DNA from: Chloroflexota bacterium
GTDB lineage: Bacteria; Chloroflexota; Dehalococcoidia; SM23-28-2; RBG-16-64-32
Length of the DNA: 64,000 bases
Assembly: GCA_029262695.1 (NCBI GenBank)
Contig: JAJCYV010000022.1
Coordinates: 49,787-113,786, forward strand
Reading direction: 5' to 3'
Made by a program: the position numbers and the translations under genes. Below, piece after piece: positions 1-64,000 of the stretch (positions within the stretch are counted from its first letter, which is position 1; each line of letters opens with the position of its first letter). The notes under the pieces were generated by a model. That model made no database searches. It was not told the origin of the DNA and saw only the letters and a list, made by a program, of their open reading frames with translations.

Positions 1-100
1 CTCGCCCCCGCAGGCGGGCACGAGACTCGATTGGTCCCGGGCGCACGAGACCGGCGAGAGAGCCTCAGATAATGGCGCCCGTAGCTGGGGGCGACACGTC

Positions 101-1381
101 CTGGCGCTCGGCCTGAACTACAGGCGAGCGCCGATCCACCTCCGGGAGCGGCTCTCCTTTTCGGGCAGGGACCTGGACGATTCCCTGACGGAGCTCAAGC
201 GCCACGTCCCGGAGGGTGCCATCCTTTCGACCTGCCATCGTGTCGAGCTCTACGCCGCGACGAACGACACTGCTGAGGCAACCGAGGCGCTGGAGACGTT
301 CTGGAAGACTGCCAAACGAGTTCAACCTGAGGAGTTCAGGCCGTATGTCTACCGGCTTGCTGACCGGGAAGCTGTGCAGCACCTGCTGACGGTGTCCTGC
401 GCGCTGGACTCAGCGATCGTGGGCGAACCGCAGGTACTCGGGCAGGTGCGGGACGCCCTGCGGCGCGGCCTCGCGGCGAAGTCCATGGGCCGGGTGCTCT
501 CCACCCTGTTCAGACAGGCCGTGACGACCGGAAAACGGGCGCGAACGGAGACGGCGATCGGGCGCAACGCTGCCTCGGTCGGTTCGGCGGCGGTGGAGAT
601 GGCGCGGCGGCATTTCGGTGACCTCAGCTCGGCCCACGTTCTTCTGGTGGGCGCCGGCAAGATGGGCGAACTCGCGGCGAAGAGCCTCGTGGACCGTGGC
701 GCTTCTGAGATCGCGGTTGTTGGGCGCACAGTTGAGCGGGCCCAGCAGCTGGCGGTCCGCTGCGGCAGCACGGCGACGCTCACGCAGCTAGAGGACGGCC
801 TTCGCGGCTGCGACATCGTGATTTCGGGCACCAGCGCTCCCCACCCTGTCATAGTCAAGCAGATGGTGGAGCGGACGATGGAGACCCGCCGAGACCGGCC
901 GCTCCTCATCATCGACATCGCCATCCCCAGGGACGCGGAACCAGCGGTGGCCGACGTGCCCGGCGTGAGCCTCCTGAACATCGACGACCTTCAGGAAACT
1001 GTGGAAACCAACGTACAAGGGCGCCTGGCAGAGGCCGCCGACGTTGAGTACATCATCGAAGATGGGCTGGCGCAGTTCGACGAGTGGATGGACGTCCTCA
1101 GGGTCGTCCCAACCATTACCGCCCTTGTGCGGCGCGCGGACGAGATCCGGGACTCGGAGCTGGCGCGAATGTCCGGAGTCCTGGGACGTCTTCCGGAGCA
1201 GGACCGGCGGCGCATCGAGGCGCTTACACTTGCCATACAGAAGAAGCTTCTGCACCGGTCAATCATGGCCCTGCGGGCGAGCGCTGCCGGCGGCAATGGC
1301 GTAGAGTCGAGCCGTGTCATGTCAGACCTCTTCGGGCTGGCCCCTCCGGCCCGCGAGGTCCAAGGGGAGGAAGTGCGATGA
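101..1381 (+). CDS. hemA: Glutamyl-tRNA reductase (HemA). N-terminus unresolved: the frame is open back to the window edge with no in-frame ATG/GTG/TTG before 374.
   Basis: Translation from 101 reads LALGLNYRRAPIHLRERLSF...CHRVELY..., the canonical HemA N-terminal block. A GxGxxG NADPH site (LLVGAGKMGELAA) and the C-terminal dimerisation region follow. The track ORF 374..1381 is only the distal part of this frame. Confidence 0.8.
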   Translation: MALGLNYRRAPIHLRERLSFSGRDLDDSLTELKRHVPEGAILSTCHRVELYAATNDTAEATEALETFWKTAKRVQPEEFRPYVYRLADREAVQHLLTVSCALDSAIVGEPQVLGQVRDALRRGLAAKSMGRVLSTLFRQAVTTGKRARTETAIGRNAASVGSAAVEMARRHFGDLSSAHVLLVGAGKMGELAAKSLVDRGASEIAVVGRTVERAQQLAVRCGSTATLTQLEDGLRGCDIVISGTSAPHPVIVKQMVERTMETRRDRPLLIIDIAIPRDAEPAVADVPGVSLLNIDDLQETVETNVQGRLAEAADVEYIIEDGLAQFDEWMDVLRVVPTITALVRRADEIRDSELARMSGVLGRLPEQDRRRIEALTLAIQKKLLHRSIMALRASAAGGNGVESSRVMSDLFGLAPPAREVQGEEVR

Positions 1382-2634
1382 TCCCGGTATCCGCGCTATT
1401 GGACGGAAGCGTCCGCCCAGAGGACGCTCTGCGGCACCGGCGGTCCACCGCCAGGCTCCCTTCCCACCTCATTCACTACTCACAGGACAAGAAGCCCGTC
1501 GTTGTCTGGAACGGCACGCGGCGCTGCAACCTGCACTGCATGCACTGCTACGCTTCGGCCACCAACCGGGAGGACCCGGGCGAGCTGACCACAGACGAGG
1601 CCGTGCAGCTCATCGACGACATCGCAGCCTTCGGCTCACCGACGATGCTCTTCTCTGGTGGAGAGCCCCTGATGCGGGCAGACATCTTCGACCTGGCCGC
1701 CCACGCCTCTCGCCGCGGCCTCCGCTGCGTCCTCTCAACCAACGGCACGCTGATCACCGACAAAGTAGCGCGGCAGATTAGCGAGGCCGGGTTCGTCTAC
1801 GTCGGCATTAGCCTGGACGGTATGAGGGACGTGCACGACAAGGTACGCGGCAAGAAGGGCTCATTCGACGAAGCGCTGGCGGGGATCCGCCGCTGCCGGG
1901 ACATCGGCATGAAAGTAGGCGTCCGCTTCACGCTGCACGGCAAGAACGTGCAAGACCTGCCGGCAGTCCTCGATCTGCTGGAGGAAGAGAACATCCCCCG
2001 CTTCTGCATGTACCACCTCGCCTACGCGGGGCGCGGCGATCAGATTCGGCGCTTTGACCTGAGCCCGGCCGAGACGCGGGCCGCCATGGCATATCTGTTC
2101 CAGCGCGTCGAAGACTTCCACCGCCGCGGCATCGGCAAAGAGATACTGACAGTCGACAACCACGTCGACTCCGCCTACCTCTACCTGCGCATGCGCGAAG
2201 AGGACCCGGAGCGCGCGGATGAAGTCCTCCAGCTCCTCGGCTGGAACGGGGGCAACCAGTCAGGGATCGCTGTAACTTCAATCGACCCGGTGGGGAACGT
2301 GCACGCCGATCAGTTCTCGTGGAACTACAGCTTTGGCAACGTCCGGGAGCGGCCTTTCAGCGCTATCTGGCCCGACCGCTCCGATCCCAGGATGGCGGTC
2401 TTGAAGGACCGCAAGAGCCACCTCAAGGGACGCTGCAAGTCCTGCCGGTTCCTCGATATCTGCAACGGGAACCTGCGCGCCCGCGCCGAGAGCTACTTCG
2501 ACGACTTCCTCGCCCCGGATCCGGCCTGCTACCTCACAGATGAGGAGATCGGGATCAGCGCCGGCTCTCCACAGGCCCTTGAAGCAGCGGAATGGCCCGT
2601 ACCCGTCCAGCAGGCCGCGGAGGCAGTTTCGTGA
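1378..2634 (+). CDS. Radical SAM / SPASM-domain protein, AhbC/AhbD/NirJ-like (heme-related radical SAM), paralog 1
   Basis: ATGA overlap with the hemA stop. It has the CNLHCMHC CxxxCxxC radical-SAM motif about 55 aa in, then GGEPL and a C-terminal Cys-rich SPASM-like region (CKSCRFLDICNGNLRARA). The true start is ATG 1378, inside track ORF 1084..2634. Confidence 0.7.
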   Translation: MIPVSALLDGSVRPEDALRHRRSTARLPSHLIHYSQDKKPVVVWNGTRRCNLHCMHCYASATNREDPGELTTDEAVQLIDDIAAFGSPTMLFSGGEPLMRADIFDLAAHASRRGLRCVLSTNGTLITDKVARQISEAGFVYVGISLDGMRDVHDKVRGKKGSFDEALAGIRRCRDIGMKVGVRFTLHGKNVQDLPAVLDLLEEENIPRFCMYHLAYAGRGDQIRRFDLSPAETRAAMAYLFQRVEDFHRRGIGKEILTVDNHVDSAYLYLRMREEDPERADEVLQLLGWNGGNQSGIAVTSIDPVGNVHADQFSWNYSFGNVRERPFSAIWPDRSDPRMAVLKDRKSHLKGRCKSCRFLDICNGNLRARAESYFDDFLAPDPACYLTDEEIGISAGSPQALEAAEWPVPVQQAAEAVS

Positions 2635-3791
2635 ACGACCCGGGCCCGGCCACGCGCGAGACCGGCGCCACAGTGCGCCACGGGATGGACGCCCGCCTGG
2701 CGGAGTCCAACTTTGACCGGTCGCCCTTCGTCCTGGCATGGGAGATCACCCGCGCTTGCGCGCTGTCCTGCCTGCATTGCCGGGCCGAAGCCCAGCCGAA
2801 GCCCGACCCAGACCAGCTAACCAGCAAGGAGGCGCTGAGCCTGGTCGACGAGATCGCGGAGATGGGCAACCCCATCCTCGTGGTTACCGGCGGCGACCCG
2901 CTTATGCGCCGCGATGCCTTCGACATCCTTACTTATGCCGTCCAAAAGGGGCTGCGCACGTCCCTGACACCCAGCGCCACGGCACTGGTGACACCAGAGA
3001 ACCTGGCGCGGGTACGAGAGACCGGCGTCAGTCGCGTAGCGATCAGCCTTGACGGCCCCTCCGCCGAAGTCCACGACCGCTTCCGCGGCTTCCGTGGCTC
3101 CTTCGATCGGACGCGGCAGATCATGCGAGACGTGATCGAAGCTGGTCTCTCTCTTCAGATCAACACGACCGTTAGCCGCTACAACCTGCCTGTCCTGGAG
3201 CAGATGCCGGACATAGTCGCACAGGCGCAGGCCGTCCAGTGGAGCGTCTTCTTTCTCGTGCCCACGGGCCGGGGCAAGGAGAGCGACATGATTTCAGCAG
3301 AGGACCACGAGCGGCTCTTCAACTGGCTATACGACCTCTCCCGCAGCGCGCCGTTCGACGTCAAGAGCACCGCCGCGCCCGCCTACCGGCGGGTGGCAGT
3401 ACAGCGGGCCCAGAAGGAGCAGCACAACGGCGCCGATGGCCGGCCGATAGCTGGTGCAGGTTACCGTTTCCAGGACGGTCTGCACCGTCCCACGCTGGGT
3501 GTGAACGACGGCAACGGGTTCTGCTTCGTTTCCCACGTTGGCGAGGTCTGCCCGTCCGGCTTCCTCCCGCTATCAGCAGGCAACGTCCGCACCCAGGGCC
3601 TCGCCGACCTGTACCGAAACTCGAAGCTGTTCCGCGATCTGCGCGACCCCGCAGAGCTGAAGGGCAAGTGCGGCGTCTGCGACTTCCGTAGCGTGTGCGG
3701 CGGCAGCCGCGCCCGGGCCTGGGCGGTAAACGGCGACTACCTCGCGGAAGACCCCTCGTGCGTGTATTCGCCGGCTGAGGAGCCGGCGTGA
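2631..3791 (+). CDS. Radical SAM / SPASM-domain protein, AhbC/AhbD/NirJ-like, paralog 2. Alternative starts are ATG 2592 and ATG 2685.
   Basis: CALSCLHC radical-SAM motif, GGDPL, and a C-terminal CGVCDFRSVCGGSRARA SPASM-like block. Its architecture parallels the upstream gene. GTG 2631 overlaps the upstream stop as GTGA. Confidence 0.65.
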   Translation: MNDPGPATRETGATVRHGMDARLAESNFDRSPFVLAWEITRACALSCLHCRAEAQPKPDPDQLTSKEALSLVDEIAEMGNPILVVTGGDPLMRRDAFDILTYAVQKGLRTSLTPSATALVTPENLARVRETGVSRVAISLDGPSAEVHDRFRGFRGSFDRTRQIMRDVIEAGLSLQINTTVSRYNLPVLEQMPDIVAQAQAVQWSVFFLVPTGRGKESDMISAEDHERLFNWLYDLSRSAPFDVKSTAAPAYRRVAVQRAQKEQHNGADGRPIAGAGYRFQDGLHRPTLGVNDGNGFCFVSHVGEVCPSGFLPLSAGNVRTQGLADLYRNSKLFRDLRDPAELKGKCGVCDFRSVCGGSRARAWAVNGDYLAEDPSCVYSPAEEPA

Positions 3792-4054
3792 ACGCGGTGC
3801 GAACCGGCGATGAGGAAGTTAAGCGCAGGAGCGCCGGGAGGATCGTGCTAAGGATCGTAATGAGGGTTGTGATGCCCTCGTTGATGCTTGGCTTCGCGGC
3901 GTACACGGTGGCAAACGGTGGACTCCAGGGTCTGGTTGCCCTGCTCCCCATTCTGGCCGCGCACGTCGTTGGCTTCCTCGTGATCTTTCCGCTTTGGGTC
4001 CGCTTCCGGCGAAGGCGCGTCGCCACTTCCGCCGCGGTGCCTGATGGCAACTGA
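3788..4054 (+). CDS. Small hydrophobic membrane protein (hypothetical), translationally coupled on both sides
   Basis: GTG start overlapping the radical-SAM stop (GTGA). The 88 aa product has two hydrophobic helices. Its 3' end overlaps the start of the next gene. Confidence 0.3.
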   Translation: MNAVRTGDEEVKRRSAGRIVLRIVMRVVMPSLMLGFAAYTVANGGLQGLVALLPILAAHVVGFLVIFPLWVRFRRRRVATSAAVPDGN

Positions 4055-4682
4055 GGCCACCAACCGGCGATCTCTCCTGAGGCCCGTTGGCATCGGCCTT
4101 GCGGCCCTTTTCATGGGGCTGCTCCTATTGGCAGGCGCCTGGATGCTCTGGATCTTCGTACTTCGTCCCCCGCCCGACGGTTTCGCCCCCACCACCGGTG
4201 AGGCCTCCGGCATCGATGACCAGCAGACAAGCGTGCTTCAGTACACGATCGACGCCAGGAGTCGAGAGGACTGGGTGTACTTCAGCTTCGAGGAGGGGAT
4301 GGTCATATCCACCTCACAGGACGCGCTGGACTGGGACCTGGCGGTCCGCCGCAACGACCTGCTCACCAACGGCGGCGAAAGCAACCCGCTGGGCATGGGT
4401 GGGGCCGTCGATCTGGGCAAAGTCACTCTTGCTGAGGCTGTGGCGCCCAGCGACGGCTTTCTGACAGACGAGACCCACGAAGACCGCGGGCTTGAAAACC
4501 CGGACTTGCACAAGTGGTACAACTACAACTGGACTACGCACATCATAACGAGCAAGGACCACACCTACGCTCTCCGAACACCGTCGGGTGAAGTGGCGCT
4601 GCTGACCTTTGTCTCCTACTACTGCGATGACGGATCATCGGGCTGTGTAACGTTCCAGTACCGCGGGCCCGAAGAGCGCTGA
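4044..4682 (+). CDS. HmuY-like (heme-binding-family) protein with N-terminal membrane anchor
   Basis: N-terminal TM helix (IGLAALFMGLLLLAGAWMLWIFVL). Core DWDLAVRRND...NGG resembles the HmuY-family W-D-x-A-F-R-N / NGG signature, and a Cys-containing C-terminus (YYCDDGSSGCVTF) follows. Confidence 0.4.
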   Translation: MATEATNRRSLLRPVGIGLAALFMGLLLLAGAWMLWIFVLRPPPDGFAPTTGEASGIDDQQTSVLQYTIDARSREDWVYFSFEEGMVISTSQDALDWDLAVRRNDLLTNGGESNPLGMGGAVDLGKVTLAEAVAPSDGFLTDETHEDRGLENPDLHKWYNYNWTTHIITSKDHTYALRTPSGEVALLTFVSYYCDDGSSGCVTFQYRGPEER

Positions 4683-4751
4683 GCGCTCGCTTCAGGACTC
4701 CCTCTCCGTATCTAGACACACCCGAACACAGGGCCCCACGGTCGGTAGGCT

Positions 4752-6404
4752 CTAGCTTCGCTGATGCACGTAGAACGCCACGGCCTCTGGCGGCGGCGGG
4801 GCGTTCCGGAGGATCAGGTCCGCAGCCTTCTCGGCGATCATCATCACGGGAGCGTAGATGTTGGCGTTGGTCACGTAAGGCATCACTGAGGCGTCCACCA
4901 CCCGCAGGTTCTCCAGGCCATGAACCTTCATGCTCGCCGGGTCGACAACGGCCATGCCGTCAACACCCATCTTGCAGGTGCCTGAAGGATGCAGGGCCGA
5001 CTCGCCGTCTCTGGCTACCCAGTCCAGGATATCCGGGTCGCGATGCACTTCCGGACCGGGAGAAATCTCACCACCGCTGAACTCTGTGAATGCGGGTTGG
5101 TTCAGTATGCTCCTGGCGCAGCGGACGGCTTCAACCCACTCACGACGGTCCTCGTCTGTGGAGAGGTAGTTGAACCTGAGGCTCGGATGATCATTCACAT
5201 CGGTGCTTCTGATCTTCACCGAACCGCGTGCACTCGAGTACATCGGCCCGACGTGCAGCTGATAGCCATGCCCCGAAGTCGGAGCGGACCCATCGTATCG
5301 TATCGCGAGCGGCAGGAAGTGAAACATCACGTTGGGGTAGTCAACGTCCTCGTTGCCGCGCACGAACCCACCGGCCTCGAAGTGATTGGTCGCGGCAGGC
5401 CCCTTCCTGTTGAAGAGCCACTGGAATCCAATCCACGGCTTGTTCGACCACTTCAAGGCGGGGTACATCGAGACCGGTTTCGTGCACGCGTGCTGAACGT
5501 AGACCTCCAGATGGTCCTGCAGGTTTTCGCCCACACCTGGAAGGTCGTGCAGGACCTTGACTCCGAGGCGTTCCAGCTCAGCGGCGTTGCCAACGCCGGA
5601 AAGTTGCAGCAGTTGTGGCGAGTTAAATGCGCCACCGCAGCAGATCACTTCGCCCCCGCGAACCACCCGGGGTTTACCACTACCGTGGGTGTACTCGACG
5701 CCGACCGCCTTCTTGCCTTCGAAGAGAATCCTTGTAGCGACCGCCGCAGTCTTGACTGTGAGATTGCCCCGGCTCTTCACGGGGTGCAGATAAGCACGTG
5801 CGGCGCTCAGTCGGCGTCCCCTCTCGATGTTGCGATCGAAGCGAGCGAAGCCTTCCTGGCGATACCCGTTCACGTCGTCAGTAAGCGAGTAGCCGGCCTG
5901 CTGCACAGCCTCGAAGAACGCCTCGAACAGCGGCGTCTCCCCGGGCCCTCGCTCCAGGACCAGAGGCCCGGAGTCACCGCGATAGTCGTCGCCGCCCGCA
6001 GTACACGTCTCCATTCGCTTGAAGTACGGCAGGCAATGAGCGTAGTCCCAGTCGCCCATCCCCTCGTCGCGGCTCCACTTCTCGTAGTCCAGCGGATTGC
6101 CACGCTGGAAGATCATGCCGTTGATGCTGCTCGAACCGCCGAGCACCTTTCCCCGTGCGTGATAGATGCGCCGGTTGTTCATGAACGGCTCCGGCTCGGA
6201 CTCATAGCACCAATCGTAGAACCTGTTGCCGTTGGGATAGGTCAGTGCAGCAGGCATGTGAATGAAGATGTCCCAGAAGTAGTCCGGCCGGCCGGCTTCC
6301 AGAACCAGCACCTCTCGCGTGCGATCTTCACTCAGCCGGTTCGCCAGAACGCAGCCCGCCGACCCCCCGCCCACGATGATGTAGTCGTACGTCTTCTGCG
6401 CCAT
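4752..6404 (-). CDS. GMC-family FAD oxidoreductase (choline dehydrogenase-like)
   Basis: N-terminal [25 protein letters not shown] fingerprint, GMC signature [18 protein letters not shown], and a C-terminal GTCKMG active-site region. The real start is the MAQKTYDY Met at 6404 inside track ORF 4752..6509. Confidence 0.8.
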
Positions 6405-6710
6405 GTAGCCTACTGTACGGTCGGCCGGAGCGCATGGAAAGAAGTGCATCGCATCGCAACACGCACCCAGAACTGATTGTCTCCTGCCTGTGGGGTGCCA
6501 AAATGCCATCCGTATCTGGAAGTGTTAGGGCGTGAAGCCTCCTCCAAGAGCGAAGTTGACTTTGCGGCCCAGTTGAGTGAGCACGGGCGGAGTGCTTGTG
6601 CCGTCTCATGGGCGCGCCGTTCCCACGGGAGCAATTTGCCGTGCCGTTCGCTAGAATAGGGCACGGCCCCGGTCAGACCCACGCAAGACACCCCCGGAGA
6701 GAGGACTGAA

Positions 6711-7874
6711 GTGTTCGAAGCGATTCCCGAAGAGAAGATGATCCGCGAGTTCGTGCGGCAGGTCGCCAGACAGTACGACCGCAAGTACTGGCTGGCGAAA
6801 GCCCGTGAGGGTGCTTTCCCGGACGAGCTCTGGCAAGAGATGGCGGCCGGTGGATACCTGGGGATGATGATCCCGGAGGAGCACGGAGGCGGCGGGCTCG
6901 GCCTGCAGCAGATGGCGGTGCTCCTTGAGGAGATGGGCCATCACGGCATCCCGCTGCTCCTATTGGTGGTGGGCAACGTGATGGACGCCGGCCTCATCGC
7001 CAGGTACGGGAGCGAGGAGACGAAGGAACGCTACCTGCCGCCGCTTGCCCGCGGCGACCTGCGCTTCTGCTTCGCTCTGACGGAGCCGACGGCCGGCTCG
7101 AACAGCTTCCGGATCGAGACTTCGGCGAAGCTGGACGGCGACTCGTACGTGCTCAACGGCCAGAAGATGTTCATCACCGGCGTCGACGCCTCGGATCACC
7201 TGCTCGTCGTCGCCCGCACGACAGCGTTCGAAGAGGTGGAGGACAAGCGGGAGGGGCTCTCGCTGTTGATCGTGGACCGCCACGCGCCCGGCATCACGCT
7301 GCAGCCGCTGGAGATGGGCGTACTCCATCCGGAGACACAGTTCGCGGTCTATTTCGATGACGTCCGCGTGCCGCGTTCTGACCTCATCGGCGAGGAGGGA
7401 AGGGGCACCCGGTACCTGTTCGACGCCCTCAACCCGGAACGCATCACGGCCGCGGCGGTCGCGGTGGGGCTGGGCCGCCACGTGCTGGACAAGGCTGTGA
7501 ACTACGCCAAGGAGCGCGTCGTCTTCGACCAGCCGATCGGCACCCACCAGGGGCTGGCGCACCCGCTGGCGGAGGCGAAGACGCACCTCGAACTGGCGGC
7601 CGTGATGACTCGATACGCGGCGTATCTGGCTGACGAGGGCGACAAGCTGACGGCCGGCGAGTACGCCAACATGGCAAAGTTCGCCGCGGCCGACGCGGCC
7701 ACCGAGGCCTGCGACGTGGCGATCGAGGTACACGGAGGGAGCGGTTTCAGCACCGACGTTGACCTCCTCGAATTGTGGCCGTACATTCGGATGCTGCGCA
7801 CGGTGCCGGTCTCGCGCGAGATGATCCTGAACTACATCGGCGAGCACGTCCTCGGTCTGCCGCGCTCGTACTGA
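6711..7874 (+). CDS. Acyl-CoA dehydrogenase family protein
   Basis: GTG start after a GGAGAGAGGA RBS. ACAD middle-domain motifs (FCFALTEPTAGSN...) and a C-terminal helical domain (YIGEHVLGLPRSY-like tail). Confidence 0.75.
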   Translation: MFEAIPEEKMIREFVRQVARQYDRKYWLAKAREGAFPDELWQEMAAGGYLGMMIPEEHGGGGLGLQQMAVLLEEMGHHGIPLLLLVVGNVMDAGLIARYGSEETKERYLPPLARGDLRFCFALTEPTAGSNSFRIETSAKLDGDSYVLNGQKMFITGVDASDHLLVVARTTAFEEVEDKREGLSLLIVDRHAPGITLQPLEMGVLHPETQFAVYFDDVRVPRSDLIGEEGRGTRYLFDALNPERITAAAVAVGLGRHVLDKAVNYAKERVVFDQPIGTHQGLAHPLAEAKTHLELAAVMTRYAAYLADEGDKLTAGEYANMAKFAAADAATEACDVAIEVHGGSGFSTDVDLLELWPYIRMLRTVPVSREMILNYIGEHVLGLPRSY

Positions 7875-7924
7875 CGGGGCCGCAGCCACGATGGCACAAT
7901 CGGTTAATAGTGAGGAGAACAAGC

Positions 7925-9643
7925 ATGGGTGACGTCACCGGAGGAGAGCTGCTCGTAAGAAGCCTGCATGCCGAGGGTGTGCGCCACGTCTGGGCGATCC
8001 CCGACGGGACGTACATGATCTTCCTGGAGGCGCTTGAGCGGTTGGGACCGGAACTCGGCATGGAGCTTCTGGTCCCGGACCACGAGGCTGCTGCCGCGCA
8101 CGCAGCAGACGCCATGACGCGCGTGACGGGGAAGCCTGCCGTCGTCATGGCCTGCGCCGGGCCGGGTGCCGCCAACCTGATCTCCGGCGTCCTCTGCGCG
8201 CAGGATGAAGGCAGCCCGCTGATCGCGATAACGACGACGCGCCGCTCAGATATCGCCTACCCGCACCTCGGCGGCATGCAGGTGTTAGACCAGATGGCGT
8301 ACTTCAAGCCGGCGGTCAAGTGGAACACTCAGGTGAAGCAGTGGAAGCGAATACCGGACGGGGTTCGCCAGGCGTTTCGGGAGGCGATGACGGGGCGGCC
8401 TGGTCCCGTGCACATCGAGTTCCCCGAGGACGTACTCGCTCAGAAGGGCGACCTCGATAGCGTCTCGCTCTGGGTGCAGGAAGAGGGCTCCACCGCGCCC
8501 GCCCCGGCCGATCCCGACCTCGTCCGCCGCGCCGCGGAGATGCTCGTCGACGCTCGGTTGCCGCTGATCCACTGCGGCGGTGGCACGCAGCGCTCAGGTG
8601 CCGGCGCCGAGATCCGCGCGCTCGCGGAGTACCTCGGCTGCCCCGTCACGATGGGCGCCGGTTCGCGGGGCATCGTGCCGGATGGCCACGAGCTGACGCT
8701 ACAACCGACCTCGCCAGCTTCCGCCGTTGCGAAGAACATGGCCGACGTCGTCCTCGCGATCGGCACGAGGCTGGGCGAGCTCGACTTCTGGGGAAAGCCG
8801 CCGGTCTGGGCGGCGCCCGGGCAGCAGAAGCTGATCCAGTCTGACGTCGACCCCCGCAGCATTGGGCTCAGCCGCCCTGTCGACCTTGCCCTCGTGGGCG
8901 ACGCTAGGGCGGTTGCGGGACAGCTGCTGGGGGCCGTGCGCGAGCTGACGCCGAAGCGTGAGGCGCACGAGCAGATGTCCTCGATCCGGGCCGCCGAAGA
9001 GAGTTGGCGCGAACAGATGGACGCACGCATCGCCAACCTGGACCGCAGGCCGATGGTGTCGGGCCAGATCTTCGCCGTCACGAACGAATACTTCGCCGAT
9101 GACGCCATCGCCGCTCTCGACGGCGGCAACACCTGCGTCTGGGCCGCGCACTACCTCAAGGCGCGGGCGCCACGGTCCATGCTCTGGACATCCAACGCCG
9201 GGCACCTGGGAACGGGCCTTCCGTTCGCCGTCGGCGCGAAGATCGCGGCTCCCGACCGGACCGTCTTCTGCGTCACGGGCGACAGCGCCTTTCGCTTCAA
9301 CATGCAGGAGCTGGAGACGGCCGTTCGTTACGAGCTTCCGATCATCGTGATCGTCGCCGTCGATGGCGCGTACGGTATGGAGAAGAGCGCCCAGCGCCGC
9401 GTCTTCGGCCGCGAGGCGGACTGGTACGGCAGCAACCACGCGCCCGTACGCTACGACAAGGTCGCCGAGGCGATGGGCTGCCACGCCGAGTTCGTCGAGA
9501 GCGCTTCGGAGCTGTCCGCCGCGCTCGAACGAGCGACCGCAAGCGGACGGACCGCGGTGATCCACGCGGCCGTAGATCCTGTCGAGAACATTGACCCTCC
9601 GGGCCTCGCGCTCTGGTCGGCTGCGAGGGCCGGCGCCGCGTGA
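7925..9643 (+). CDS. Thiamine-pyrophosphate-dependent enzyme (acetolactate synthase / benzoylformate decarboxylase family)
   Basis: ATG 7925 follows TGAGGAGAAC. There are TPP N-terminal (GVRHVWAIPDG), central and C-terminal TPP-binding domains. The C-terminal GDSAF.FNMQELETA...N motif is the GDG-x24-N TPP/Mg site. The start is internal to track ORF 7775..9643. Confidence 0.75.
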   Translation: MGDVTGGELLVRSLHAEGVRHVWAIPDGTYMIFLEALERLGPELGMELLVPDHEAAAAHAADAMTRVTGKPAVVMACAGPGAANLISGVLCAQDEGSPLIAITTTRRSDIAYPHLGGMQVLDQMAYFKPAVKWNTQVKQWKRIPDGVRQAFREAMTGRPGPVHIEFPEDVLAQKGDLDSVSLWVQEEGSTAPAPADPDLVRRAAEMLVDARLPLIHCGGGTQRSGAGAEIRALAEYLGCPVTMGAGSRGIVPDGHELTLQPTSPASAVAKNMADVVLAIGTRLGELDFWGKPPVWAAPGQQKLIQSDVDPRSIGLSRPVDLALVGDARAVAGQLLGAVRELTPKREAHEQMSSIRAAEESWREQMDARIANLDRRPMVSGQIFAVTNEYFADDAIAALDGGNTCVWAAHYLKARAPRSMLWTSNAGHLGTGLPFAVGAKIAAPDRTVFCVTGDSAFRFNMQELETAVRYELPIIVIVAVDGAYGMEKSAQRRVFGREADWYGSNHAPVRYDKVAEAMGCHAEFVESASELSAALERATASGRTAVIHAAVDPVENIDPPGLALWSAARAGAA

Positions 9644-10419
9644 CGGACCTTAGCAGCAAAGCAGCGCTCGTCACCGGCGGTGGCTCAGGCATCGGCCGCG
9701 CGACTGCTCTTGCGCTCGCCGAAGCCGGCGCGGGCGTCGTCATCGCCGACATCGACGAAGCCGCCGGCCAGGAGACCGCCGGGCTGATCGATGCTGCGGG
9801 CGGACGCAGCGCGTTCGTGCGGACCGACGTCACGGAGTGGGACGACCTGGAGCGAGCGGTCTCCTTCACGGTGGAGACGTTCGGCGGGCTTCACGTCTTT
9901 CACAACAACGCCGGTATCAACACCGGCTGGCCGGACTTCCCGGAGGCCGCTCGCGCGCGCTGGGAGAAGGTCCTCGCCATCAACCTGTGGGCGGTGATAG
10001 CGGGGATACAGGCGGTCGTGCCAGCCATGAGAAGCAGCGGCGGCGGCGCCATCGTCAACATGGCCTCGCTCGCCGGGCTCGTCGCCTACGGCACGGACCC
10101 CATATACGCGGCGACCAAGCACGGCGTCGTCGGGCTCACGCGCGCGCTCGGCGGGCTGAAGGAGGAGGCGAACATCCGCGTGAACTGCCTCTGCCCGGGC
10201 TTCGTCGATACGGCGCTGCCCAGGCGACGGCTCGCTGACATGCCGCCGGATCAGCGCGCCCGCTGGGAAGGGGCGCTGGAGCGCATACCGATGATCGCTG
10301 CGTCTGAAGTGGCCGAGGGCGTAATGGAGCTGGTGGGCAACGAATCACTCGCCGGAGAAGTGATGGTTTTGCTGCAGGGCGGCGTGCGCAAGCTCGTGCC
10401 GGTGCCCGGCTTTACGTGA
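9640..10419 (+). CDS. Short-chain dehydrogenase/reductase (SDR)
   Basis: GTGA overlap with the upstream stop. TGGGSGIGRA Rossmann motif, NNAG, and a YAATK catalytic Y-x3-K. Confidence 0.85.
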   Translation: MTDLSSKAALVTGGGSGIGRATALALAEAGAGVVIADIDEAAGQETAGLIDAAGGRSAFVRTDVTEWDDLERAVSFTVETFGGLHVFHNNAGINTGWPDFPEAARARWEKVLAINLWAVIAGIQAVVPAMRSSGGGAIVNMASLAGLVAYGTDPIYAATKHGVVGLTRALGGLKEEANIRVNCLCPGFVDTALPRRRLADMPPDQRARWEGALERIPMIAASEVAEGVMELVGNESLAGEVMVLLQGGVRKLVPVPGFT

Positions 10420-10440
10420 GTTGAGATTGAGGAGGAAGTC

Positions 10441-11283
10441 GTGAAGGACCTGAAAGGCAAAGTGGCGGTCGTGACCGGCGGCGCCAGCGGGATCGGCCGG
10501 GCGATGGCTGACCGCTTCGCCGCCGAAGGGATGAAGGTCGTCCTGGCGGACATTGAGCCAGACGCCCTGGCGAGTGCCGAGAGCGAGATGAAGGCAGCCT
10601 CCGCCGAAGTCGCCTCCAGAGTGACGGACGTATCCAAAAGCGAGGATGTTGAGGAGCTGGCCCGTTTCACGGTCGACACGTTCGGCGGCGTACACGTCGT
10701 GTGCAACAACGCCGGCGTCGGCGGCGTCAGCTGGGAACAGACCGTCCAGGACTGGGAGTGGCTTCTCGGCGTCAACCTCTGGGGCGTCATCCACGGCATA
10801 CGCGCGTTCGTCCCGCGCATGATCGATCAGGATGAGGAGTCGCACATCGTCAATACCGCCTCGGGCGCCGGGCTACACACGCGGCCGTGGCTCGCGATGT
10901 ACTGCGCCAGCAAGCACGCGGTCGTGGCGCTGTCGGAGTCGCTTCACCACGAACTGGCGCTGATGGGGACAAAAACGAAGGTCTCGGTGCTATGTCCGGC
11001 GGTGGTCAACACCCGCATCGGCGAGTCGGAGCGAAACCGGCCGGCCGCCCTCGGCAACGAGGCGGAAGAAGGCAACCCGGCCCAGATGCAGGCGATGGAG
11101 CAGGCCTTCCGCGCGATGCTCGCCGGCGGCCTTGCGCCCGAAGCGGTGGCGGACGCCGTGCTCGACGCTATCCGCGGCGAGCGCTTCTACGTAATCACAC
11201 ACGAGGAGACGAAGGCGACTGTCCAAACGCGAATGGAGGACATTGTCGCGGGCCGCAATCCTACGCTCCAGCCGATCGTCTGA
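10441..11283 (+). CDS. Short-chain dehydrogenase/reductase (SDR)
   Basis: TGGASGIGRA, NNAG and YCASK (Y-x3-K) motifs. Confidence 0.85.
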   Translation: MKDLKGKVAVVTGGASGIGRAMADRFAAEGMKVVLADIEPDALASAESEMKAASAEVASRVTDVSKSEDVEELARFTVDTFGGVHVVCNNAGVGGVSWEQTVQDWEWLLGVNLWGVIHGIRAFVPRMIDQDEESHIVNTASGAGLHTRPWLAMYCASKHAVVALSESLHHELALMGTKTKVSVLCPAVVNTRIGESERNRPAALGNEAEEGNPAQMQAMEQAFRAMLAGGLAPEAVADAVLDAIRGERFYVITHEETKATVQTRMEDIVAGRNPTLQPIV

Positions 11284-11342
11284 GTAGCGGGGGGCAGCCT
11301 GAGCGAACCGCATCAATATTGAGCCCCTGCAGGCTGATCAGT

Positions 11343-11525
11343 TCAATGATCGCCGGGGGGCCGGCGCCCATTCCGCCTCTGCCGCAACTCAGCGACCACT
11401 TCGGGATGAAACCGCCATTGCTTGCCGATCTTGGCGGCCGGTATCTCCCCGTCCCGGGCGCGACGCCGAACGGTATCGGGATGGACTTCCAGGTACTCGG
11501 CTACTTCATCGATCGTCATCAACAT
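11343..11525 (-). CDS. Excisionase-family helix-turn-helix DNA-binding protein (HTH_17 / MerR-superfamily type), orphan
   Basis: The 60 aa product reads MTIDEVAEYLEVHPDTVRRRARDGEIPAAKIGKQWRF, the classic Xis-type HTH that ends in K-x-W-R-F. No integrase lies nearby. Confidence 0.7.
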   Translation of the reverse strand: MLMTIDEVAEYLEVHPDTVRRRARDGEIPAAKIGKQWRFHPEVVAELRQRRNGRRPPGDH

Positions 11526-11593
11526 CTGGGGCCTCCTCCGCCCTCACCAGGGCGATCACGGCTGAGAGTCAGCCGCGGGTCACGACAGAAGAA

Positions 11594-11621
11594 AGCCCCG
11601 GACGTGAAAACACCCGGGGCT
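11594..11621. terminator. Perfect 8-bp GC hairpin (AGCCCCGG-12 nt-CCGGGGCT) in the long intergenic region. It is terminator-like on the minus strand, where UUCUUCUGU follows it.
   Basis: Inverted repeat read directly from the sequence. Confidence 0.4.
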
Positions 11622-12069
11622 GATTGGATTCGAGGCGGCGCGCCGGAAAAAGTGACCGCAAACATGCGTCCTTCCCCTCCTTCGGTAGCCCGGCGGCCTT
11701 AGTCCCTTTCGGGCCCTTAGGTCCGTGGCTTTGCGTCCCGCCCTTTCAGACGGTTTGCCTTTATCGGGAGCGAAAGAGCATCGGCCTCTATCGCTCCGCG
11801 TTTGCTCCTGCTCGATGGCAGGCTGGCGACGGAGCCAGTCTACCATATTGCGATTATCCACAATGTGGAATGCCCCTGCCTAATCAAGGCTAACCCTAGC
11901 GGCTGGCACAGCAGTTGATGGAAAGGTTACAAAACTTGGCACTGGCGCTTAGAATGGGCACCAATCGGAAGGTCGGCGAAGCGGCCGCACCAAACCCGGC
12001 GACGCGTAGCGGTTGCGGTACAGCCTGTCTCAGTGCGGCCAGACGCCACGACGCAGTAAGAGAAATGCC

Positions 12070-15000
12070 ATGAACGAACAGGCTAGCAAACCCCCGGCCG
12101 GCGGTGGCCGGGTCTACCTGAAGCTGCTGGATCATCTTGCCGACAGCGCCTTCCTGGCGAATTCCAGCGGCAGACTCCTCTTCGCCAACGTGGCCACCTG
12201 CCAGAGTCTCGGCTATACGCGAGAGGAGCTTCGCTCGCTGTCCGTTCCAGACATCACCGACGACGGCGAGAGCAAGCTAAGGGAGGCGTTCACGGCTGTT
12301 GCGGCCGGTGAGCCGGTAACGGCTGAGGCCGTGCAGCGCCGGAAGGACGGCACGCCTGTCCCCGTAGAGCTGCGGCTTTCGCCGATTGAAATTGACGGTC
12401 GTCTGTGCCTGCTTGGGCTCGCCAGGGACATCACCAAGCGCAAGCAAGCCGAAGAGCAACTACGCCAGCACAGCGAACGCCTGGAGATACTGTTTGAGTA
12501 TGCGCCGGACGCCTACTATCTGAACGATCTCAACGGCAATTTCGTCGACGGGAATAGAGCTGCCGAAGAGCTGAGTGGATATAGCAGGGAAGAACTCATA
12601 GGGAAGAACTTCCTTGAGGTCGGCGTACTGCCTCAGGACCAGCTGCCGGTGGCAGCCGATCATTTGGCCAGCAGCAAACTTGGAGGGCACAGCGGCCCAC
12701 ACGAACTGATCTTGATCCGGAAGGACGGCACGCAGGTAAGCCTGGAGATAACCACGTACCCGACGACCATCGACGGGCGGCCCCTGGTCCTCGGCATCGC
12801 CCGCGATGTCACCGAGCGCAAGCTGGCGGAGGAAGAGCTGCGAAGGGCCCGCGATGAGCTGGAGTCGCGGGTGACGGAACGGACCGCCGACCTGGCAGCG
12901 GCCAATGAGCGGCTGCGAGAGGAGATCACCGAACGAGAGGAATCCCAGAAGGCGCTCCGGGAGAGCGAAGAGAAGCTCCGCACGCTGGCAGAGACGACGA
13001 CCGCGCTCATTTTCATCTTCCAGGGTCCACACCTGAAATACGCTAACCCGGCGGCGGAAGCCATCAGTGGATACTCCCGGAATGAATGGCAGTCGATGGA
13101 TCTCTGGGATCTCCTGCACCCGGATTTCCAGGACCTCGCGAGAGAGCGGCACGGGGCACGGCAACGGGGCGAAGACGTTCCGGCCCGGCACGAGGTCAAG
13201 ATGCTCACCAAGGACGGCGAGGAGCGGTGGCTGGATTACACCGCCGCGGGCGTTGAGCTTGAGGGAGAGGCCGCGATACTTGGAACGGCGTTCGATATCA
13301 CAGATAGAAAGCGAGCAGAGGAGGCGCTGCAACTATCAGAACAGAGACTGTCGGAGGCGCAGCGAATCGCCCGTGTTGGCAACTGGGACTGGGATATCGT
13401 CGCAGGCGAACTCTGGTGGTCCGACGAAGTCTACCGGATATTTGGCCTGAGCCGAGAGGAGTTCGGCGATACCTACGAGTCGTTCCTCGAATCCGTCCAC
13501 TCCGATGACCGTGACTTAGTACGCACCGCTGTCGACGCCGCCCTCTACGAGCGCAAGCCCTATAGCGTCGAACACCTCATCGTCCTCCCCAACGGCGATC
13601 AGAAGGCAGTGCATGAGCGAGCTGAGGTTACATTCGACGAAGATGGCCGGCCAGTCCGAATGGCCGGGACAGTGCTCGACATCACGGAGCGCAAGCGCGC
13701 GGAGGAGGCGCTGCGGGAGAGCGAGGAGAAGCTGCGATCGATTCTTGAGACGGTACCCGACATCGTAGCGACTGTGGCCGCCGACGGGACGCTGCTTTAC
13801 ACCAACCGCAGAGCGGCGGGGGGTGACGTGGACGAGATCATCGGGACGAGCGTCTTCGATCTGGTCGTGGACGAAGACCGGGACACAGTAAGGAAGGCAT
13901 TTCAACAGGCTGCAGAGACGGGCGAGAGAGCCAGCTACGAGGCCCGAGGGCGAGGCCCTGATGGTACGACTCCATGGTACGCGGTGCGCATCGCACCGCT
14001 GACGAGCGGCGGGGAGGTCGTCGCGGCCACTTTGGTCGCAACCGACATCACGGAGCGCAAGCAGGCCGAGGAGGCTCTGCAGGAGAGCGAGCGAAGGAAA
14101 GAGGCGCTGCTGGCTGCGATGCCAGACCTGATGTTCGTCATTGGCCGGGACGGAACATATCTCGACTACCATGCGCCTTCCTCCGATGAACTCTATGTGT
14201 CTCCCGATGAGTTTCTCGGCAAGACCGTCCGGGAGATCATGCCGAGAGAAGTCGCGGACCGCACTATGGAGAACATTGAGTTTGCTATCGAGAAGCGGAC
14301 GATACGCGCGTTCGAATACCAGCTCACGATTGGCGGTAAGACGTTGGACTTCGAGGCCCGCTACGTGCCCCACGGAGACGATCAGGCCCTTGCGATGGTC
14401 CGTAACATCACCGAGCGCAAGCAGGCGGAGGCCACCATCGAGCGCATGGCTTACCACGACGCGCTGACCGGGTTGCCCAACCGCGAACTGTTGAAGGACC
14501 GGCTTGACATCGCGCTCGCCCAGGCGCGTCGCGGCGGAAACATGGTCGCTGTCATGTACCTCGATCTCGACCGGTTCAAGAACGTCAACGACACGCTGGG
14601 ACATCCTGCGGGAGACAAGCTTCTGCACAGGATCGGTCGCCAACTATCGCGCCTGGTTCGAGATGGCGACACCGTCGCCAGAATCGGTGGTGATGAGTTC
14701 GTCATGCTGCTACCCACGATCGAGGATCCCGAAGACGCGGTCGGTGTGGCAGCCCGAACCCTCAAGCGCCTCAGCAGAAAGCGCACGCTGCTGGGACAGG
14801 AGATCGTCGTGACCGCCAGCATCGGCATTAGCCTGTATCCGCCAGACGGGGACAACGCGGAGGACCTGCTGTCGCACGCTGACACGGCCATGTACCGCGC
14901 CAAGGACCGTGGCAGGAACCAGTACCAGATCTACGATCCCGGCATGACCACCGACATTGAGAAACGGCTTGTCATGGAAGCCGAACTGAGGAGCGCGCTG

Positions 15001-15765
15001 GAGAACGACGAGATCGTGGCGTACTTCCAGCCCCAACTCGACGTTGCGACCGGGCGCCTGCTCGGGGCGGAGGCGCTCGCCCGCTGGCACCACCCCAGTC
15101 GCGGACTTGTGCTTCCCGGCGATTTCATCCAGGTAGCAGAAGAGACGGAGCTATCTCTGCTGCTTACCGAGCAGATGTTGAGATCAGCGGCGGCTCTGCA
15201 TGTTGAAATGAGAAACAAGGGCTTGCCTCCGATGCGGATGGCCGTCAACCTCGGACCCGCCGAACTTTACGAAAGCGCGCTGCCACAAGTTGTCGCAAGG
15301 ATTCTCGCCAAAGCCGGGATGGGGCCGGAGTATCTCCAGGTCGAGATAACTGAGCAGGGGGCGATGCGCGATCCCGATCTCGCGCTTCTTACACTGACTG
15401 ACCTGCGCTCACAGGGAGTGCAGATCGTTGTGGACGACTTCGGCACCGGCCACTCGTCCCTGAACTATCTTCGGCGCTTCCCCGCGAGTGTCGTGAAGGT
15501 GGACCGGTCCTTCATCCGCGACCTCGAAGACGACCCTGAGGATGCGGCGATCGTGTCGGCGATCATATCAATGGCGAAGAGCCTCAACCTGAGCGTCGTC
15601 GCCGAAGGAGTGGAGACGGAGGCGCAGCTCCAGTTTCTGAGAGAAAGGGGCTGCGACGAGTACCAGGGCTATCTGTTCAGCCCGGCCATTCCGGCACCTG
15701 AGTTCGAGGAGCTGCTGAAGACAAGCGCGACGGCTGCAAAGGCAAGCTCAAGAGGCGCTCCGTAG
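12070..15765 (+). CDS. Multi-PAS sensory diguanylate cyclase/phosphodiesterase (PAS x5-6, GGDEF, EAL)
   Basis: There are repeated PAS/PAC blocks, each followed by a conserved DITERK box, with coiled-coil linkers between them. A GGDEF active site (RIGGDEFVMLL) and an EAL domain (EALARWHHP...DDFGTGHSSL) follow. The start is ATG 12070, inside track ORF 12013..15765. Confidence 0.85.
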   Translation: MNEQASKPPAGGGRVYLKLLDHLADSAFLANSSGRLLFANVATCQSLGYTREELRSLSVPDITDDGESKLREAFTAVAAGEPVTAEAVQRRKDGTPVPVELRLSPIEIDGRLCLLGLARDITKRKQAEEQLRQHSERLEILFEYAPDAYYLNDLNGNFVDGNRAAEELSGYSREELIGKNFLEVGVLPQDQLPVAADHLASSKLGGHSGPHELILIRKDGTQVSLEITTYPTTIDGRPLVLGIARDVTERKLAEEELRRARDELESRVTERTADLAAANERLREEITEREESQKALRESEEKLRTLAETTTALIFIFQGPHLKYANPAAEAISGYSRNEWQSMDLWDLLHPDFQDLARERHGARQRGEDVPARHEVKMLTKDGEERWLDYTAAGVELEGEAAILGTAFDITDRKRAEEALQLSEQRLSEAQRIARVGNWDWDIVAGELWWSDEVYRIFGLSREEFGDTYESFLESVHSDDRDLVRTAVDAALYERKPYSVEHLIVLPNGDQKAVHERAEVTFDEDGRPVRMAGTVLDITERKRAEEALRESEEKLRSILETVPDIVATVAADGTLLYTNRRAAGGDVDEIIGTSVFDLVVDEDRDTVRKAFQQAAETGERASYEARGRGPDGTTPWYAVRIAPLTSGGEVVAATLVATDITERKQAEEALQESERRKEALLAAMPDLMFVIGRDGTYLDYHAPSSDELYVSPDEFLGKTVREIMPREVADRTMENIEFAIEKRTIRAFEYQLTIGGKTLDFEARYVPHGDDQALAMVRNITERKQAEATIERMAYHDALTGLPNRELLKDRLDIALAQARRGGNMVAVMYLDLDRFKNVNDTLGHPAGDKLLHRIGRQLSRLVRDGDTVARIGGDEFVMLLPTIEDPEDAVGVAARTLKRLSRKRTLLGQEIVVTASIGISLYPPDGDNAEDLLSHADTAMYRAKDRGRNQYQIYDPGMTTDIEKRLVMEAELRSALENDEIVAYFQPQLDVATGRLLGAEALARWHHPSRGLVLPGDFIQVAEETELSLLLTEQMLRSAAALHVEMRNKGLPPMRMAVNLGPAELYESALPQVVARILAKAGMGPEYLQVEITEQGAMRDPDLALLTLTDLRSQGVQIVVDDFGTGHSSLNYLRRFPASVVKVDRSFIRDLEDDPEDAAIVSAIISMAKSLNLSVVAEGVETEAQLQFLRERGCDEYQGYLFSPAIPAPEFEELLKTSATAAKASSRGAP

Positions 15766-15867
15766 CCACCCTGGCGGTCGAGCGGCAGGTGCGGGAGATC
15801 GACGTTCAGAGCCTCCTCGGGCACTCAACGGCGGCGATGCCGATGGTAACGACAAGATAACAAGCCC

Positions 15868-17280
15868 ATGACTCAGATCCGACGCACCAAGATCGTAGCA
15901 ACGCTGGGTCCTGCGAGCGAAAGTCCGAAGGTCATTCGGGCGTTGGTCGATGCGGGCGTCGACGCCGTGAGGCTCAACTTCTCATACGGGGACCTCGAGA
16001 CACACGGTCGCTTGATCGAGGCCGTCAGAGAAGCGGCCGTCGCGGCGGGCAGGGATCTCGCGATCCTTCAAGACTTGCAGGGCCCGAAGATCCGCGTTGG
16101 GGACCTTCGGGCCGGCTCTGTGCGGCTGCGTTCTGGCGCCCGGATCCGCCTGACGTCGAAGCCCATCCAGGGCACGGCAACACGCGTCTCAACAACTTAC
16201 GATCACCTCGCTCAGGACGTGAGTTCAGGCGACCGGATCCTGCTCGACGACGGAGCCATTGAGTTGATCGTGGACAAAGTGTCGCGCGGCGAGGTCATCT
16301 GCGCGGTGGTACGCGGAGGCACCTTGAAGTCTGGAAAAGGAATGAACCTCCCGGGGATTCCGATCCGAACATCTGCGTTTACGGCGAAGGACCGTGGCGA
16401 CCTGCGGTTCGGGCTGGAGCGCGGAATAGACTCCGTTGCACTGAGCTTCACAAGGTCGGCGAAGGACGTGGAACCGGTGAGAAGGGTCATGCGCGATGTC
16501 GGCCGAAGCGTGCCCGTGCTGGCGAAGATTGAGAAGCCGCAGGCGCTTCGAAACCTTGATCGAGTGCTGCGTGCGTTCGACGGCGTGATGGTCGCGCGCG
16601 GTGACCTGGGGGTCGAGATAGGCCCCGAGAAGGTGCCGGCCGCTCAGAAGCGAATCATCGATAGGGCCAACGCCCTCGGCAAGCCGGTCATCACGGCAAC
16701 GCAGATGCTGGAGTCGATGACGAAGAACGCCAGGCCGACCCGCGCGGAGGCTTCAGACGTTGCGAACGCCGTTCTGGACGGGACGGACGCTGTGATGCTC
16801 AGTGGTGAGACGGCGACCGGTCGCTATCCTGAGGAGTCGGTACGTGTAATGGATCTGATCGTGCGGGAGGCCGAATCACTGGCGATGCCTAACGCTCCCC
16901 ACACCTCGGGAAAGACGACGCGCGGTCACTCCATTTGCCACGCGGCGGTTGGACTCGCGAACGAGGTTGCCGCCGCTGCGATAGTGACGCTTACTCGATC
17001 TGGAAGATCCGCACGCATCCTCTCCGCGCTCCGTCCCGGCGTCCCCATCTTTGCGCTATGCGAGCGAGGCGGCGTAGCAAGAAGCCTCGCGCTGTTCCGC
17101 GGCGTCGTCCCCGTATCTGTGGACGAACTGGGGCGAGCGGAAGATGTGATCGCTCGGATTCGGGGTCAGCTCATGAAGCGACGCCTCGTCGCAGCAGGGG
17201 AGGACGTCGTCGTCGTTGGGTTGGGGCGAGAGGGCTCCGCTCGCCAGGCTAATTTCATCCGCCTCCTGCGCGTTCACTGA
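15868..17280 (+). CDS. pyk: Pyruvate kinase
   Basis: RRTKIVATLGPAS N-terminus, the MVARGDLGVEI active-site signature, and 470 aa length. Confidence 0.9.
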   Translation: MTQIRRTKIVATLGPASESPKVIRALVDAGVDAVRLNFSYGDLETHGRLIEAVREAAVAAGRDLAILQDLQGPKIRVGDLRAGSVRLRSGARIRLTSKPIQGTATRVSTTYDHLAQDVSSGDRILLDDGAIELIVDKVSRGEVICAVVRGGTLKSGKGMNLPGIPIRTSAFTAKDRGDLRFGLERGIDSVALSFTRSAKDVEPVRRVMRDVGRSVPVLAKIEKPQALRNLDRVLRAFDGVMVARGDLGVEIGPEKVPAAQKRIIDRANALGKPVITATQMLESMTKNARPTRAEASDVANAVLDGTDAVMLSGETATGRYPEESVRVMDLIVREAESLAMPNAPHTSGKTTRGHSICHAAVGLANEVAAAAIVTLTRSGRSARILSALRPGVPIFALCERGGVARSLALFRGVVPVSVDELGRAEDVIARIRGQLMKRRLVAAGEDVVVVGLGREGSARQANFIRLLRVH

Positions 17281-17524
17281 CGCTTAGCTGACGAGGCTCG
17301 CCGCCCATATATCAATCCGCGAGTACGGCGAGATCGATGCCCCCGGCTTCTACGCTCTGAACTATCCGCCAATGACGTCGCTGGGGTTCCTGATGCTTCA
17401 CCTGGTCTTCGGCGCAATCGTCGGAGCGCTGTACGGCACCTGGGCTGGATAGCGACAAGGGTGATATGCAGCTGCTTCCTCGATCACCGCGTCTGCTCAA
17501 CCCGCGCTCGTACGAGAAGAAAGG

Positions 17525-17556
17525 CATAGGGGGGATGTCCGGACATCCCCCCTATG
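17525..17556. terminator. Perfect 30-bp palindrome (ATAGGGGGGATGTCC/GGACATCCCCCCTAT) between the convergent pyk and DOMON-like genes. It is a probable bidirectional terminator.
   Basis: 15-bp arms with no loop mismatch. It sits 245 bp after the pyk stop and 13 bp after the minus-strand stop at 17569. Confidence 0.5.
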
Positions 17557-17568
17557 ATCGGAGTTCAG

Positions 17569-18612
17569 CTACGCAGAGCGGGCCCGGACTCGCAGGTACA
17601 GAGACCCGAGTCCAACCACGACAGCCGCGCCGCCAAGGGCAAGAACCAGCATCAGCGCGGTAGACACGCCGCCATCGTCGCCGGGTGCGCCGCCTGTGGT
17701 CGGGACGCTGCCCGGGCTGGCGGTGGGTCCGGGTGTGGCTGTGTCCTGGGCAGCGCCCGGCAGGCTGGTGACGATCCATCCTGAGTCCGCACTTGTGAGG
17801 TGGCCGGTGTCCGTCCAGCCGGTCAGGCCCTCGTCAGCATCCCAGTAAGCCAGGGCGATCTTTGCAGTGCCACCAGCTACGAACTGGGCGTCCTCAATGT
17901 CGCCCGTCTGCAGCGGACGCGACATCTCGAAGGTCCAGGTGCCAGCCTCGCCGATCGTGGCACTCGTGTGGCTCCAGGACCCAGCGAGACTGTTTTCGGC
18001 ACCGGAGGCACTCGCGGTCTTGCCGTCGTCTTCGCGGGTCTCCGGATCAGTGGCGTACTCGTCGTCCATGTTGCAGTCCGGGTAGTTGCCGCTCCCGGCG
18101 TCGCCGCCACCGGACATCGCACCGGCGGCGCAGTCCAGCTCCCAGTGCCAGATGTCCACCATCCCCAGACCGGCCTCGAAGTCGCTATCGCCGGAGCCCA
18201 TGTGGGGGCCGGCAGCCGCGTCGATGAGGAACTGCACGGCGAGAGCCGCCGACATTTTGTGGTCATTGGGAGGGACAACACCATCGAAGTCGTAGTCGTC
18301 CGGCACCTCAACCAACACGTAGATGTTGGTGTCATCGGTAGCGACCTTGAGGGTCACGTCCACCGGGTCAAGCGGGCCGGGTGCGTCCCAGTCAACGCCG
18401 GCGGGGATCTCGAACTGTTTCAGGTTGACCGTGAGGCCGGTGATGGCCGCCCAATCGGCGCTGTTGCCGTCCACGGTGATCGTGGCGTCGGCCGCGTCCA
18501 GGCTCAGGTCTGCCTGGGCGGTGCCGCTGCCGACCATCAGGACCAGCGCAAGGGCCGCGGCGATCACGGCTCCCAGGCCTGCGGACCGAAGCGTACTTGT
18601 CCAGCTACTCAT
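17569..18612 (-). CDS. Secreted DOMON/EB_dh-like (CBM9-like fold) protein, paralog 1. Sec signal peptide and C-terminal TM anchor.
   Basis: Signal peptide (...GSGTAQA/DLSL). An ITVDG-x3-DW start, PHMG, MVDIWHWELDC, PDCNMDDE and GHLTSADSGWI blocks are shared with the two paralogs. C-terminus has a Pro/Thr linker and a hydrophobic anchor. GAGGAGG RBS. Confidence 0.55.
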   Translation of the reverse strand: MSSWTSTLRSAGLGAVIAAALALVLMVGSGTAQADLSLDAADATITVDGNSADWAAITGLTVNLKQFEIPAGVDWDAPGPLDPVDVTLKVATDDTNIYVLVEVPDDYDFDGVVPPNDHKMSAALAVQFLIDAAAGPHMGSGDSDFEAGLGMVDIWHWELDCAAGAMSGGGDAGSGNYPDCNMDDEYATDPETREDDGKTASASGAENSLAGSWSHTSATIGEAGTWTFEMSRPLQTGDIEDAQFVAGGTAKIALAYWDADEGLTGWTDTGHLTSADSGWIVTSLPGAAQDTATPGPTASPGSVPTTGGAPGDDGGVSTALMLVLALGGAAVVVGLGSLYLRVRARSA

Positions 18613-18715
18613 TTTGATTACCTCCTCTTTCGTACTTTTTCATGACGCGGGCAATATTGTGTCGCGTTGCTTATACCCTCCTTCTCCATGGTGGGTCAAC
18701 ATTCGGGGGGAAACT

Positions 18716-19681
18716 CTACGGGAGCCTCACCTCTATCCAGCCGCTTTCGGCACTCTGCAGGTGCCCGGTGTCCGTCCAGCCCTCCAGCGTTTCGTCCGGA
18801 TCGAAGTAGGCAAGCGCCATCAGCGCGGTGCCGCCGCTTTCGAACTGGGCATCCTCAGCGTCACCTGTCTGCAGGGGCCTTGACATCTCGAAAATCCAGA
18901 CGCCGACTGCATCCGGGCCGTCCGCGCTCGCAGTATGCGTCCAGACGCCAACCAGGCTATTCTCTGCATCGGCGTTGGCGGTGTCACCACCTCCATCATC
19001 CTCACGGTCTTCTGGATCAAGCGCGAACTCGTCGTCCAGGTTGCAGTCGGGGTCGTCGCCACTCCCGGGATCGCCCCCACCGGATGCAAGTCCGGCAGCG
19101 CAGTCCAGCTCCCAGTGCCAGATGTCGACCATCCCCAGGCCCAGCTCCAGGTCCTCATCCTCGGCACCCATGTGAGGCCCGGCGGCCGCATCGATGAGGA
19201 ACATCACGGCGAGCGAAGGAGAGAGGTTATGGTCGGCCGGGTCGAAGTCGTAGTCGTCGGGCACCTCCACCAACGCATAGAGGTTCCCACCGTCAGTGGC
19301 CATCTTCAGCGTGACATCGATGTCGTCGAGAGGCCCGGGCTCATCCCAATCCACGCCGGACGGGATCTCTATCTGTTCCATCGGCACGGTGACGCCCTCG
19401 ATATCACTCCAATCCGAACTGTCCCCGTCCACGGTGATCGTCGCTGTCGCGGCGTCGAGCGTGATCTCGTCACCATCACCCGCGTCGGTCGGTGCGGCCG
19501 TGGGAGCATCCGTGGGATCATCCGTGGGGGCATCCGTTGGTGCCGCCGTGGGCTCCGCCGTCGGTGACGCTCCGTCATCGTCGTCGCCGCCGCAGGCCAC
19601 GGCCACAAGCGCCAGCACTGCGAGCGCCGCCAGCAGAACAATCACTGCCTTCGCTCCTCTGCGGGTTAGTAGATTCATCAT
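18716..19681 (-). CDS. Secreted DOMON/EB_dh-like protein, paralog 2. N-terminal signal peptide or possible lipoprotein, with an acidic PT-rich linker.
   Basis: Start MMNLLTRRGAKAVIVLLAALAVLALVAVAC-GGDDDDG after an AAAGGAGA RBS. The track ORF 18716..19912 is over-extended. It has the same conserved blocks as paralogs 1 and 3 (PHMG, MVDIWHWELDCAAG, PDCNLDDE, GHLQSAESGWIEV). Confidence 0.55.
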   Translation of the reverse strand: MMNLLTRRGAKAVIVLLAALAVLALVAVACGGDDDDGASPTAEPTAAPTDAPTDDPTDAPTAAPTDAGDGDEITLDAATATITVDGDSSDWSDIEGVTVPMEQIEIPSGVDWDEPGPLDDIDVTLKMATDGGNLYALVEVPDDYDFDPADHNLSPSLAVMFLIDAAAGPHMGAEDEDLELGLGMVDIWHWELDCAAGLASGGGDPGSGDDPDCNLDDEFALDPEDREDDGGGDTANADAENSLVGVWTHTASADGPDAVGVWIFEMSRPLQTGDAEDAQFESGGTALMALAYFDPDETLEGWTDTGHLQSAESGWIEVRLP

Positions 19682-19748
19682 CTCCGGTCTCCTTTCATTT
19701 CTCCGGCGTGTGTGGCTGGCATCGTCACTCCGTTCAACATCCCTGGGC

Positions 19749-20216
19749 TCAGTCGGAGCCCTCCTGCCCGATAGCCTCCAGGAACGCGAACAGTCGTTCG
19801 GCTTCTTCGTCACTAAGGGTCTCTTCAACAAATGCAGGCATCCCTTTCGGGCCCTTACGCACTTCCTGCAAGAACTCCGAGAGATTGAAGTCGGACGCAT
19901 CAATGTCTCCACCCACCGTCGCGCCCTGGCCCGTCAGGCCGTGGCAGCTCGCGCAGTTGTTTGCGAAGAACAGGATTCGCCCGTCGGTGAGGGGGTCGCC
20001 GGTCGTATGGTCCGGATCAGCGAGGGATAGGCCTTCGAATGATGCGGGCTCGCCAAGCGTGGCGAGTTCGGTCCGGTCGTAGCCCTCGGGTTCGAGGTTG
20101 TGGTGCGTATACGGGCTGCGGGCGATAATCACGCCGATGAGCGTGAACGCGAGGGCACTCATCACGATGGCGCCCATGATTGGGCCCGGCGGCACCGAGC
20201 GTCTAACGACACGCAT
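19749..20216 (-). CDS. Membrane-anchored mono-heme class I c-type cytochrome
   Basis: N-terminal TM helix, a single CASCH heme-binding site, and a downstream GMPAF Met-ligand region. The start codon overlaps the upstream stop. Confidence 0.75.
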   Translation of the reverse strand: MRVVRRSVPPGPIMGAIVMSALAFTLIGVIIARSPYTHHNLEPEGYDRTELATLGEPASFEGLSLADPDHTTGDPLTDGRILFFANNCASCHGLTGQGATVGGDIDASDFNLSEFLQEVRKGPKGMPAFVEETLSDEEAERLFAFLEAIGQEGSD

Positions 20217-21766
20217 CAGTCATCGTCCTCCAGGTGGCCTGGCTCCGAGAGCCTGTCGTCTCTGTCCAGCGAACCGCTCTCTGAGAGCCTGTCGTCCCTA
20301 TCCAGGATGCCGGCGCCAGAGAGCCTCGCTTCTTCGTCCAACCGGCCGGGGCCGCGGAAGTCAACCCTATCAGCCTCCTCGGGGACACCGGTCGCGCGCG
20401 CGATGGCGATGACGCGGACGGCGATAGTGATCAAGACCACCCACACAGTCGTTGCCACGGCGATGATGATCCAGACGCCAAGCCCCGGGATGTCGACTCC
20501 CGCCTCTGACCGGTATATCTGACCCCCTTCCGCAACCACCAGGGACTGCGAAGCGGCGACCGGCTCAGCCGCTTCCGGCAGCAGATACTCGATCACGAGG
20601 TCCTGATCGCCGGCGCGACGTGGCACGAAGTCCATCTCTGCCCGGCCGTCGTCGTCCGTAGTCGCGGCCGCCACCTCGACCATCCCGGTGACGCCCGCGA
20701 AGGTCACCTCACGGAGGATCCGCACTTGCACGCCGGCAACCGGTGACCCGTCCGTCGTGGACGTGAGCGTCACTAGGACGTCTGCCAGATCACCCACGCG
20801 TGGATCGGCCGATACGGTGATCTCTGCTTTCCCGTCAGAGTCACCGCCCGCGGGTGGCGCTATGGTGGGCGTGGGCGAGGTCGCGCCTCCCGGAGTGGGA
20901 GTCGCCGCCGGTGGCTGGGTGGCATCAGGGCCCGGTATCAGCACTTCGATCCAGCCCTCGCCGGCGCTGGTGAGATGTCCTGCGTCAGACCACCCGATGG
21001 CACTCTCGTCGGCGTCGAAGTAAGCGAGGGCGAGGAAGGCGGAGGTATTCTGTGCGAACTGGGCGTCCTCAGGATCGCCGGTCTGCAGCGGACGCGACAG
21101 CTCGAAGATCCAGGCGCCGTCGGCACCGGCACCACCGGCGCGGCCAGTGTGGTCCCAGGCGCCGGTCAGGCTGTTCTCAGCGTTCGGGTTCGCGTCGGGG
21201 CCGCCGCCATCGTCATCGCGTTCCTCAGGTTCGGTACTGAACTCGTCGTCCAGGTTGCAGTCGGGGTCATCGCCGCTGCCAGGGGCGCCTCCTCCGGCGC
21301 TTTCACCGGGGCCGCAGTCGAGTTCCCAGTGCCAGAGGTCAACCATGCCCAGGCTCTGCTCGAAGTCCTGGTCGCCTGAACCCATGTGCGGGCCCGCTGC
21401 CTGCTCGATCCGGAACATGGCGTTGGGCGAGCCCGAGAGTTTGCCGTCGTTGGGATCATAGTCGTAGTCGTCGAAGACTTTGATCAGAAAGTAGATGCGT
21501 TCGCTGTCCGCGGCGGCCTTTACCTCTGCTTGAACCGCGTCCAGGGAATCGTATTCCCAGTCGGAGCCCTGCGGTATCTCGAACTGGGCGAGCGTCAGCG
21601 TCAGACCGTCGATCCCGGCCCAGTCGGAGTCGTCCCCATCGACCGTAATGGTCGCGGCGGCCGCCGGGAGCGAGAGGTCGGCGCGAGCCGGGTCTGCTTC
21701 AGCGCCGAGTGACAGCACGACCGCGGCCAGAGCGACGGCCAGCAGGGAGATGCCCCAGGAGCGCAT
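20216..21766 (-). CDS. Secreted DOMON/EB_dh-like protein, paralog 3. It adds an Ig-like/CarboxypepD_reg-like domain, a TM helix and a repetitive acidic cytoplasmic tail.
   Basis: Signal peptide, the same PHMG / MVDLWHWELDC / PDCNLDDE / GHLTSAGEGWIEV blocks, a beta-sandwich-like segment (VRILREVTFAGVTGMVEVAAATTDDDGRAEM), a TM helix (VWIIIAVATTVWVVLITIAV), and a tail with repeated DRDDRLSE units. ATGA overlap with the NrfD stop. Confidence 0.55.
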   Translation of the reverse strand: MRSWGISLLAVALAAVVLSLGAEADPARADLSLPAAAATITVDGDDSDWAGIDGLTLTLAQFEIPQGSDWEYDSLDAVQAEVKAAADSERIYFLIKVFDDYDYDPNDGKLSGSPNAMFRIEQAAGPHMGSGDQDFEQSLGMVDLWHWELDCGPGESAGGGAPGSGDDPDCNLDDEFSTEPEERDDDGGGPDANPNAENSLTGAWDHTGRAGGAGADGAWIFELSRPLQTGDPEDAQFAQNTSAFLALAYFDADESAIGWSDAGHLTSAGEGWIEVLIPGPDATQPPAATPTPGGATSPTPTIAPPAGGDSDGKAEITVSADPRVGDLADVLVTLTSTTDGSPVAGVQVRILREVTFAGVTGMVEVAAATTDDDGRAEMDFVPRRAGDQDLVIEYLLPEAAEPVAASQSLVVAEGGQIYRSEAGVDIPGLGVWIIIAVATTVWVVLITIAVRVIAIARATGVPEEADRVDFRGPGRLDEEARLSGAGILDRDDRLSESGSLDRDDRLSEPGHLEDDD

Positions 21767-23127
21767 CAGTTCGCACCTCCGGCTGGCTCAGCAGCGGCGC
21801 CGGGCGGGGGCGCGGGAGCGGCAGACGCCAGAGATAGCTCGTAGTCCTCCTCAACCTCCCAGTGCGCCATGATGGGGAAGATCTTGACGAATATCGAGAT
21901 GAGTAACGCGAAGAGGGCGAACCCGGCCGCCATGATGGAGAACTCCACCCAGCTCGGACTGTAGCTGGAGGGTTCGTAGGGCATGAGCGGCACGCGCAGG
22001 CCGGTGACGACGATGAAGTAGCGCTCGACCCACATCCCGGCGTCAACGAAGACGGCCGCAACGAGAATGCCCCAGAAGTTCCGTGTCCACGGTAAAAGAA
22101 TGATGAGCCCCGGCAGGACAAGACCGCCGAGCATATAGAACCAGTAGAAACCGGCGTACTCCTCCCTGAACAGCTGGTTGAAGTGAAACTCCACGCCCTC
22201 TTCCAGCTTGTAGCCGGTCGTCAGGAACTCCGAGATATTGGCGTAGATCATGATCAGAGCGAAGGCTCCCATCATGTAGCCCAGGTAGATGAAGTGCTTC
22301 TCGTGGATGTACTCCTCCAGGTGGTAAATCTTGCGGAGGATCGCCATGACGATAATCAGCGTGGCGATGCCGGAGAAGATCGCCCCTGCCACGAAGAAGG
22401 CGCCGAAGATCGTGCTGTTCCACGGCTCTCGCAGCGTCATGCCGAAGATCCACGAGACGACGGTGTGGACGGAGACGGCGATCGGCAGGATCAGGAGCAT
22501 GGCCACGGTCATGGCGGAGCCCAGGTTCCGCTTCTGAGCGGCGTTGCCCACCCATCCGACTGCGAGGATGCTGTAGAGCCGGAGACGCCAGGCCGAAACG
22601 CGCCCGGCCAGCCTGTCACGGAGAAACGCCATGTCGGGGATCATCGGCAGGAACAGATAGGCGATGCTCCCCGTCAGGTAGGTCGTTACGGCCAGCACGT
22701 CCCAGACGATCGGTGACTGCCAGCGGCCGTAGAGGATGATGTTGAAGAGGCGATCCACCCGGCCCATGTCCACGATGACGAAGATGGCGCCGCACGAGAG
22801 CGCGACCACCGTAATGAATTCCGCCAGGCGGGTTATCGGCGTCCGCCAACGCGCTTGAGTTATGCGCAGTATGGCCGAAATCAACGTGCCGGCGTGACTG
22901 ATGCCGATGAAGAAGACGAACGTGGAGATGTAAAGGCCCCAGGAGATGCGATCGCGCATGTCGGTGACGATGAGGCCATCGTTGAGCTGCCCGTAGAAAG
23001 CGTATACACCCCAGCCGATCACCACCAGGAGAAAGGCGATCCACAGATAGTAGATTCGGCTGGTGTTGAGGAGCGGAGCCGTGATCGTGTGCTCCAGCCG
23101 CTGGCGCCAGGAGCTCATCTCCTCCAC
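21766..23127 (-). CDS. NrfD/PsrC-family polytopic membrane subunit (quinone-interacting)
   Basis: 453 aa with about 10 predicted TM helices and NrfD-like composition. It is translationally coupled to the FeS subunit upstream and the DOMON-like gene downstream. Confidence 0.6.
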   Translation of the reverse strand: MEEMSSWRQRLEHTITAPLLNTSRIYYLWIAFLLVVIGWGVYAFYGQLNDGLIVTDMRDRISWGLYISTFVFFIGISHAGTLISAILRITQARWRTPITRLAEFITVVALSCGAIFVIVDMGRVDRLFNIILYGRWQSPIVWDVLAVTTYLTGSIAYLFLPMIPDMAFLRDRLAGRVSAWRLRLYSILAVGWVGNAAQKRNLGSAMTVAMLLILPIAVSVHTVVSWIFGMTLREPWNSTIFGAFFVAGAIFSGIATLIIVMAILRKIYHLEEYIHEKHFIYLGYMMGAFALIMIYANISEFLTTGYKLEEGVEFHFNQLFREEYAGFYWFYMLGGLVLPGLIILLPWTRNFWGILVAAVFVDAGMWVERYFIVVTGLRVPLMPYEPSSYSPSWVEFSIMAAGFALFALLISIFVKIFPIMAHWEVEEDYELSLASAAPAPPPGAAAEPAGGAN

Positions 23128-24110
23128 GTCTTCGCCCCCTTAACCCGCTCGACCCACGGCCACTCGGTGGGCAAGCGCCCCTCGTCCGCTGTGTCGCGGC
23201 CGACGGCTTCCCCGTGGCCAGGGATGTAGTACACGCGTGGCTTCGTGCCCTTGTCTTCCTTCAGGCGGTAGGCCTGATTCTCGGAGAGGAACCGGGACGC
23301 GGCGACTATCTCCTTGCCGTTCGTGGCGACGTCGTCCTCAAGGTCTCCGTAGTAGATGGCGTCGTTGGGGCAGGCTTGAATGCAGAACGGCAGCGTCCCC
23401 GCACGGACCATGTCCGGGCAGAAGTCGCACTTCATGACAGTGCCCTTCTTTGCAGGCACCTGGTGCTCAGGCGAGTAGTCGGCGAGCAGCGCCTCCGGCG
23501 GGACCGGCGGGTCACCCCAGTTGAAGAAGCGTCGGTCGTAGGGGCAGGCCGCCATGCAGATCCGGCAACCGATGCAGCGGTCCTGGTCGATGAGCACCGT
23601 CCCCTCGGGCGTCGAGAACGTGGCCGCCACGGGGCAGACGTTGACGCACGGCGGGTTCTGGCACTGCTGGCACGGCGTGGGGATGAACTGAGTGCCGCCT
23701 CCCGGCAACTCGTGCTCAAAGATCTGAATCCACTCCATGGGCTCGGGCGCGAAGTGACCTTCGACGCAGGCGGTCGTGCACTGGGGCGGCGTGCCCTGGC
23801 TCTGGCAGCCGTCGCAGGAGCGGAGGTCGATGATCATCGTCCACTGCCGGATGCGGCCGCCGGGCCCCTTGGCAGGCTCTCCTTGCGATTCCACGACGCG
23901 TCCGGCGTCTGACGCCTTCTGCAGGACCGGGGGCAGGAGGATTAGGGGCGCAGCGCCTGCCGCGGCCATGCCGAAGAGTCTCAGCACGCCGCGCCGGCTT
24001 ACCTTCGGCGGCTGGGTCGGCTCCCCGGGCCTGTCGTCTCGGTCGCTTGCGCCTGAGCCGCCATCGTTCTTGCCCATCATCTTCTTCTCCACCTTTAGCT
24101 CACGCTTCAC
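23115..24110 (-). CDS. Tat-exported 4x[4Fe-4S] ferredoxin-type subunit (PsrB/NrfC/DmsB-like). Alternative starts lie at 24080 and 24077.
   Basis: Twin-arginine signal SRRGVLRLFGMAAAGAAP. Four Cys clusters (CDGC...C, CQQCQNPPCVNVCP, CIGCRICMAACP, CDFC...CIQACP). Confidence 0.75.
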   Translation of the reverse strand: MKRELKVEKKMMGKNDGGSGASDRDDRPGEPTQPPKVSRRGVLRLFGMAAAGAAPLILLPPVLQKASDAGRVVESQGEPAKGPGGRIRQWTMIIDLRSCDGCQSQGTPPQCTTACVEGHFAPEPMEWIQIFEHELPGGGTQFIPTPCQQCQNPPCVNVCPVAATFSTPEGTVLIDQDRCIGCRICMAACPYDRRFFNWGDPPVPPEALLADYSPEHQVPAKKGTVMKCDFCPDMVRAGTLPFCIQACPNDAIYYGDLEDDVATNGKEIVAASRFLSENQAYRLKEDKGTKPRVYYIPGHGEAVGRDTADEGRLPTEWPWVERVKGAKTWRR

Positions 24111-24303
24111 AAAGAAGCGCCTTTAGTCCGCTCTCACTATGCTCACCGGGCAGAACCTGGGGCATCGGTCGATCAGGCAGACCGGGAACCTCCGCTTTGC
24201 GCGGAATGCGTAGGCCAGAATGCGGAGGAAATTCCCCGCGCTGATTAGGCGGATCACGCGCCGGGCGGGACGAGGCCTGAGATACGTTTGAACCCGGCCT
24301 GAA

Positions 24304-24331
24304 GAAGGAGATTAGCTATAATGTCCACACA
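24304..24331 (+). promoter_or_regulatory. Divergent promoter region with a TATAAT box at 24317-24322, a GAAGAAGGAG RBS, and an 18-codon W-rich uORF beginning at ATG 24321
   Basis: TATAAT hexamer read directly from the sequence. The uORF encodes MSTQWQIRNRWWGQFASS and overlaps the response-regulator start. Two AATGCG direct repeats lie about 60 bp further upstream. Confidence 0.3.
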
Positions 24332-25030
24332 GTGGCAGATAAGAAACCGGTGGTGGGGACAATTCGCGTCATCATAGCGGAAGACCACGCCGTCGTGCGT
24401 GAAGGCACGCGCGAGCTCCTCGAACGAGAGAAGGACATCGAAGTCATCGGCGAGGCAGCTGACGGTGCCGAAGCCGTAGCGCTGGTCGATAAGCTCCGTC
24501 CGGACGTCGCCATCGTCGACATCTCTATGCCCGGCATGGGTGGCATAGAAGCGACGCAGAAGATTAAGGCGCTGCGCCCCTCGACAGCCGTGTTGATTCT
24601 CACCGCTTACGATGATGACCAGTACGTATTCGCGCTCCTTGGTGCCGGCGCCGCAGGGTACCTCCTTAAGGACGTGCCGTCTGCAGAGGTCGTGCGGGCC
24701 GTCAGGGCTGTGCATGCCGGGGAGCCGGTGCTCCATCCGGCCATAGCGAAGAAGGTCCTCGCCAAGATCGCGTCGGAAGCGACGAACGACGAGCCTCCCC
24801 CGCAGGCATCCAGGACGGTACTTACGGACCGCGAGCGCAACGTTCTGCGCCTGGCCGCCTGCGGAATGAGCAACGCCAGCATCGCAAGCCGGCTAAGCAT
24901 CAGCCTGCGTACTGTCCAATCACACCTGTCTCACACATTCGACAAGCTGGGGGTCGGTTCCAGAACCGAGGCCGTAATAGTCGGTCTTCGTCGCGGATTC
25001 CTCGAACTCGGTGATCTGGATGAAAGCTGA
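24332..25030 (+). CDS. NarL/LuxR-family response regulator
   Basis: REC domain (IRVIIAEDH...VAIVDISMPGMGG) plus a C-terminal LuxR HTH (RERNVLRLAACGMSNASIASRLSISLRTVQSH). GTG start. GTG 24350 is an alternative start. Confidence 0.85.
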   Translation: MADKKPVVGTIRVIIAEDHAVVREGTRELLEREKDIEVIGEAADGAEAVALVDKLRPDVAIVDISMPGMGGIEATQKIKALRPSTAVLILTAYDDDQYVFALLGAGAAGYLLKDVPSAEVVRAVRAVHAGEPVLHPAIAKKVLAKIASEATNDEPPPQASRTVLTDRERNVLRLAACGMSNASIASRLSISLRTVQSHLSHTFDKLGVGSRTEAVIVGLRRGFLELGDLDES

Positions 25031-26570
25031 AGCGAGGACAGCACCGGCAACCCGGCCGTCGCCGACAGCACGCGGTCTGTGGCTCCGGATTTCCAGACCC
25101 TTCCGCGCATTACCCCAGAGGATCCGAGAGCCGCGCTTCTGGCAGGTTCAGGCGCTGGTCGTGCTGGCCACCGCACCCCACTACATCATCGAGTCCAGCG
25201 AAGACTTTGCCAGGTTCGAGAGCTGGGGGCTTCACAGTCTGGCTATCAGCCTGTATATCCTTCCGCTCCTGTATGCGGCACTGAACTACAGATGGGAGGG
25301 GGCTCTTCTGACCGGCCTGTGGGCCGCCGCGCTCGTGTCTCCCAGCATCTGGTACTGGGACCGCGGCGAATCACACTATCTGACCGAGATAGGGCAGTTG
25401 TTGGTCACACTTCCAATCGGCCTGCTCGTAGCGTGGCGCGTCGACATTGAGGCAAGGCAACGGCGCCGGGCCGAACAGACCAGCGCCAGCTTGAGCCTAC
25501 TGAACCAGACTGGTGAGGCGCTCAGCCACACTCTGGAAGCAGAAGAACAGGTGCCTCTGGTCCTGCGCAAGCTGCTTTCGGATCTCCCCCTCGATTCCAC
25601 CTGGCTCTGCCTGGCGTCCGATTCCCAGGGCGAGCTGCGGGTCATTGCCGAACTCTCCGATGAAGGCGGCCGCGTGCCCGCGGGAATGCCGCAGGAGCGA
25701 CACGGGCGCATCGAAGACGCGCTGGCGACTCAGGTCGAGGAGGGATACGTAACGGTACCACTGCTCACGAAGGATGGGCTAGTCGGTTCTCTCGGAGCGG
25801 CCATGTCCGGTGGGGAAGACCCTACGGACGAACAGATTGAGGTGCTGACAACTGTCGCGCGGCAACTCTGCGCGGCCGTCGTCAACGCACGCCTTTACCG
25901 TGAAAGACAGGAGAGCCTGCAGTCCTACGTCAGGCACGTAACGGAGGCGCAGGAGGAAGAGCGTCTGCGCATCGCCCGGGAGCTTCACGACGAGACCGCC
26001 CAGGAGCTGATCCAACTCGTGCGCGGCCTGGAGCAGATCGACGATGGTTCCGACGACACGAGAGCGCAAGGCGTTGACGATCTAATCAAGGCAACACGAG
26101 AGACGATTCGATCGGTGCGGCGCTTCAGCCGTGACCTCAGGCCATCGGTGCTCGACGATCTCGGCCTGCTGGCCGCGATCGAGGTGATTGTGGAGGATAC
26201 CGATTCGAGACTTCCCGGGGGCGCCACGCTGCGCGTGAGTGGAAAGGCAGAGCGGGTAGCGGAGGCAGTTGAGCTGGCGTTGTTCCGCATCGCTCAGGAA
26301 TCCCTGAGAAACGTTGAGAAGCACGCCGGGGCGACGTCCGCAGCGGTCGCGCTCGACTTTGAGCCCGGCGCCATCAAACTTTCGATCTCCGATGATGGCG
26401 ATGGCTTCAACGTCTCGAACGTCTCCGATCTGGCCCGTGCTGGAAAGCTCGGACTGGTGGGCATGAAAGAGCGCTGTGAGCTGGTGGGTGGCTCGTTTGA
26501 CGTATATTCGAACCCTAAAAAGGGCACCCGCATCGTGGTCACAGTCGGCGGCAGCCAGCGAGACCTCTAG
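25011..26570 (+). CDS. Membrane sensor histidine kinase with GAF and HisKA_3/HATPase domains (NarX/DegS type)
   Basis: N-terminal TM helices, a GAF-like region, the H-box ELHDETAQELIQL (HisKA_3), and an HATPase (GLVGMKERCELVGG). It overlaps the response-regulator gene's 3' end. Confidence 0.8.
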   Translation: MIWMKAEARTAPATRPSPTARGLWLRISRPFRALPQRIREPRFWQVQALVVLATAPHYIIESSEDFARFESWGLHSLAISLYILPLLYAALNYRWEGALLTGLWAAALVSPSIWYWDRGESHYLTEIGQLLVTLPIGLLVAWRVDIEARQRRRAEQTSASLSLLNQTGEALSHTLEAEEQVPLVLRKLLSDLPLDSTWLCLASDSQGELRVIAELSDEGGRVPAGMPQERHGRIEDALATQVEEGYVTVPLLTKDGLVGSLGAAMSGGEDPTDEQIEVLTTVARQLCAAVVNARLYRERQESLQSYVRHVTEAQEEERLRIARELHDETAQELIQLVRGLEQIDDGSDDTRAQGVDDLIKATRETIRSVRRFSRDLRPSVLDDLGLLAAIEVIVEDTDSRLPGGATLRVSGKAERVAEAVELALFRIAQESLRNVEKHAGATSAAVALDFEPGAIKLSISDDGDGFNVSNVSDLARAGKLGLVGMKERCELVGGSFDVYSNPKKGTRIVVTVGGSQRDL

Positions 26571-26582
26571 GTTTACGAGGGG

Positions 26583-27317
26583 CTACCACACCCGGATGAC
26601 GTCGGACTCATGAAAGATGGGCCCGACATCGAGGCCGAGAGTGGGGCCAGCGTAAAGGGACGGCGGAACGCTGATGTCCGCCAGGTAAAGCTCTCCCACG
26701 GCTGCCCGCGCCTCAACCTCTCGCAGGCCTTCCTTGGGGAGAGCCAGCGTCATCGTCGCCGTCGCGCGAACGGCAGGCTCGTGGACTGTGCCTGTTGTCG
26801 TGTCGACGCCACTCGGTACGTCAAGCGATAACACAGGAGCCGTCTGTGAGTTGGCGGCGCGGATCAGTGACGCCGTAACGCCTGAAGGAGCACCTCTGAG
26901 GCTGTAGCCGATTAGCGCGTCGACGACGAGATTGCTGTCGGGCAACTCGCCCCCGTCCGCTGCGATGTCAGCCTCGATACCCATTCTCTCGAGTATTGAG
27001 TGCTGATGCCGCGCGACCTCGCCGAGCCGTTGCGAGTCAGCCGTCATCAGTACGCGGACGCCGGCTCCCCAGTTGTGCAACCGACGCGCGCATACGAGGC
27101 CGCCACCGCCGTTTCCTCCGCTTCCGGCGAGTACGAGCACGCGCTGACCGCGCGGATCTCCGCCGAGAAACCGGCTTCGCGCAACGTCCGCGAGGCAGCG
27201 ACCGGCGTTCTCCATCATCTGCAGGAGCGATATCCTGTAGTCCTCGATCATGGCGCGATCCACCTCGCGCATCTGCTGCGTGGAGAGGAACGGTGGTTGG
27301 CTCCGGGCGGGCGGCAT
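26583..27317 (-). CDS. NAD(P)H-hydrate epimerase (YjeF N-terminal domain, Nnr)
   Basis: LVLAGSGGNGGGG glycine-rich motif typical of YjeF_N. 244 aa. Confidence 0.7.
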   Translation of the reverse strand: MPPARSQPPFLSTQQMREVDRAMIEDYRISLLQMMENAGRCLADVARSRFLGGDPRGQRVLVLAGSGGNGGGGLVCARRLHNWGAGVRVLMTADSQRLGEVARHQHSILERMGIEADIAADGGELPDSNLVVDALIGYSLRGAPSGVTASLIRAANSQTAPVLSLDVPSGVDTTTGTVHEPAVRATATMTLALPKEGLREVEARAAVGELYLADISVPPSLYAGPTLGLDVGPIFHESDVIRVW

Positions 27318-27377
27318 GCTGTGAACTCCCTTACGTCGACGTCCGAAGTTGCAGGCCGGCCAGAGCCATGCGGACTG

Positions 27378-28067
27378 CTATCCCTGGCCGGCGATCTCCC
27401 TGAGGACGCGCAGGATCTCGGCGGGCTCCATGCGGTACGTGTAGTCCGCGTTTACGTAGCGGCTCCGAATGACGCCCTGCTGATCGACCACGAAGGTTGC
27501 CGGCACTGGAATCCGCCAGCCCGTCTCCGGGTTGGCGTCCGGGAACCCGCCGAACATCTGGTAGCCGGGCTGGAGGTATTCGGGGATCGTGAACGCGATC
27601 TTGTACGCCTCCATGACGGACCCGTCGAGGTCGAACAGAAGGGGAATCGTCGCCTTCTGCTTGTCCATGAGCTTGAGGGCGTTGTCACGCGTCTCCGGGC
27701 CGATGAGGAATACCTTCGCGCCCAGCGCCTGGATCTCTTCGTAGGCTTGCTGCAGGACCTGCAGCTCAAGGTTGCAGTACGGTCACCAATGGCCGCGGTA
27801 GAAGGAGAGGACGGCAGGGCCTTCTTCAAGGACCGCAGATAGCTTAACGGTCGTTCCATCCTTGGCGTCCGCCAATTCGAAATCGGGCGCGCGGTCGCCG
27901 ACATCGACGGCTTTGGCTATGACGGTCGACTCAAGTTCCGCGAACATCCGCTGGTTGAGTTCGACGAGCGCAGGAAAGCGCTGTGTCGCTGCCTCACGCA
28001 GTCCGGCGAGCTGCGACTCTAGATCGGGAACGTCTGCCATGGCAACTACCTCTCCTTGATCCCACAT
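27378..28067 (-). CDS. Peroxiredoxin-like (Prx-like2, AhpC/TSA fold) thiol-disulfide oxidoreductase. It is a candidate selenoprotein with an in-frame TGA (Sec) at 27783-27785 that gives a UxxC motif.
   Basis: Track ORFs 27783..28067 and 27378..27668 are in the same frame and separated only by this TGA. The 38 intervening codons contain no stop. The joined read is ...AVLSFYRGHW-[TGA]-PYCNLELQVL..., and the TGA falls exactly where the first Cys of the thioredoxin-fold W-C-P-x-C motif sits. A stem-loop with a GCAGGUCCUGC core lies about 17 nt downstream on the mRNA. Confidence 0.6.
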
Positions 28068-28135
28068 TCCGTCGTGCGCCCCGCACCCTCGATCACGTTA
28101 TCACAGGCTCGTGCCGTCCGGCCCAGCCCGGAACT

Positions 28136-29290
28136 CTACGGCACATACACATCCGCATCCGGGAAGGCCGCGATGTAAGCGAACCAGAACGTGTAACGGC
28201 CGGGCACCGGCTCCAGGACTGCCCCCTGCAGCGGGCCGGCGGCCGCCTGACCGCTGAGGTCCCAGGCCGAACCCGTCTGCTCGTCCCGGTATCGGCCGTC
28301 GTCGTACGAGAACGACAGCCGTTCGCCCTCCGCCATCGCGAGGTAGGCCGCCGCGGTGGGGCCGTCCGCAGTCGAGAAGACGACGATCTCCTCGCCACCG
28401 AGAGAGTCGTTGATGGCCACGTTGCCCAGCGCCCGCGGTGAGTAGGCCCGGCTGCTGCCACCGACCGTCACGCCGAGAACCTCATCGCCCGCCGCCAGCC
28501 GGCCATCGAGCGCCTCTGGAGACACAGGAAAGGCGAAGCGTTCTTCGTTGACACGGTCGCGATAGCCCTGGAATACGTCACGCTCGTACGACCGCGAGAA
28601 CCCGGTATCGCGACTCAAGACCAGCGTGCCCGGGTGCTCCCGCTCCCACTGCGCCCAGGTCGCCGTCGTCGAAGGGAGCGTCGTCAGACGTGAGCCCGTG
28701 AGCGAGCCGACGATCGCCTCTCCGGCCACCTGCCACCAGTAGGAGTTCGTCTGCCGGTCCAGCATCACCAGGTCAGATTCGTACAGCGCGCTGCTGTTCC
28801 CGAACGTTAGTTCCCGCCCGTCGAGCCGCCTGTCGTAGGCGACGGCACTGCGACAGAGCGGGCAGTAGGAGATGAGGACGGGAGTACCGTCCAGCTCATC
28901 GTTCACGATCTCGTGAAAGTTGAGGATCTTGACGGGGAACGCCCAGGCGCCCCCACGGGCGCCGACGTAACCGATCACCAGGTCGTCGTCCTCGAGCCAG
29001 TCACCGCCGGCGGCGTCCTCGTAGACCGGCGCGTCCAGCGGCGGAATCGCATCGACGAGGGAGAGCGCCAGATCCTCCCCGATCTCAGAGAGCGGCACTG
29101 AACCACCGTCAAATGTGTCGAAGTGCACCTCGTCGAGCGGGACGCTGTGCAGCGACAGGTCGACGCCGGCCACGGTGTCCCGGCCGCCCCCGGTAGGGCC
29201 GCTCGGGGCGCCATCACCACTGCCACCGCAGGCCAGCGCGGCCAGGGCGACCCCGACGGCAGCAACCGTGATCGACGTTCTGCTCCTCAT
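28136..29290 (-). CDS. Secreted/lipoprotein DUF3179-family protein
   Basis: Signal peptide with a LAALACGGSG lipobox-like site and a conserved ISYCPLCRSAVAYDRR block. Confidence 0.4.
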   Translation of the reverse strand: MRSRTSITVAAVGVALAALACGGSGDGAPSGPTGGGRDTVAGVDLSLHSVPLDEVHFDTFDGGSVPLSEIGEDLALSLVDAIPPLDAPVYEDAAGGDWLEDDDLVIGYVGARGGAWAFPVKILNFHEIVNDELDGTPVLISYCPLCRSAVAYDRRLDGRELTFGNSSALYESDLVMLDRQTNSYWWQVAGEAIVGSLTGSRLTTLPSTTATWAQWEREHPGTLVLSRDTGFSRSYERDVFQGYRDRVNEERFAFPVSPEALDGRLAAGDEVLGVTVGGSSRAYSPRALGNVAINDSLGGEEIVVFSTADGPTAAAYLAMAEGERLSFSYDDGRYRDEQTGSAWDLSGQAAAGPLQGAVLEPVPGRYTFWFAYIAAFPDADVYVP

Positions 29291-29318
29291 CTGCTCTTAT
29301 CTACGAACGCCACCAGCG

Positions 29319-30233
29319 TCAGGTTGTCGCCGGGTTTGTCACGAGCCCGCACGTCAGGTGGCCATCGTCATCGACGCACTCTTCCAGGAGCTGCACTCCC
29401 AACCGTTCGCCTTCATCGATCAGGTGGCCAACGTGACCAAAGGACGCCAGTGTATGTTCATGGTCAAGCTGGGGACGGATCACGGTAATCCGTGCCCGGC
29501 CCGAGAAGAGCTGGATATCGCGCTTCACTTGCTGCTGTAGCAGCAACTCCAACGATCGGTAGAGGACCTTGATGATGCTATCTGACTTGAACCCGTCCGG
29601 CGGCTGTGTCAGGTCGATCGCGAGAATGTCGGTGGCGCCGGCGTTCACGGCAGTCTCGAGGTCCATATTCGCCATGAGGCCGCCGTCTACGAGCAGCGCG
29701 CCGCCCGACTCTATGGGACAGAACAGACCGGGTATCGCGGATGATGCGAGTACGGCCCTGGACACCGGACCCTCCTCGAAGACGACCTTCTCTCCTCCGG
29801 TCATGTCGGTGGCAACGACGTGGAGCGGGATCTGCGCGGCCGCGAAATCATCGGCGACCAACGAATCATCGATGAGCTGCTTCAGGAGATCGGTCCGGAA
29901 GATGCAGTTGCGCCGCGTGATGAGGTTGACGGCCAGCCACAGCGGATTCTGCTCGAAGACGCGCGACGCCCGAAGGTCGCGCCAGACGGCTTCCAGTTCG
30001 GCGATGCCCGCCGGGTCTGGCTGGAAGGCGACGAACGCACCGTTGAGAGCGCCCACGCTTGTGCCGACAACCATGGAGGGCCTCAGTCCGGCCCGGAAGA
30101 GCGCCTTGAGAACGCCAACCTGAACGGCCCCCAGAATTCCACCGCCGCTGAGAACCAGCGCCGGTCGGACGTCGCTCGCCAATAGCTGCGGACGGTCATC
30201 GTTAATGACACCGGCCCTTGCTCCACCACCCAT
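29319..30233 (-). CDS. Patatin-like phospholipase
   Basis: Oxyanion GGGxxG (LVLSGGGILGAVQVG) and GTSVG nucleophile elbow (GxSxG), followed by a DGG Asp dyad region (LVDGGLMAN). Confidence 0.8.
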   Translation of the reverse strand: MGGGARAGVINDDRPQLLASDVRPALVLSGGGILGAVQVGVLKALFRAGLRPSMVVGTSVGALNGAFVAFQPDPAGIAELEAVWRDLRASRVFEQNPLWLAVNLITRRNCIFRTDLLKQLIDDSLVADDFAAAQIPLHVVATDMTGGEKVVFEEGPVSRAVLASSAIPGLFCPIESGGALLVDGGLMANMDLETAVNAGATDILAIDLTQPPDGFKSDSIIKVLYRSLELLLQQQVKRDIQLFSGRARITVIRPQLDHEHTLASFGHVGHLIDEGERLGVQLLEECVDDDGHLTCGLVTNPATT

Positions 30234-30251
30234 CCTTCATCCTCCTCCTGA

Positions 30252-30902
30252 TCAGGCGACCGCTTCGGCGAGCGCTTCCTCCATCTGCTCCAGCAAGATC
30301 AGCCCGTTGTGGACCTGTGTCACGACGCCGTCCGGACTGATGAAAACGCTGACAGGCATCCCGAGCCCGCGATACTCGTCGTACACGGAGTCATCCGGGT
30401 CGATTCCGTTGACGGGAAAGCTCACGCCGGTACCGCCGTCGGAGCGGGTCAGATCCTCCAGGAAGCCACGCGCCCGGCCGAGCGGTTCGGCCCGGTTGAC
30501 GGCGACGACGACCAGGTCGTCTGGATGGTCCGCTTGAAGCTGCTCGATATCCGGCAGTTCGGCCTTGCACGGCCCGCACCACGACGCCCAAAAGGTAACG
30601 TAGACGGCCTGTCCTCGAAGATCGCTCAGACGGTGGCGCGTCCCGTCAAAGTCCGATATCTCGAAGTCCGGAGCGAGCTTACCGGCCTGTGGGCCGACAT
30701 CGAACTGCTCGAAGCCCGGTACAGCAGCCGTGTTGAGGATCAGCGCATCTTCGATCCCCTCGCCGCCGCCCTGGCTGCCGAGCACGCCGACGAACGCAAG
30801 CGCGGCCAGAGCCGAACCGACAACTGCCGACAGGGCGACGAGCGTGGTCAGCCGCCTTCGCAGGTCCTGCACCCACGCCCTCTCGCTCAAACGTTCTGAC
30901 AT
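30252..30902 (-). CDS. TlpA/ResA-family membrane-anchored thiol-disulfide oxidoreductase
   Basis: N-terminal TM helix, and a thioredoxin-fold WCGPC active site within YVTFWASWCGPCKAELP. Confidence 0.8.
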   Translation of the reverse strand: MSERLSERAWVQDLRRRLTTLVALSAVVGSALAALAFVGVLGSQGGGEGIEDALILNTAAVPGFEQFDVGPQAGKLAPDFEISDFDGTRHRLSDLRGQAVYVTFWASWCGPCKAELPDIEQLQADHPDDLVVVAVNRAEPLGRARGFLEDLTRSDGGTGVSFPVNGIDPDDSVYDEYRGLGMPVSVFISPDGVVTQVHNGLILLEQMEEALAEAVA

Positions 30903-30903
30903 G

Positions 30904-31764
30904 CTATACCTCCGTCGATACGTCGCCCAGAAGGCCGAAGTTGAAGAGAGTGTTCAGGTTGATAAGGCTGTCCGTGAAGATGAGGACGCCCACCACGATG
31001 ATCAGGGCGCCGCTCGCGAAGTTGACGTACCCTATGTAGCGCTTGACGTAGTTGTATACGGGCTTGACGGTGCCGTAAGCGGCGCCCATGGCGAGAAACG
31101 GGACCGCCAGACCTGCCGCATAGGCGAAGAGGAGCACCCCGGCCTGGGCGACGGTGCCGCTGGACACAGCCAGCGCAAGAATAGCGCCGAGAGTTGGGCC
31201 GATACAGGGGCTCCAACCGGCAGAGAAGGTGGACCCCACGACGAAAGAGCGGGCGTACCCGATCTTGGCTCCAGAGCCGGCGTCCAGCCGGCGCTCTGCC
31301 TCAAGGAAGGGGATGGTGATTACGCCGGCGAGGTGGAGCCCGAGAATAACGAGTGTGCCGCCGGACACCTTGAAGATGATTTCCTGCTGGTCTCGCAAGA
31401 AGAACCCGATGATGCCCAGCGAGATGCCAAACAGAATGAACACGAGCGAGAAGCCGCTCGTGAAGCTAACCGCATGCAAGAAGGGCGACGGCCGAGCGAC
31501 GGCGGCGACGCTGTTTGATCCAGCCTGTCCGTGACCTGACGTCGCCATTGCCGAAGCCGTGACCAGAGTGCCGGCTCCAGCACCGGCCGCGTCCTGCACC
31601 GGCACCGAAGCGCCAGCTTTGGTCGATGGGCCTTCGAGCGACGCGCCGGTGAGATAGCCCAGGTAGGCAGGGATCAGGGGAAGGATGCAAGGGGAAGCGA
31701 TCGACAGAAGCCCGGCGAAGAAAGCAATGAAGATGCTTATGCCGCCGATCTCTGCGAAGCCCAT
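30904..31764 (-). CDS. ccdA: Cytochrome c-type biogenesis / disulfide-reductant transporter CcdA (DsbD family)
   Basis: Conserved ASPCILPLIPAYLGYLTG and GWSPCIGPTLGAIL Cys motifs in TM helices. The start is the MGFAEIGG Met at 31764 after an AGGAGGAGG RBS. Track ORF 30904..31854 is over-extended. It carries an unusually long Ala/Gly/Ser-rich loop. Confidence 0.75.
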   Translation of the reverse strand: MGFAEIGGISIFIAFFAGLLSIASPCILPLIPAYLGYLTGASLEGPSTKAGASVPVQDAAGAGAGTLVTASAMATSGHGQAGSNSVAAVARPSPFLHAVSFTSGFSLVFILFGISLGIIGFFLRDQQEIIFKVSGGTLVILGLHLAGVITIPFLEAERRLDAGSGAKIGYARSFVVGSTFSAGWSPCIGPTLGAILALAVSSGTVAQAGVLLFAYAAGLAVPFLAMGAAYGTVKPVYNYVKRYIGYVNFASGALIIVVGVLIFTDSLINLNTLFNFGLLGDVSTEV

Positions 31765-31950
31765 TCCCGTTCCTCCTCCTAACCTCAACCTGGCACCGGA
31801 CGACCCGCGCCCCACCTGTGCCTGCTGAGATCCATAATCGGTCGCGCGCATCAACGCCTCATAAACACGGCATTGGGGCCGCCTTAACGACGCTGCCCTG
31901 CGGTGCGAACGCCACTGAGGAGCGGCTATGATACAAAGCTGAGGGCCGAG

Positions 31951-32640
31951 ATGACGCGAGTATTGGTGATCGACGATGCGCAGGCAGACCGGAGGCTACT
32001 CCGCGACGCGCTCCAGGCGGACGGTTTCGAGGTGGAGGAGGCCGAGGACGGCCAGGAGGGGCTGCGCAAGCTGTTCGCCGACCATCCGGATGCGATCGTA
32101 CTGGACGTGCTAATGCCCGGCATGGACGGCTGGGCAGTGTGCGAGCGGATTCGAGAGTTCACCGACACTCCGGTCATCATGCTGACGTCGCTGGACCGCG
32201 AAGAGGAGATCGTCAAAGGGCTGGAGCTGGGAGCTGATGACTTCGTCTCGAAGCCGGTGTCGCCACGTCAGCTGATCGCCCGCGTCAAAGCGGTCCTGAG
32301 ACGGTCACACAGCCACACCGAAGAGCCGGAGGAGTTCCGGTACGACGACGGGGCTCTCATCGTCGACACGGCGCAGCACGAAGTACTGCTGAACGGCCAA
32401 CCCGTAGAGCTCTCGCCAACCGAGTTCAGGCTGCTGGTCGCCCTGGCCGCGGCGCCCGGACGAGTTCACGAATACACCTCGCTCCTGGGGAGCGTCTGGG
32501 GCGAGGAGTACGTCGACGACATCGACTTCCTGCGCGTCTATATCTGGCGGCTGAGGAAGAAGCTCGAGGAAGTCCCGAATGACCCCAGGCGGATCGTGAC
32601 GGAGCGCGGATTCGGCTATCGCTTCGTACGATCGTCTTAG
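31951..32640 (+). CDS. OmpR-family response regulator
   Basis: REC domain (RVLVIDDAQAD...LDVLMPGMDGW) plus a winged-helix output domain (GFGYRFV). ATG 31951 is internal to track ORF 31903..32640. Confidence 0.8.
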   Translation: MTRVLVIDDAQADRRLLRDALQADGFEVEEAEDGQEGLRKLFADHPDAIVLDVLMPGMDGWAVCERIREFTDTPVIMLTSLDREEEIVKGLELGADDFVSKPVSPRQLIARVKAVLRRSHSHTEEPEEFRYDDGALIVDTAQHEVLLNGQPVELSPTEFRLLVALAAAPGRVHEYTSLLGSVWGEEYVDDIDFLRVYIWRLRKKLEEVPNDPRRIVTERGFGYRFVRSS

Positions 32641-32783
32641 GGCATCATCTCCTGATCCCAACCTGGTTGTCCAAATCGTCTATGTCCTGTCTATTTCCAG
32701 CCGCCCGTCCGCGACCCTACGATAAACCTGGCGGCCGAAGAATGAACGCCACCGGGAGTAACCTTTCGAGGGGCAGGTCAACG

Positions 32784-33164
32784 ATGAGCGGCAGAGTACT
32801 GATAGTCGAGGACGATCGGGTAAGCCAGAAGATGGTCCGCGATGCGCTGCGGGCCGCCGGCTACGAGACTGACGAGGTCCACAGCGGCGAGCTGGCCCTG
32901 CAGAAGGTGGCCGAGGGCACGCCAGACCTCATAGTGATGGACATCCGGCTTCCAGGCATGGACGGACTCGAGACGACCAGACGGCTAAAGGCTGACCCGG
33001 AGACGGCGGCGATCCCGGTCGTTGCGGTTACGGCGCATGCGATGCCAGAGGACGAATCGATGATACGCGAAGCAGGATGCGACGCCTACATGCCGAAGCC
33101 GCTTCGCTTCTCCGCCCTGCTGGGCCTGGTGAGGGAGCTCCTCACCGGCAGCCTGCCCGCCTGA
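32784..33164 (+). CDS. Single-domain CheY-like receiver protein
   Basis: RVLIVEDDRVS...IVMDIRLPGMDGLE...AVTAH...KPL receiver motifs. The likely start is the MSGRVLIVEDD Met. Confidence 0.7.
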   Translation: MSGRVLIVEDDRVSQKMVRDALRAAGYETDEVHSGELALQKVAEGTPDLIVMDIRLPGMDGLETTRRLKADPETAAIPVVAVTAHAMPEDESMIREAGCDAYMPKPLRFSALLGLVRELLTGSLPA

Positions 33165-33198
33165 ACCAGCCACCGCCAGAACTCCGACCAGACGAGCG

Positions 33199-34998
33199 CT
33201 ATCGTGAGACCGGGATCGCCACGTGGAAGGCGCTGCCCTCGCCGGGCTCGCTTTCCAGCCAGACGCGGCCGCCGTGCAACTCGACGAAGCGCCTGCAAAT
33301 GGCCAGGCCCAACCCCGTCCCGTCGTGAGTACCCGGGACCTGCACGAACTCGTCGAACACTCTCTCGGAGTACTCCTCCGGAATGCCCGGTCCGTTGTCC
33401 TCAACGGAGAGGACGATTTCGTCACCAATCTGCCGGCCGGTGAAGACCACGGCGCCGCCCTCGGGCGTGAACTTGACCGCGTTGGACAGGAGGTTGTACA
33501 CGATCTGCTTCAGCTTCCGCTGGTCCGCCTCGACGATCACTTCGCCATCCGGCAACTGAACACGGAAATCGATCGACTTGCGGGCGGCGCGCTCGCGCAC
33601 GATCTTCGCGCTGCTCTCCATCAAGGAGCGTAGCGCGAAATGATCGGACTGCAGTTCCAGACGGCCCGCCTCGACTTTCGACAGGTCAAGCACGTCGTTG
33701 ATCAGGCTGAGCAGGTGCTCGCCGCTCTGGTTGATGTCGCCTACGTACTCGGCCTGCCTCTCGTTCAGCTCTCCCAGCACACCCTCGGCCAGCAGTTCCG
33801 AGCCACCGAGGACGGCGTTGAGGGGGGTGCGCAGCTCGTGAGAGAGGCTCGCGAGGAACTCGGTCTTGTGCCGGTTCGCCTGTTCGAGCTGGACGTTCAG
33901 TCGCCGCAGGGCGTCGGCGCTCTCCTCAGACTTCTGATGAAGGATCGTGTGCTCGACGACGACCGCCAGGTGGCAGGCGATCTCCTGTGCGGCGTGCAGG
34001 TCCTTGACGTTGAAGCTATCAGCCGGACGACTGCGAAAGTTGAGGCAGCCGATGACGCGCCCGCGGGACTCAAGCGGCACGCACATGAGCGACAGGTAGC
34101 CTGACTCCGCCGCCACTACCGCCTCGATAGGGTAAACGCCGTCTTCGAGCATGTTGCTGCGAATGATCGGCTGGCCTGAGCGGATGGCCTCTCCGAAGGG
34201 AGTATCGAACAGGCCTGTGCGGCTACGCTCCGTCTGGGGCGCATCCTCCCCCGAACCTGCGTACGTCTCGACATAGTCAGTGTCAGGCGGATGGACGCTG
34301 ATGTTCAGGCGGTCGAACTCAAGCAGCCGCCTCACCTGGCTTGCGATTCCGTCGATGGCCTCCGGCGTATTCATGCTGGAAACCGCCACCCGCATCAGCT
34401 CGTTGATGATCTGCGCCCGCTCCGTGAGGTCCGCCTGCCGGCTGAAGAGACGCGCACGTTCGATCGCAATGCCCAGCTGCTCGCCCAGAGCGGTGAACAG
34501 AGCCTTTTCGCTGGCGTCGAATGTGCAGTGCTCACGGGCGACGAGCCCGAGGACGCCAACCGAACGCCCGCGAACCACTAGCGGGATGCACACATGGGTC
34601 TTGATGCCCGCCTCGCGGAACGCCGGAAGCTCGCGGTCGTCCTGTCCGGAGTCCTGGACGATCATGAGCTGGCAGCGCTCAGCGGCGATGCCCGGAATGC
34701 CCTGCCCAACGCGCATTGGCTCTGCTTGCATCTGACTCCGCGCCGCCGCGGGAAGATTGTGCTGCGCCGCGACCCGCATAAGCCGCCCGTCCTCGTCAAC
34801 GAGAAGTGCCGCCCCCGCCTCCATGCCTGTGAGTGCGAGCATGCGCTTGAGCGCCACCTCAAGAAGCTCCGGCAGGTCCAGGGTCCGCGCCGCCTCAGCC
34901 GCGATGTCGTTGACCACGGGCAGAGGGTCAGCCCGCTGTTGTGCGGCTGTCTTCCCGGGGGAGGGATCTCCTCGGCGCTTCTCGGACAATCGACTCAT
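33199..34998 (-). CDS. Cytoplasmic GAF-GAF sensor histidine kinase
   Basis: Two GAF-like blocks, HisKA (SHELRTPLNAVLGGSELL), and HATPase_c (DNGPGIPEE...GTGLGLAI). Confidence 0.8.
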   Translation of the reverse strand: MSRLSEKRRGDPSPGKTAAQQRADPLPVVNDIAAEAARTLDLPELLEVALKRMLALTGMEAGAALLVDEDGRLMRVAAQHNLPAAARSQMQAEPMRVGQGIPGIAAERCQLMIVQDSGQDDRELPAFREAGIKTHVCIPLVVRGRSVGVLGLVAREHCTFDASEKALFTALGEQLGIAIERARLFSRQADLTERAQIINELMRVAVSSMNTPEAIDGIASQVRRLLEFDRLNISVHPPDTDYVETYAGSGEDAPQTERSRTGLFDTPFGEAIRSGQPIIRSNMLEDGVYPIEAVVAAESGYLSLMCVPLESRGRVIGCLNFRSRPADSFNVKDLHAAQEIACHLAVVVEHTILHQKSEESADALRRLNVQLEQANRHKTEFLASLSHELRTPLNAVLGGSELLAEGVLGELNERQAEYVGDINQSGEHLLSLINDVLDLSKVEAGRLELQSDHFALRSLMESSAKIVRERAARKSIDFRVQLPDGEVIVEADQRKLKQIVYNLLSNAVKFTPEGGAVVFTGRQIGDEIVLSVEDNGPGIPEEYSERVFDEFVQVPGTHDGTGLGLAICRRFVELHGGRVWLESEPGEGSAFHVAIPVSR

Positions 34999-35099
34999 CT
35001 ACCTGTCATACGACGGCGACACGATCGGGGGGCTCTGATGGTGGCCCCATGATATGCGCGCGGGAGACTCTGTCAACGAGGAAGCTCGCCGGCCTGACT

Positions 35100-35438
35100 C
35101 TATGCGGCGCTCTCCACCAGGGCCCCATCGAGCAACTGCAGAAGCTCGCTCTTCGGGCGGAAGCCGACGACTTCGTCGATCGCCTGACCATCCTTGAACA
35201 GGATCAGCGTCGGGATGCTTCGCACGCCGAGATGCATGACTGTATCGACGTTCCCGTCCACGTTGACCTTGACGACTCTGGCGCGCCCTTCGTACTCGCC
35301 GGCCAGCTCCTCGACGAGGGGAGCTACCATGCGGCAGGGCCCGCACCAGGGCGCCCAGAAGTCTACGAGCACCGGTACGTCAGACTCCAGGACGTCTGAC
35401 CCGAAGGTCGCGTCCGTCACTTCATCCGGGTTTACCAT
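35100..35438 (-). CDS. trxA: Thioredoxin
   Basis: [18 protein letters not shown] active site. The 112 aa start is the MVNPDEV Met after an AAGGAGA RBS. Track ORF 35100..35507 is over-extended. Confidence 0.85.
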
Positions 35439-35516
35439 GTTTGATCTCCTTTCGCACCGCTCTCTCATGAGGGCGGGATGGCTCGGCACATGTGGGGGCG
35501 TCAACAAGAATGCTGG

Positions 35517-35699
35517 CTAGGCTGCGAGCTGGACCTGGCCCTCGTCGAAGAGCATGGCGATCGCCTCTGGCTGAACGGTGCGGCTGCACTGGAGGCAGCG
35601 CCATTCCGGCTCGTACTCGCTGAAGTCGACGTAGGCGTCGCCGTTGCAGTGCTGGCACGCCCGGAAGCGGAACTGCCTGTTGTTCTGTGTTGTAGCCAT
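35517..35699 (-). CDS. Small Zn-ribbon protein (Cx2C-x17-Cx2C), hypothetical
   Basis: 60 aa with CQHC...CLQC pairs, lying next to trxA. Confidence 0.35.
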   Translation of the reverse strand: MATTQNNRQFRFRACQHCNGDAYVDFSEYEPEWRCLQCSRTVQPEAIAMLFDEGQVQLAA

Positions 35700-36151
35700 C
35701 TGGGCTGACCTCCTGCTCGCGTTGGTCCGTGTGATGGTTCACACTTTGGCGCTGCGGAATTAACGGGCCATTAACGAGCGATTACGTCCTCATTAAGGTG
35801 ACGGAAGGGCACGAGGCCAAGCGCCCACGCTCGCGTAGATGTTCTGAGGAGTTGCGCAGCGTGGGCTGGTTGATTCGTCGTCCAGGCGAATGCCGGACTC
35901 GCAGCTCTTTCAATGGCACGGAAAGCCCCCGTTTATGGCGCGTTAATCCGCTCCTGCGAGTCTGGGGGCATGAACAAGCACAGGCAGCCCAGCAAAGCCA
36001 AGGAAGGTCCGCGGCCCATCAGGCCGTCGACGCCCGGTAATGCGGGTCCTGACGGGTCTCCCGGGCTCCACGCAATCAGGAGGTGGTACGAACCGCAATC
36101 AGCAAACACAAATCCAAATCGATTCAAGAATCTAAATAGAGGAGGATTGTA

Positions 36152-36550
36152 GTGTCGTACCAACACAGGGTCGACCTAATACCATCCCCACCGATTCAGA
36201 CGCGGGTCTACCCGGTCCTGATCGCAGTGGGGTTTCTAATCGTCCTGGCGGCGCTGGTCATCGGAGTAGCGCTGGCAGCGACGGCATCCGACGTCTTTGA
36301 CAACACCAAGGCAGTCAGGGACGCAGCATTGCCCGGGTCTTCGCTACTGAGCGATCAGAGTGGCCTGGCGGCGGTCCCGCTCTGGGTTCAGCCGTTCACG
36401 TTCCTGGGCATCGGCTTCCTGATAGCGGGGATCTTCACCGTCTTCTGGGGCCTTCTGCGGTCACTGCGCGAGGCGCGAGGCGCGGCCATGCTGGAGGCCG
36501 TCCCGGCGCTGCTGCTGCAGCCGACGGGTGAGCCGAAGGGAGGAGAGTAG
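36152..36550 (+). CDS. Membrane protein, paralog A (single copy of a roughly 120-aa 2-TM module), uncharacterised family
   Basis: GTG start after an AGAGGAGGA RBS. Topology is TM1, a ~45 aa loop containing SDVFDNTKAVRDAA, then TM2 (WVQPFTFLGIGFLIAGIF) and an R-rich tail. It is homologous to each half of the next two genes. Confidence 0.5.
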   Translation: MSYQHRVDLIPSPPIQTRVYPVLIAVGFLIVLAALVIGVALAATASDVFDNTKAVRDAALPGSSLLSDQSGLAAVPLWVQPFTFLGIGFLIAGIFTVFWGLLRSLREARGAAMLEAVPALLLQPTGEPKGGE

Positions 36551-36552
36551 AC

Positions 36553-37290
36553 ATGGCTACTACTTCAGAGACGCTATTCGGTGGCCGCACAGTGCTGGCC
36601 AGGCCGGAAGCGACGACGATGCAGAAGGTGGCCCGCTACATGTGGGTGCCGATGCTGCTCATGGGGCTGATGGTCATCGCCGCGAGCGTGGTAATTGGCA
36701 TCACAAACGCCGCGGCCGCATCCGACTACTTCGGGCTGCCGCAGGCGGTCCGTGGGGCGGCTGACGCTCCCGCAAGCGTGATAGACGACCGGCAGTTCAT
36801 CGAGTCCACAAACGTGTGGCTGCCCGGGTTGCAGCTCCTCGGGATCGGACTGATCCTGTCGGCGATCACGTTCTCGCTGGCGAGCATCCTCGGCGTCTTC
36901 CGCGCCGGCGGCGTTCGCTTGCAGCAGGCGCTCGGCCGTGAGGCGCAGAGCCTGACCCCGCCGATCACAGCCCGGCTGTTCCCGATGCTGATGATGATGG
37001 GGCTCATGGTCCTGATCGTGAACCTCGTCATCGCGGCGATCATCGGCGGCCTCGCCTGGGACGTCTACGGCAACTCGATCGCGGAGATCAACGCCGCGCC
37101 CGAGGGTTCGGCCCTTCTGGACGACCTCGGGACGGTCAACACATACAAGACGTGGCTGGCGCCGCTCCCGTTCATCGGCATCGCGATGATCCTCGTCGGG
37201 ATATCGTTCGCCGTGCACACGATCCTGCAGGTAATCCGGTTCCAGGGCCAGCGCATCCGTGAGCTGGCTCAGGCTGGCGCGGGAAAGTAA
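36553..37290 (+). CDS. Membrane protein, paralog B (internal tandem duplication of the same 2-TM module)
   Basis: Both halves repeat the pattern TM, a SDYF/WDVYGN loop, WLPGLQLLGIGLIL / WLAPLPFIGIAMIL, and a ...RFQGQRIRELAQ tail. It starts 3 bp after paralog A. Confidence 0.5.
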   Translation: MATTSETLFGGRTVLARPEATTMQKVARYMWVPMLLMGLMVIAASVVIGITNAAAASDYFGLPQAVRGAADAPASVIDDRQFIESTNVWLPGLQLLGIGLILSAITFSLASILGVFRAGGVRLQQALGREAQSLTPPITARLFPMLMMMGLMVLIVNLVIAAIIGGLAWDVYGNSIAEINAAPEGSALLDDLGTVNTYKTWLAPLPFIGIAMILVGISFAVHTILQVIRFQGQRIRELAQAGAGK

Positions 37291-37302
37291 GGGAGGCGCA
37301 AG

Positions 37303-38031
37303 ATGACTCAAGCAATAGGTTCTCTACCCAAGACGATAGAGCTTCGCGCTCCCCGTATGACGAAGATGCAGGAGATGGCAAAGCTGATGTGGCTGCCGAT
37401 GTTCGCGATGGGCCTCATGGTGCTGATCGCGAGCCTGGTGATCGGCGGTGTCGAGTCGGTGCTGTCGGCCGACCTGTTCGACCTCGACAAGGCAGCGCGT
37501 GAAGGCGCGAACGCCAGCAGCTCGACCCTCGACAAGCAGCAGTTCATCGAGTCGACGAGGCTGTGGCTGCCGCGATTCCAGCTCCTGGGCATGGGGCTAC
37601 TCTTCGGCGGGATAACGTTCCTGTTGGCGACGATCCTCGGCAACCTGCGGCTGTACGGCGGGCTCGTCCAGGAGAAGTCCGGGCGCAAAGTGCTGGCGCT
37701 GACTCCACCGTGGTCGGCCCAGGTGTTCCCAATCGCCATGATGGCCGGCCTGATGGTGCTGATCGTGTCGCTGGTGATCAGCGTCATCGTCGCATTCACC
37801 GCCGGTGACGTGTACGGGAACCCGCTCTCGACCATCGGTGGAGCGGAGGCCGGGTCCGGGCTGCTGGACGACTTCCAGACGGTGAAGACGTTCGCAGCGT
37901 GGTTGCAGTCGTTCGCTTTCGCGGGGCTGGCGCTGGTGCTTTCGGGCATCGTGCTGGCGCTGTACACGATCGCGCAGGTTCTGCGGTTCCAGCACGAGCG
38001 CATCGCTCAGCTGGCGGAGGGCGCAGAGTAG
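37303..38031 (+). CDS. Membrane protein, paralog C (internal tandem duplication of the same 2-TM module)
   Basis: About 45-50% identical to paralog B along its whole length (LFDLDKAAREGA..., WLPRFQLLGMGLLFGGITF, RFQHERIAQLAEG). Confidence 0.5.
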   Translation: MTQAIGSLPKTIELRAPRMTKMQEMAKLMWLPMFAMGLMVLIASLVIGGVESVLSADLFDLDKAAREGANASSSTLDKQQFIESTRLWLPRFQLLGMGLLFGGITFLLATILGNLRLYGGLVQEKSGRKVLALTPPWSAQVFPIAMMAGLMVLIVSLVISVIVAFTAGDVYGNPLSTIGGAEAGSGLLDDFQTVKTFAAWLQSFAFAGLALVLSGIVLALYTIAQVLRFQHERIAQLAEGAE

Positions 38032-38055
38032 GAGCCCCTCTCTCGCTCTCACCCA

Positions 38056-38094
38056 GACGGCTGGCCCCTCCTAACGAAGGGGCCAGCCGTTTGC
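38056..38094 (+). terminator. Rho-independent terminator
   Basis: 12-bp perfect stem ACGGCTGGCCCC / GGGGCCAGCCGT with a 10-nt loop, followed by TTTGCT. It lies 25 bp after the paralog C stop. Confidence 0.7.
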
Positions 38095-38413
38095 TATGGA
38101 CATACGGATGCGATCGCGACGATGGCCGGCCCGCAGATCGCGAGCGCCGCGACGAATCGAGGCCGTATCCGCTCCGGAGGAGGGGGCAACGCCGATGCGC
38201 CCCGAGGGACGATCCTATATTGTGTAAAGGTCGGACGGATCGATGGCAGCTTCGGCCTCCGGGCGATAACGACGCGAGCTCCGTCGGCGGAAGGCGATTC
38301 GAAGACCTTGAGGACCGTCCCTGAAATCCGGGTGCAACGCCAGGCTCCGACCGTGCACACCACACCCGGCTCCGGACGTTCCCGTGGATCTGCAGAGAAC
38401 AAGAAAGAGGCCA

Positions 38414-39406
38414 ATGGTTTACCAGACTTCTAACCCCTGGACCCTTGAGGGCAAGCAGACGGCCATTCAGAAGGCCGTTAGCGAAATCTACGAGCAGTAC
38501 TTCGCCAAAGGTCCGAGATGGATCGCCAAGCATCTGCCCCAGAGACCGGAAATGCGAGAGCACGGCCCGGCGGTGAGCCCGGAGTCGCGGGAGATACTAC
38601 TCGGGAACTACGGCGTCGAGTCATTCATCGAAGACTACGCGGTGACTGCCATTCGAGCGTCCGGGGACAGCCGCAGCACGCGGCAGATATACACCCAGTG
38701 GGTCTTTGACGAAACACGCCATAGCCAGGCCCTGTGGTATTGCCTCGTTGATTCCGGGTTGTACTCTCAGCGGGAACTGGACGAGTACACGTACGAGTGC
38801 GGCCAGGACACGTGGACGTTCGAGAGGCAGACCGGTCACGAGGCAACGCCGGAGCGAGGCGCCGCGTACGCGATCGCGCAGGAGAGGCAGACGAAGAAGA
38901 ACTACCGGGACATGCAGCGGCGCCTATGGCAAGAATACGGGTCGCCAAAGGACGCAGCCGGGAGGGCCGTCTATCCGGCGATCGCGGGGGTCTGTCAAGC
39001 GCTGGCGACGGACGAAGGCTTTCACGAGGGCGTCTTCAGGAAGATCACAAAGGTGTACCTCAAGTTCTGGCCAGAGAAGGCCCTCCAGGCGATGTGGGAC
39101 GTCTACGAACGCTATCGCATGCCGATGCTGAAGCTCCCGAACGCTGAGGCGTTCGTGAACGCTGTGCTCTCCACCGGCATCGACTCCCCGAGGGCCGTTG
39201 TCCGTGATGTCCTCAGTCCGACGTATGCGGCGATGGGGCTGGAAAGCCGGGCAGCCCTCAAGCGCGCCGCCAGAGAGAGCTGGGACCTGCCCGAGGGGGC
39301 GGTGATCCAGGTGGGCGACGAGCTGTCTCCCGATGTATCCGAGGGAGCGATCCCCTACACGATGAGCCCCAACGGGTCGCTCGTGCCCGTGGCCCCGCCG
39401 GCCTAA
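38414..39406 (+). CDS. Di-iron acyl-ACP desaturase-like protein (ferritin-like, FA_desaturase_2 family)
   Basis: Two E...ExxH di-iron motifs (WVFDETRHSQ and LATDEGFHEGVF) parallel the plant/mycobacterial EENRHG / DEKRHE motifs. About 330 aa, like DesA1/DesA2. The start is ATG 38414 after an AAGAAAGAGG RBS. Track ORF 38384..39406 is 10 codons longer. Confidence 0.55.
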   Translation: MVYQTSNPWTLEGKQTAIQKAVSEIYEQYFAKGPRWIAKHLPQRPEMREHGPAVSPESREILLGNYGVESFIEDYAVTAIRASGDSRSTRQIYTQWVFDETRHSQALWYCLVDSGLYSQRELDEYTYECGQDTWTFERQTGHEATPERGAAYAIAQERQTKKNYRDMQRRLWQEYGSPKDAAGRAVYPAIAGVCQALATDEGFHEGVFRKITKVYLKFWPEKALQAMWDVYERYRMPMLKLPNAEAFVNAVLSTGIDSPRAVVRDVLSPTYAAMGLESRAALKRAARESWDLPEGAVIQVGDELSPDVSEGAIPYTMSPNGSLVPVAPPA

Positions 39407-39435
39407 CGCGCCCCGGCAGGAAGACTCCAACCTCT

Positions 39436-39482
39436 CACCCGGCGCATCTGCGCGGGCCCGGCCGGGGCCGTGCAGATGCGCC
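39436..39482 (+). terminator. Long GC hairpin (13-bp stem CCGGCGCATCTGC / GCAGATGCGCCGG) downstream of the desaturase-like gene. No T-tract follows.
   Basis: Inverted repeat read from the sequence. It is a possible terminator or processing structure. Confidence 0.35.
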
Positions 39483-39571
39483 GGCGAACGGCGCCACAAA
39501 TTGCGCCCGTGGGAACGCCGCGCCTACAATACGCTTCGCATCGACATCTCCCGTCGGACGAAGGACATCGA

Positions 39572-41203
39572 ATGGAACGCTGGCAAACGAACGTCGACCC
39601 CAACTCTGAGAGCTTCCGCGCGAACCGCGAGGCCATGAGCGCGCTGCTCCAGGAAGTCGAGGAGCAACTCGAGCTGGCCCGCGCCGGCGGTGGCGAGCGT
39701 CGCGTCGAGCGACTCCGGGCGCGGGGCAAGATGATGATCCGCGAACGGATCGAACTGCTCCTCGACCGCGACTCGCCGTTCCTCGAGATCAGCGCGCTGG
39801 CTGGCTGGGGTACCGACTTCGCCGTCGGGGGCGGGTTCGTAACGGGCATCGGCGTCGTGTCCGGCGTCGAGTGCATGATCGCCGGCAACGACCCGACCGT
39901 GCTCAGCGGCGCGATGACGCCGATCGTCGGCAAGAAGATCGACCGCTCGCTGGAGGTCTCCCGGCTCAATCGCCTGCCGTACATCCAGTTCGTGGAGTCC
40001 GCCGGCGCCGATTTGCGTCCGCGCGGGGGCGGCTCGCCCGAAGACGAGATGCGCCGCCAGCTCTTCCACTTCGCGGAGAGCGGCCGCTTCTTCCACGACA
40101 TCACGGAGCTATCGGCGATGCGGATCCCGACGATGTCGGTCGTCTTTGGCAGCTCAACGGCCGGCGGCGCCTACCAGCCCGGCATGTCCGATTACAACAT
40201 CTTCATCCGCGGACGGTCCAAGGTGTTCCTGGGCGGCCCGCCTCTGGTGAAGATGGCGACTGGCGAAGACTCCGACGACGAAGAGCTGGGCGGTGCAGAG
40301 ATGCACGCCAGGAAGTCCGGCCTGGCCGACTATCTCGCCGACGACGAAGCCGACGCGCTGCGTATGGCCCGCGGCGTGATAGCGCACCTGAACTGGCGCA
40401 AGCTGGGCCCGGGACCGACGATGCCGCCGGACGAACCGTTGTACGACCGCGAAGACCTCCTCGGCCTGCTGCCGGTCGACCTGCGCACGCCGATGGACAT
40501 CCGCGAGGTGATCGGACGCATCACCGACGGCTCACGCTTCGAGGAGTTCAAGCCGCTCTACGGCCCGACCCTCGTCACGGGCTGGGCTTCGATCCACGGG
40601 TTCCCCGTCGGCATCCTCGGGAACAACGGCGTGCTCTTCCTGGACGAATCACAGAAGGCGGCACAGTTCATCCAGCTCTGCAACCAGATCGACGTGCCGC
40701 TCATCTTCCTGCAGAACATCACAGGCTACATCGTCGGCAAGGTCTACGAGCAAGGCGGCATCGTCAAAGAAGGGTCGAAGATGCTCAACGCGGTCTCGAA
40801 CTCGAAAGTGCCGCACATCTCCGTCATCATCGGCGCCAGCTACGGCGCCGGGAACTACGGAATGAGCGGCCGCGCCTACGACACCCGCTTCATATTCACG
40901 TGGCCGACGGCCAAGATTTCGGTCATGGGGCCGAAGCAGCTCGCCGGCGTCATGTCGATCGTCAGGCGGGCGGCGGCCGCCAGGACGGGGGAAGAGTTCA
41001 ACGAGGCCCAGGACGCGATGATCACGGCTGCGGTCGAGGACTTCACGGAGAAGTCATCGCTCGCGCTTTACGCCACCGGGCGGGTCGTCGACGACGGCAT
41101 CATCGACCCGCGTGACACGCGGACGGTGCTCGGGATGACGCTCTCCGCCTGTCACAACAACGAAGTCAAAGGCGCCGAGGGATACGGCGTCTACAGGATG
41201 TAG
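39572..41203 (+). CDS. Acyl-CoA carboxylase carboxyltransferase (beta) subunit, methylcrotonyl/geranyl-CoA carboxylase type
   Basis: 543 aa. The N-terminal region (MMIRERIELLLD, SPFLEISALAG) and the two crotonase-like CT halves match MccB/AtuC-type beta subunits. ATG 39572 is internal to track ORF 39470..41203. Confidence 0.75.
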   Translation: MERWQTNVDPNSESFRANREAMSALLQEVEEQLELARAGGGERRVERLRARGKMMIRERIELLLDRDSPFLEISALAGWGTDFAVGGGFVTGIGVVSGVECMIAGNDPTVLSGAMTPIVGKKIDRSLEVSRLNRLPYIQFVESAGADLRPRGGGSPEDEMRRQLFHFAESGRFFHDITELSAMRIPTMSVVFGSSTAGGAYQPGMSDYNIFIRGRSKVFLGGPPLVKMATGEDSDDEELGGAEMHARKSGLADYLADDEADALRMARGVIAHLNWRKLGPGPTMPPDEPLYDREDLLGLLPVDLRTPMDIREVIGRITDGSRFEEFKPLYGPTLVTGWASIHGFPVGILGNNGVLFLDESQKAAQFIQLCNQIDVPLIFLQNITGYIVGKVYEQGGIVKEGSKMLNAVSNSKVPHISVIIGASYGAGNYGMSGRAYDTRFIFTWPTAKISVMGPKQLAGVMSIVRRAAAARTGEEFNEAQDAMITAAVEDFTEKSSLALYATGRVVDDGIIDPRDTRTVLGMTLSACHNNEVKGAEGYGVYRM

Positions 41204-41206
41204 CCG

Positions 41207-43192
41207 GTGCCACGAATCTCGAAGCTGCTGATCGCCAATCGCGGCGAGATTGCGCGCCGAATCATGCGCACGGCGCGCGAGATGGGCATCGCCACGGTCG
41301 CCGTGTACGCCGAGCCCGACGCCGACGCCCCCTTCGTCAGCGAAGCGGATGAGGCGGTATCGCTGCGGGGCACGACGAGCCAGGAGACCTACCTCGACAT
41401 CGAGAAAGTCATCGAAGCCGCCCGGCGCACCGGGACCGACGGCGTGCATCCCGGCTACGGATTCCTCGCCGAAAACGCGGACTTCGCACGCGCCGTAGTC
41501 GACGCCGGCCTGACCTGGGTCGGCCCGCGGGCAGAGGCCATCGCCACGATGGGCGACAAGCTCGCCGCCAAGAAGCTCATGACCGAAGCCGCCGTCCCAA
41601 CGCTGCCGGTGGTTGAAGTCGCCCGGAGTGTGACCAAGGCGGTCCGCAAGCGCGCAGCCCAGGTGGGCTACCCACTGCTGGTCAAGGCGGCCAGCGGCGG
41701 CGGCGGCAAAGGCATGCGCATCGTCGAGAACGATGCAGAACTCGCGGACGCGATCGCCGGCGCAAGGCGGGAGGCTGCCGGCGCGTTCGGGGACGACACC
41801 GTGTTCCTGGAGCGCTTCCTGGAGGGAGCCCGTCACATCGAGGTGCAAATCTTCGGTGACCGCCACGGGAACACCGTTCACTGCTTCGAAAGAGAGTGCT
41901 CGATCCAGCGCCGCCACCAGAAGATCATCGAGGAGGCGCCGTCGCCCGCGGTTGACGCCGAGCTTCGACTCCGCCTTGGCGAAGCCGCCGTTGAGGCCGC
42001 CAGGGCAGTCGGCTACGACGGCGCCGGAACTGTCGAGTTCATGCTGGACAAGGACGGCAACTTCTACTTCCTCGAGATGAACACGCGGCTCCAGGTGGAG
42101 CACCCGGTGACTGAGGAGATCACGGGCCTGGACCTGGTCCGCGAGCAGATCAGGGTCGCCGAGGGCGATCCGCTCTCCTTTTGCCAGGACGAGCTGCGGA
42201 TGGACGGTCACGCGATTGAGGCTCGTCTCTACGCCGAGGACCCGGCGAACGGTTTCCTGCCCGCCACGGGCCGCCTGATCGCCTGGATGCCCGACGCGGC
42301 GCGGCCGGCGCGCTTCGAGTCTGGCGTCGAAGCCGGCTCAGAGGTCTCGCCATACTTCGACCCGATGCTCGCCAAGGTCATCGTGCACGCGCGGGACCGC
42401 ACAGAGGCAGCGTCCCGGCTGGCGAACGTCCTTGAGCGGCTGCTGCTGCACGGCATCATCTCCAACCGGGACTTCCTCGTGAACGTACTGCGCCACGACG
42501 CCTTCGTCGCCGGCGATACGACCACGGACTTCATCGAGCGCCACGACCCGGCGCGCGAGCGTGACGTCGGCGAAGAGGAGCTGCGCGCAGCGGCGCTCGC
42601 GGCCGCGCTCGCCTCACAAGAGACGCGACGAGCGGAAGCGCGCGTCCTCGCAACGATCCCCTCCGGATGGCGGAACAACCCGGCCGCGATGCAGCAAGTC
42701 CGCTACAGGCACCGGGAGGAAGAGGTCCTGACCCGGTACCTCGCGAAGGGGGGCGGCCCCTTCGCCTACGACGTCGCCGGCCATACCGGCGAAGCGCGGA
42801 TACTGCGGTCGCAGGACGGCCGGATCGAACTGGAGATCGACGGCGTGCAGCGAACGCTCTCGGTCGTCAGCCGGGGCGCCGCCCACTGGGTGCAGGGCGC
42901 GGCCGGCGAAGTACAGCTGGCCGAACTGCCCCGCTTCCCGGAACGGGAGCGCGAACAAGCGGCGGGAGGCTACCTGGCGCCGATGCCGGGCCGGATCGTG
43001 TCGGTCAACGTCAAGGCGGGCCAGCAGGTGACCGCGGGCGAACTGCTCGTCATCGTCGAGGCGATGAAGATGGAGCACGCGATCACCTGCGCGGAGGGCG
43101 GCACCGTCAAGGAGGTGCGCGTCGCGGCCGAAGAGCAGGTCGAGGCCGGGCACGTGCTGCTGGTAGTCGACACGGGGAAGGACGAGTCATGA
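41207..43192 (+). CDS. Acyl-CoA carboxylase biotin carboxylase + BCCP (alpha) subunit
   Basis: Biotin carboxylase domains (ATP-grasp: GGGGKGMRIV, EMNTRLQVEHPVTE) and a C-terminal biotinyl domain with the EAMKME site. Confidence 0.85.
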   Translation: MPRISKLLIANRGEIARRIMRTAREMGIATVAVYAEPDADAPFVSEADEAVSLRGTTSQETYLDIEKVIEAARRTGTDGVHPGYGFLAENADFARAVVDAGLTWVGPRAEAIATMGDKLAAKKLMTEAAVPTLPVVEVARSVTKAVRKRAAQVGYPLLVKAASGGGGKGMRIVENDAELADAIAGARREAAGAFGDDTVFLERFLEGARHIEVQIFGDRHGNTVHCFERECSIQRRHQKIIEEAPSPAVDAELRLRLGEAAVEAARAVGYDGAGTVEFMLDKDGNFYFLEMNTRLQVEHPVTEEITGLDLVREQIRVAEGDPLSFCQDELRMDGHAIEARLYAEDPANGFLPATGRLIAWMPDAARPARFESGVEAGSEVSPYFDPMLAKVIVHARDRTEAASRLANVLERLLLHGIISNRDFLVNVLRHDAFVAGDTTTDFIERHDPARERDVGEEELRAAALAAALASQETRRAEARVLATIPSGWRNNPAAMQQVRYRHREEEVLTRYLAKGGGPFAYDVAGHTGEARILRSQDGRIELEIDGVQRTLSVVSRGAAHWVQGAAGEVQLAELPRFPEREREQAAGGYLAPMPGRIVSVNVKAGQQVTAGELLVIVEAMKMEHAITCAEGGTVKEVRVAAEEQVEAGHVLLVVDTGKDES

Positions 43193-43998
43193 GCGATGCG
43201 CTGGACGAGATCGTAAACGACCTGGAGGCCGAACAGGCGGCGCTCGCGAAGGTGCTCGAAGGCCTCTCTGAAGCCGATTGGGGTACACAGACCCCCGCCG
43301 AGCGCTGGTCGGTACACGACCAGGTGTCGCACCTCGCCTACTTCGACGAGGCGGCGACGCGCGCGATGCAGGACGGCGACGCCTTTTCGGCCGAAGTGCG
43401 AGAGATGATGAAGGACCCCGGCAATTTCGAAGCCACCACCCTGAAGCGCGGCCGGAGCAGCACAGTCGGCGATCTCTTCGACTGGTGGCGGTCGGCGAGC
43501 TGCGGCCTGATCGCGGCCGCGCGCGAAGTAGACCCCAACGTCCGCGTACCCTGGTACGGCCCCGCCATGAGCCCCGCGTCGTTCATTACCGCGCGCCTGA
43601 TGGAAACCTGGGCGCACGGCCTCGACATCGTCGACGCCGTCGGCGCGGAGCGGCCGGACACGGACCGGCTGCATCACGTGGCGTTCATCGGCGTGCGTGC
43701 GCGCCCGTACAGCTACTCGGTACGGGGAATGCAGGCGCCCAGCACACCCGTCCGCGTCGAACTTACGTCGCCCTCGGGAAAGACCTGGCTACTTGGCGAT
43801 CCGGACGCCAGCGACGTGGTACGCGGAACGGCGACGGACTTCTGCCGCGTGGCAACTCAACGCCGCCATGTCGCTGACACGGACCTTGAGATGCACGGCG
43901 AGGCGGCCGAAGAGTGGATCGGAATCGCGCAGACGTTCGCGGGACCGCCCGGTAGCGGCAGGCAGCCCGGAGAGTTCCCCAAAGAGAAGCAGTCATGA
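43189..43998 (+). CDS. DinB_2 / mycothiol-dependent maleylpyruvate-isomerase-N-terminal-domain family protein (TIGR03084-like)
   Basis: ATGA overlap with the upstream stop. N-terminal WSVHDQVSHLAYFDEAA metal-binding-helix pattern typical of the MDMPI_N/DinB_2 fold. 269 aa. The start is internal to track ORF 42667..43998. Confidence 0.4.
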   Translation: MSDALDEIVNDLEAEQAALAKVLEGLSEADWGTQTPAERWSVHDQVSHLAYFDEAATRAMQDGDAFSAEVREMMKDPGNFEATTLKRGRSSTVGDLFDWWRSASCGLIAAAREVDPNVRVPWYGPAMSPASFITARLMETWAHGLDIVDAVGAERPDTDRLHHVAFIGVRARPYSYSVRGMQAPSTPVRVELTSPSGKTWLLGDPDASDVVRGTATDFCRVATQRRHVADTDLEMHGEAAEEWIGIAQTFAGPPGSGRQPGEFPKEKQS

Positions 43999-44774
43999 GT
44001 GAGGAGTTCGTCCACCTTGAAGTCGCCGGCGGGGTCGCCACCATCACGCTCGACTCGCCATCGAACCGCAATGCGCTCTCACGCGCCCTGATGGGCGGTC
44101 TGGAAGCGAGCCTGGAAGCGGCTCTCAACGACGATGCGGCGCGGCTGATCGTCCTCACGCACACCGGGCCCGTCTTCTGCTCCGGCGCCGACCTGAAAGA
44201 GCTGCGCGGCGGCGGCCCGTCGGGAGGGCCCGCGGGCCCCGGTGGCCTCGTCACGATCCTCAAGACCATCTGGCGTTCGCCCAAGCCGGTGATCGCCCGC
44301 ATCGGCGGGCCAACGCGCGCCGGCGGCATCGGCCTGATCGCAGCCTGCGACATGGCCGTCGCCGTGGAGGACGCGACGTTCGCGTTCAGCGAAGTGCGCA
44401 TCGGCCTCATCCCGGCCATCATCTCGGTGGTTGTGCTGCCCAAGCTGGGCGTGACGAAAACGATGGAGCTCTTCCTCACCGGCGAGACGTTCGACGGAAC
44501 TGAGGCCGCGCGACTCGGGCTCCTCAACGCCGCCGTGCCCGCTGAGCAGCTCGACGAAACGGTGGACCGCTACGTGGCGAGCGTCCTGAAGGGCGCTCCC
44601 GGTGCGCTCTCGGGCTGCAAGCGGCTCGTCCGCGAAGTCCCCGGCATGACGCTGGACGATGCGTTCGCCCAGACGGCGGAGTGGACGGCGGAGTACTTCG
44701 GGTCTGAGGAAGCGATCGAGGGCATGACGGCCTTCGCGCAGAAGCGTCCGCCGCGCTGGGCCAAGGGCAAGTGA
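43995..44774 (+). CDS. Enoyl-CoA hydratase/isomerase (crotonase family)
   Basis: ATITLDSPSNRNAL..., FCSGADLKEL oxyanion region, and the acid-containing GETFDGTEAARLGLLNAAVP helix. Confidence 0.85.
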   Translation: MSEEFVHLEVAGGVATITLDSPSNRNALSRALMGGLEASLEAALNDDAARLIVLTHTGPVFCSGADLKELRGGGPSGGPAGPGGLVTILKTIWRSPKPVIARIGGPTRAGGIGLIAACDMAVAVEDATFAFSEVRIGLIPAIISVVVLPKLGVTKTMELFLTGETFDGTEAARLGLLNAAVPAEQLDETVDRYVASVLKGAPGALSGCKRLVREVPGMTLDDAFAQTAEWTAEYFGSEEAIEGMTAFAQKRPPRWAKGK

Positions 44775-46552
44775 TGGCGGACGCAGCGAAGCCCGTCCTG
44801 CGGGTCGCCAACTGCTCCGGCTTCTACGGGGACCGCCTTTCGGCCGCCCGCGAGATGGTCGAGGGCGGGCCGATCGACTTCCTGACCGGCGACTACCTTG
44901 CGGAGTTGACGCTGCTCATCCTCTGGAAGATGAAGCAGAAGGACGCCGACGGCGGCTACGCGCGGACGTTCCTGAAGCAGATGGAAGAGGTGCTGGGGAC
45001 CTGCCTCGACAGGGGCATCAAGATCGTCACCAACGCCGGCGGGCTCAACCCGGCGGCGCTCGCCGTGCGCATGCGCGCCCTCGCCGACGGTCTCGGACTG
45101 CAGGCGAACATCGCGCACATCGAAGGCGACGACATCCTGGCGAAGCTGCCGGACCTGCAGGCCGGCGGCGAAGAACTGGCCCACCTGGACAGCGGGCAGC
45201 TGCTCGCCGAATCGGGCATCCAGCCGATCGCCGCGAACGCCTACCTCGGCGCCTGGGGCATCGTCGAGGCGCTCAACACCGGCGCCGACGTCGTCATCTG
45301 CCCGCGTGTCACCGACGCGTCCGTCGTCGTCGGGCCGGCCGCCTGGCATTTCGGCTGGGGCAAGTCAGACTGGGACCGGCTCGCCTCTTCGGTCGTCGCG
45401 GGCCACATCCTGGAGTGCGGAGCGCAGGCCACCGGCGGCAACTACTCGTTCTTCCAGGAGGTACCGGGGCTGGAGCATCCCGGCTTCCCAATCGCCGAGA
45501 TGCACGACGACGGTTCGTTCGTCGTGACCAAGCACGAGGGGACAAGCGGCCTCGTCTCCACCGGCACCGTCACCGCCCAGCTGCTCTACGAGATCGGCAG
45601 CGAGCGCTACCTGAACCCGGACGTCGTGGCGCGCTTCGACACGATTCAGCTGGAGCAGGAAGGGCCCGACCGCGTCCGCGTTAGCGGTGTGCGCGGCGAG
45701 CCGGCGCCCGATTCAACGAAGGTCTGCATCAACTACCTCGGCGGCTTCCGCAATACGATGACCTTCGTCCTCACCGGCCTCGACATCGAGGGGAAGGCGA
45801 AGCTGGTGGAGGAGACGCTGTTCGCTGAGCTGGGCGGCAAGGAGCAGTTCGACGCAGTCGACGTGAAGCTCACCCGCTCCGACAAGGAAGACCCGAAGTC
45901 CAACGAGGAAGCCGGCGCCTACCTGCGGGTGACCGTCAAGGACAAGGACGCCCAGAAGGTGGGCCGCGCGTTTTCGGGGAAAGTCGTCGAGATGGCGCTC
46001 GCCAACTATCCGGGGTTCCACATGGCGTCCGGGCTCACTTCGGAGAACGCGTTCGGCGTCTACTGGCCGGCGCTCGTGAGCGCTGACGCCATCGACGAAG
46101 TGGTCGTGACGCACGACGGCTCGCGGATCCCCGTCCCGCCCGTGAAATCGGACGAAAGCGTGACGGTGGAGCCCGCCTCCGCACCCGCCGCCGGGCTGCC
46201 TGCGGGGCCGACCACCGGTGCGCCGCTGGGCGCCATCTTCGGCGCCCGTTCCGGAGACAAGGGCGGCAACGCCAACGTGGGCGTCTGGGCGCGAGACGAC
46301 GCGGCGTACGCCTGGCTCGCGGACTTCCTGACGGTGGAGCGGTTCAAGGAGCTGGTGAGCGAAGCGCGGGAGCTTGAGGTGCGGCGCTATGAGCTGCCGA
46401 ACCTGCGGGCGCTCAACTTCGTCGTCGTCGGCCTGCTCGGCGAAGGCGTCTCCTCCTCGACTCGGCCGGATCCGCAGGCCAAGAGCCTGGGCGAGTACCT
46501 GCGCGCGAAGGTCGTCGACCTGCCTCAGGCGCTACTCGGCGCCGCGTCCTGA
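44771..46552 (+). CDS. Acyclic-terpene-utilisation AtuA-family protein (DUF1446 + C-terminal domain)
   Basis: 593 aa. The N-terminus LRVANCSGFYGDRLSAAREMVEGGPIDFLTGDYLAELTL matches the DUF1446/AtuA pattern. It is coupled to the crotonase gene. Confidence 0.55.
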   Translation: MMADAAKPVLRVANCSGFYGDRLSAAREMVEGGPIDFLTGDYLAELTLLILWKMKQKDADGGYARTFLKQMEEVLGTCLDRGIKIVTNAGGLNPAALAVRMRALADGLGLQANIAHIEGDDILAKLPDLQAGGEELAHLDSGQLLAESGIQPIAANAYLGAWGIVEALNTGADVVICPRVTDASVVVGPAAWHFGWGKSDWDRLASSVVAGHILECGAQATGGNYSFFQEVPGLEHPGFPIAEMHDDGSFVVTKHEGTSGLVSTGTVTAQLLYEIGSERYLNPDVVARFDTIQLEQEGPDRVRVSGVRGEPAPDSTKVCINYLGGFRNTMTFVLTGLDIEGKAKLVEETLFAELGGKEQFDAVDVKLTRSDKEDPKSNEEAGAYLRVTVKDKDAQKVGRAFSGKVVEMALANYPGFHMASGLTSENAFGVYWPALVSADAIDEVVVTHDGSRIPVPPVKSDESVTVEPASAPAAGLPAGPTTGAPLGAIFGARSGDKGGNANVGVWARDDAAYAWLADFLTVERFKELVSEARELEVRRYELPNLRALNFVVVGLLGEGVSSSTRPDPQAKSLGEYLRAKVVDLPQALLGAAS

Positions 46553-46556
46553 TGCG

Positions 46557-48929
46557 CTAGGTGGCGATCTCGCGGACGACGGCCGGCAGATCCAGGCGCC
46601 GGACGAAGCGCACAGCCGGTATCTCGGCGAGGAGCAGCACGATCAGTGCGCCGGCAGCGGCGATGCCGTACGTCCGCCCGTAGATGACGACCGGCATGTC
46701 GAAGAGGTCGTTCTGATAGAACTGAGCAAAGTACTGTGCCAGGGCGTAGCCGATAGGCAACCCGGCGACGACGCCGATCACGCCCATCACAACGTTCTCG
46801 ATCGTCAGCATCGATGCCAGCCGGCCGATGCCGGTGCCAAACGTGCGCATCGTCGCCAGCTCCCGCTGTCGCTCCAGCGTGTTGATGGTGATCGTGTTGA
46901 AGATGATGGCAAATCCCAGGGCAACGCCGAAGATGAGCATGACGCCGGTAAATACGAGGAAGAGGCTGTTCAGCTCGTCGAGGTAGTCGCGAATGTCGCT
47001 CGTGAAATCGATGCTGCCGGCCCCATCCAACGCGTAAAGCTGTGACTCCAGCGCGGGCGTCGGATCCCCGGAGAACGACACGAGGAGCGCCGATCCGATC
47101 GGCTGGCCGCCGGTCAGCGCCTGGGCCGTATCCAGCCGCGCGAACACGACGTCGCCCAGCGGCTGCTGCGCGATGCCATCCACCGTGAGCGAGACGGCCT
47201 GTGCGCCGGGCACGACCGCCCGCACGTTCAGACTGTCGCCCTCTTCGACGCCGAGAAGGTTGGCGACGACCGTCGTGATGAGAAGGCCTCCGGCCGGCTC
47301 CAGGCGGTCGCCGCCTGGCGTGTAGACCCTGAGCAGATCGCCGTCGGCTTCCAGCCCCTGTAGCAGGGTCGCGTGCCGCCCGCCGTCAGTCGAAAGCTCA
47401 ACCGGCACCTCCAGGAGAGACTCCGCGTCGCGGACGCGTTCGATGCCGTCGGCCTCGTCGGCAAGCGATGTCGGGAAAGGCGCCACAAAGTTGACGCGCG
47501 CATCGTAGTTCTGGATCCGACCGAACTGCAGGTCGATGGCGCGATCGTAAGAGTCGAGGAAGGAGGCGGCAACGAGCACCAGCGAGACGCCGGCGGCCAT
47601 GCCGAAGGCGGTGTAGAACGTGCGGCTGGGTGCTCGCCAGATGTTGCGCAGGGGCAGCTTGACGACGCCTGGGAGACGCTTGAGCGGCGGTAGCAGCTTC
47701 TCGATCAGCATGTGACGGCCCGCCGGGGGCGCCGGAGGCCGCATAGCCTCAGCCGGCCGGACGCCGGCCGAAAGCCAGGCCGGGATGGCAGCGGCGATCA
47801 GAGACGCCGTCAGTCCGGCGGCAAAGCCTATGGCGAGAACGCCGAAGTTGGCCTGCGTCGAGATGAACGGCACCGTGAGGAAGCTCCCGTACGCCTGCGT
47901 CAGGAGCGTCGCGATCGCATAACCGAGGGCGACGCCGGCTGACGCCGCGACGATGCCGATGACCAGACCGTAACCCAGGTAGTGGCGGAGCACCTGGCCG
48001 CGCGAGTAGCCCATCGCCCGCATGACGCCGATCTGGCCGCGCTGGCTCTGGACCAGCCGGTTCAACAGCGTGTAGATCGCAAGCGAGGACACGACCAGGA
48101 AGAGGATGGGGAAGACCACCGCCAGGCTCTCGAAACCGTCGAGGTCGAGCTGCAGCAACTGGTTCGAGAGCTGGGTGTCGCGATCATGTACCGCGCCGAG
48201 GCCATACGGCTCCAGAAACGCGGACATCTCGAGAGAGATCGCCTGCGCGTCAACGCTGGGATCGAGGCGGAGTGACAGCGAGTTGATGCGTTCATCAAGG
48301 CCCAGCGCGGGTGCCAGCTCTTCATACGGTACGAACATGACACCGAAGCTGGACGGCGGCGTGAAGAGATCGCGCTCGCTGCGGGCGACGAAGAGGTACT
48401 CGGGGCTGACGGCGTGACCCACGACCGTCAGCTCGATCACCGCGCCGTCCGTCGACTGCAGCCGGACGGCATCGCCCACTGGTACGTCGTTGAAGTCGGC
48501 GAAACCCTGCTCCAGGAGCACCTGTCCCGGCCCCGTGAAGTAGTCGCCGCGCGTGACCTTGACGTCGTTGACGGCCGGGCGATCGTCTCCCGGCAAAGTG
48601 CTGAGACGGGCCTGGATCGGCCCTTCGCCAATGGCGGGGACGGTGACCGGAAGATCGACGACGAGGCGGCCATCAGCCGCTATGACACCTTCGACCGCGC
48701 GGGCGTCCGAAGCAACCGCCGCGGGCGCGTCCGCGACGTCGAACCAGAGGTCGCCCATGTCCAGCTCCTCGTAGGTCCTGTCGTACGAGGAGCGCAGGTT
48801 CACGAACGAGCCGTAGGAGCCGATGAAGATGGCGACACCGAGGGCGATGACGACGGCCACGGCAACGAACTGCCAGCGCGAGCGCCGGATGTCCCGGAAG
48901 ATCTTGAGTGTAGAGCGCGATATCCTCAC
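46557..48929 (-). CDS. ABC transporter permease with two FtsX domains (MacB/YtrF-like)
   Basis: 790 aa with two repeats, each one TM helix, a large extracytoplasmic domain, then three TM helices. FtsX-type motifs are present. Confidence 0.8.
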   Translation of the reverse strand: MRISRSTLKIFRDIRRSRWQFVAVAVVIALGVAIFIGSYGSFVNLRSSYDRTYEELDMGDLWFDVADAPAAVASDARAVEGVIAADGRLVVDLPVTVPAIGEGPIQARLSTLPGDDRPAVNDVKVTRGDYFTGPGQVLLEQGFADFNDVPVGDAVRLQSTDGAVIELTVVGHAVSPEYLFVARSERDLFTPPSSFGVMFVPYEELAPALGLDERINSLSLRLDPSVDAQAISLEMSAFLEPYGLGAVHDRDTQLSNQLLQLDLDGFESLAVVFPILFLVVSSLAIYTLLNRLVQSQRGQIGVMRAMGYSRGQVLRHYLGYGLVIGIVAASAGVALGYAIATLLTQAYGSFLTVPFISTQANFGVLAIGFAAGLTASLIAAAIPAWLSAGVRPAEAMRPPAPPAGRHMLIEKLLPPLKRLPGVVKLPLRNIWRAPSRTFYTAFGMAAGVSLVLVAASFLDSYDRAIDLQFGRIQNYDARVNFVAPFPTSLADEADGIERVRDAESLLEVPVELSTDGGRHATLLQGLEADGDLLRVYTPGGDRLEPAGGLLITTVVANLLGVEEGDSLNVRAVVPGAQAVSLTVDGIAQQPLGDVVFARLDTAQALTGGQPIGSALLVSFSGDPTPALESQLYALDGAGSIDFTSDIRDYLDELNSLFLVFTGVMLIFGVALGFAIIFNTITINTLERQRELATMRTFGTGIGRLASMLTIENVVMGVIGVVAGLPIGYALAQYFAQFYQNDLFDMPVVIYGRTYGIAAAGALIVLLLAEIPAVRFVRRLDLPAVVREIAT

Positions 48930-49678
48930 CAGTTGATCTCCTCGGGCTCGGCAGGCGTCTCGTTGACCGTGATGGAGGCGACGCGCCCGTCCCTGAGCCG
49001 GACGACCCGGTCGGCCATCTCGCCGATGACTGAGTTGTGAGTAACCAGGATGAACGTCTTGTCACGTTTCCGTCCCAGCTCGCGCATGACGCCGAGCACT
49101 TTCTTGCCCGTCTCTTCGTCGAGGTTCCCCGTCGGCTCGTCGCAGAGGACGAGCGGCGGATCGGTGACCAGCGCGCGCGCGACGGCGACGCGCTGCTGCT
49201 CGCCTCCGGAAAGCTCCGAGGGGAAGTGGTCCAGGCGGTCGCCCAGCCCGACCTCCTCCAGAACCGCCCGTGGCTCGCGGTGTTCCTTCAGGAGATCGGA
49301 GGCCAGCTCTACGTTCTCCACGGCGGTGAGCGTGGGGATGAGGTTAAAGAACTGGAAGACGAACCCCACTGAGCGGCGCCGGTACTCCGTCAGCTGACCA
49401 TCAGAGAAGCGCCCGATGTCGCTGCCGCCAACGACGATACGGCCTTCGCTCGGCGTGTCGATGCCGCCGAGCAGGTTGAGGAGGGTTGTCTTGCCTGAGC
49501 CGGAGGGGCCGAGGACGACGATAAACTCGCCGCGATAGACGTCCAGGCTTGCGCCGTCGAGCGCGCGAAGCTCCGTGGCTCCGGCGCCGTAGATCTTCGA
49601 GACTCCCTCAAGCCGCACCAGCACTTTCCTTCCAGCGGCAAGCGCCGGGCCCTCGGGAGATGCGGCGAGATCGGTCAT
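48926..49678 (-). CDS. ABC transporter ATP-binding protein (MacB/LolD-type)
   Basis: Walker A GPSGSGKTTLLNLLGG, the LSGGEQQRVAVARAL signature, and Walker B LVLCDEPTGNLD. Confidence 0.9.
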   Translation of the reverse strand: MTDLAASPEGPALAAGRKVLVRLEGVSKIYGAGATELRALDGASLDVYRGEFIVVLGPSGSGKTTLLNLLGGIDTPSEGRIVVGGSDIGRFSDGQLTEYRRRSVGFVFQFFNLIPTLTAVENVELASDLLKEHREPRAVLEEVGLGDRLDHFPSELSGGEQQRVAVARALVTDPPLVLCDEPTGNLDEETGKKVLGVMRELGRKRDKTFILVTHNSVIGEMADRVVRLRDGRVASITVNETPAEPEEINW

Positions 49679-50289
49679 GATGGCACTCCTTCGTTGCGTG
49701 TTGCGATGAGGCCGGCAAGCACAGCGGACACGCCGTGTCTCCAGACCGCGGCGATGTCAACGCCCTCCGGGTCCATCGCCTTCATGACGAACAACCCCTC
49801 GAACATCCCCATCAGGGCGGTCGCCACACCGTCCGGTTCTATCTCACCGATGAGGCCCTGGCGCTGAGCGTCGGACAAAAGCGCCGAGATGTGGCCGCGG
49901 GAAGCAGCGTAGAGGTTGGCGACGCGGCCTCGCATCTGCTCGTCGCGCGCCGCGTGAGACAGCATCTCCACAGCACCGCGGCTTAGCGGCAGGAGGTCCC
50001 CCGCGGACGCGAAGGCGGCCTCAGCGTCTCGCGAGAGCGCCTCCAGGGGGTCGGACTCGCGGCTGATCGCCTCCCATCGCTGAAGCAGTTGCGCCGACCA
50101 GACCTCGAAGAGTCCGATAAGGATATCGCGCTTGCCCGCAAAGTGGTGATAGATGGCGCCCTTGGAGAGGCCGGTATGGGCCGCGATGTCGTCGATGGAC
50201 GTCTCGTGGTAGCCGTGCTCCGCGAAGCAGACCATAGCGGCAGCCAGGACCTGGGCGCGGCGGGTTTCTGCGGAAGCGTGTTTGGCCAT
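49675..50289 (-). CDS. TetR-family transcriptional regulator
   Basis: N-terminal HTH FAEHGYHETSIDDIAAHTGLSKGAIYHHFAGK. Confidence 0.85.
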   Translation of the reverse strand: MAKHASAETRRAQVLAAAMVCFAEHGYHETSIDDIAAHTGLSKGAIYHHFAGKRDILIGLFEVWSAQLLQRWEAISRESDPLEALSRDAEAAFASAGDLLPLSRGAVEMLSHAARDEQMRGRVANLYAASRGHISALLSDAQRQGLIGEIEPDGVATALMGMFEGLFVMKAMDPEGVDIAAVWRHGVSAVLAGLIATRNEGVPS

Positions 50290-50295
50290 CGAACT

Positions 50296-50354
50296 GTAGT
50301 AAAACCGACTGACAAGTCTTTTTTACTACAACGCACTTCCGACTGTCAAGTCGG
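50296..50354. promoter_or_regulatory. Two operator-like palindromes directly upstream of the TetR start: GTAGTAAAA-N14-TTTTACTAC (50296-50329) and CCGACTGTCAAGTCGG (50339-50354)
   Basis: Perfect inverted repeats read from the sequence. The first begins 7 bp from the TetR start codon. Confidence 0.5.
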
Positions 50355-50370
50355 TTTACAGTGAAGCGCC

Positions 50371-52041
50371 TCAGTCCTTCGCCGGCGCGACCCCGCGACT
50401 TGCCTCCCACGGGTCCCAGTCCGGCCCCCCGCCGGTCAGCTTCGACGGGTCGCCGTAGACGCGCCCCTCCCTCACCTCCCGGGCGAGGTTGCGGCCAAGG
50501 ATCTCGCTCGCGCAGCCAACGCCGCCGCTCATGACGCCGCCGATGCCGTGAGCGTAGACCGTACTGGCGCCGGCCAGGTACAGGCCCTCGATCTCGGTCT
50601 TCGGCGGCGGGCGCGAAGGCCCGAACTGGTCGGTGGCGATCTCAAGGCCGTATGAAGTGCCGCCGGTCGAGAAGGTGAAGTGCTCCTGGCTGATCGGAGT
50701 CGCCGCCTCCTTCCAGACGATGTGCTCCTTCAGCCCCGGGATAACCTGCTCCGCTCCGTCGATCAGAGCGTCGGTGAGGCGCTGCTTCACGGCCTGATAC
50801 TTCTCGTTCTTGTGGTATTTCTCACCCGCCGCCGGCCCCTTCTCGAGGCCCCACATCTCGTAGCCGGCGGGCACGAGCGTCATGATCTCGATGCTCGAAC
50901 ATCCCTTCGGCGCGATCGCTTCGGTTTCCGGGTCCTTGACGGAAGCGGCCGTGATGAGCACGAGCAGCTCGTCGGGAATGCGGCCTTCGTAGCAGTCCTG
51001 GTACAAGCCTTCGATGTCGTAAGTGCTGTAGACCCAGAAGTTCGTGTTCGGGATCTTGTCGCGCAGGTCCATGTCCAGCCCGAGATAGACGCAGAAGAGA
51101 GGCAGCGCCATCCGGTATTTCTTGACGCTGGCGATCGTCTGCGCGCTGAAGTGCTCCTCGCCAATCATCTCGAGGAACGTGCGCTTGAGGTCGGCGTTCG
51201 ACACGACAATGGGCGCCTCAATGGCCTCGCCCTTCTGAGTGACGACTCCCGTCACGCGCCCGTCCTCGACTACGATGCGCTCGACGCCCGCGCGGGTGCG
51301 GACCTCGCCGCCGTGCGAGCGGATCACGTCAACGAGGTGGGCGGGCAGCACCTGTCCGCCGCCCTTCGGATAGTAGCCACCGTCCTTCAGGTAGTGGTCG
51401 ATCAGAACCGCGTGCATGAGGATCGGCGCGCGCGAGGGTGGTGCGGCGTAGTCACCGGACTCGGCGGCGAGGATTGCGCGCGCCTTCTGCCCCAGGTGGC
51501 AGTCGTCGAACAGCTCGGCCAGCGACCGCATCCCCCACTTCATGAACGTCGGCGCCTCCTCCATCATCCGCGGCACGTCCTCCGGCGCGACCGGCATCTG
51601 CACCTTGCCGAACTCAGCGGCAACGCCCTGCAGCACGTCGAGACAGCGGTGAATCCCCGTTTCGTCGTCAGGAAGGGCCTCGACCAGGCGCTCCCGATAG
51701 CGGTCCCACCCCTTCGGCACCTTGAACGTGAGGCCGGGGAACATCAGCGTGTCGAAGCCGTCGGGATCCATCTCCAGGAACTCGATCTTGCCTTCCAGCC
51801 CGACGCCGCGCAGGATCGTCGGTATTCCACCATCGGGTCCGCAGTCGCCGAGGTAGTGGACGCCGACGTCGAACTCGAACTTCTGCTGGCGGCGGAACAC
51901 GTGAGCATTGCCACCGGCCACGTAGTGCTTCTCAAGGACGAGCGTCCGCAGGCCGTTGGTCGCCAGGTACGCGGCGGTCGTCAGTCCGCCCATCCCAGAG
52001 CCGACGACGATCGCGTCCCAGTCTCTTTCTGTAGTTGTCAC
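50371..52041 (-). CDS. FAD/NAD(P)-dependent oxidoreductase, phytoene-desaturase (CrtI)-like
   Basis: N-terminal WDAIVVGSGMGGLTTAAYLATNGLRTLVLEKHYVAGG dinucleotide-binding motif. 556 aa with an amine-oxidase-like fold. Confidence 0.7.
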   Translation of the reverse strand: MTTTERDWDAIVVGSGMGGLTTAAYLATNGLRTLVLEKHYVAGGNAHVFRRQQKFEFDVGVHYLGDCGPDGGIPTILRGVGLEGKIEFLEMDPDGFDTLMFPGLTFKVPKGWDRYRERLVEALPDDETGIHRCLDVLQGVAAEFGKVQMPVAPEDVPRMMEEAPTFMKWGMRSLAELFDDCHLGQKARAILAAESGDYAAPPSRAPILMHAVLIDHYLKDGGYYPKGGGQVLPAHLVDVIRSHGGEVRTRAGVERIVVEDGRVTGVVTQKGEAIEAPIVVSNADLKRTFLEMIGEEHFSAQTIASVKKYRMALPLFCVYLGLDMDLRDKIPNTNFWVYSTYDIEGLYQDCYEGRIPDELLVLITAASVKDPETEAIAPKGCSSIEIMTLVPAGYEMWGLEKGPAAGEKYHKNEKYQAVKQRLTDALIDGAEQVIPGLKEHIVWKEAATPISQEHFTFSTGGTSYGLEIATDQFGPSRPPPKTEIEGLYLAGASTVYAHGIGGVMSGGVGCASEILGRNLAREVREGRVYGDPSKLTGGGPDWDPWEASRGVAPAKD

Positions 52042-52212
52042 GATTCCTCCAGACTAGTCTGGTCAGCCGTGGTTCGCATTATCGAGGTCGCCACGTCCGA
52101 TACGATACACCGAATTGTTGAGTCCATCTGTTAGCTGCCGAAGATTGCGCGCTGATTCTGGCTCCCGCCGCCCTTCGCCGTCTTGCCGGTGGCGTACGTG
52201 TGGGGTCCGCGG

Positions 52213-52752
52213 CTAGTCTTCCCTGGCCAGGATGCCGACGGCTCCCAGGAGGCCCAGCCCCGATAAGCCTAGCGGAGCAAGCGGTGGGACTCCCCCCTCA
52301 TCCTCGTCTTCGTCCTCATCACCGTCACCCTCATCTTCGTCTTCGTCTTCGTCCTCGTCTTCGTCCTTGTCTTCGTCCTTGTCTTCGTCCTCGTCTTCGT
52401 CCTCGTCCAGAACCGAGACGTTCTCAACGGAGAGGGGCGCTTCGCTGGCGTCCGCCTCGCCTCCGGCGTGCAGAAACACTCCAACGGGCCCGGATATTGA
52501 GAGCAGAAGGAGTCCGATCGCCAGCGTTCTGAGCATGGTCCGGGAACGCACCACCAGACCGGCCAGGCACAGGGCCGCGCCAATCCCGGCGGCGATGACC
52601 CCGATCACCTGTGTCCCTTCGCTATGATCCGTCGAAAGCAGCTCGGCGAAGGTGACAGCGAAACCGCCGGCGGCGACAACCAGCACCAGCTCTGGCAAGT
52701 GCGAACGGATGAGGGACTGGCTGCGCTCGACCGCATCTGGTTTCGTGGCCAT
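52213..52752 (-). CDS. Membrane protein with a ~35-residue poly-Asp/Glu tract (hypothetical)
   Basis: Several hydrophobic helices, then DEDEDEDEDKDEDKDEDEDEDEDEDEGDGDEDEDEDEG and a C-terminal hydrophobic segment. Confidence 0.4.
   Translation of the reverse strand: MATKPDAVERSQSLIRSHLPELVLVVAAGGFAVTFAELLSTDHSEGTQVIGVIAAGIGAALCLAGLVVRSRTMLRTLAIGLLLLSISGPVGVFLHAGGEADASEAPLSVENVSVLDEDEDEDEDKDEDKDEDEDEDEDEDEGDGDEDEDEDEGGVPPLAPLGLSGLGLLGAVGILARED
52299..52410. repeat. Tandem GTCTTC/GTCCTC hexanucleotide repeats encoding the poly-acidic tract
   Basis: ...gtcttcgtcctcgtcttcgtccttgtcttcgtccttgtcttcgtcctc... read directly from the sequence. Confidence 0.7.
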
Positions 52753-52781
52753 ATCGGACTTCCCCTCTCAGCGACCGGCGC

Positions 52782-53903
52782 TCAGCGCTTGAGGACCATC
52801 ACGTTGACGCCGCCGATGCCCGCGTTGTGGAGCAACGCCGTCTTCGCGTCGGGCACCTGCCGCTGGCCGGCGTCGCCGCGCAGTTGCAGCGCGAGTTCCG
52901 TGATCATCGCCCCGCCGGTCGCGCCGATCGGGTGGCCGCGGGAGAGCAGGCCGCCGTCCGTGTTGATGGGAATCCGGCCACCGATCTCCGTGTTCCCCTC
53001 CCAGATGAACGGGCCGCCCTCGCCTTCGGGGCAGAAGCCCAGCTCCTCGGCCAGGAAGACTTCGCCGGGGCTGAACGCATCGTGGATCTGGCAGACGTCG
53101 ACGTCCTCCGGGCCCAGGCCGCCGGCCTCGTAGGCCTTCTGCGCGAGGACGGCGTTTGGCCCCTCCGCCTGCTCGGCCTCACCCCTGTGATACTCGGGCG
53201 TGCCGCCGACCCACGTGTCGAGGAAGACCGGCGCGTTCGTGTGCTTACGCGCCACCGCTTCCGAGGCGAGGATGACGGCGGACGCACCGTCGGTCGTCGG
53301 CGAGCACTCATAGAGGGTGATCGGGTCGGCGATCATGCGCGACGTGAGCACGTCCTCCAGGCTGATCGCCTTCTGGTACTGCGCGTTCGGGTTCAGGGCG
53401 CCGTTGCGGTGCGCCTTCTCGGAGACTTTCGCGAAGTGCTCGTGCTTCGTCCCATGGAGGTGCATGTGCCTCTGCGCCCACATGGCGTAGATCGCCGGCA
53501 TCAGGTTGATGCCCATCGCATCGTTGTAGCCGAACTCCTTGCCGCCAACGCCCGACAGGAGGCCCCGCTCCATCTTCTCCACTCCGATCACCATCACGAC
53601 GTCATAGAGACCGTTCGCGATCGCGTCCGCGCTGAGCATCGCGGCGCGGGAGGAGCTGGCACAGGCGAGCTCGATGTTGGTGACGGGGATGCCGGTCATA
53701 CCCAGCTGCCCGAACGTGCGAAGCCCGGCGCCCACGCCCTGGTTGACGTGCGCGCAGAAGCCCGCCTGGACGTCCTTGTACTCGACGCCTGCGTCCTTGA
53801 GCGCCGCCAATCCGGCAACGCGCGCCATCTCGCCGATGCTCTTGTCGGGGTGCCGGCCGAACGGGTGTAGGCCAACTCCGAGAACAACTACGCGACTGCT
53901 CAC
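52782..53903 (-). CDS. Thiolase-like lipid-transfer protein (SCP-x type thiolase)
   Basis: Active-site Cys context NIELACASSSRAAMLSADAIA near the N-terminus and a C-terminal GHPIGATGGAM block. 373 aa. Confidence 0.75.
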   Translation of the reverse strand: MSSRVVVLGVGLHPFGRHPDKSIGEMARVAGLAALKDAGVEYKDVQAGFCAHVNQGVGAGLRTFGQLGMTGIPVTNIELACASSSRAAMLSADAIANGLYDVVMVIGVEKMERGLLSGVGGKEFGYNDAMGINLMPAIYAMWAQRHMHLHGTKHEHFAKVSEKAHRNGALNPNAQYQKAISLEDVLTSRMIADPITLYECSPTTDGASAVILASEAVARKHTNAPVFLDTWVGGTPEYHRGEAEQAEGPNAVLAQKAYEAGGLGPEDVDVCQIHDAFSPGEVFLAEELGFCPEGEGGPFIWEGNTEIGGRIPINTDGGLLSRGHPIGATGGAMITELALQLRGDAGQRQVPDAKTALLHNAGIGGVNVMVLKR

Positions 53904-54343
53904 GCGGCACCTCCCTTTAGCGGCCTGAACTTGAACGCCATGACGTCGTTGCCTTCCGCATCGGACATCGCCTTCTCGATTACGATCTCCAGCTCCATGC
54001 CGATCTGCACGCTCTCCGGGTCGACGTCATCGAGGACGGTCGGGATGATGACTCCTTCCGGCAGCTGGACCTGAGCGATGACGTACGGCGCCTTGACGAA
54101 CGCGCCGGGCAACGCCATGCGGGCTATCGTGAACGTATGGAGCGCGCCGCAGCGGCTCAGGGCGACGCGGTCGAGCCCTTCGTGGTAGCAGCTGAGGCAG
54201 ACCGTCCGCGGCGGGTAGAACGTGTCGCCGCAGTCCGGGCAGCGGCACCCTTCCAGCGCCTCCTCTCCCTCACCGAGGCGCAGGGACGCGCCCTTGATGG
54301 CAACGCGTTGAGCCGGCTTCTCGACAGATGACTCAGTACTCAC
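53900..54343 (-). CDS. DUF35 OB-fold/Zn-ribbon protein (partner of SCP-x thiolases)
   Basis: CRCPDCGDTFYPPRTVCLSC Zn-ribbon followed by an OB-fold. It overlaps the thiolase gene by 4 bp. Confidence 0.75.
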   Translation of the reverse strand: MSTESSVEKPAQRVAIKGASLRLGEGEEALEGCRCPDCGDTFYPPRTVCLSCYHEGLDRVALSRCGALHTFTIARMALPGAFVKAPYVIAQVQLPEGVIIPTVLDDVDPESVQIGMELEIVIEKAMSDAEGNDVMAFKFRPLKGGAA

Positions 54344-54358
54344 GATGCTTCCTTCCGG

Positions 54359-55213
54359 CTAGCCTGCCTTGTTTCCTGTGGCGGCATCGATAGTAATCCA
54401 TTCGCCGCGGCCGGTACTGAAGCCGCCCGGGTCGATCTCAGCACGGATCGCGTTCAGCTCCTCTTCTGAGGGCACTCGCATCGATTCCAGCTTATCGGCG
54501 ACCAGCGGCTCGAACCCCATCTTCTCCAGCACTTCCTCCTTGGTCGTCCACGGCGCCAGAGCGATCAGGCGCATCTGCCGGCTGTCTTCGTCGAAATCGA
54601 ACGTGGCCTCGGCCGTAACTACGCGCCAGGGCCCCGTACCTGACGGCATCCCGGCGCGCTCGCGCGCTCCCGGCGTGCCATCGAGGTAGCCCGGCGACGA
54701 GACGAAGTCCACCTTCTCAACGAACTTGCGCTTCTGGAGCTTCGTCATGATAATCGTCCGCCAGCACTGGGAGGCGATCTCGGTGGCGCCGCCCGGGCCG
54801 CCGAAGCGGCGCTCCGGCTGATCGAACGTGCCACCGATGTGCGTGGAGTTGAAGTTGCCGAAGCGGTCGATCTGGAGCGCGGCCAGAAGGCCGTAGTCCA
54901 TGAACCCGAGCGCGGCGTGCGCGTCGACGACGTTCATACCGGTCCACTGGACGGCCCGGTAGTGCGAGCGGCTGGCGCCGAGCATCATTCGCGGCAGCGG
55001 AAAGGAGGGGTCCGGGGACACGGCGCCCTCCTCGACGACGTAGCCGACGCCGGGTGTGTGAAGGCGCTTCGCGAGGAGAAGCGCCATCAAGGGCGCGCCC
55101 GCCATCTGCACGAAGTAGAGCTTGTCCTCCTCGATGATGTGCGCGATGTGGCAGATCGTCGCCTCGATGTCGGTGAGGCTGAGAGTGGCCCGGTCCGCCT
55201 CGGATTCAGTCAT
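54359..55213 (-). CDS. CoA-transferase subunit B (3-oxoacid / glutaconate CoA-transferase family)
   Basis: 284 aa from the MTESEADRA Met at 55213. Track ORF 54359..55453 is over-extended. It has the glutamate-containing region typical of B subunits. Confidence 0.7.
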   Translation of the reverse strand: MTESEADRATLSLTDIEATICHIAHIIEEDKLYFVQMAGAPLMALLLAKRLHTPGVGYVVEEGAVSPDPSFPLPRMMLGASRSHYRAVQWTGMNVVDAHAALGFMDYGLLAALQIDRFGNFNSTHIGGTFDQPERRFGGPGGATEIASQCWRTIIMTKLQKRKFVEKVDFVSSPGYLDGTPGARERAGMPSGTGPWRVVTAEATFDFDEDSRQMRLIALAPWTTKEEVLEKMGFEPLVADKLESMRVPSEEELNAIRAEIDPGGFSTGRGEWITIDAATGNKAG

Positions 55214-56189
55214 AGTAACCCTCCGTGACCGTCTCCCCTTCGCGGAGTTGCGCCAGCTTCTGCTCTCCCAGCCGCTCGTCCAGCAGCTCCTGGTGGGAGG
55301 CGAGGCTGTGCACCCAGTGATCCAGGTATTCGTCGGTCTTGCCCTGGGCCTGCGCGGCGGCGAACGTAAGCCAGTGCTCGATATCAGCGCCGTAGAGGCC
55401 GGGTGTGCTGCCGGGATAGGAGCCGAACGGAGCTTCGACGACCGCATCGACAAGGTAGTACGGGATCGTCGTTCGCTGCGGCTGCTTGCGTATCTCTTCG
55501 TTGTCGATGATCTCTTCCGTTGAGATGATCACTTTCTTAGACGCCATCGCCATCTCGGCGGGCGCGACGCCGGCCCCGAAGACGCGGGCGTTACCGTGGA
55601 CGTCCGCCTGGTGCACGTGGATCAACGCTACGTCCGGGTTGAGCGCCGGGACGACGCAGAGAGGCATGCCCGTGTAGGGGTCCTCCGTGAGGCGCGCGCC
55701 GGACTGCTCGAACGTGTCGGTGCCGCCCATGTAGCGCATCGGCAGGTAGGGCACACCCAGGGAGCCGGCGAGCAGCCGGTAGGCGAGCGCGCCGTTCGTC
55801 CACTCGATCAGCTTCACGCTGCCGTCCTTCACGGCCTTGTTGAGGAGGGCCCCGGACTCCATCCAGCCAACGTCCACCTTGCTGACGCAACCGCCCGCAA
55901 TGAGAAGGCTGACATCGGTCCAGGTGAACTTCGCCGCCACCCAGAGGTCCTTCTTGTGCTGGCGGATGATCTCGCGGTAGAGCGAAGTCGGGCCCCTGAC
56001 TGCGATGTTCTGGTCGTACGCAAGGTAGTCACCGTCGCTTACGAAGCGCGACACCGCCTCCTTCTCACTGACGACCTTGTTGACGGGCCTGCGGTCCTTG
56101 TTCTGGCGGACGTACTCCCGGAAGCCATCCGGGTCCGGCGGCAGGAAGTCGCCCTTTCCGGCGGCGGTGACCTGCAGTGTCTGCGTCAT
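55206..56189 (-). CDS. CoA-transferase subunit A
   Basis: 327 aa with family I CoA-transferase A-subunit organisation (VSDGDYLAYDQNIAVRGP...). It lies immediately upstream of subunit B. Confidence 0.65.
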   Translation of the reverse strand: MTQTLQVTAAGKGDFLPPDPDGFREYVRQNKDRRPVNKVVSEKEAVSRFVSDGDYLAYDQNIAVRGPTSLYREIIRQHKKDLWVAAKFTWTDVSLLIAGGCVSKVDVGWMESGALLNKAVKDGSVKLIEWTNGALAYRLLAGSLGVPYLPMRYMGGTDTFEQSGARLTEDPYTGMPLCVVPALNPDVALIHVHQADVHGNARVFGAGVAPAEMAMASKKVIISTEEIIDNEEIRKQPQRTTIPYYLVDAVVEAPFGSYPGSTPGLYGADIEHWLTFAAAQAQGKTDEYLDHWVHSLASHQELLDERLGEQKLAQLREGETVTEGYYD

Positions 56190-57025
56190 TCGGAGCCACC
56201 GTCCTCGTCGGCGGCAGGGGGCGCGGGGAAGGCGATGATGGTGCTGTTCAGCCCGAGCGCCTTCTCCAGGTACTTCAACTCAGCGTCGCGCCAGGCCAAC
56301 GGTGCCGGCTCCTGGATGAACCCATCTCGTTTCAGGTCTTCGTCGACGGCGACGTCCTGCTTGAAGGGCTTGCCGTACTCCCCCTCGTGGAAGAGCGAGT
56401 CGAACGGCGCCTTCACGGTCTGGCCGCCGGCCTCCCAGGACTCGGCAGGATAGCCAACGGCCATGAGACACATGGGGATCGCGGTCTCCGGAAGCTTCAG
56501 CAACGACGCGACTTGTTCGAGGCGCGGGCTGCTCATCAGGCAGACGCCGAGCCCCTCGTCGTAGGCCATGAGGAGCGCCTGGCAGACAGCGTTGCCAACG
56601 TCCATGAACGCCAGCGGTGCCACGGCCATCTGCTGCCAGGTGGCGCCGAAGACGGGCCGCAGCATCCGCTCGATGTCGCCCTTGGTCTGCTCGGCGTCGG
56701 TGCCGATGCGCCGGGTGTCGGCCAGGTTGTTGAGGTCCTGAATCCACTTCTCGATCTCATACGCATCAGTGTCGTGGTACCAGAGGATAAAGCAGGGCGC
56801 CGTCTGCATCTGCTGGTAGCCAAGAGGGGGCGTAATCGCCTTGATCAGCGCCTCCGACGCCTCCTCTTTCCAGATGACGATGCCACGCGTGTTGTTCACG
56901 TTGCCCACGCAGGACGAACGGCGCGCCGCCTCCAGCATCTTCTGCACTTTCGCCCTCTCTACCGGACGGAACGGCAGAAAGAAACGGATCGTGCGTCTTC
57001 GGCCAAGTACCTGCTTGAATTCCAT
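56186..57025 (-). CDS. Nitroreductase-family protein
   Basis: N-terminal RRTIRFF FMN-binding motif. 279 aa. Confidence 0.6.
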   Translation of the reverse strand: MEFKQVLGRRRTIRFFLPFRPVERAKVQKMLEAARRSSCVGNVNNTRGIVIWKEEASEALIKAITPPLGYQQMQTAPCFILWYHDTDAYEIEKWIQDLNNLADTRRIGTDAEQTKGDIERMLRPVFGATWQQMAVAPLAFMDVGNAVCQALLMAYDEGLGVCLMSSPRLEQVASLLKLPETAIPMCLMAVGYPAESWEAGGQTVKAPFDSLFHEGEYGKPFKQDVAVDEDLKRDGFIQEPAPLAWRDAELKYLEKALGLNSTIIAFPAPPAADEDGGSE

Positions 57026-57034
57026 GGCTTTCTC

Positions 57035-58267
57035 CTAGCTACTGCGGTCAATGATTCGTCTGGCGCCGTTTAGCGACAGCATGTCGTTCGTGCCGTCCTC
57101 GATCAGCGCGGCGCGTGCGTCACGGAACAGTTTCTCGATTAGCATCCCCTTCGCCAGACCGTAGCCACCGTGCAACTGCAGGGCGTCGCTGGCGACCTCG
57201 AAAGCGGACTGCGTGCAGAAGACCTTCGAGGCGATAGAGTACTCGGGAGCGGGCGGGATTGTGCTTGTGTTGTAGACGAGCGCGGCGCGGGAGAGCCCGC
57301 GAGCAGCCTCGACCTTAATGAACATGTCCATGAGCTTGAGCTGAACGGCCTGGTGCTCGCAGATCGCCTTGCCGCCCTGAACGCGCTCGCGGGCGTAAGA
57401 CAGGCCCTCCTCGAAAGCCGCCCTCGCCAGCCCGGTGAACGTCGCGCCCATGCCTGCGTTGGCGCCCGCAATGATGAAATCCATAATCATCACGTATCCC
57501 TGCGGCACGACGAGTATGTTGGCCGAGGGGATGCACACATCGTCGAAGAAGACTTCGCCCTGGTTGAGCGCGCGCTGGCCCAGCTTGTCCAGCGGCTTTC
57601 CCTTGGTCACGCCGGGCAGATCGAGCGGAACGAAGGCGATGGCGCTGCCCGCCATGCCCTTGCTTCGGTCGACGCCCATATGCACCATGGCGTGCGTAGC
57701 GATCGTGCCGTTGGACACCCAGGACGACTTCTGGCCGCGGATTACCCACTCGTCGCCCTGCTTTTCGGCGAAGACGTCGAATCCTGGGCCTGGCTCGTCG
57801 CCGTTGCCCAGGAATCCTACGTCGGAGCCGTGCTGAGGCTCGGTAATGGCCCAACAGCCGATGAACCGCCCCTCTGTATCCTCGATGAACGGGCGAACGA
57901 AGTTCTCCACGAGCTCCGGGTTGCCGCTACGCGCGGCGAAGCCATACGGCATGGAGGCGGCGCCCATCGAAATCGCGAGGTCGCCGGCCCCCCAGCCCAT
58001 CTCCTCGCTGATGAAGTGCCCGGCCAGGGGAGACAATGCGATGCCGCCGAACTCCTCGGGCATCCCCCGCAGGTGGTAGCCCAGCTCACGGTAGCGCCGG
58101 AACACCTCCCACAGGGGTGAACCGTCGGCTATCACCTCTTCCGGCGTGAGCTGATCAAGCTCGGCCGCCGCCGGCCGCATGATGTCGGCAGCGAAGCGAT
58201 GGACCTGATCCTTAATCGATGAGTCTTCCTCGCTCAGGGTCTTGTTGAGCTCCAGATACGCAGTCAT
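57035..58267 (-). CDS. Acyl-CoA dehydrogenase family protein
   Basis: 410 aa from the MTAYLELNKTLSEE Met at 58267 after a GAGGAG RBS. Track ORF 57035..58465 is over-extended. ACAD domains are present. Confidence 0.75.
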   Translation of the reverse strand: MTAYLELNKTLSEEDSSIKDQVHRFAADIMRPAAAELDQLTPEEVIADGSPLWEVFRRYRELGYHLRGMPEEFGGIALSPLAGHFISEEMGWGAGDLAISMGAASMPYGFAARSGNPELVENFVRPFIEDTEGRFIGCWAITEPQHGSDVGFLGNGDEPGPGFDVFAEKQGDEWVIRGQKSSWVSNGTIATHAMVHMGVDRSKGMAGSAIAFVPLDLPGVTKGKPLDKLGQRALNQGEVFFDDVCIPSANILVVPQGYVMIMDFIIAGANAGMGATFTGLARAAFEEGLSYARERVQGGKAICEHQAVQLKLMDMFIKVEAARGLSRAALVYNTSTIPPAPEYSIASKVFCTQSAFEVASDALQLHGGYGLAKGMLIEKLFRDARAALIEDGTNDMLSLNGARRIIDRSS

Positions 58268-58468
58268 AGGGCGCTCCTCATTACTCGGCCCGCCTTCGTT
58301 CCAGATTCTCTGCCGCGGCAGCATCGAATCCCAATCAGGCATTCGCCAGTAGTGCTTGTGCGGCTTTCCCCCACGAAAGTCGGGGGAAATCACGCCTTGC
58401 CGCCCGACTGACGTGCCGCGAGATGTGGCCAAGAATAGAGTCGATATCCAATTCCCCGGAGGCATACC

Positions 58469-61267
58469 ATGAGCGTAAGTGAGACAACCGGTTCAGACCT
58501 AAGCGCCCAGAGCGCCAACGAAACATCGGAACGCTATCGTAGTCGCTGGCGGTGGGACAAGACGTTCTGGGCCACACACTGCGTCGACTGCTACCCGGGC
58601 AACTGCCCGTACAAGGTCTTCGTCCGCGACGGCAAGGTGATCGCCGAGGAGCAGGCCGCGACGTTCCCCATCATCGACGCCAACGTCCCGGACATGAACC
58701 CGATGGGCTGTCAGAAGGGCGCTGCCTGGAGCCAGATGCTCGAATCGCCTGAACGGGTACTGCACCCGCTCAAGCGCGCGGGCGAGCGCGGCGAGGCGAA
58801 CTGGGAGCAGGTGACGTGGGACAAGGCGCTCACAGAGATCGCCGACCACATGCTCGACGCCATCGAAGAGAACGGTCCGGAGACGATCATCCGGGAAGGC
58901 ACGCCGGGCGAGGGCGGGTTGCTAACGGGGTTCCCGTTCGGCCGCCTGATAGAGATGATTGGCGGGCTAACACCCGATGTGAACGGCGTCATCAACGACT
59001 TCTCGACCGGCATCTACCTCACATACGGGAAGTTCGACCCTGCGAGCAGCATCGACGACTTCTTCTATTCGGACTTCATCATGTACACGCACATGAACCC
59101 CGTGTACACGCAGATACCGGCCTACCACTTCACGGCGGAGGCCAGGTACAAGGGCGCGGAAGTCGTCCTCGTCTCTCCCGACGTTAGCCCCTCACACACG
59201 CACGCTGACTACCACGTGCCAATCAAGCCGGGAACCGATGCGGCACTGGCGCTGGGCATGGCGCAGGTCATCATTGAGGAAGGCCTGTACGAAGCGCCGT
59301 TCGTCAAGGAGCAGACCGATCTGCCGCTGCTCATCCGGCTGGACACACGTGCGTTCCTGCGCGAAAGCGAGATCCGTGAGGGCGGCCGCGACGACCAGTT
59401 CTACGTCTGGGACGGCGTCTCGGACTCGCTGGCGGAAGCGCCGCTATCGACGCTCGACCTCGGGGAGATCGATCCCGTCCTTACGGGGGCGTATACGGTC
59501 GAGCTCGCGGACGGGCAACGCGTTGAGGTGCTGCCGGTCTTCGAGATGCTCAAGGACCGGCTCAAGGACTACACGCCGGAGAAGGCGCAGGCCATGTGCG
59601 ACGTCCACCCCGACACTACGCGCATGCTCGCCCGCAAGATCGCCTCGAAGCGCGGCACTATCTTCTGCGGGGGCACGTCTTTCAAGTACTTCCACTCAGA
59701 CCTGATGGTGCGGGCATATCTCCTGGTGTTGGGCCTCACCGGGAACTGGGGCCGTAAGGGCACAGGCCCCGGTGAGTGGTCCGTCGCCGGATTCGACGGG
59801 CCGTTCATCTACGGGGCGAAGGAGAAGGGCGGCCTGGAGGAGACGCGCCGCATCCTGGAGATGCGTGACGCGGCGGTCAAGATGTTCAAGGACCAGGACC
59901 CGACCCGCACCGAAGAGATGGCCCACATCGAGATGCTGCGGGCGATGGTGCCCCAGATTCCGATGGTCCCACCAGCGTTCTTCTGGTACTACCACTGCGG
60001 CTACAAGGACAACTGGAACCGCAAGGAGTGGAGCGAACCGACGATGCAGCGCGACTTCGACGAGTACTTCAACGAGTCGCTGGAGCGTGGTTGGTGGTCC
60101 GGCCGCCCCGGGCCTGACCTCACGCCCCGCGTGTACTTCGAGGTGGGCGGCAACGTCATGCGCAGGACAAGGGGCGGCCAGAACCAGCTGCTCAACAGCC
60201 TCTGGGCGAACCTGAAGTGCGCCGTCACCGTCGACTGGCGGATGAACACGACCGGTCTGCTTTCCGACTACTTCCTGCCGGTCGCTCAGCACTACGAGAA
60301 GGTCGCGTTCATGTTCCCCACGCCACAACTCATGAACCTGACGTTCTCCGACAAGGCGGTTGAGCCGCCCCCGGACGTCAAGGACGAGGTTGAGATCGGC
60401 GTCCTTCTCGCCGAGAAGATCCAGGAGAGGGCCAAGGCGCGGGGCATCGTCGAGTACGGCGACACGCAGGGCACCGAGCGGAAGCTGGACGACCTCGTCG
60501 ACCGCTACACGAAGGGTGGCGTGTTTCGCGATGGTGAGGCGATCGCCGAGGAGTGGATCGTGGACAGCGCCGAGTCGGGGAACTTCGACAAGGGCTTCAA
60601 CCTCGAGAAACTCAGGGAGAGAGGCTATCAGCGCTTCAAGAGCTGGGGCATGGGCGCGATGTCATACAGCCAGGCGGCCGACATCGAAGAGAACGAGACA
60701 CACACAGCCTTCCGCCACCACGTCGAAAACCAGCTGCCGTATCCGACTCTCACGAGGCGCGCCCAGTTCTACATCGACCACGAATGGTTCCTGGAGGCAG
60801 GGGAGGAGCTGCCCTGTCACAAGGACAACCCACCGCAGGGAGGCGACTACCCGTTCGTGATGACCAGCGGCCACAACCGCTGGAGCGTCCACTCAATGAA
60901 CATCGTGAACCGCGTTCTTCAGGAAACACACCGGGGCAAGCCCAATATAGTGATGAACACGGAAGATGCCGCGCGACTGGGGATTGAGGACGACGAGGAA
61001 GTCGAGATCTCGAACGACATGGGCGTCTTCATCAGCCCGGTGAAGCTCTCGCCCGGAGTAATGCCGGGACAGATCGTGTCCTACAACGGCTGGGAACCGT
61101 ATCAGTACAAGACGTGGAAGGGCGCCTCCGATGTCGAGACGGGCATGGTGAAGTGGCTCCACTTCGCCGGCGGCAGCAGCAGCGGTCATCTGCGATACTG
61201 GCCGATGCAGTGGCAGCCGGTGCCATTCGACCGTGGCATGCGCGTCAACATCTCGAAGCTGGACTGA
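58469..61267 (+). CDS. Cytoplasmic molybdopterin (Mo/W-bisPGD) oxidoreductase, DMSO-reductase superfamily
   Basis: N-terminal FeS domain HCVDCYPGNCPYKVFVRDGKVI...NPMGCQKG (Cys ligands plus the C-x-KG fourth ligand). 932 aa. It has no twin-arginine signal. Confidence 0.65.
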   Translation: MSVSETTGSDLSAQSANETSERYRSRWRWDKTFWATHCVDCYPGNCPYKVFVRDGKVIAEEQAATFPIIDANVPDMNPMGCQKGAAWSQMLESPERVLHPLKRAGERGEANWEQVTWDKALTEIADHMLDAIEENGPETIIREGTPGEGGLLTGFPFGRLIEMIGGLTPDVNGVINDFSTGIYLTYGKFDPASSIDDFFYSDFIMYTHMNPVYTQIPAYHFTAEARYKGAEVVLVSPDVSPSHTHADYHVPIKPGTDAALALGMAQVIIEEGLYEAPFVKEQTDLPLLIRLDTRAFLRESEIREGGRDDQFYVWDGVSDSLAEAPLSTLDLGEIDPVLTGAYTVELADGQRVEVLPVFEMLKDRLKDYTPEKAQAMCDVHPDTTRMLARKIASKRGTIFCGGTSFKYFHSDLMVRAYLLVLGLTGNWGRKGTGPGEWSVAGFDGPFIYGAKEKGGLEETRRILEMRDAAVKMFKDQDPTRTEEMAHIEMLRAMVPQIPMVPPAFFWYYHCGYKDNWNRKEWSEPTMQRDFDEYFNESLERGWWSGRPGPDLTPRVYFEVGGNVMRRTRGGQNQLLNSLWANLKCAVTVDWRMNTTGLLSDYFLPVAQHYEKVAFMFPTPQLMNLTFSDKAVEPPPDVKDEVEIGVLLAEKIQERAKARGIVEYGDTQGTERKLDDLVDRYTKGGVFRDGEAIAEEWIVDSAESGNFDKGFNLEKLRERGYQRFKSWGMGAMSYSQAADIEENETHTAFRHHVENQLPYPTLTRRAQFYIDHEWFLEAGEELPCHKDNPPQGGDYPFVMTSGHNRWSVHSMNIVNRVLQETHRGKPNIVMNTEDAARLGIEDDEEVEISNDMGVFISPVKLSPGVMPGQIVSYNGWEPYQYKTWKGASDVETGMVKWLHFAGGSSSGHLRYWPMQWQPVPFDRGMRVNISKLD

Positions 61268-61344
61268 CCCAGGCCGGCGGAGAGCGTTGCGCCGTCGATC
61301 CGCAAGCATGAGAGCACCGGCCCAGAGCTAGGTGGGGGCGAATC

Positions 61345-62487
61345 ATGATCGGATATACGGACGCGCAGGAAGCGATACGGCGCACGGTCCGCGAGTTCGC
61401 GGGCAAGGAAGTGCGCCCCGGAGCAGCCGAGCGCGACGAAACCGGGACGTTCGACTACGACCTGTACCGCCGCCTGTGCGAACTGGGGCTGGCCGGGATG
61501 CCGTTCCAGGAGGAGTTCGGCGGGGCGGACGCCGACTCGCAGACGTTCTGCCTGGCCATCGAAGAAGTGAGCCGGGCGGACATGTCTCTTGGCCTGACTC
61601 TGTGGGTCGGCATCCAGGGCGCAATTTCGATGACTCACGGCAGCGACGATCAGATATCGGCCTGGCGCGAGCCCTACATCGCCGCCACGATCGCCGGCGA
61701 TGTCGTGAGCGCCGGGGCGATCACAGAGCCCGACGCCGGCTCAGACACGGCGGCGATCAAGACGCGGGCCGAGCAGGCCGGCAACGAGTGGGTCGTCAAC
61801 GGCAACAAGATCTTCATCAGCAACGCGGGCCTGGAGAACTGCGCCTTCGCCATGGTGCTCTGCCGGACGGACGAAGGCTTCGGCATCGTCATCGTGCCGA
61901 CGGGGACACCCGGCTTCACGATGAGCCCGCCGCTCCGCAAGATGGGGCTGCGTTCCTCCGACACGAGGGAGCTTTCGTTCGACGATTGCCGGGTGCCGGA
62001 GCTTAACGTCCTCGGTGGAGCCTCGTTGGGCCGCCAGGCCATCGTCGGTGGAGGGTTCCACATCACGCGGCTCTACCTGGCCTCCCAGGCCGTCGGTGTG
62101 GCCGCGGAGTGTCTCGACCAGTCGCTGGCGCACGCCAGGAGCAGGGTGGCGTTCAAGCGCCCGATCACGCGCTTCCAATACGTACAGGGGATGCTCGTCG
62201 ACATGGCGCTGGAGATCGAGGCCGCGCGGCTGCTTCGCGACAAGGCCTGCGCCCTGCACGACGCAAAGCTGCCATACGCGAAGGAGGCGGCGATGGCCAA
62301 GCTTTTCTGCACGGAGATGGGCAAGCGCGCCGCAGACCACGCGGTGCAGATCTTCGGCGGCATGGGCTACATGGACGAGACCCCCGTCTCCCGCTACTAC
62401 CGGGACATCAGAGCGGCCACGATCGCCGAGGGCACGAGCGAGGTTCAGAAGTACATCATCGCGCGGGAGCTTGGCTGCTTCAGCTAA
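61345..62487 (+). CDS. Acyl-CoA dehydrogenase
   Basis: 380 aa ACAD, ending in ...YRDIRAATIAEGTSEVQKYIIAREL. Confidence 0.85.
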   Translation: MIGYTDAQEAIRRTVREFAGKEVRPGAAERDETGTFDYDLYRRLCELGLAGMPFQEEFGGADADSQTFCLAIEEVSRADMSLGLTLWVGIQGAISMTHGSDDQISAWREPYIAATIAGDVVSAGAITEPDAGSDTAAIKTRAEQAGNEWVVNGNKIFISNAGLENCAFAMVLCRTDEGFGIVIVPTGTPGFTMSPPLRKMGLRSSDTRELSFDDCRVPELNVLGGASLGRQAIVGGGFHITRLYLASQAVGVAAECLDQSLAHARSRVAFKRPITRFQYVQGMLVDMALEIEAARLLRDKACALHDAKLPYAKEAAMAKLFCTEMGKRAADHAVQIFGGMGYMDETPVSRYYRDIRAATIAEGTSEVQKYIIARELGCFS

Positions 62488-62539
62488 CCGATACGACCGG
62501 CCTGGGCCACGCCCGGGCACCAGTTGAGGAGGAGAAAAC

Positions 62540-63421
62540 GTGAAGGAATTCAAGGACAAGACCGCCGTTGTCACCGGCGCGGCCAGTGGCATTGGACGAG
62601 CGCTGGCGGAGAAGTTCGCCTCGGAAGGGATGAAGGTCGTCCTCGCCGATATCGAAGAAGAAGCGCTGGCGAAGGCGGAACGAGAGATGAAGGCAGGCGG
62701 CGCCACCGTGCTCGCCGTGCGGACGGACGTCTCGAAGGGCGCCGACGTGGAGGCGCTGGCGGACAAGGCGTTCGAGACCTTCGGTGGAGTGCACGTCTTG
62801 TGCAACAACGCCGGCGTCGCGCCCGTGATGGGCGCGACCTGGGAGCTGACGGAGGCAGACTGGCAGTGGGTGCTGGGCGTGAACCTGTGGGGCGTCCTTC
62901 ACGGCATCCGTGCCTTCGTGCCGCGCATGATCGCGCAGGATAGCGACGGGCACATCGTCAACGTCTCGTCCGCCGCCGGCCTGGTCTCATTGCCATGGGG
63001 ATCTACGTACACCGTGGCGAAGCACGGCGTCGTCACGCTGTCCGAATCGCTGTACGGGGAACTCGCTCTCGTGGACTCGAAGGTGAAGGCATCTGTGCTC
63101 TGCCCCATCTGGGTGAGCACACGACTCATGGACGCAGAAAGGAACCGGCCGGCCGGCCTGCAGAACCAGGGTGAGACGAAGGCGCGGCCGCAGGCAGTCA
63201 TGATGGACCAGGTCGTCCGAGCGCTCGTGGCAGGCGGCACGGACGCGAGCGTGATCGCGGACATGGTCGTAGACGCGATCCGGGAGGAGCGATTGTACGT
63301 GCTGCCGCATCCGGAGGCGAAGGAGGGGGTGCGCACCCGGATGGAGAACATTCTCAACGAACGCAACCCCTCAACGGATCTGGCGATGCAGCCGACCGGG
63401 GAAACGGTCGAGAGTTCGTGA
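62540..63421 (+). CDS. Short-chain dehydrogenase/reductase (SDR)
   Basis: TGAASGIGRA, NNAG and YTVAKHG (Y-x3-K) motifs. It is paralogous to the SDR at 10441. Confidence 0.85.
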   Translation: MKEFKDKTAVVTGAASGIGRALAEKFASEGMKVVLADIEEEALAKAEREMKAGGATVLAVRTDVSKGADVEALADKAFETFGGVHVLCNNAGVAPVMGATWELTEADWQWVLGVNLWGVLHGIRAFVPRMIAQDSDGHIVNVSSAAGLVSLPWGSTYTVAKHGVVTLSESLYGELALVDSKVKASVLCPIWVSTRLMDAERNRPAGLQNQGETKARPQAVMMDQVVRALVAGGTDASVIADMVVDAIREERLYVLPHPEAKEGVRTRMENILNERNPSTDLAMQPTGETVESS

Positions 63422-63431
63422 GCGCTGGCTG

Positions 63432-64000
63432 ATGGCTGAGAGGCCGGCAAAGCCCGCGCTCGTCTCCGATCCCGCGCTGGCGGACGCCCGCTGGTTCACG
63501 GAGGTGCTTCAGCACGCCGGCGCGCTGGGTGACGCGGTCGTGACCGCGGTCGAGCGGAGGCGAGTCGGAACCGGGCAGGTCGCTCAAAGCGTCGCGTTCT
63601 CGCTTACATACGATGGGCCTGCGTTTGATGCTCCAGCGACCGTCGTCGGCAAGTTTCCTTCACCGGAGCCCCAGAGCCGTGCGGCCGGGATGTCCTTCCG
63701 CTTGTACGAACGCGAGGTCCGCTTCTACGAGACCATCGCCAAGACCGTTGATATCCGCGTCCCTGCCTGCTACTTCGCCGACATAAACGTCGGAACTGGT
63801 GACTTCGTGCTGCTGATGGAGGACCTTCGTCCCGCCGTTCAGGGCGATCAGGTCGCCGGGTGCAGCGTTGATCAGGCGTTGCTGGCGATGCGCGAACTCG
63901 CGGCGCTGCACGCTCCTCGCTGGGGCGATCCCGCTCTGGCGGAGATCGAGTGGCTGGGCCAGTCCGGCGACGCGCAGGGCGTCGACATGATCCAGATGGC
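63432..64000 (+). CDS. Phosphotransferase-family protein (APH/ecdysteroid-kinase-like), 3'-truncated by the window edge
   Basis: ATG 63432 follows the SDR stop. The N-lobe pattern is a beta-strand run, then ...YEREVRFY..., then VPACYFAD and GDFVLLMEDL. The ORF runs off the end of the window. Confidence 0.55.
   Translation, partial: MAERPAKPALVSDPALADARWFTEVLQHAGALGDAVVTAVERRRVGTGQVAQSVAFSLTYDGPAFDAPATVVGKFPSPEPQSRAAGMSFRLYEREVRFYETIAKTVDIRVPACYFADINVGTGDFVLLMEDLRPAVQGDQVAGCSVDQALLAMRELAALHAPRWGDPALAEIEWLGQSGDAQGVDMIQM

Follow-up and report, generated by a model that had tools for sequence, protein, structure and literature searches.

The 64-kb window (the whole stretch of DNA analyzed here) carries a minus-strand reading frame, from 28067 to 27378, with a single internal stop, a TGA in the context ...SFYRGHW-TGA-PYCNLELQVLQQ... 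(Table 1). A sequence-only reading of this DNA had proposed that two open reading frames (ORFs), at 27783..28067 and 27378..27668, are parts of one gene separated solely by this TGA; both ORFs are listed, they do share a frame, and translation confirms that no stop occurs among the 38 codons that separate the TGA from the ATG at 27668, where the downstream ORF begins. The same reading had taken the upstream ORF back to 28067, and here the frame stands but the start does not: the likely start codon is the ATG at 28040, because it is preceded by a Shine-Dalgarno-like GGAGAGG and homologue N termini align to MADVPDLESQL. TGA also serves as the stop codon of 11 of the 24 Pfam-supported genes in the window, and therefore the genetic code is not reassigned.

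Table 1. Features of the selenoprotein candidate locus and its neighborhood (window coordinates)
Feature	Position	Strand	Basis or remarks
Complete CDS of the predicted selenoprotein	27378..28040	-	220 codons plus TAG stop; AhpC/TSA thioredoxin-fold domain, N-terminal two-helix extension
Predicted selenocysteine codon, in-frame TGA (residue 86)	27783..27785	-	aligned with TGC/TGT in homologues
Cys89 codon (TGC), resolving partner in UxxC	27774..27776	-	invariant C in homologue alignment
Putative bacterial SECIS hairpin GCUGCA-GGUCC-UGCAGC (GCUGCAGGUCCUGCAGC)	27765-27749	-	-9.8 kcal/mol; alternatively a 7-bp stem with a GUC triloop
Shine-Dalgarno-like GGAGAGG, 8 nt upstream of ATG 28040	28049..28055	-	read from sequence
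Downstream neighbor, YjeF_N (NAD(P)HX epimerase-type)	26583..27317	-	PF03853, E = 9e-44
Upstream neighbor, DUF3179 protein, lipoprotein-like signal, CPLC motif	28136..29290	-	PF11376, E = 1e-83
TlpA-like membrane-anchored thiol:disulfide oxidoreductase, WCGPC	30252..30902	-	Redoxin/AhpC-TSA/Thioredoxin matches; N-terminal hydrophobic anchor
CcdA/DsbD-type transmembrane thiol-electron transporter	30904..31854	-	PF02683, E = 1.5e-11

As anticipated, automatic annotation has broken the gene apart. The public protein collection lists the exact gene as an 85-aa ORF and a 96-aa ORF, and its relatives are present as C-terminal fragments of 121 to 130 aa stored as "redoxin" or "peroxiredoxin" pieces. 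An alternative reading is two functional polypeptides, with translation stopping at the TGA and re-initiating downstream to give an 85-aa N-terminal and a roughly 96- to 130-aa C-terminal product, and relatives do have start codons soon after the TGA (MELQVLQQ... products). We regard this as extremely improbable: the break would separate strand 77-81 of the one thioredoxin-fold domain from its active-site helix, with loss of the first redox residue, the first in-frame start in the window lies 38 codons past the TGA so that part of the fold would be missing, and the full-length Cys homologues are single chains.

The TGA had been read as occupying the first Cys position of a CxxC motif, giving U-P-Y-C, and the alignment of homologues displays exactly this Sec/Cys pair: the codon is TGC or TGT in 37 loci and TGA in the window, in seven Chloroflexota/Dehalococcoidia loci (L001-L007), and in one Acidobacteria locus (L042). 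The L007 orthologue lies on OZ252031.1, a complete Dehalococcoidia chromosome. Six further relatives (L166-L171; 53 to 71% identity), called as truncated proteins of 122 to 128 aa, have TGA at the same codon. The TGA is kept in all 13 of the related genes examined, which come from Chloroflexota/Dehalococcoidia MAGs and metagenome contigs and share 53 to 96% identity with the window gene. A metagenome pattern scan returned at least 120 loci, with more than 100 more distant genes carrying the TGA; about 100 of these loci have open frames of approximately 85 to 130 codons upstream and 130 codons downstream of the TGA, and most of the other listed loci have one flank shortened, often by a contig end. 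The closest Cys-containing homologue (L172, protein P0001; 64 to 67% identity) is nested inside the Sec clade. The alignment of TGA with Cys and its conservation in diverged relatives are far beyond chance.

These comparisons also bear on two other explanations for the TGA. Single-base errors do occur in sequencing and assembly, and one such error would turn a TGC or TGT codon into the observed stop; however, the same TGA appears in independent NCBI, ENA, JGI, and Logan assemblies, as well as in a relative 96% identical to the window gene (L154), leaving this explanation with a negligible probability. A TGC-to-TGA nonsense mutation in an ordinary CxxC Prx-like gene likewise takes a single step, and it would fit both the 85-aa and 96-aa gene calls, as two decaying remnants, and the lack of Sec machinery within the 64-kb window. 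Against such a pseudogene, the TGA persists in the 13 clade genes and the more than 100 distant ones, and both halves of the gene evolve under constraint (dN/dS of 0.14 to 0.36 upstream and 0.12 to 0.41 downstream of the TGA), with no frameshifts and no extra stops. The TGA is invariant while synonymous sites are saturated (dS ranges up to saturation): among 14 clade sequences, only 4 of 53 conserved-residue columns use a single codon, and the TGA column is one of them. Identities of 53 to 96% also exclude the possibility that the relatives are redundant copies of a single assembly. We therefore consider a pseudogene very improbable.

With C placed at the TGA, the protein matches PF00578 (AhpC/TSA) over residues 47 to 193 (E = 2e-30; 105.6 bits versus a cut-off of 26). 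For the Cys orthologue P0001, which is 64% identical, the AlphaFold model (pLDDT, 95.6) has a thioredoxin fold in which the CxxC lies at the N terminus of helix 88-99, following strand 77-81, and together with the Pfam score above the gathering cut-off this places the protein in the AhpC/TSA superfamily. Foldseek searches with the same model gave Bcp/PrxQ and ResA as best matches (E of approximately 1e-13 to 1e-11; TM scores of 0.83 to 0.91 on the target), and the closest PDB sequences are 2ywn, 2cx3, and ResA. In the alignment to 2ywn, Cys89 falls on the peroxidatic Cys of the peroxiredoxin TxxC motif and Sec86 falls on its Thr. The N terminus (MADVPDLESQLAGLREAATQRF...) lacks a hydrophobic segment and is modeled as two amphipathic helices; the protein has neither a signal peptide nor a membrane segment, in contrast to the neighboring TlpA, CcdA, and DUF3179 proteins, and is probably cytoplasmic and soluble.

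More specific assignments were considered and rejected, and all NCBIfam equivalog and subfamily scores are far under their cut-offs. A canonical peroxiredoxin (PxxxTxxC) is contradicted by the W-U-P-Y-C motif, in which Sec86 takes the position of Thr, and by PrxU, BCP, and AhpC scores far below threshold; a SelL-related redox protein (NF040769) is contradicted by a score of 42.2 bits, the cut-off being 120; and the ResA/TlpA/DsbE group is disfavored by the scores (ResA, 47.5 versus 170; DsbE, 29 versus 123) and by the lack of an N-terminal anchor or signal peptide. At NCBI, Cys homologues are called "peroxiredoxin-like family protein," and a single homologue is named "AhpC/Tsa family protein, selenocysteine-containing." A pfam00578 domain combined with a Sec-containing UxxC motif agrees with the operational definition used in the literature (PMC9312934; PMC2398784, Table 2) for the Prx-like thiol:disulfide oxidoreductase selenoprotein family.

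A stem-loop had been noted about 17 nt past the UGA, and it is present there, with the stem beginning at 17 nt and the apical loop at 23 to 24 nt. Published criteria for bacterial SECIS elements (PMC13188914) ask for a loop of 3 to 9 nt with G in its first two positions, a stem of at least 4 bp, a spacing of 16 to 37 nt, and an energy of at most -7.5 kcal/mol; the window hairpin, with 6 to 7 bp, a G-GUC-C loop, and its folding energy (Table 1), lies within these bounds. Its suggested likeness to the apex of the Escherichia coli fdhF SECIS also held up (UGCAGGUCUGCA in E. coli versus UGCAGGUCCUGCA here). In the listed E. coli genomes, where it lies under fdhF, the 45-nt fdhF segment used for this comparison matches from end to end at 100% identity, and 5,413 of 5,420 matching records reach at least 99% identity. 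The two apices are nearly identical (UGCA-GGUC-UGCA in fdhF, UGCA-GGUCC-UGCA here), both elements present a GGU loop motif within coding sequence, and their spacing is similar, with the loop starting 18 nt past the UGA in fdhF and 23 nt past it here. The window element differs in having one extra loop nucleotide, in lacking an evident bulged U in its upper stem, and in its different, weak lower stem, and the host protein is unrelated.

Taken alone, the hairpin is weak evidence, because a simplified SECIS filter is passed by 156 of the 1,755 TGA triplets in the window (8.9%; the window is 65% GC) and because the nearest Cys form retains the GCUGCA...UGCAGC stem. Since this Cys homologue still has the stem, part of it may follow merely from the peptide L-Q-x-L/V-Q written with preferred CUG and CAG codons. 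Restriction of the hairpin to Sec forms was accordingly rejected as a clean discriminator and kept for supporting use only: it is true for distant Cys forms, of which 2 of 37 pass the simplified filter, and fails for L172. Across 11 relatives the stem codons do not change, whereas other Leu codons vary; in L166 and L170 the closing pair changes from G-C to A-U through two synonymous substitutions, amounting to one compensatory switch; and U-A to C-G covariation is seen among sister clades, where the paired fraction of cells is 84%, compared to 27 to 55% for slid partners. In one subclade (L007, L169, and L171) the SECIS-like hairpin is shifted, having moved two codons upstream, with the same A-GGU-U loop. 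Folding of the whole 81-nt region was no better than that of shuffled sequences (z = +0.98); whole-region folding is uninformative in GC-rich coding sequence, and a positional test on the SECIS consensus was therefore used instead. An Rfam scan of the window matched no SECIS family, its sole match being a c-di-GMP-I riboswitch elsewhere, and this does not count against the hairpin because bacterial SECIS elements are too variable.

Within the 64-kb window we found no selA, selB, selD, or tRNA-Sec (the tRNA scan returned zero tRNAs, and 20 large ORFs were scanned against Pfam) and no second selenoprotein gene, as only the target among 163 long TGA-joined frames has a credible redox context. In one relative (L046), the Sec-form family member is immediately preceded by a canonical tRNA-Sec gene. 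Recoding of the UGA to something other than Sec would require either Cys insertion through a tRNA-Cys(UCA) of the selC* type acting with a SelB-like factor or low-level near-cognate read-through, giving a mature CxxC or WxxC protein. Such tRNA-Cys(UCA) systems exist in some bacteria (PMC5389517), the Sec form of the family is itself a prediction, and the hairpin-bearing Cys form inside the Sec clade implies that this site tolerates Cys functionally. The known selC* cases, however, are in Deltaproteobacteria rather than Chloroflexota (PMC5389517). In Chloroflexi a canonical tRNA-Sec has been reported (PMC5389517), as have very large predicted selenoproteomes in Dehalococcoidia, with up to 46 to 49 selenoprotein genes in MAGs (PMC13326102); the tRNA-Sec that adjoins the family member on L046 is likewise canonical, and a costly UGA used just for Cys is less parsimonious than TGC. 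On balance, we judge non-Sec recoding improbable.

The in-frame TGA thus almost certainly encodes selenocysteine in the gene of a small thiol-redox protein. The proposal that this is a selenoprotein candidate is supported by the Sec/Cys pair, by conservation of the TGA under purifying selection on both sides, and by the bSECIS-type hairpin, and the locus is very probably a single intact gene encoding a selenoprotein of 220 residues rather than two fragments, with UGA codon 86 recoded to Sec. During translation, SelB would deliver Sec-tRNA(Sec) to this codon by binding the GCUGCA-GGUCC-UGCAGC hairpin in the mRNA 17 to 33 nt downstream, inside the coding sequence. The predicted product is a soluble AhpC/TSA "peroxiredoxin-like" protein of thioredoxin fold with a Sec86-Pro-Tyr-Cys89 center. 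Within the CxxC motif, Sec would take the N-terminal site, that of the nucleophile (Thr in true peroxiredoxins), and cycling between selenol/thiol and selenenylsulfide forms is therefore expected. The protein would act as a thiol/disulfide (or hydroperoxide) reductase whose pKa is lower and whose exchange is faster than those of the Cys homologues.

Prx-like proteins (pfam00578, UxxC) are an established predicted family of bacterial selenoproteins (PMC2398784, PMC1794560, PMC9312934, PMC13188914), graded "predicted with high confidence" in a 2026 review. The window gene shares with this family (UxxC/UxxU; "Prx-like 1" of the GOS selenoproteome; reference WP_010940744.1 from Geobacter sulfurreducens) the AhpC/TSA domain, Sec at the first UxxC position with Cys in many homologues, and a SECIS within the coding sequence right after the UGA. 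It is assigned to the family by the domain and motif definition, and differs in its Chloroflexota/Dehalococcoidia-type lineage, in a 45-residue two-helix N-terminal extension, and in its conserved CcdA, TlpA, DUF3179, and YjeF_N neighbors. Proteins of cd02970 (PRX_like2, including the UxxS form of the 2026 review and SelL of aquatic eukaryotes) have the same W-C/U-P-x-C motif and AhpC/TSA fold, but the motif in the window is UxxC rather than UxxS or UxxU. BCP/PrxQ-class peroxiredoxins and ResA/TlpA oxidoreductases provide the closest solved folds; relative to true peroxiredoxins the catalytic Thr of TxxC is replaced here by Sec or Cys, producing a CxxC-type center like that of ResA, and relative to ResA/TlpA the membrane anchor and signal peptide are missing.

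The gene thus represents neither a new mechanism nor a new protein family, since the selenoprotein family is already described in bacteria. The main value of the reading is that it corrects the annotation. Dozens of relatives, like this gene, are stored as meaningless fragments, so that a selenoprotein goes unrecognized and the use of selenium in Chloroflexota/Dehalococcoidia is underestimated. The clade also offers a well-sampled example of Sec/Cys interchange, in which a nested Cys form still has the SECIS-like hairpin.

The TlpA and CcdA genes that the sequence-only reading placed nearby are indeed present (as a TlpA-like redoxin and a CcdA/DsbD_TM protein), accompanied by DUF3179 and YjeF_N genes. 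YjeF_N is the most widely conserved neighbor, being adjacent or nearby in L001/2, L005, L006, L051, L170, and L173; the DUF3179 gene is syntenic in L001-L003, L051, L154, and L173, and synteny of the TlpA-like and CcdA/DsbD-type genes is also found in relatives. The cluster is found repeatedly in the window clade and again, with a Cys form, in a lineage of 47 to 52% identity; several other relatives (L166-L169) lack the link. One doubtful reading of this arrangement is that the Sec-containing Prx-like protein is a dedicated cytoplasmic reductant feeding electrons to the adjacent module of CcdA, TlpA, and the DUF3179 protein (a CPLC lipoprotein), where it could replace thioredoxin or a glutaredoxin of the L173 type. 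If this were true, extracytoplasmic thiol reduction in these Chloroflexota would depend on selenium. In L173 the glutaredoxin is encoded beside the Cys form, and a patatin gene is also found among the neighbors in the window.

The frame runs on the minus strand from 28067 to a TAG at 27380-27378, and its single internal stop is the TGA at 27785-27783, around which the peptide runs ...VLSFYRGHW-TGA-PYCNLELQVLQQ.... The two ORFs that the sequence-only reading had joined across this TGA in one frame both appear in the mechanical ORF list (27783..28067 and 27378..27668), and the 38 codons that separate the TGA from the ATG of the second are all open. Translation would more likely begin at ATG 28040 than at 28067, since GGAGAGG (28055-28049) precedes this ATG and homologue N termini align to MADVPDLESQL; the product then has 220 residues, with the TGA as residue 86 and Cys89 three residues on. 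Annotators were expected to mis-split such a gene, and in the public protein collection it is indeed two nameless products (85 and 96 amino acids [aa]) on a 370,419-bp NCBI contig.

A protein search returned full-length relatives (∼210 to 256 aa, ≤64% identity) with Cys at the residue-86 position and many short ones (121 to 130 aa, 53 to 87% identity) that span only the C-terminal 55 to 59% and begin directly past the stop position (MELQVLQQ...) because the DNA there reads TGA. One Cys homologue bears the source name "AhpC/Tsa family protein, selenocysteine-containing." The residue-86 codon is TGA in seven Chloroflexota and Dehalococcoidia MAG loci (L001 to L007) and in the acidobacterial locus L042, and TGC or TGT in 37 other loci (Cyanobacteria, Proteobacteria, Bacteroidota, Actinomycetota, and others), giving the mixture of Sec and Cys forms for which a check of this column had been proposed. 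Six more short relatives (53 to 71% identity) all have TGA at the same codon and an 85- to 88-aa ORF upstream. Scanning metagenomes for GG-N-CA-N-TGG-TGA-CC-N-TAY-TGY-AA matched at least 120 loci, which belong to several clades and come from soil, peat, and marine samples. Of the 128 pattern matches listed (collected loci plus the window), about 100 have ∼85 to 130 codons before the TGA and ∼130 after it, and the others listed mostly have one flank shortened, often at a contig end, with ∼15 codons on each side in one locus (L140). Against 13 relatives, dN/dS is 0.14 to 0.36 upstream of the TGA and 0.12 to 0.41 downstream (dS, 0.13 to saturation), and a single codon is kept in only 4 of 53 invariant degenerate-residue columns across 14 clade sequences, TGA being among those 4; both comparisons support an intact gene. 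TGA also keeps its usual role as a stop in the window, where it ends 11 of the 24 genes with Pfam support, and the code has therefore not been reassigned. With the TGA conserved, dN/dS low on both sides, and the code standard, a pseudogene, a sequencing error, and a split gene are out for practical purposes. Separately, two MAG loci (L013, Betaproteobacteria; L016, Rhodospirillaceae) carry two tandem Cys-form Prx-like paralogues ∼700 bp apart. The distant homologue in L042 (28% identity) has its own TGA at ∼3118 (plus strand) in ADW-TGA-PYCK, followed 21 nt later by a 7-bp hairpin (GCAGCUC-GUC-GAGCUGC), and is probably an independent Sec form.

[quoted passage not shown] The stem-loop that the sequence-only reading had placed about 17 nt past the UGA is present, and folding it, as had been suggested, gives 6 bp plus a closing G-C around GUC (G-GUC-C), a spacing of 23 to 24 nt, and −9.8 kcal/mol, in agreement with this consensus. 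Its claimed likeness to the Escherichia coli fdhF SECIS is also close, the apexes (UGCA-GGUCC-UGCA and UGCA-GGUC-UGCA, respectively) being one loop nucleotide apart; a 45-nt fdhF segment holding this apex was located in 5419 E. coli genomes, with 100% identity in the matches listed and ≥99% identity in 5413 of 5420 matching records. A simplified SECIS filter passes 156 of 1755 TGA triplets in the window (8.9%; 65% GC), and the 81-nt region, folded whole, shows no stability beyond that of shuffled sequences. Comparison within the clade indicates selection on the RNA: 11 sequences all keep the stem codons GAG CUG CAR ... NUG CAG C, although other conserved Leu residues use 3 to 5 codons; L166 and L170 switch the closing pair from G-C to A-U via two synonymous substitutions (CAG...CUG to CAA...UUG); and L007, L169, and L171, in which Leu93 is Val and the usual hairpin is lost, have another hairpin (ACCUUGA-GGU-UCAAGGU) two codons upstream, 17 nt after the UGA and with the same A-GGU-U loop, so that in this subclade the SECIS seems to have moved to another place in the coding sequence. 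In larger sister clades the equivalent hairpin covaries (U-A to C-G and G-U to A-U), whether Leu is written CUA, CUG, or UUG varies together with the Met/Ala/Val codons, and 84% of cells are paired, compared with 27 to 55% for slid partners. Among distant Cys forms, 2 of 37 pass the simplified filter, and no hairpin is positionally conserved. The closest Cys form (P0001, encoded at L172 567-1223) retains the stem as GCUGCA-GGGCG-UGCAGC and is nested by identity within the Sec clade (67%, between L168 and L170). These sequences are most simply explained if Cys recently replaced Sec and left the hairpin behind as a relic; given the retention of the stem in a nested Cys form, part of it could also come from the peptide L-Q-x-L/V-Q and favored codons.

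The window has no tRNA genes and no second TGA-interrupted gene that we found, and none of its 20 large ORFs annotated with Pfam is SelA, SelB, or SelD. Indirect support for Sec machinery in this genome comes from a 2.2-kb metagenome contig (L046), from a canonical tRNA-Sec reported in Chloroflexi (PMC5389517), and from Dehalococcoidia MAGs, which with 46 to 49 selenoprotein genes rank among the bacteria richest in them (PMC13326102). On L046, tRNA-SeC (822-917, minus strand), the only one in ∼1 Mb of fetched loci, lies directly upstream of a Sec-form Prx-like gene (∼803-138) on the same strand. Taken with the TGA conservation, Sec/Cys pairing, dN/dS, and consensus-fitting hairpin, which bear out the proposed selenoprotein gene, we consider it highly probable that the gene genuinely encodes Sec; non-Sec recoding of the TGA and a lineage that lost the machinery together make up most of the small remainder. 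The Prx-like selenoprotein family has known members in Geobacter, Syntrophus, Desulfotalea, and others (PMC1794560), was one of the abundant families in ocean metagenomes (GOS, 225 Sec forms and 2740 Cys homologues; PMC2398784), and is rated "predicted with high confidence" by reviews from 2022 and 2026, where a cd02970 peroxiredoxin-like UxxS form is listed too (PMC9312934, PMC13188914). The gene is of value for annotation and for examples of Sec/Cys exchange and SECIS relocation, rather than as new biology.

With Cys at the TGA, the protein matches Pfam AhpC-TSA (PF00578; E = 2e-30, residues 47 to 193) and also Redoxin, and falls within the operational definition of the Prx-like UxxC selenoprotein family. 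No NCBIfam equivalog or subfamily model reaches its cutoff (score/cutoff: ResA, 47/170; SelL-related, 42/120; BCP, 35/140; PrxU, 30/270), and the protein does not qualify as a canonical peroxiredoxin or as a member of the SelL-related, PrxU, or ResA/TlpA groups. An AlphaFold model of P0001 (64% identical to the target), made using 19 homologues, is confident (pLDDT, 95.6) and has a thioredoxin fold with two additional N-terminal helices and the CxxC at the N terminus of helix 88-99, after strand 77-81; among solved structures, Bcp/PrxQ peroxiredoxins and ResA come closest. Aligned to PDB 2ywn, Cys89 corresponds to the peroxidatic Cys and residue 86 to the Thr that is catalytic in the TxxC motif of peroxiredoxins, which points to a CxxC-type redox center rather than a canonical peroxiredoxin site. 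Sequence inspection found no signal peptide or hydrophobic segment, and the protein is therefore probably cytoplasmic, in contrast to the neighboring membrane-anchored TlpA-like protein, membrane protein CcdA, and DUF3179 protein.

Gene neighborhood and candidate SECIS hairpin (all on the minus strand)
Feature	Position	Strand	Remark
CcdA	31854-30904	minus	first in gene order
TlpA-like	30902-30252	minus	after CcdA
Patatin	30233-29319	minus	after TlpA-like
DUF3179	29290-28136	minus	after patatin; lipoprotein-like signal, CPLC motif
Probable selenoprotein gene	28040-27378	minus	after DUF3179
Hairpin GCUGCA-GGUCC-UGCAGC	27765-27749	minus	stem start 17 nt after UGA
YjeF_N	27317-26583	minus	after selenoprotein gene

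The TlpA and CcdA neighbors named in the sequence-only reading were located. CcdA, TlpA, DUF3179, the split Prx-like gene, and YjeF_N occur together again in L001 to L003 and L051, and a 47%-identical Cys form (L173) neighbors DUF3179, redoxin, DsbD_TM, glutaredoxin, and YjeF_N, yet the relatives L166 to L169 are without the CcdA/TlpA/DUF3179/YjeF_N context; a functional tie to an extracytoplasmic thiol-reducing module is thus possible but unproven. The patatin-like phospholipase gene between TlpA and DUF3179 is present in the window and L051 and absent from L001 to L003. The DUF3179 protein is 40% identical to that of L001 to L003 and the flanking CcdA, TlpA, and YjeF_N are 87 to 89% identical, suggesting a replacement or divergent paralogue. 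Elsewhere in the window, a minus-strand cluster (17569-24110) encodes a TAT-signal 4Fe-4S protein, an NrfD-type membrane subunit, and three consecutive EB_dh proteins (ethylbenzene-dehydrogenase-like heme domains), with no molybdopterin catalytic subunit for it seen in the window. A c-di-GMP-I riboswitch (11681-11769, minus strand; Rfam RF01051, 82 bits, E = 1e-14) adjoins a gene for a 1250-aa PAS-GGDEF-EAL protein (12013-15765, plus strand).

Follow-up and report, generated by a model that had tools for sequence, protein, structure and literature searches.

Organization of the locus

The window is a 64,000-nucleotide stretch of Chloroflexota DNA, and the features considered here are collected in Table 1. 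The three membrane-protein ORFs, designated A, B, and C, were all present where an earlier reading made from the letters of the window (the sequence-only reading) had placed them.

Table 1. Features of the A-B-C region, numbered from the first nucleotide of the window.
Feature	Coordinates	Strand	Description
Conserved leader	35905..36151	+	~245 nt, directly 5' of A; selected non-coding element or upstream ORF
Start codon of gene A	36152	+	GTG, with GAGGAGG Shine-Dalgarno in the upstream sequence
Gene A	36152..36550	+	132 aa; one two-TM module (about 36164-36488) and C-terminal tail
Gene B	36553..37290	+	245 aa; two modules, four TM helices
Gene C	37303..38031	+	242 aa; two modules; tandem duplicate of B specific to the clade
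G+C-rich hairpin after C	38056..38094	+	16-bp stem, -38.6 kcal/mol, z -4.3
Gene D	38414..39406	+	Di-iron FA_desaturase_2-like protein; outside the A-B-C cassette

A, B, and C are translationally coupled paralogues. The stop codon of A is separated from the ATG of B by 2 nt and that of B from the ATG of C by 12 nt, and at both junctions a Shine-Dalgarno sequence lies in or just past the final codons of the upstream gene, that of B falling inside the last codons of A. The earlier count of five module copies (1+2+2 in A, B, and C) was borne out by blastp: the N-terminal modules of B and C (B_N and C_N) are 51% identical and the C-terminal modules (B_C and C_C) 52% (E 1e-35 to 1e-40), B and C are 48% identical over their full length, and A is 31-36% identical to the other four modules (E 1e-13 to 1e-18). 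Each module is about 115 aa long with two TM helices and contains the motifs previously read from it, namely SD[VYL]F...A.R..A, WL.P...LG.G, and an Arg after TM2. Four residues are invariant in 15 of 15 aligned modules, namely one Gly in each of TM1 and TM2, the Trp that precedes TM2, and the Arg that follows it, and the charge distribution predicts an inside N-terminus and acidic outside loops. The module HMM scored A, B_N, B_C, C_N, and C_C at E 1e-38 to 1e-47 (A, 1.4e-38), a match that is partly circular because the HMM was built with them. An AlphaFold2 model of B (pLDDT 82, pTM 0.73) consists of four long helices. None of the three proteins contains a Cys and each has a single His; they are therefore not themselves redox-active, and they carry no recognised cofactor-binding motifs.

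The hairpin downstream of C, described previously as a strong terminator, is real (0 of 200 shuffles fold as well) but has a weak U-tail consisting only of TTTGCT, which is why it was missed by a consensus terminator scan. It is probably a transcription stop or an insulator.

The leader upstream of A has 78-85% nucleotide identity in nine syntenic loci, about equal to that of the coding genes (76-90%), and no similarity among these loci was found in the distal half of the intergenic region (35700-35904). A candidate upstream ORF (35913-36152), whose TAG overlaps the GTG of A, is open in 9 of 10 loci; its variable sites number 39, 40, and 29 at the three codon positions (76 of each), and this lack of a third-position excess argues against ordinary coding. 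Covariation gave no support (RNAalifold covariation term +1.21, one compensatory pair), and the leader has no match in Rfam. It proved only slightly AT-richer than its surroundings (GC 0.58-0.61 versus 0.64-0.67). The ATTAACG repeats remarked on earlier are not significant (4 in the window versus 1.4 expected, with 3 of 100 shuffles reaching 4), and only two copies are conserved in relatives.

Family searches and fused relatives

No curated entry covers the protein family of A, B, and C, which occurs in Chloroflexota and Archaea. The sequence-only reading could place the module in no family, and it indeed fits none in Pfam, NCBIfam, PADLOC, or the PDB sequences. A, B, and C had no Pfam match at E <= 1; together with the fused proteins and the neighbouring proteins X and Y described below, they gave nothing significant in Pfam, NCBIfam, or PADLOC. 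The PADLOC anti-phage models did not match A, B, C, P0229, X, or Y at E <= 0.01, and PDB sequences returned nothing for single proteins or profiles, with no MscL chain in the profile search. All 149 homologues of B are labelled hypothetical and none has a Pfam assignment, and nothing relevant to the module family or its gene context was found in the literature. Exhaustive HMMER searching with the module profile identified 425 cluster representatives among 1.84 billion, with 1, 2, 3, or 5 modules each; single-module proteins account for 103 of the 150 best profile matches, and most of these are plausibly A orthologues adjoining B genes. At least three families, those of the module, X, and Y, merit curated entries.

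The five-module proteins form a fused family of 58 members, mostly 570-650 aa long, which occurs in archaea (Hydrothermarchaeaceae and Asgard Thorarchaeota) and on bacterial-type contigs. By hydropathy, its representatives, including the 486-511-aa Thorarchaeota forms, have 10 TM helices corresponding to five modules. Cytoplasmic fusions, to a REC domain, PAC2, and a Cys-rich tail, also occur. Profile comparisons show that the window's module is homologous to this family: hhalign of the module against a separately built fused-family alignment gave 96.7% (E 3.8e-10, 110 columns, ~18% identity), and the fused family was recovered with the module profile by hmmsearch (E 8.8e-17). No position-by-position orthology with modules M1-M5 of the fused chain was detected, the best match of every window module being M2 except for C_N, which slightly prefers M1; the split and fused arrangements were therefore duplicated independently and need not assemble alike. 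The fused chain was modelled as a high-confidence barrel, a ring of five hairpins, and a Foldseek search of the five-module model against the PDB returned no match (best E 0.06, TM-score <= 0.23).

Conservation and genomic context

A total of 88 related loci (L001-L088) were compared. The 1+2+2 gene order is kept in every complete locus of the window's clade, and an A orthologue precedes a double-module gene in essentially every complete related locus. The A-then-B order and coupling are maintained at all sampled levels of divergence, from 93% down to 34% identity to B. Gene C is limited to the window's clade and nearer relatives (>=57% identity to B), and more divergent loci have only the 1+2 arrangement. 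In clade loci with full-length matches, B and C show 78-90% nucleotide identity, and both are under purifying selection in the clade. A, B, and C behave as a single conserved, co-translated cassette, in keeping with the uncharacterised membrane complex that had been suggested for them.

The genes downstream of the cassette differ by clade (a Grx-TrxR fusion; X then FtsZ; AsnC and thiolase; ValRS; an FNT channel). Regulators found alongside the cassette or its relatives are of the Crp/FNR, MarR, LysR-like, ECF sigma, AsnC, and two-component types. Genes for thioredoxin, TrxR, Grx, DsbA, AhpC, OsmC, Usp, and G6PD recur nearby in some lineages; as observed counts only, thioredoxin-system or other stress genes lie nearby in about 4 of ~9 clade-level contexts, in both Bacteria and Archaea.

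Proposed assembly and alternative readings

The reading that we tentatively prefer, at slightly less than an even chance, is that the A-B-C complex would be a five-hairpin barrel serving as a gated pore or valve in the manner of MscL or CorA, self-contained, condition-regulated, and most likely called upon in oxidative, thiol, or other stress. Its building block would be a helical hairpin of ~115 aa in which TM1 is followed by an extracytoplasmic helical extension and by TM2, ending in the invariant Arg. Five such hairpins would make an alpha-helical barrel with pseudo-fivefold symmetry, in which five helices are inner and five outer, with A, B, and C at 1:1:1 in the window (1+2+2 modules), an equivalent ring built as A:B2 in the commoner two-gene 1+2 loci, and all five modules in one 10-TM chain in the fused family. 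Five hairpins per ring are proposed because this is the only size that the 5x1 fused, 1+2+2, and 1+2x2 arrangements can all reach at simple stoichiometry; for the 1+2 loci, a six-module A2B2 ring is also conceivable. Co-assembly of A, B, and C into one ring, and its stoichiometry, are thus suggested by module count, and the A+B+C ring would be an extrapolation from a fused relative whose modules are only ~18% identical to those of the window.

The TM2 helices, with the motif G.G...ATI(V/L)..(N/Q/G)LR and heptad-like spacing, would probably form the inner ring, since in each module TM2 shows the higher conservation of the two helices. With TM2 inside, the lumen would be a narrow one lined mostly by aliphatic residues, and a polar ring and an Arg ring would sit at its cytoplasmic mouth; both the helix assignment and this lining were read from conservation patterns. 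To judge from designed barrels, a five-helix lumen would be very narrow and may be plugged or hold a hydrophobic ligand rather than conduct. Conduction is putative, and so is the role under stress, a guess from the stress genes that recur near the cassette and its relatives. The fusions to REC, PAC2, and Cys-rich tails fit a regulated membrane device.

These same cytoplasmic fusions would also suit a barrel that does not conduct and is instead a platform or anchor, tethering or regulating cytoplasmic partners (thioredoxin, a PAC2-type chaperone, Y, or REC) or sensing the state of the envelope. We regard this as unlikely, though to be taken seriously. The soluble candidate partner Y is encoded upstream of the fused gene in 8 of 8 loci examined, an operon Y - Trx - barrel - PAC2 is present in L092 and L096, and the conserved candidate lumen residues are aliphatic, so the centre may simply be packed. 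However, neither Y nor PAC2 occurs in the window or in any split-type locus, A, B, and C of the window have no extra domains, and a strict five-fold ring of ten long helices with conserved polar and Arg rings would be elaborate for an anchor.

A quite improbable reading is that A, B, and C assemble separately (e.g., as A5 homopentamers and as B- or C-based rings or simple four-helix bundles), the count of five being a coincidence of the recent duplication of B. Most loci have only the 1+2 arrangement, orthology with positions of the fused chain is lacking, single-module proteins predominate among the best 150 family matches, and the monomer model of B is already a self-contained four-helix unit. 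Against this stand the persistence of the A-then-B order and coupling over the full range of divergence, the purifying selection on both B and C in the clade, and the adjacency to B genes that is plausible for most of the single-module proteins.

Very unlikely, in our judgment, is a Met-based system for metals (e.g., Cu(I)) or oxidants, in which the Met-rich TM1 of B and C, with X, would bind or conduct soft metals or act as a Met-sulfoxide sink repaired via thioredoxin. Met makes up 5% of B and C versus a background of 2.3%, with near-invariant positions in TM1 and TM3; X, a four-TM membrane protein rich in Met and His, adjoins the cassette in at least 17 loci; the N-terminus of Y is Met-rich (Y was compared with X and is not the same protein); and thioredoxin-system genes lie nearby. 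However, Met amounts to only 0.8% of A and mostly 2.2-3.7% of the fused-family proteins (12 checked), X is absent from the window's clade (a 48-aa remnant is kept in the window, 19 kb away), and no Msr, Cop, or Cus genes were seen adjoining the cassette.

Comparison with known systems

MscL is a ring of five hairpins, each with two TM helices; its N-terminus lies inside, its loop is extracytoplasmic, a basic cluster follows TM2, a hydrophobic constriction is present, and the channel serves in stress relief. These features resemble the gated-barrel proposal as a works-like analogy only, and mechanosensitivity of the present family is putative. MscL is a homopentamer, whereas the proposed ring would be either a heteromer (1+2+2) or one continuous chain. 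The inner helix of MscL is the conserved TM1, whereas TM2 is the more conserved helix here. A pentameric two-TM ring appears in the model of the fused homologue, and for A+B+C it is suggested by module count only. Homology to MscL (PF01741) was rejected, as there was no Pfam match and hhalign gave 0.4% against the E. coli and M. tuberculosis sequences. CorA is likewise a homopentamer; its C-terminal two-TM hairpins contribute five helices to an inner ring that has polar and basic rings. Unlike CorA, A, B, and C have no Pfam CorA match, no GMN loop motif, and no large cytoplasmic funnel domain.

An architectural likeness is seen to sc-CC-5-24 (PDB 8QKD), a single-chain alpha-helical barrel of the parallel coiled-coil type that was designed de novo (PMC11288890). 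That protein is soluble, its helices have ~28 residues, and sequence identity is 11%, whereas the natural proteins have helices of 40-65 residues with hydrophobic TM cores, and the window's barrel would span three polypeptides. A search for natural look-alikes by the barrel designers yielded only YhiM and a few similar proteins (PMC11288890). [quoted passage not shown] In contrast, it is the left-handed sc-CC-5 that matches the present family. YhiM also differs in its 350-aa length and short loops, and its single 10-TM chain is paralleled by the fused relatives and not by the window genes, which are split 1+2+2. Homology to YhiM/DUF2776 (PF10951) was rejected at a profile-profile probability below 1% against a 30-sequence DUF2776 alignment (alignment A5; hhalign 0.8% for alignment A3 and 0.6% for alignment A2), and the Pfam DUF2776 model scored nothing for P0229, P0270, P0278, P0317, A, B, or C and 528 bits for YhiM itself. 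The best local match to DUF2776 overlays the same TM2-like motif.

A wider claim is possible, if somewhat unlikely: that the three proteins and their relatives, a single chain in archaea and on bacterial-type contigs but split as 1+2 or 1+2+2 in Chloroflexota, would be the first natural five-hairpin TM alpha-helical barrels to be recognised, and a new class of gated channel with Y, X, PAC2, and thioredoxin as its dedicated partners. If true, solved structures would offer no natural precedent for the fold, and a 2024 de novo design would be its only match; should the assembly prove right, the family would be the natural counterpart of the alpha-helical barrels that, in the view of protein designers, nature lacks. 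One ring architecture would be reached by three routes (all five modules fused, split 1+2+2, or split 1+2 with two copies of B), a clean natural case of passage from homo-oligomer to hetero-oligomer or single chain by duplication and fusion. The presence of the family in Bacteria and Archaea, including Asgard, with conserved uncharacterised partners and near thioredoxin-system genes, would point to a component of the membrane that is still uncharted in stress physiology.

Gene D and the downstream cluster

The identification of D as a di-iron desaturase-like protein was upheld. Its DETRH and DEGFHE motifs are present and align with EENRH and DEKRHE of the castor delta-9 desaturase 1AFR, to which D is distantly similar (phmmer E 0.0096), and D both exceeds the Pfam gathering score of FA_desaturase_2 (E 2.3e-10, 40.3 bits versus a cut-off of 22.7) and has the two (D/E)ExxH di-iron motifs. 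It is followed by genes for a carboxyltransferase (Carboxyl_trans), an MCC/GCC-type (MCC-alpha-type) biotin carboxylase, an enoyl-CoA hydratase (ECH_1), and AtuA. Given these genes, and the hairpin and about 320 nt that separate it from C, D is placed at the head of the Atu/Liu-like acyl-CoA carboxylase cluster that follows the cassette, of which it is an unrelated neighbour.

The proposed link between cassette and desaturase did not survive comparison: tblastn found no D homologue in the 88 related loci, where the downstream neighbour varies by clade, and FA_desaturase_2 is absent from the genes tabulated with Pfam annotation for the five-module loci L089-L094, L096, and L097. The idea that the three proteins serve D, a di-iron acyl-ACP-desaturase-like enzyme, as a membrane partner that modifies lipids or donates electrons is scarcely credible. 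Adjacency, in this one window only, speaks for it; the hairpin and gap, the separate cluster headed by D, and the Cys-free, His-poor composition and lack of cofactor motifs of A, B, and C speak against it. The sequence-only reading had named, as findings that would count against it, a match of the module to a well-characterised family together with non-conserved adjacency to D; the adjacency is not conserved, and the module matches no characterised family. The comparison corrects a tempting but wrong guilt-by-association of the cassette with the desaturase. The start of D, earlier read as the GTG at 38384, is probably the ATG at 38414, upstream of which lies a AAGAAAGAGG Shine-Dalgarno sequence.

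Gene organization and module structure

The three open reading frames reported by the sequence-only reading, a tandem cassette of membrane-protein genes designated A, B, and C, were found exactly where it had placed them. The Shine-Dalgarno sequence of B is formed by the last codons of A (AAG-GGA-GGA-GAG-TAG), with the ATG of B lying 2 nt past the stop of A, and the ATG of C is preceded at 6 nt by GGGAGG. When B and C were split in half and compared with A using blastp, the five resulting modules, each a two-TM hairpin of ~115 aa, all matched one another. The N-terminal modules of B and C share 51% identity and their C-terminal modules 52% (E 1e-35 to 1e-40 for these two pairs), and A is 31-36% identical to the other four modules (E 1e-13 to 1e-18). 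The 1+2+2 module count proposed earlier was thus borne out by hydropathy and all-versus-all blastp.

In an alignment of 15 modules, taken from the window and relatives, four positions were invariant: one Gly in each TM helix, the Trp ahead of TM2, and the Arg that follows TM2. Basic residues are concentrated at both termini and in the inter-module linker, and the loops are acidic, a distribution from which the N-terminus is predicted to lie inside and the loops outside. Because the three proteins contain no Cys and only one His apiece, catalysis or electron transfer by them is unlikely.

Coordinates of features in the window and in related loci (L-numbers)
Feature	Coordinates	Strand	Description
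Thioredoxin gene	35100-35507	-	after zinc-ribbon gene
Zinc-ribbon gene	35517-35699	-	60 aa, CxxC...CxxC, no Pfam match; divergent from cassette
Leader	35905-36151	+	~245 nt directly 5' of A; 78-85% identity in 9 syntenic loci
Gene A	36152-36550	same as B, C	ORF, 132 aa, 2 TM segments (hydropathy)
Gene B	36553-37290	same as A, C	ORF, 245 aa, 4 TM segments (hydropathy)
Gene C	37303-38031	same as A, B	ORF, 242 aa, 4 TM segments (hydropathy)
Hairpin after C	38056-38094		16 bp, -38.6 kcal/mol, z -4.3
Cluster beginning with D	38414-46552	+	resembles acyclic-terpene/leucine-type catabolic cluster
X remnant	17306-17449	+	48 aa, 79% identical to C-terminus of X; just past pyruvate-kinase gene
Y	L089:6413-6859		
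Y	L090:6426-6872		
Y	L091:6400-6843		
Y	L093:5433-5879		
Y	L097:5510-5968		
Y	L092:4767-5291		extra C-terminal tail
Y	L096:4877-5401		extra C-terminal tail
Y	L094:2214-3197		extra C-terminal tail; tandem duplication
PAC2 gene	L092:7731-8585		begins 9 nt past barrel gene end
PAC2 gene	L096:7920-8633		beside/near barrel gene
PAC2 gene	L094:432-1160		beside/near barrel gene
FNT gene	L061:5903-6904	same as cassette	4 nt 3' of 1+2 cassette, high-GC locus
FNT gene	L080:6617-7501	same as cassette	98 nt 3' of 1+2 cassette, high-GC locus

Family membership and the fused form

A, B, and C had no match in Pfam, NCBIfam, or PADLOC, nor in PDB sequences whether searched by single proteins or by profiles, in agreement with the earlier failure to place the module in a known family. 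A word-indexed search with B returned 149 proteins, all labelled hypothetical and none with a Pfam domain, of which the named homologues came from Chloroflexota/Dehalococcoidia MAGs; four GTDB genomes, all Chloroflexota, carry a B gene. When 1.84 billion cluster representatives were searched exhaustively by HMMER with the single-module profile, only 425 were recovered at E <= 1e-3, with 1, 2, 3, or 5 modules per protein. Two proteins that look like assembly or recombination chimeras were left out as evidence: P0110 (253 aa), which is B-like but turns A-like in its last helix and tail, and P0195 (630 aa), which has an exact internal duplication of ~200 residues.

The distant matches of the module profile included P0229, a single 584-aa chain with five modules. 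A search with P0229 yielded 58 proteins, mostly of 570-650 aa, and representative members have ten TM helices by hydropathy, as do the shorter Thorarchaeota forms (486-511 aa), in which the loops are shorter. The named members are archaeal (Ca. Hydrothermarchaeaceae and Thorarchaeota); others lie on long contigs also bearing sigma-70-type ECF sigma-factor genes and are therefore probably bacterial. The window module profile aligned with the fused-family alignment over 110 columns (hhalign 96.7%, E 3.8e-10), and on this comparison the two are homologous. No one-to-one orthology was found between the window modules and modules M1-M5 of the fused chain, which implies separate origins for the split and fused forms.

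Cassette conservation and leader

Related loci were fetched in two sets (8 + 80). All complete loci from the window's clade and from nearer relatives, at >= 57% identity to B, showed the order A-B-C with one, two, and two modules. Loci at 34-52% identity, mostly from marine metagenomes, are both more divergent and more numerous, and they carry two genes only, in a 1+2 arrangement; A+B is therefore the core of the cassette, and C a tandem duplicate of B specific to the clade. Nucleotide identity of B and C within the clade is 78-90% in loci with full-length matches, and both copies are under purifying selection.

The leader upstream of A is conserved to the same degree as the coding genes, and the half of the intergenic region farther from A shows no conservation. 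A 79-codon ORF (35913-36152) is open in 9/10 loci, and its TAG overlaps the GTG start of A. Codon periodicity was not found in the leader substitutions, RNAalifold gave no covariation, and Rfam gave no match; its conservation suggests that the leader is a selected element.

Partners and genomic context

The cassette is followed by a Grx-TrxR fusion in the closest relatives (L004, L018, and L020), by the small membrane protein X and then FtsZ in L001, by AsnC and thiolase in L003, by ValRS in L008, and by a formate/nitrite-type (FNT) channel in L061 and L080. The L061 channel ORF matched Pfam Form_Nir_trans (E 1.9e-50). FNT channels are themselves pentameric.

Two Pfam-less proteins accompany the family, which, with the module and these partners, is small, uncurated, and spans Bacteria and Archaea. 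Protein X (~157 aa, Met/His-rich, four TM) is encoded beside the cassette, in the same orientation, in at least 17 loci of the split type, those with modules distributed over two or three genes; the window's clade has no adjacent X. The X remnant in the window lies outside any ORF of >= 30 aa and is probably a decayed copy. Protein Y (~148 aa) is soluble, charged, and helical; its N-terminus is rich in Met, and it has repeated P(E/D)xxR helices. Its gene was found immediately 5' of the fused gene in 8/8 loci examined, even though identity between the barrel proteins of those lineages is only 29-37%. The additional tail of three Y proteins has the form HHG...CxxC.

Thiol-redox and stress genes recur around both forms. 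In the window's clade a thioredoxin lies upstream, with CcdA and a TlpA-like redoxin further upstream; the zinc-ribbon and thioredoxin genes, with a GAF histidine kinase gene behind them, are kept in all closest-clade loci that are long enough (L004, L005, L010, L011, L012, L018, L020, and L055), the kinase not being seen on the short L012. Elsewhere the cassette adjoins a TrxR-like gene (L065) or a pyridine-nucleotide-disulphide-reductase-like ORF assigned from sequence and not by Pfam (L080), and a thioredoxin lies within a few kb in L057, L061, and L080. Among fused-form loci, the archaeal L091 has DsbA, two AhpC/TSA genes, and then Grx and Pyr_redox_2 directly downstream; L092 and L096 have the operon Y-Trx-barrel-PAC2 with a TrxR-type flavoprotein and AsnC alongside; L094 has a Trx fusion, a disulphide-reductase-type flavoprotein, and OsmC; and L093 has Usp, G6PD, and transketolase. 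The regulators flanking the cassette vary by clade (Crp/FNR, MarR, ECF sigma, AsnC, and two-component by Pfam, and a LysR-like ORF assigned from sequence).

Proposed assembly and function

The proposal of an uncharacterised membrane complex was supported and considerably sharpened. From the module counts, A, B, and C would join into one ring of five hairpins, five being the sole ring size open to all three architectures at simple stoichiometry: five modules fused, 1+2+2 at 1:1:1, or 1+2 with B used twice. The duplication giving B and C would represent sub-functionalisation of two non-equivalent ring positions. The second helix is the better conserved in every module (3.0-3.7 versus 2.4-3.3 bits) and carries the motif G.G...ATI(V/L)..(N/Q/G)LR with heptad-like spacing; from these conservation patterns TM2 is provisionally assigned to the inner ring, which would give an aliphatic lumen, a polar ring, and an invariant Arg ring at the cytoplasmic end. 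For the fused form a fold is predicted, with high confidence, whose sole counterpart among solved structures is a de novo design. The paper describing the design, which searched the PDB and AlphaFold models, reported no natural equivalents except E. coli YhiM "and some similar proteins" (PMC11288890).

The favoured reading of A, B, and C, by analogy with the architecture of MscL and CorA, is a self-contained, condition-regulated gated pore or valve that would come into play during oxidative, thiol, or other stress. Its chief competitor is a platform in the membrane that would serve cytoplasmic partners and conduct nothing. Regulatory or partner domains are fused on the cytoplasmic side, as in P0247 (REC + module), P0284 (five modules + C-terminal PAC2, residues 589-738), and P0153 (Cys-rich tail), and the fusion or adjacency of PAC2, a proteasome-assembly-chaperone-like domain, hints at a link to proteostasis.

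MscL has an architecture of the same kind, but no homology was detected (no Pfam match, no hhalign support). In the present family the ring would consist of different subunits or of a single chain, and the conserved helix is TM2 here and TM1 in MscL. YhiM/DUF2776 is the only natural protein in which a barrel of five central helices had been noted before, and membership in that family was rejected (no Pfam match; hhalign < 1% against a 30-sequence DUF2776 profile). A, B, and C have no Pfam match to CorA and no GMN motif. No match to a defence system was obtained.

Gene D and the hairpin after C

The strong terminator previously called after C was upheld as a hairpin; its U-tail is weak and the site is absent from the consensus terminator scan. 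The next gene, D, probably starting at ATG 38414, does contain the di-iron motifs DETRH and DEGFHE ascribed to it, with a distant but valid FA_desaturase_2 match. The suggestion that the cassette is a lipid-modifying partner of D was rejected: no homologue of D was found in the 88 related loci, the 3' neighbours of the cassette vary by clade, and D belongs to a downstream Atu/Liu-like carboxylase cluster, where the genes after it encode a carboxyltransferase, an MCC/GCC-type biotin carboxylase, an enoyl-CoA hydratase, and AtuA. It is unusual for a soluble desaturase-like protein to stand first in a cluster of this type.
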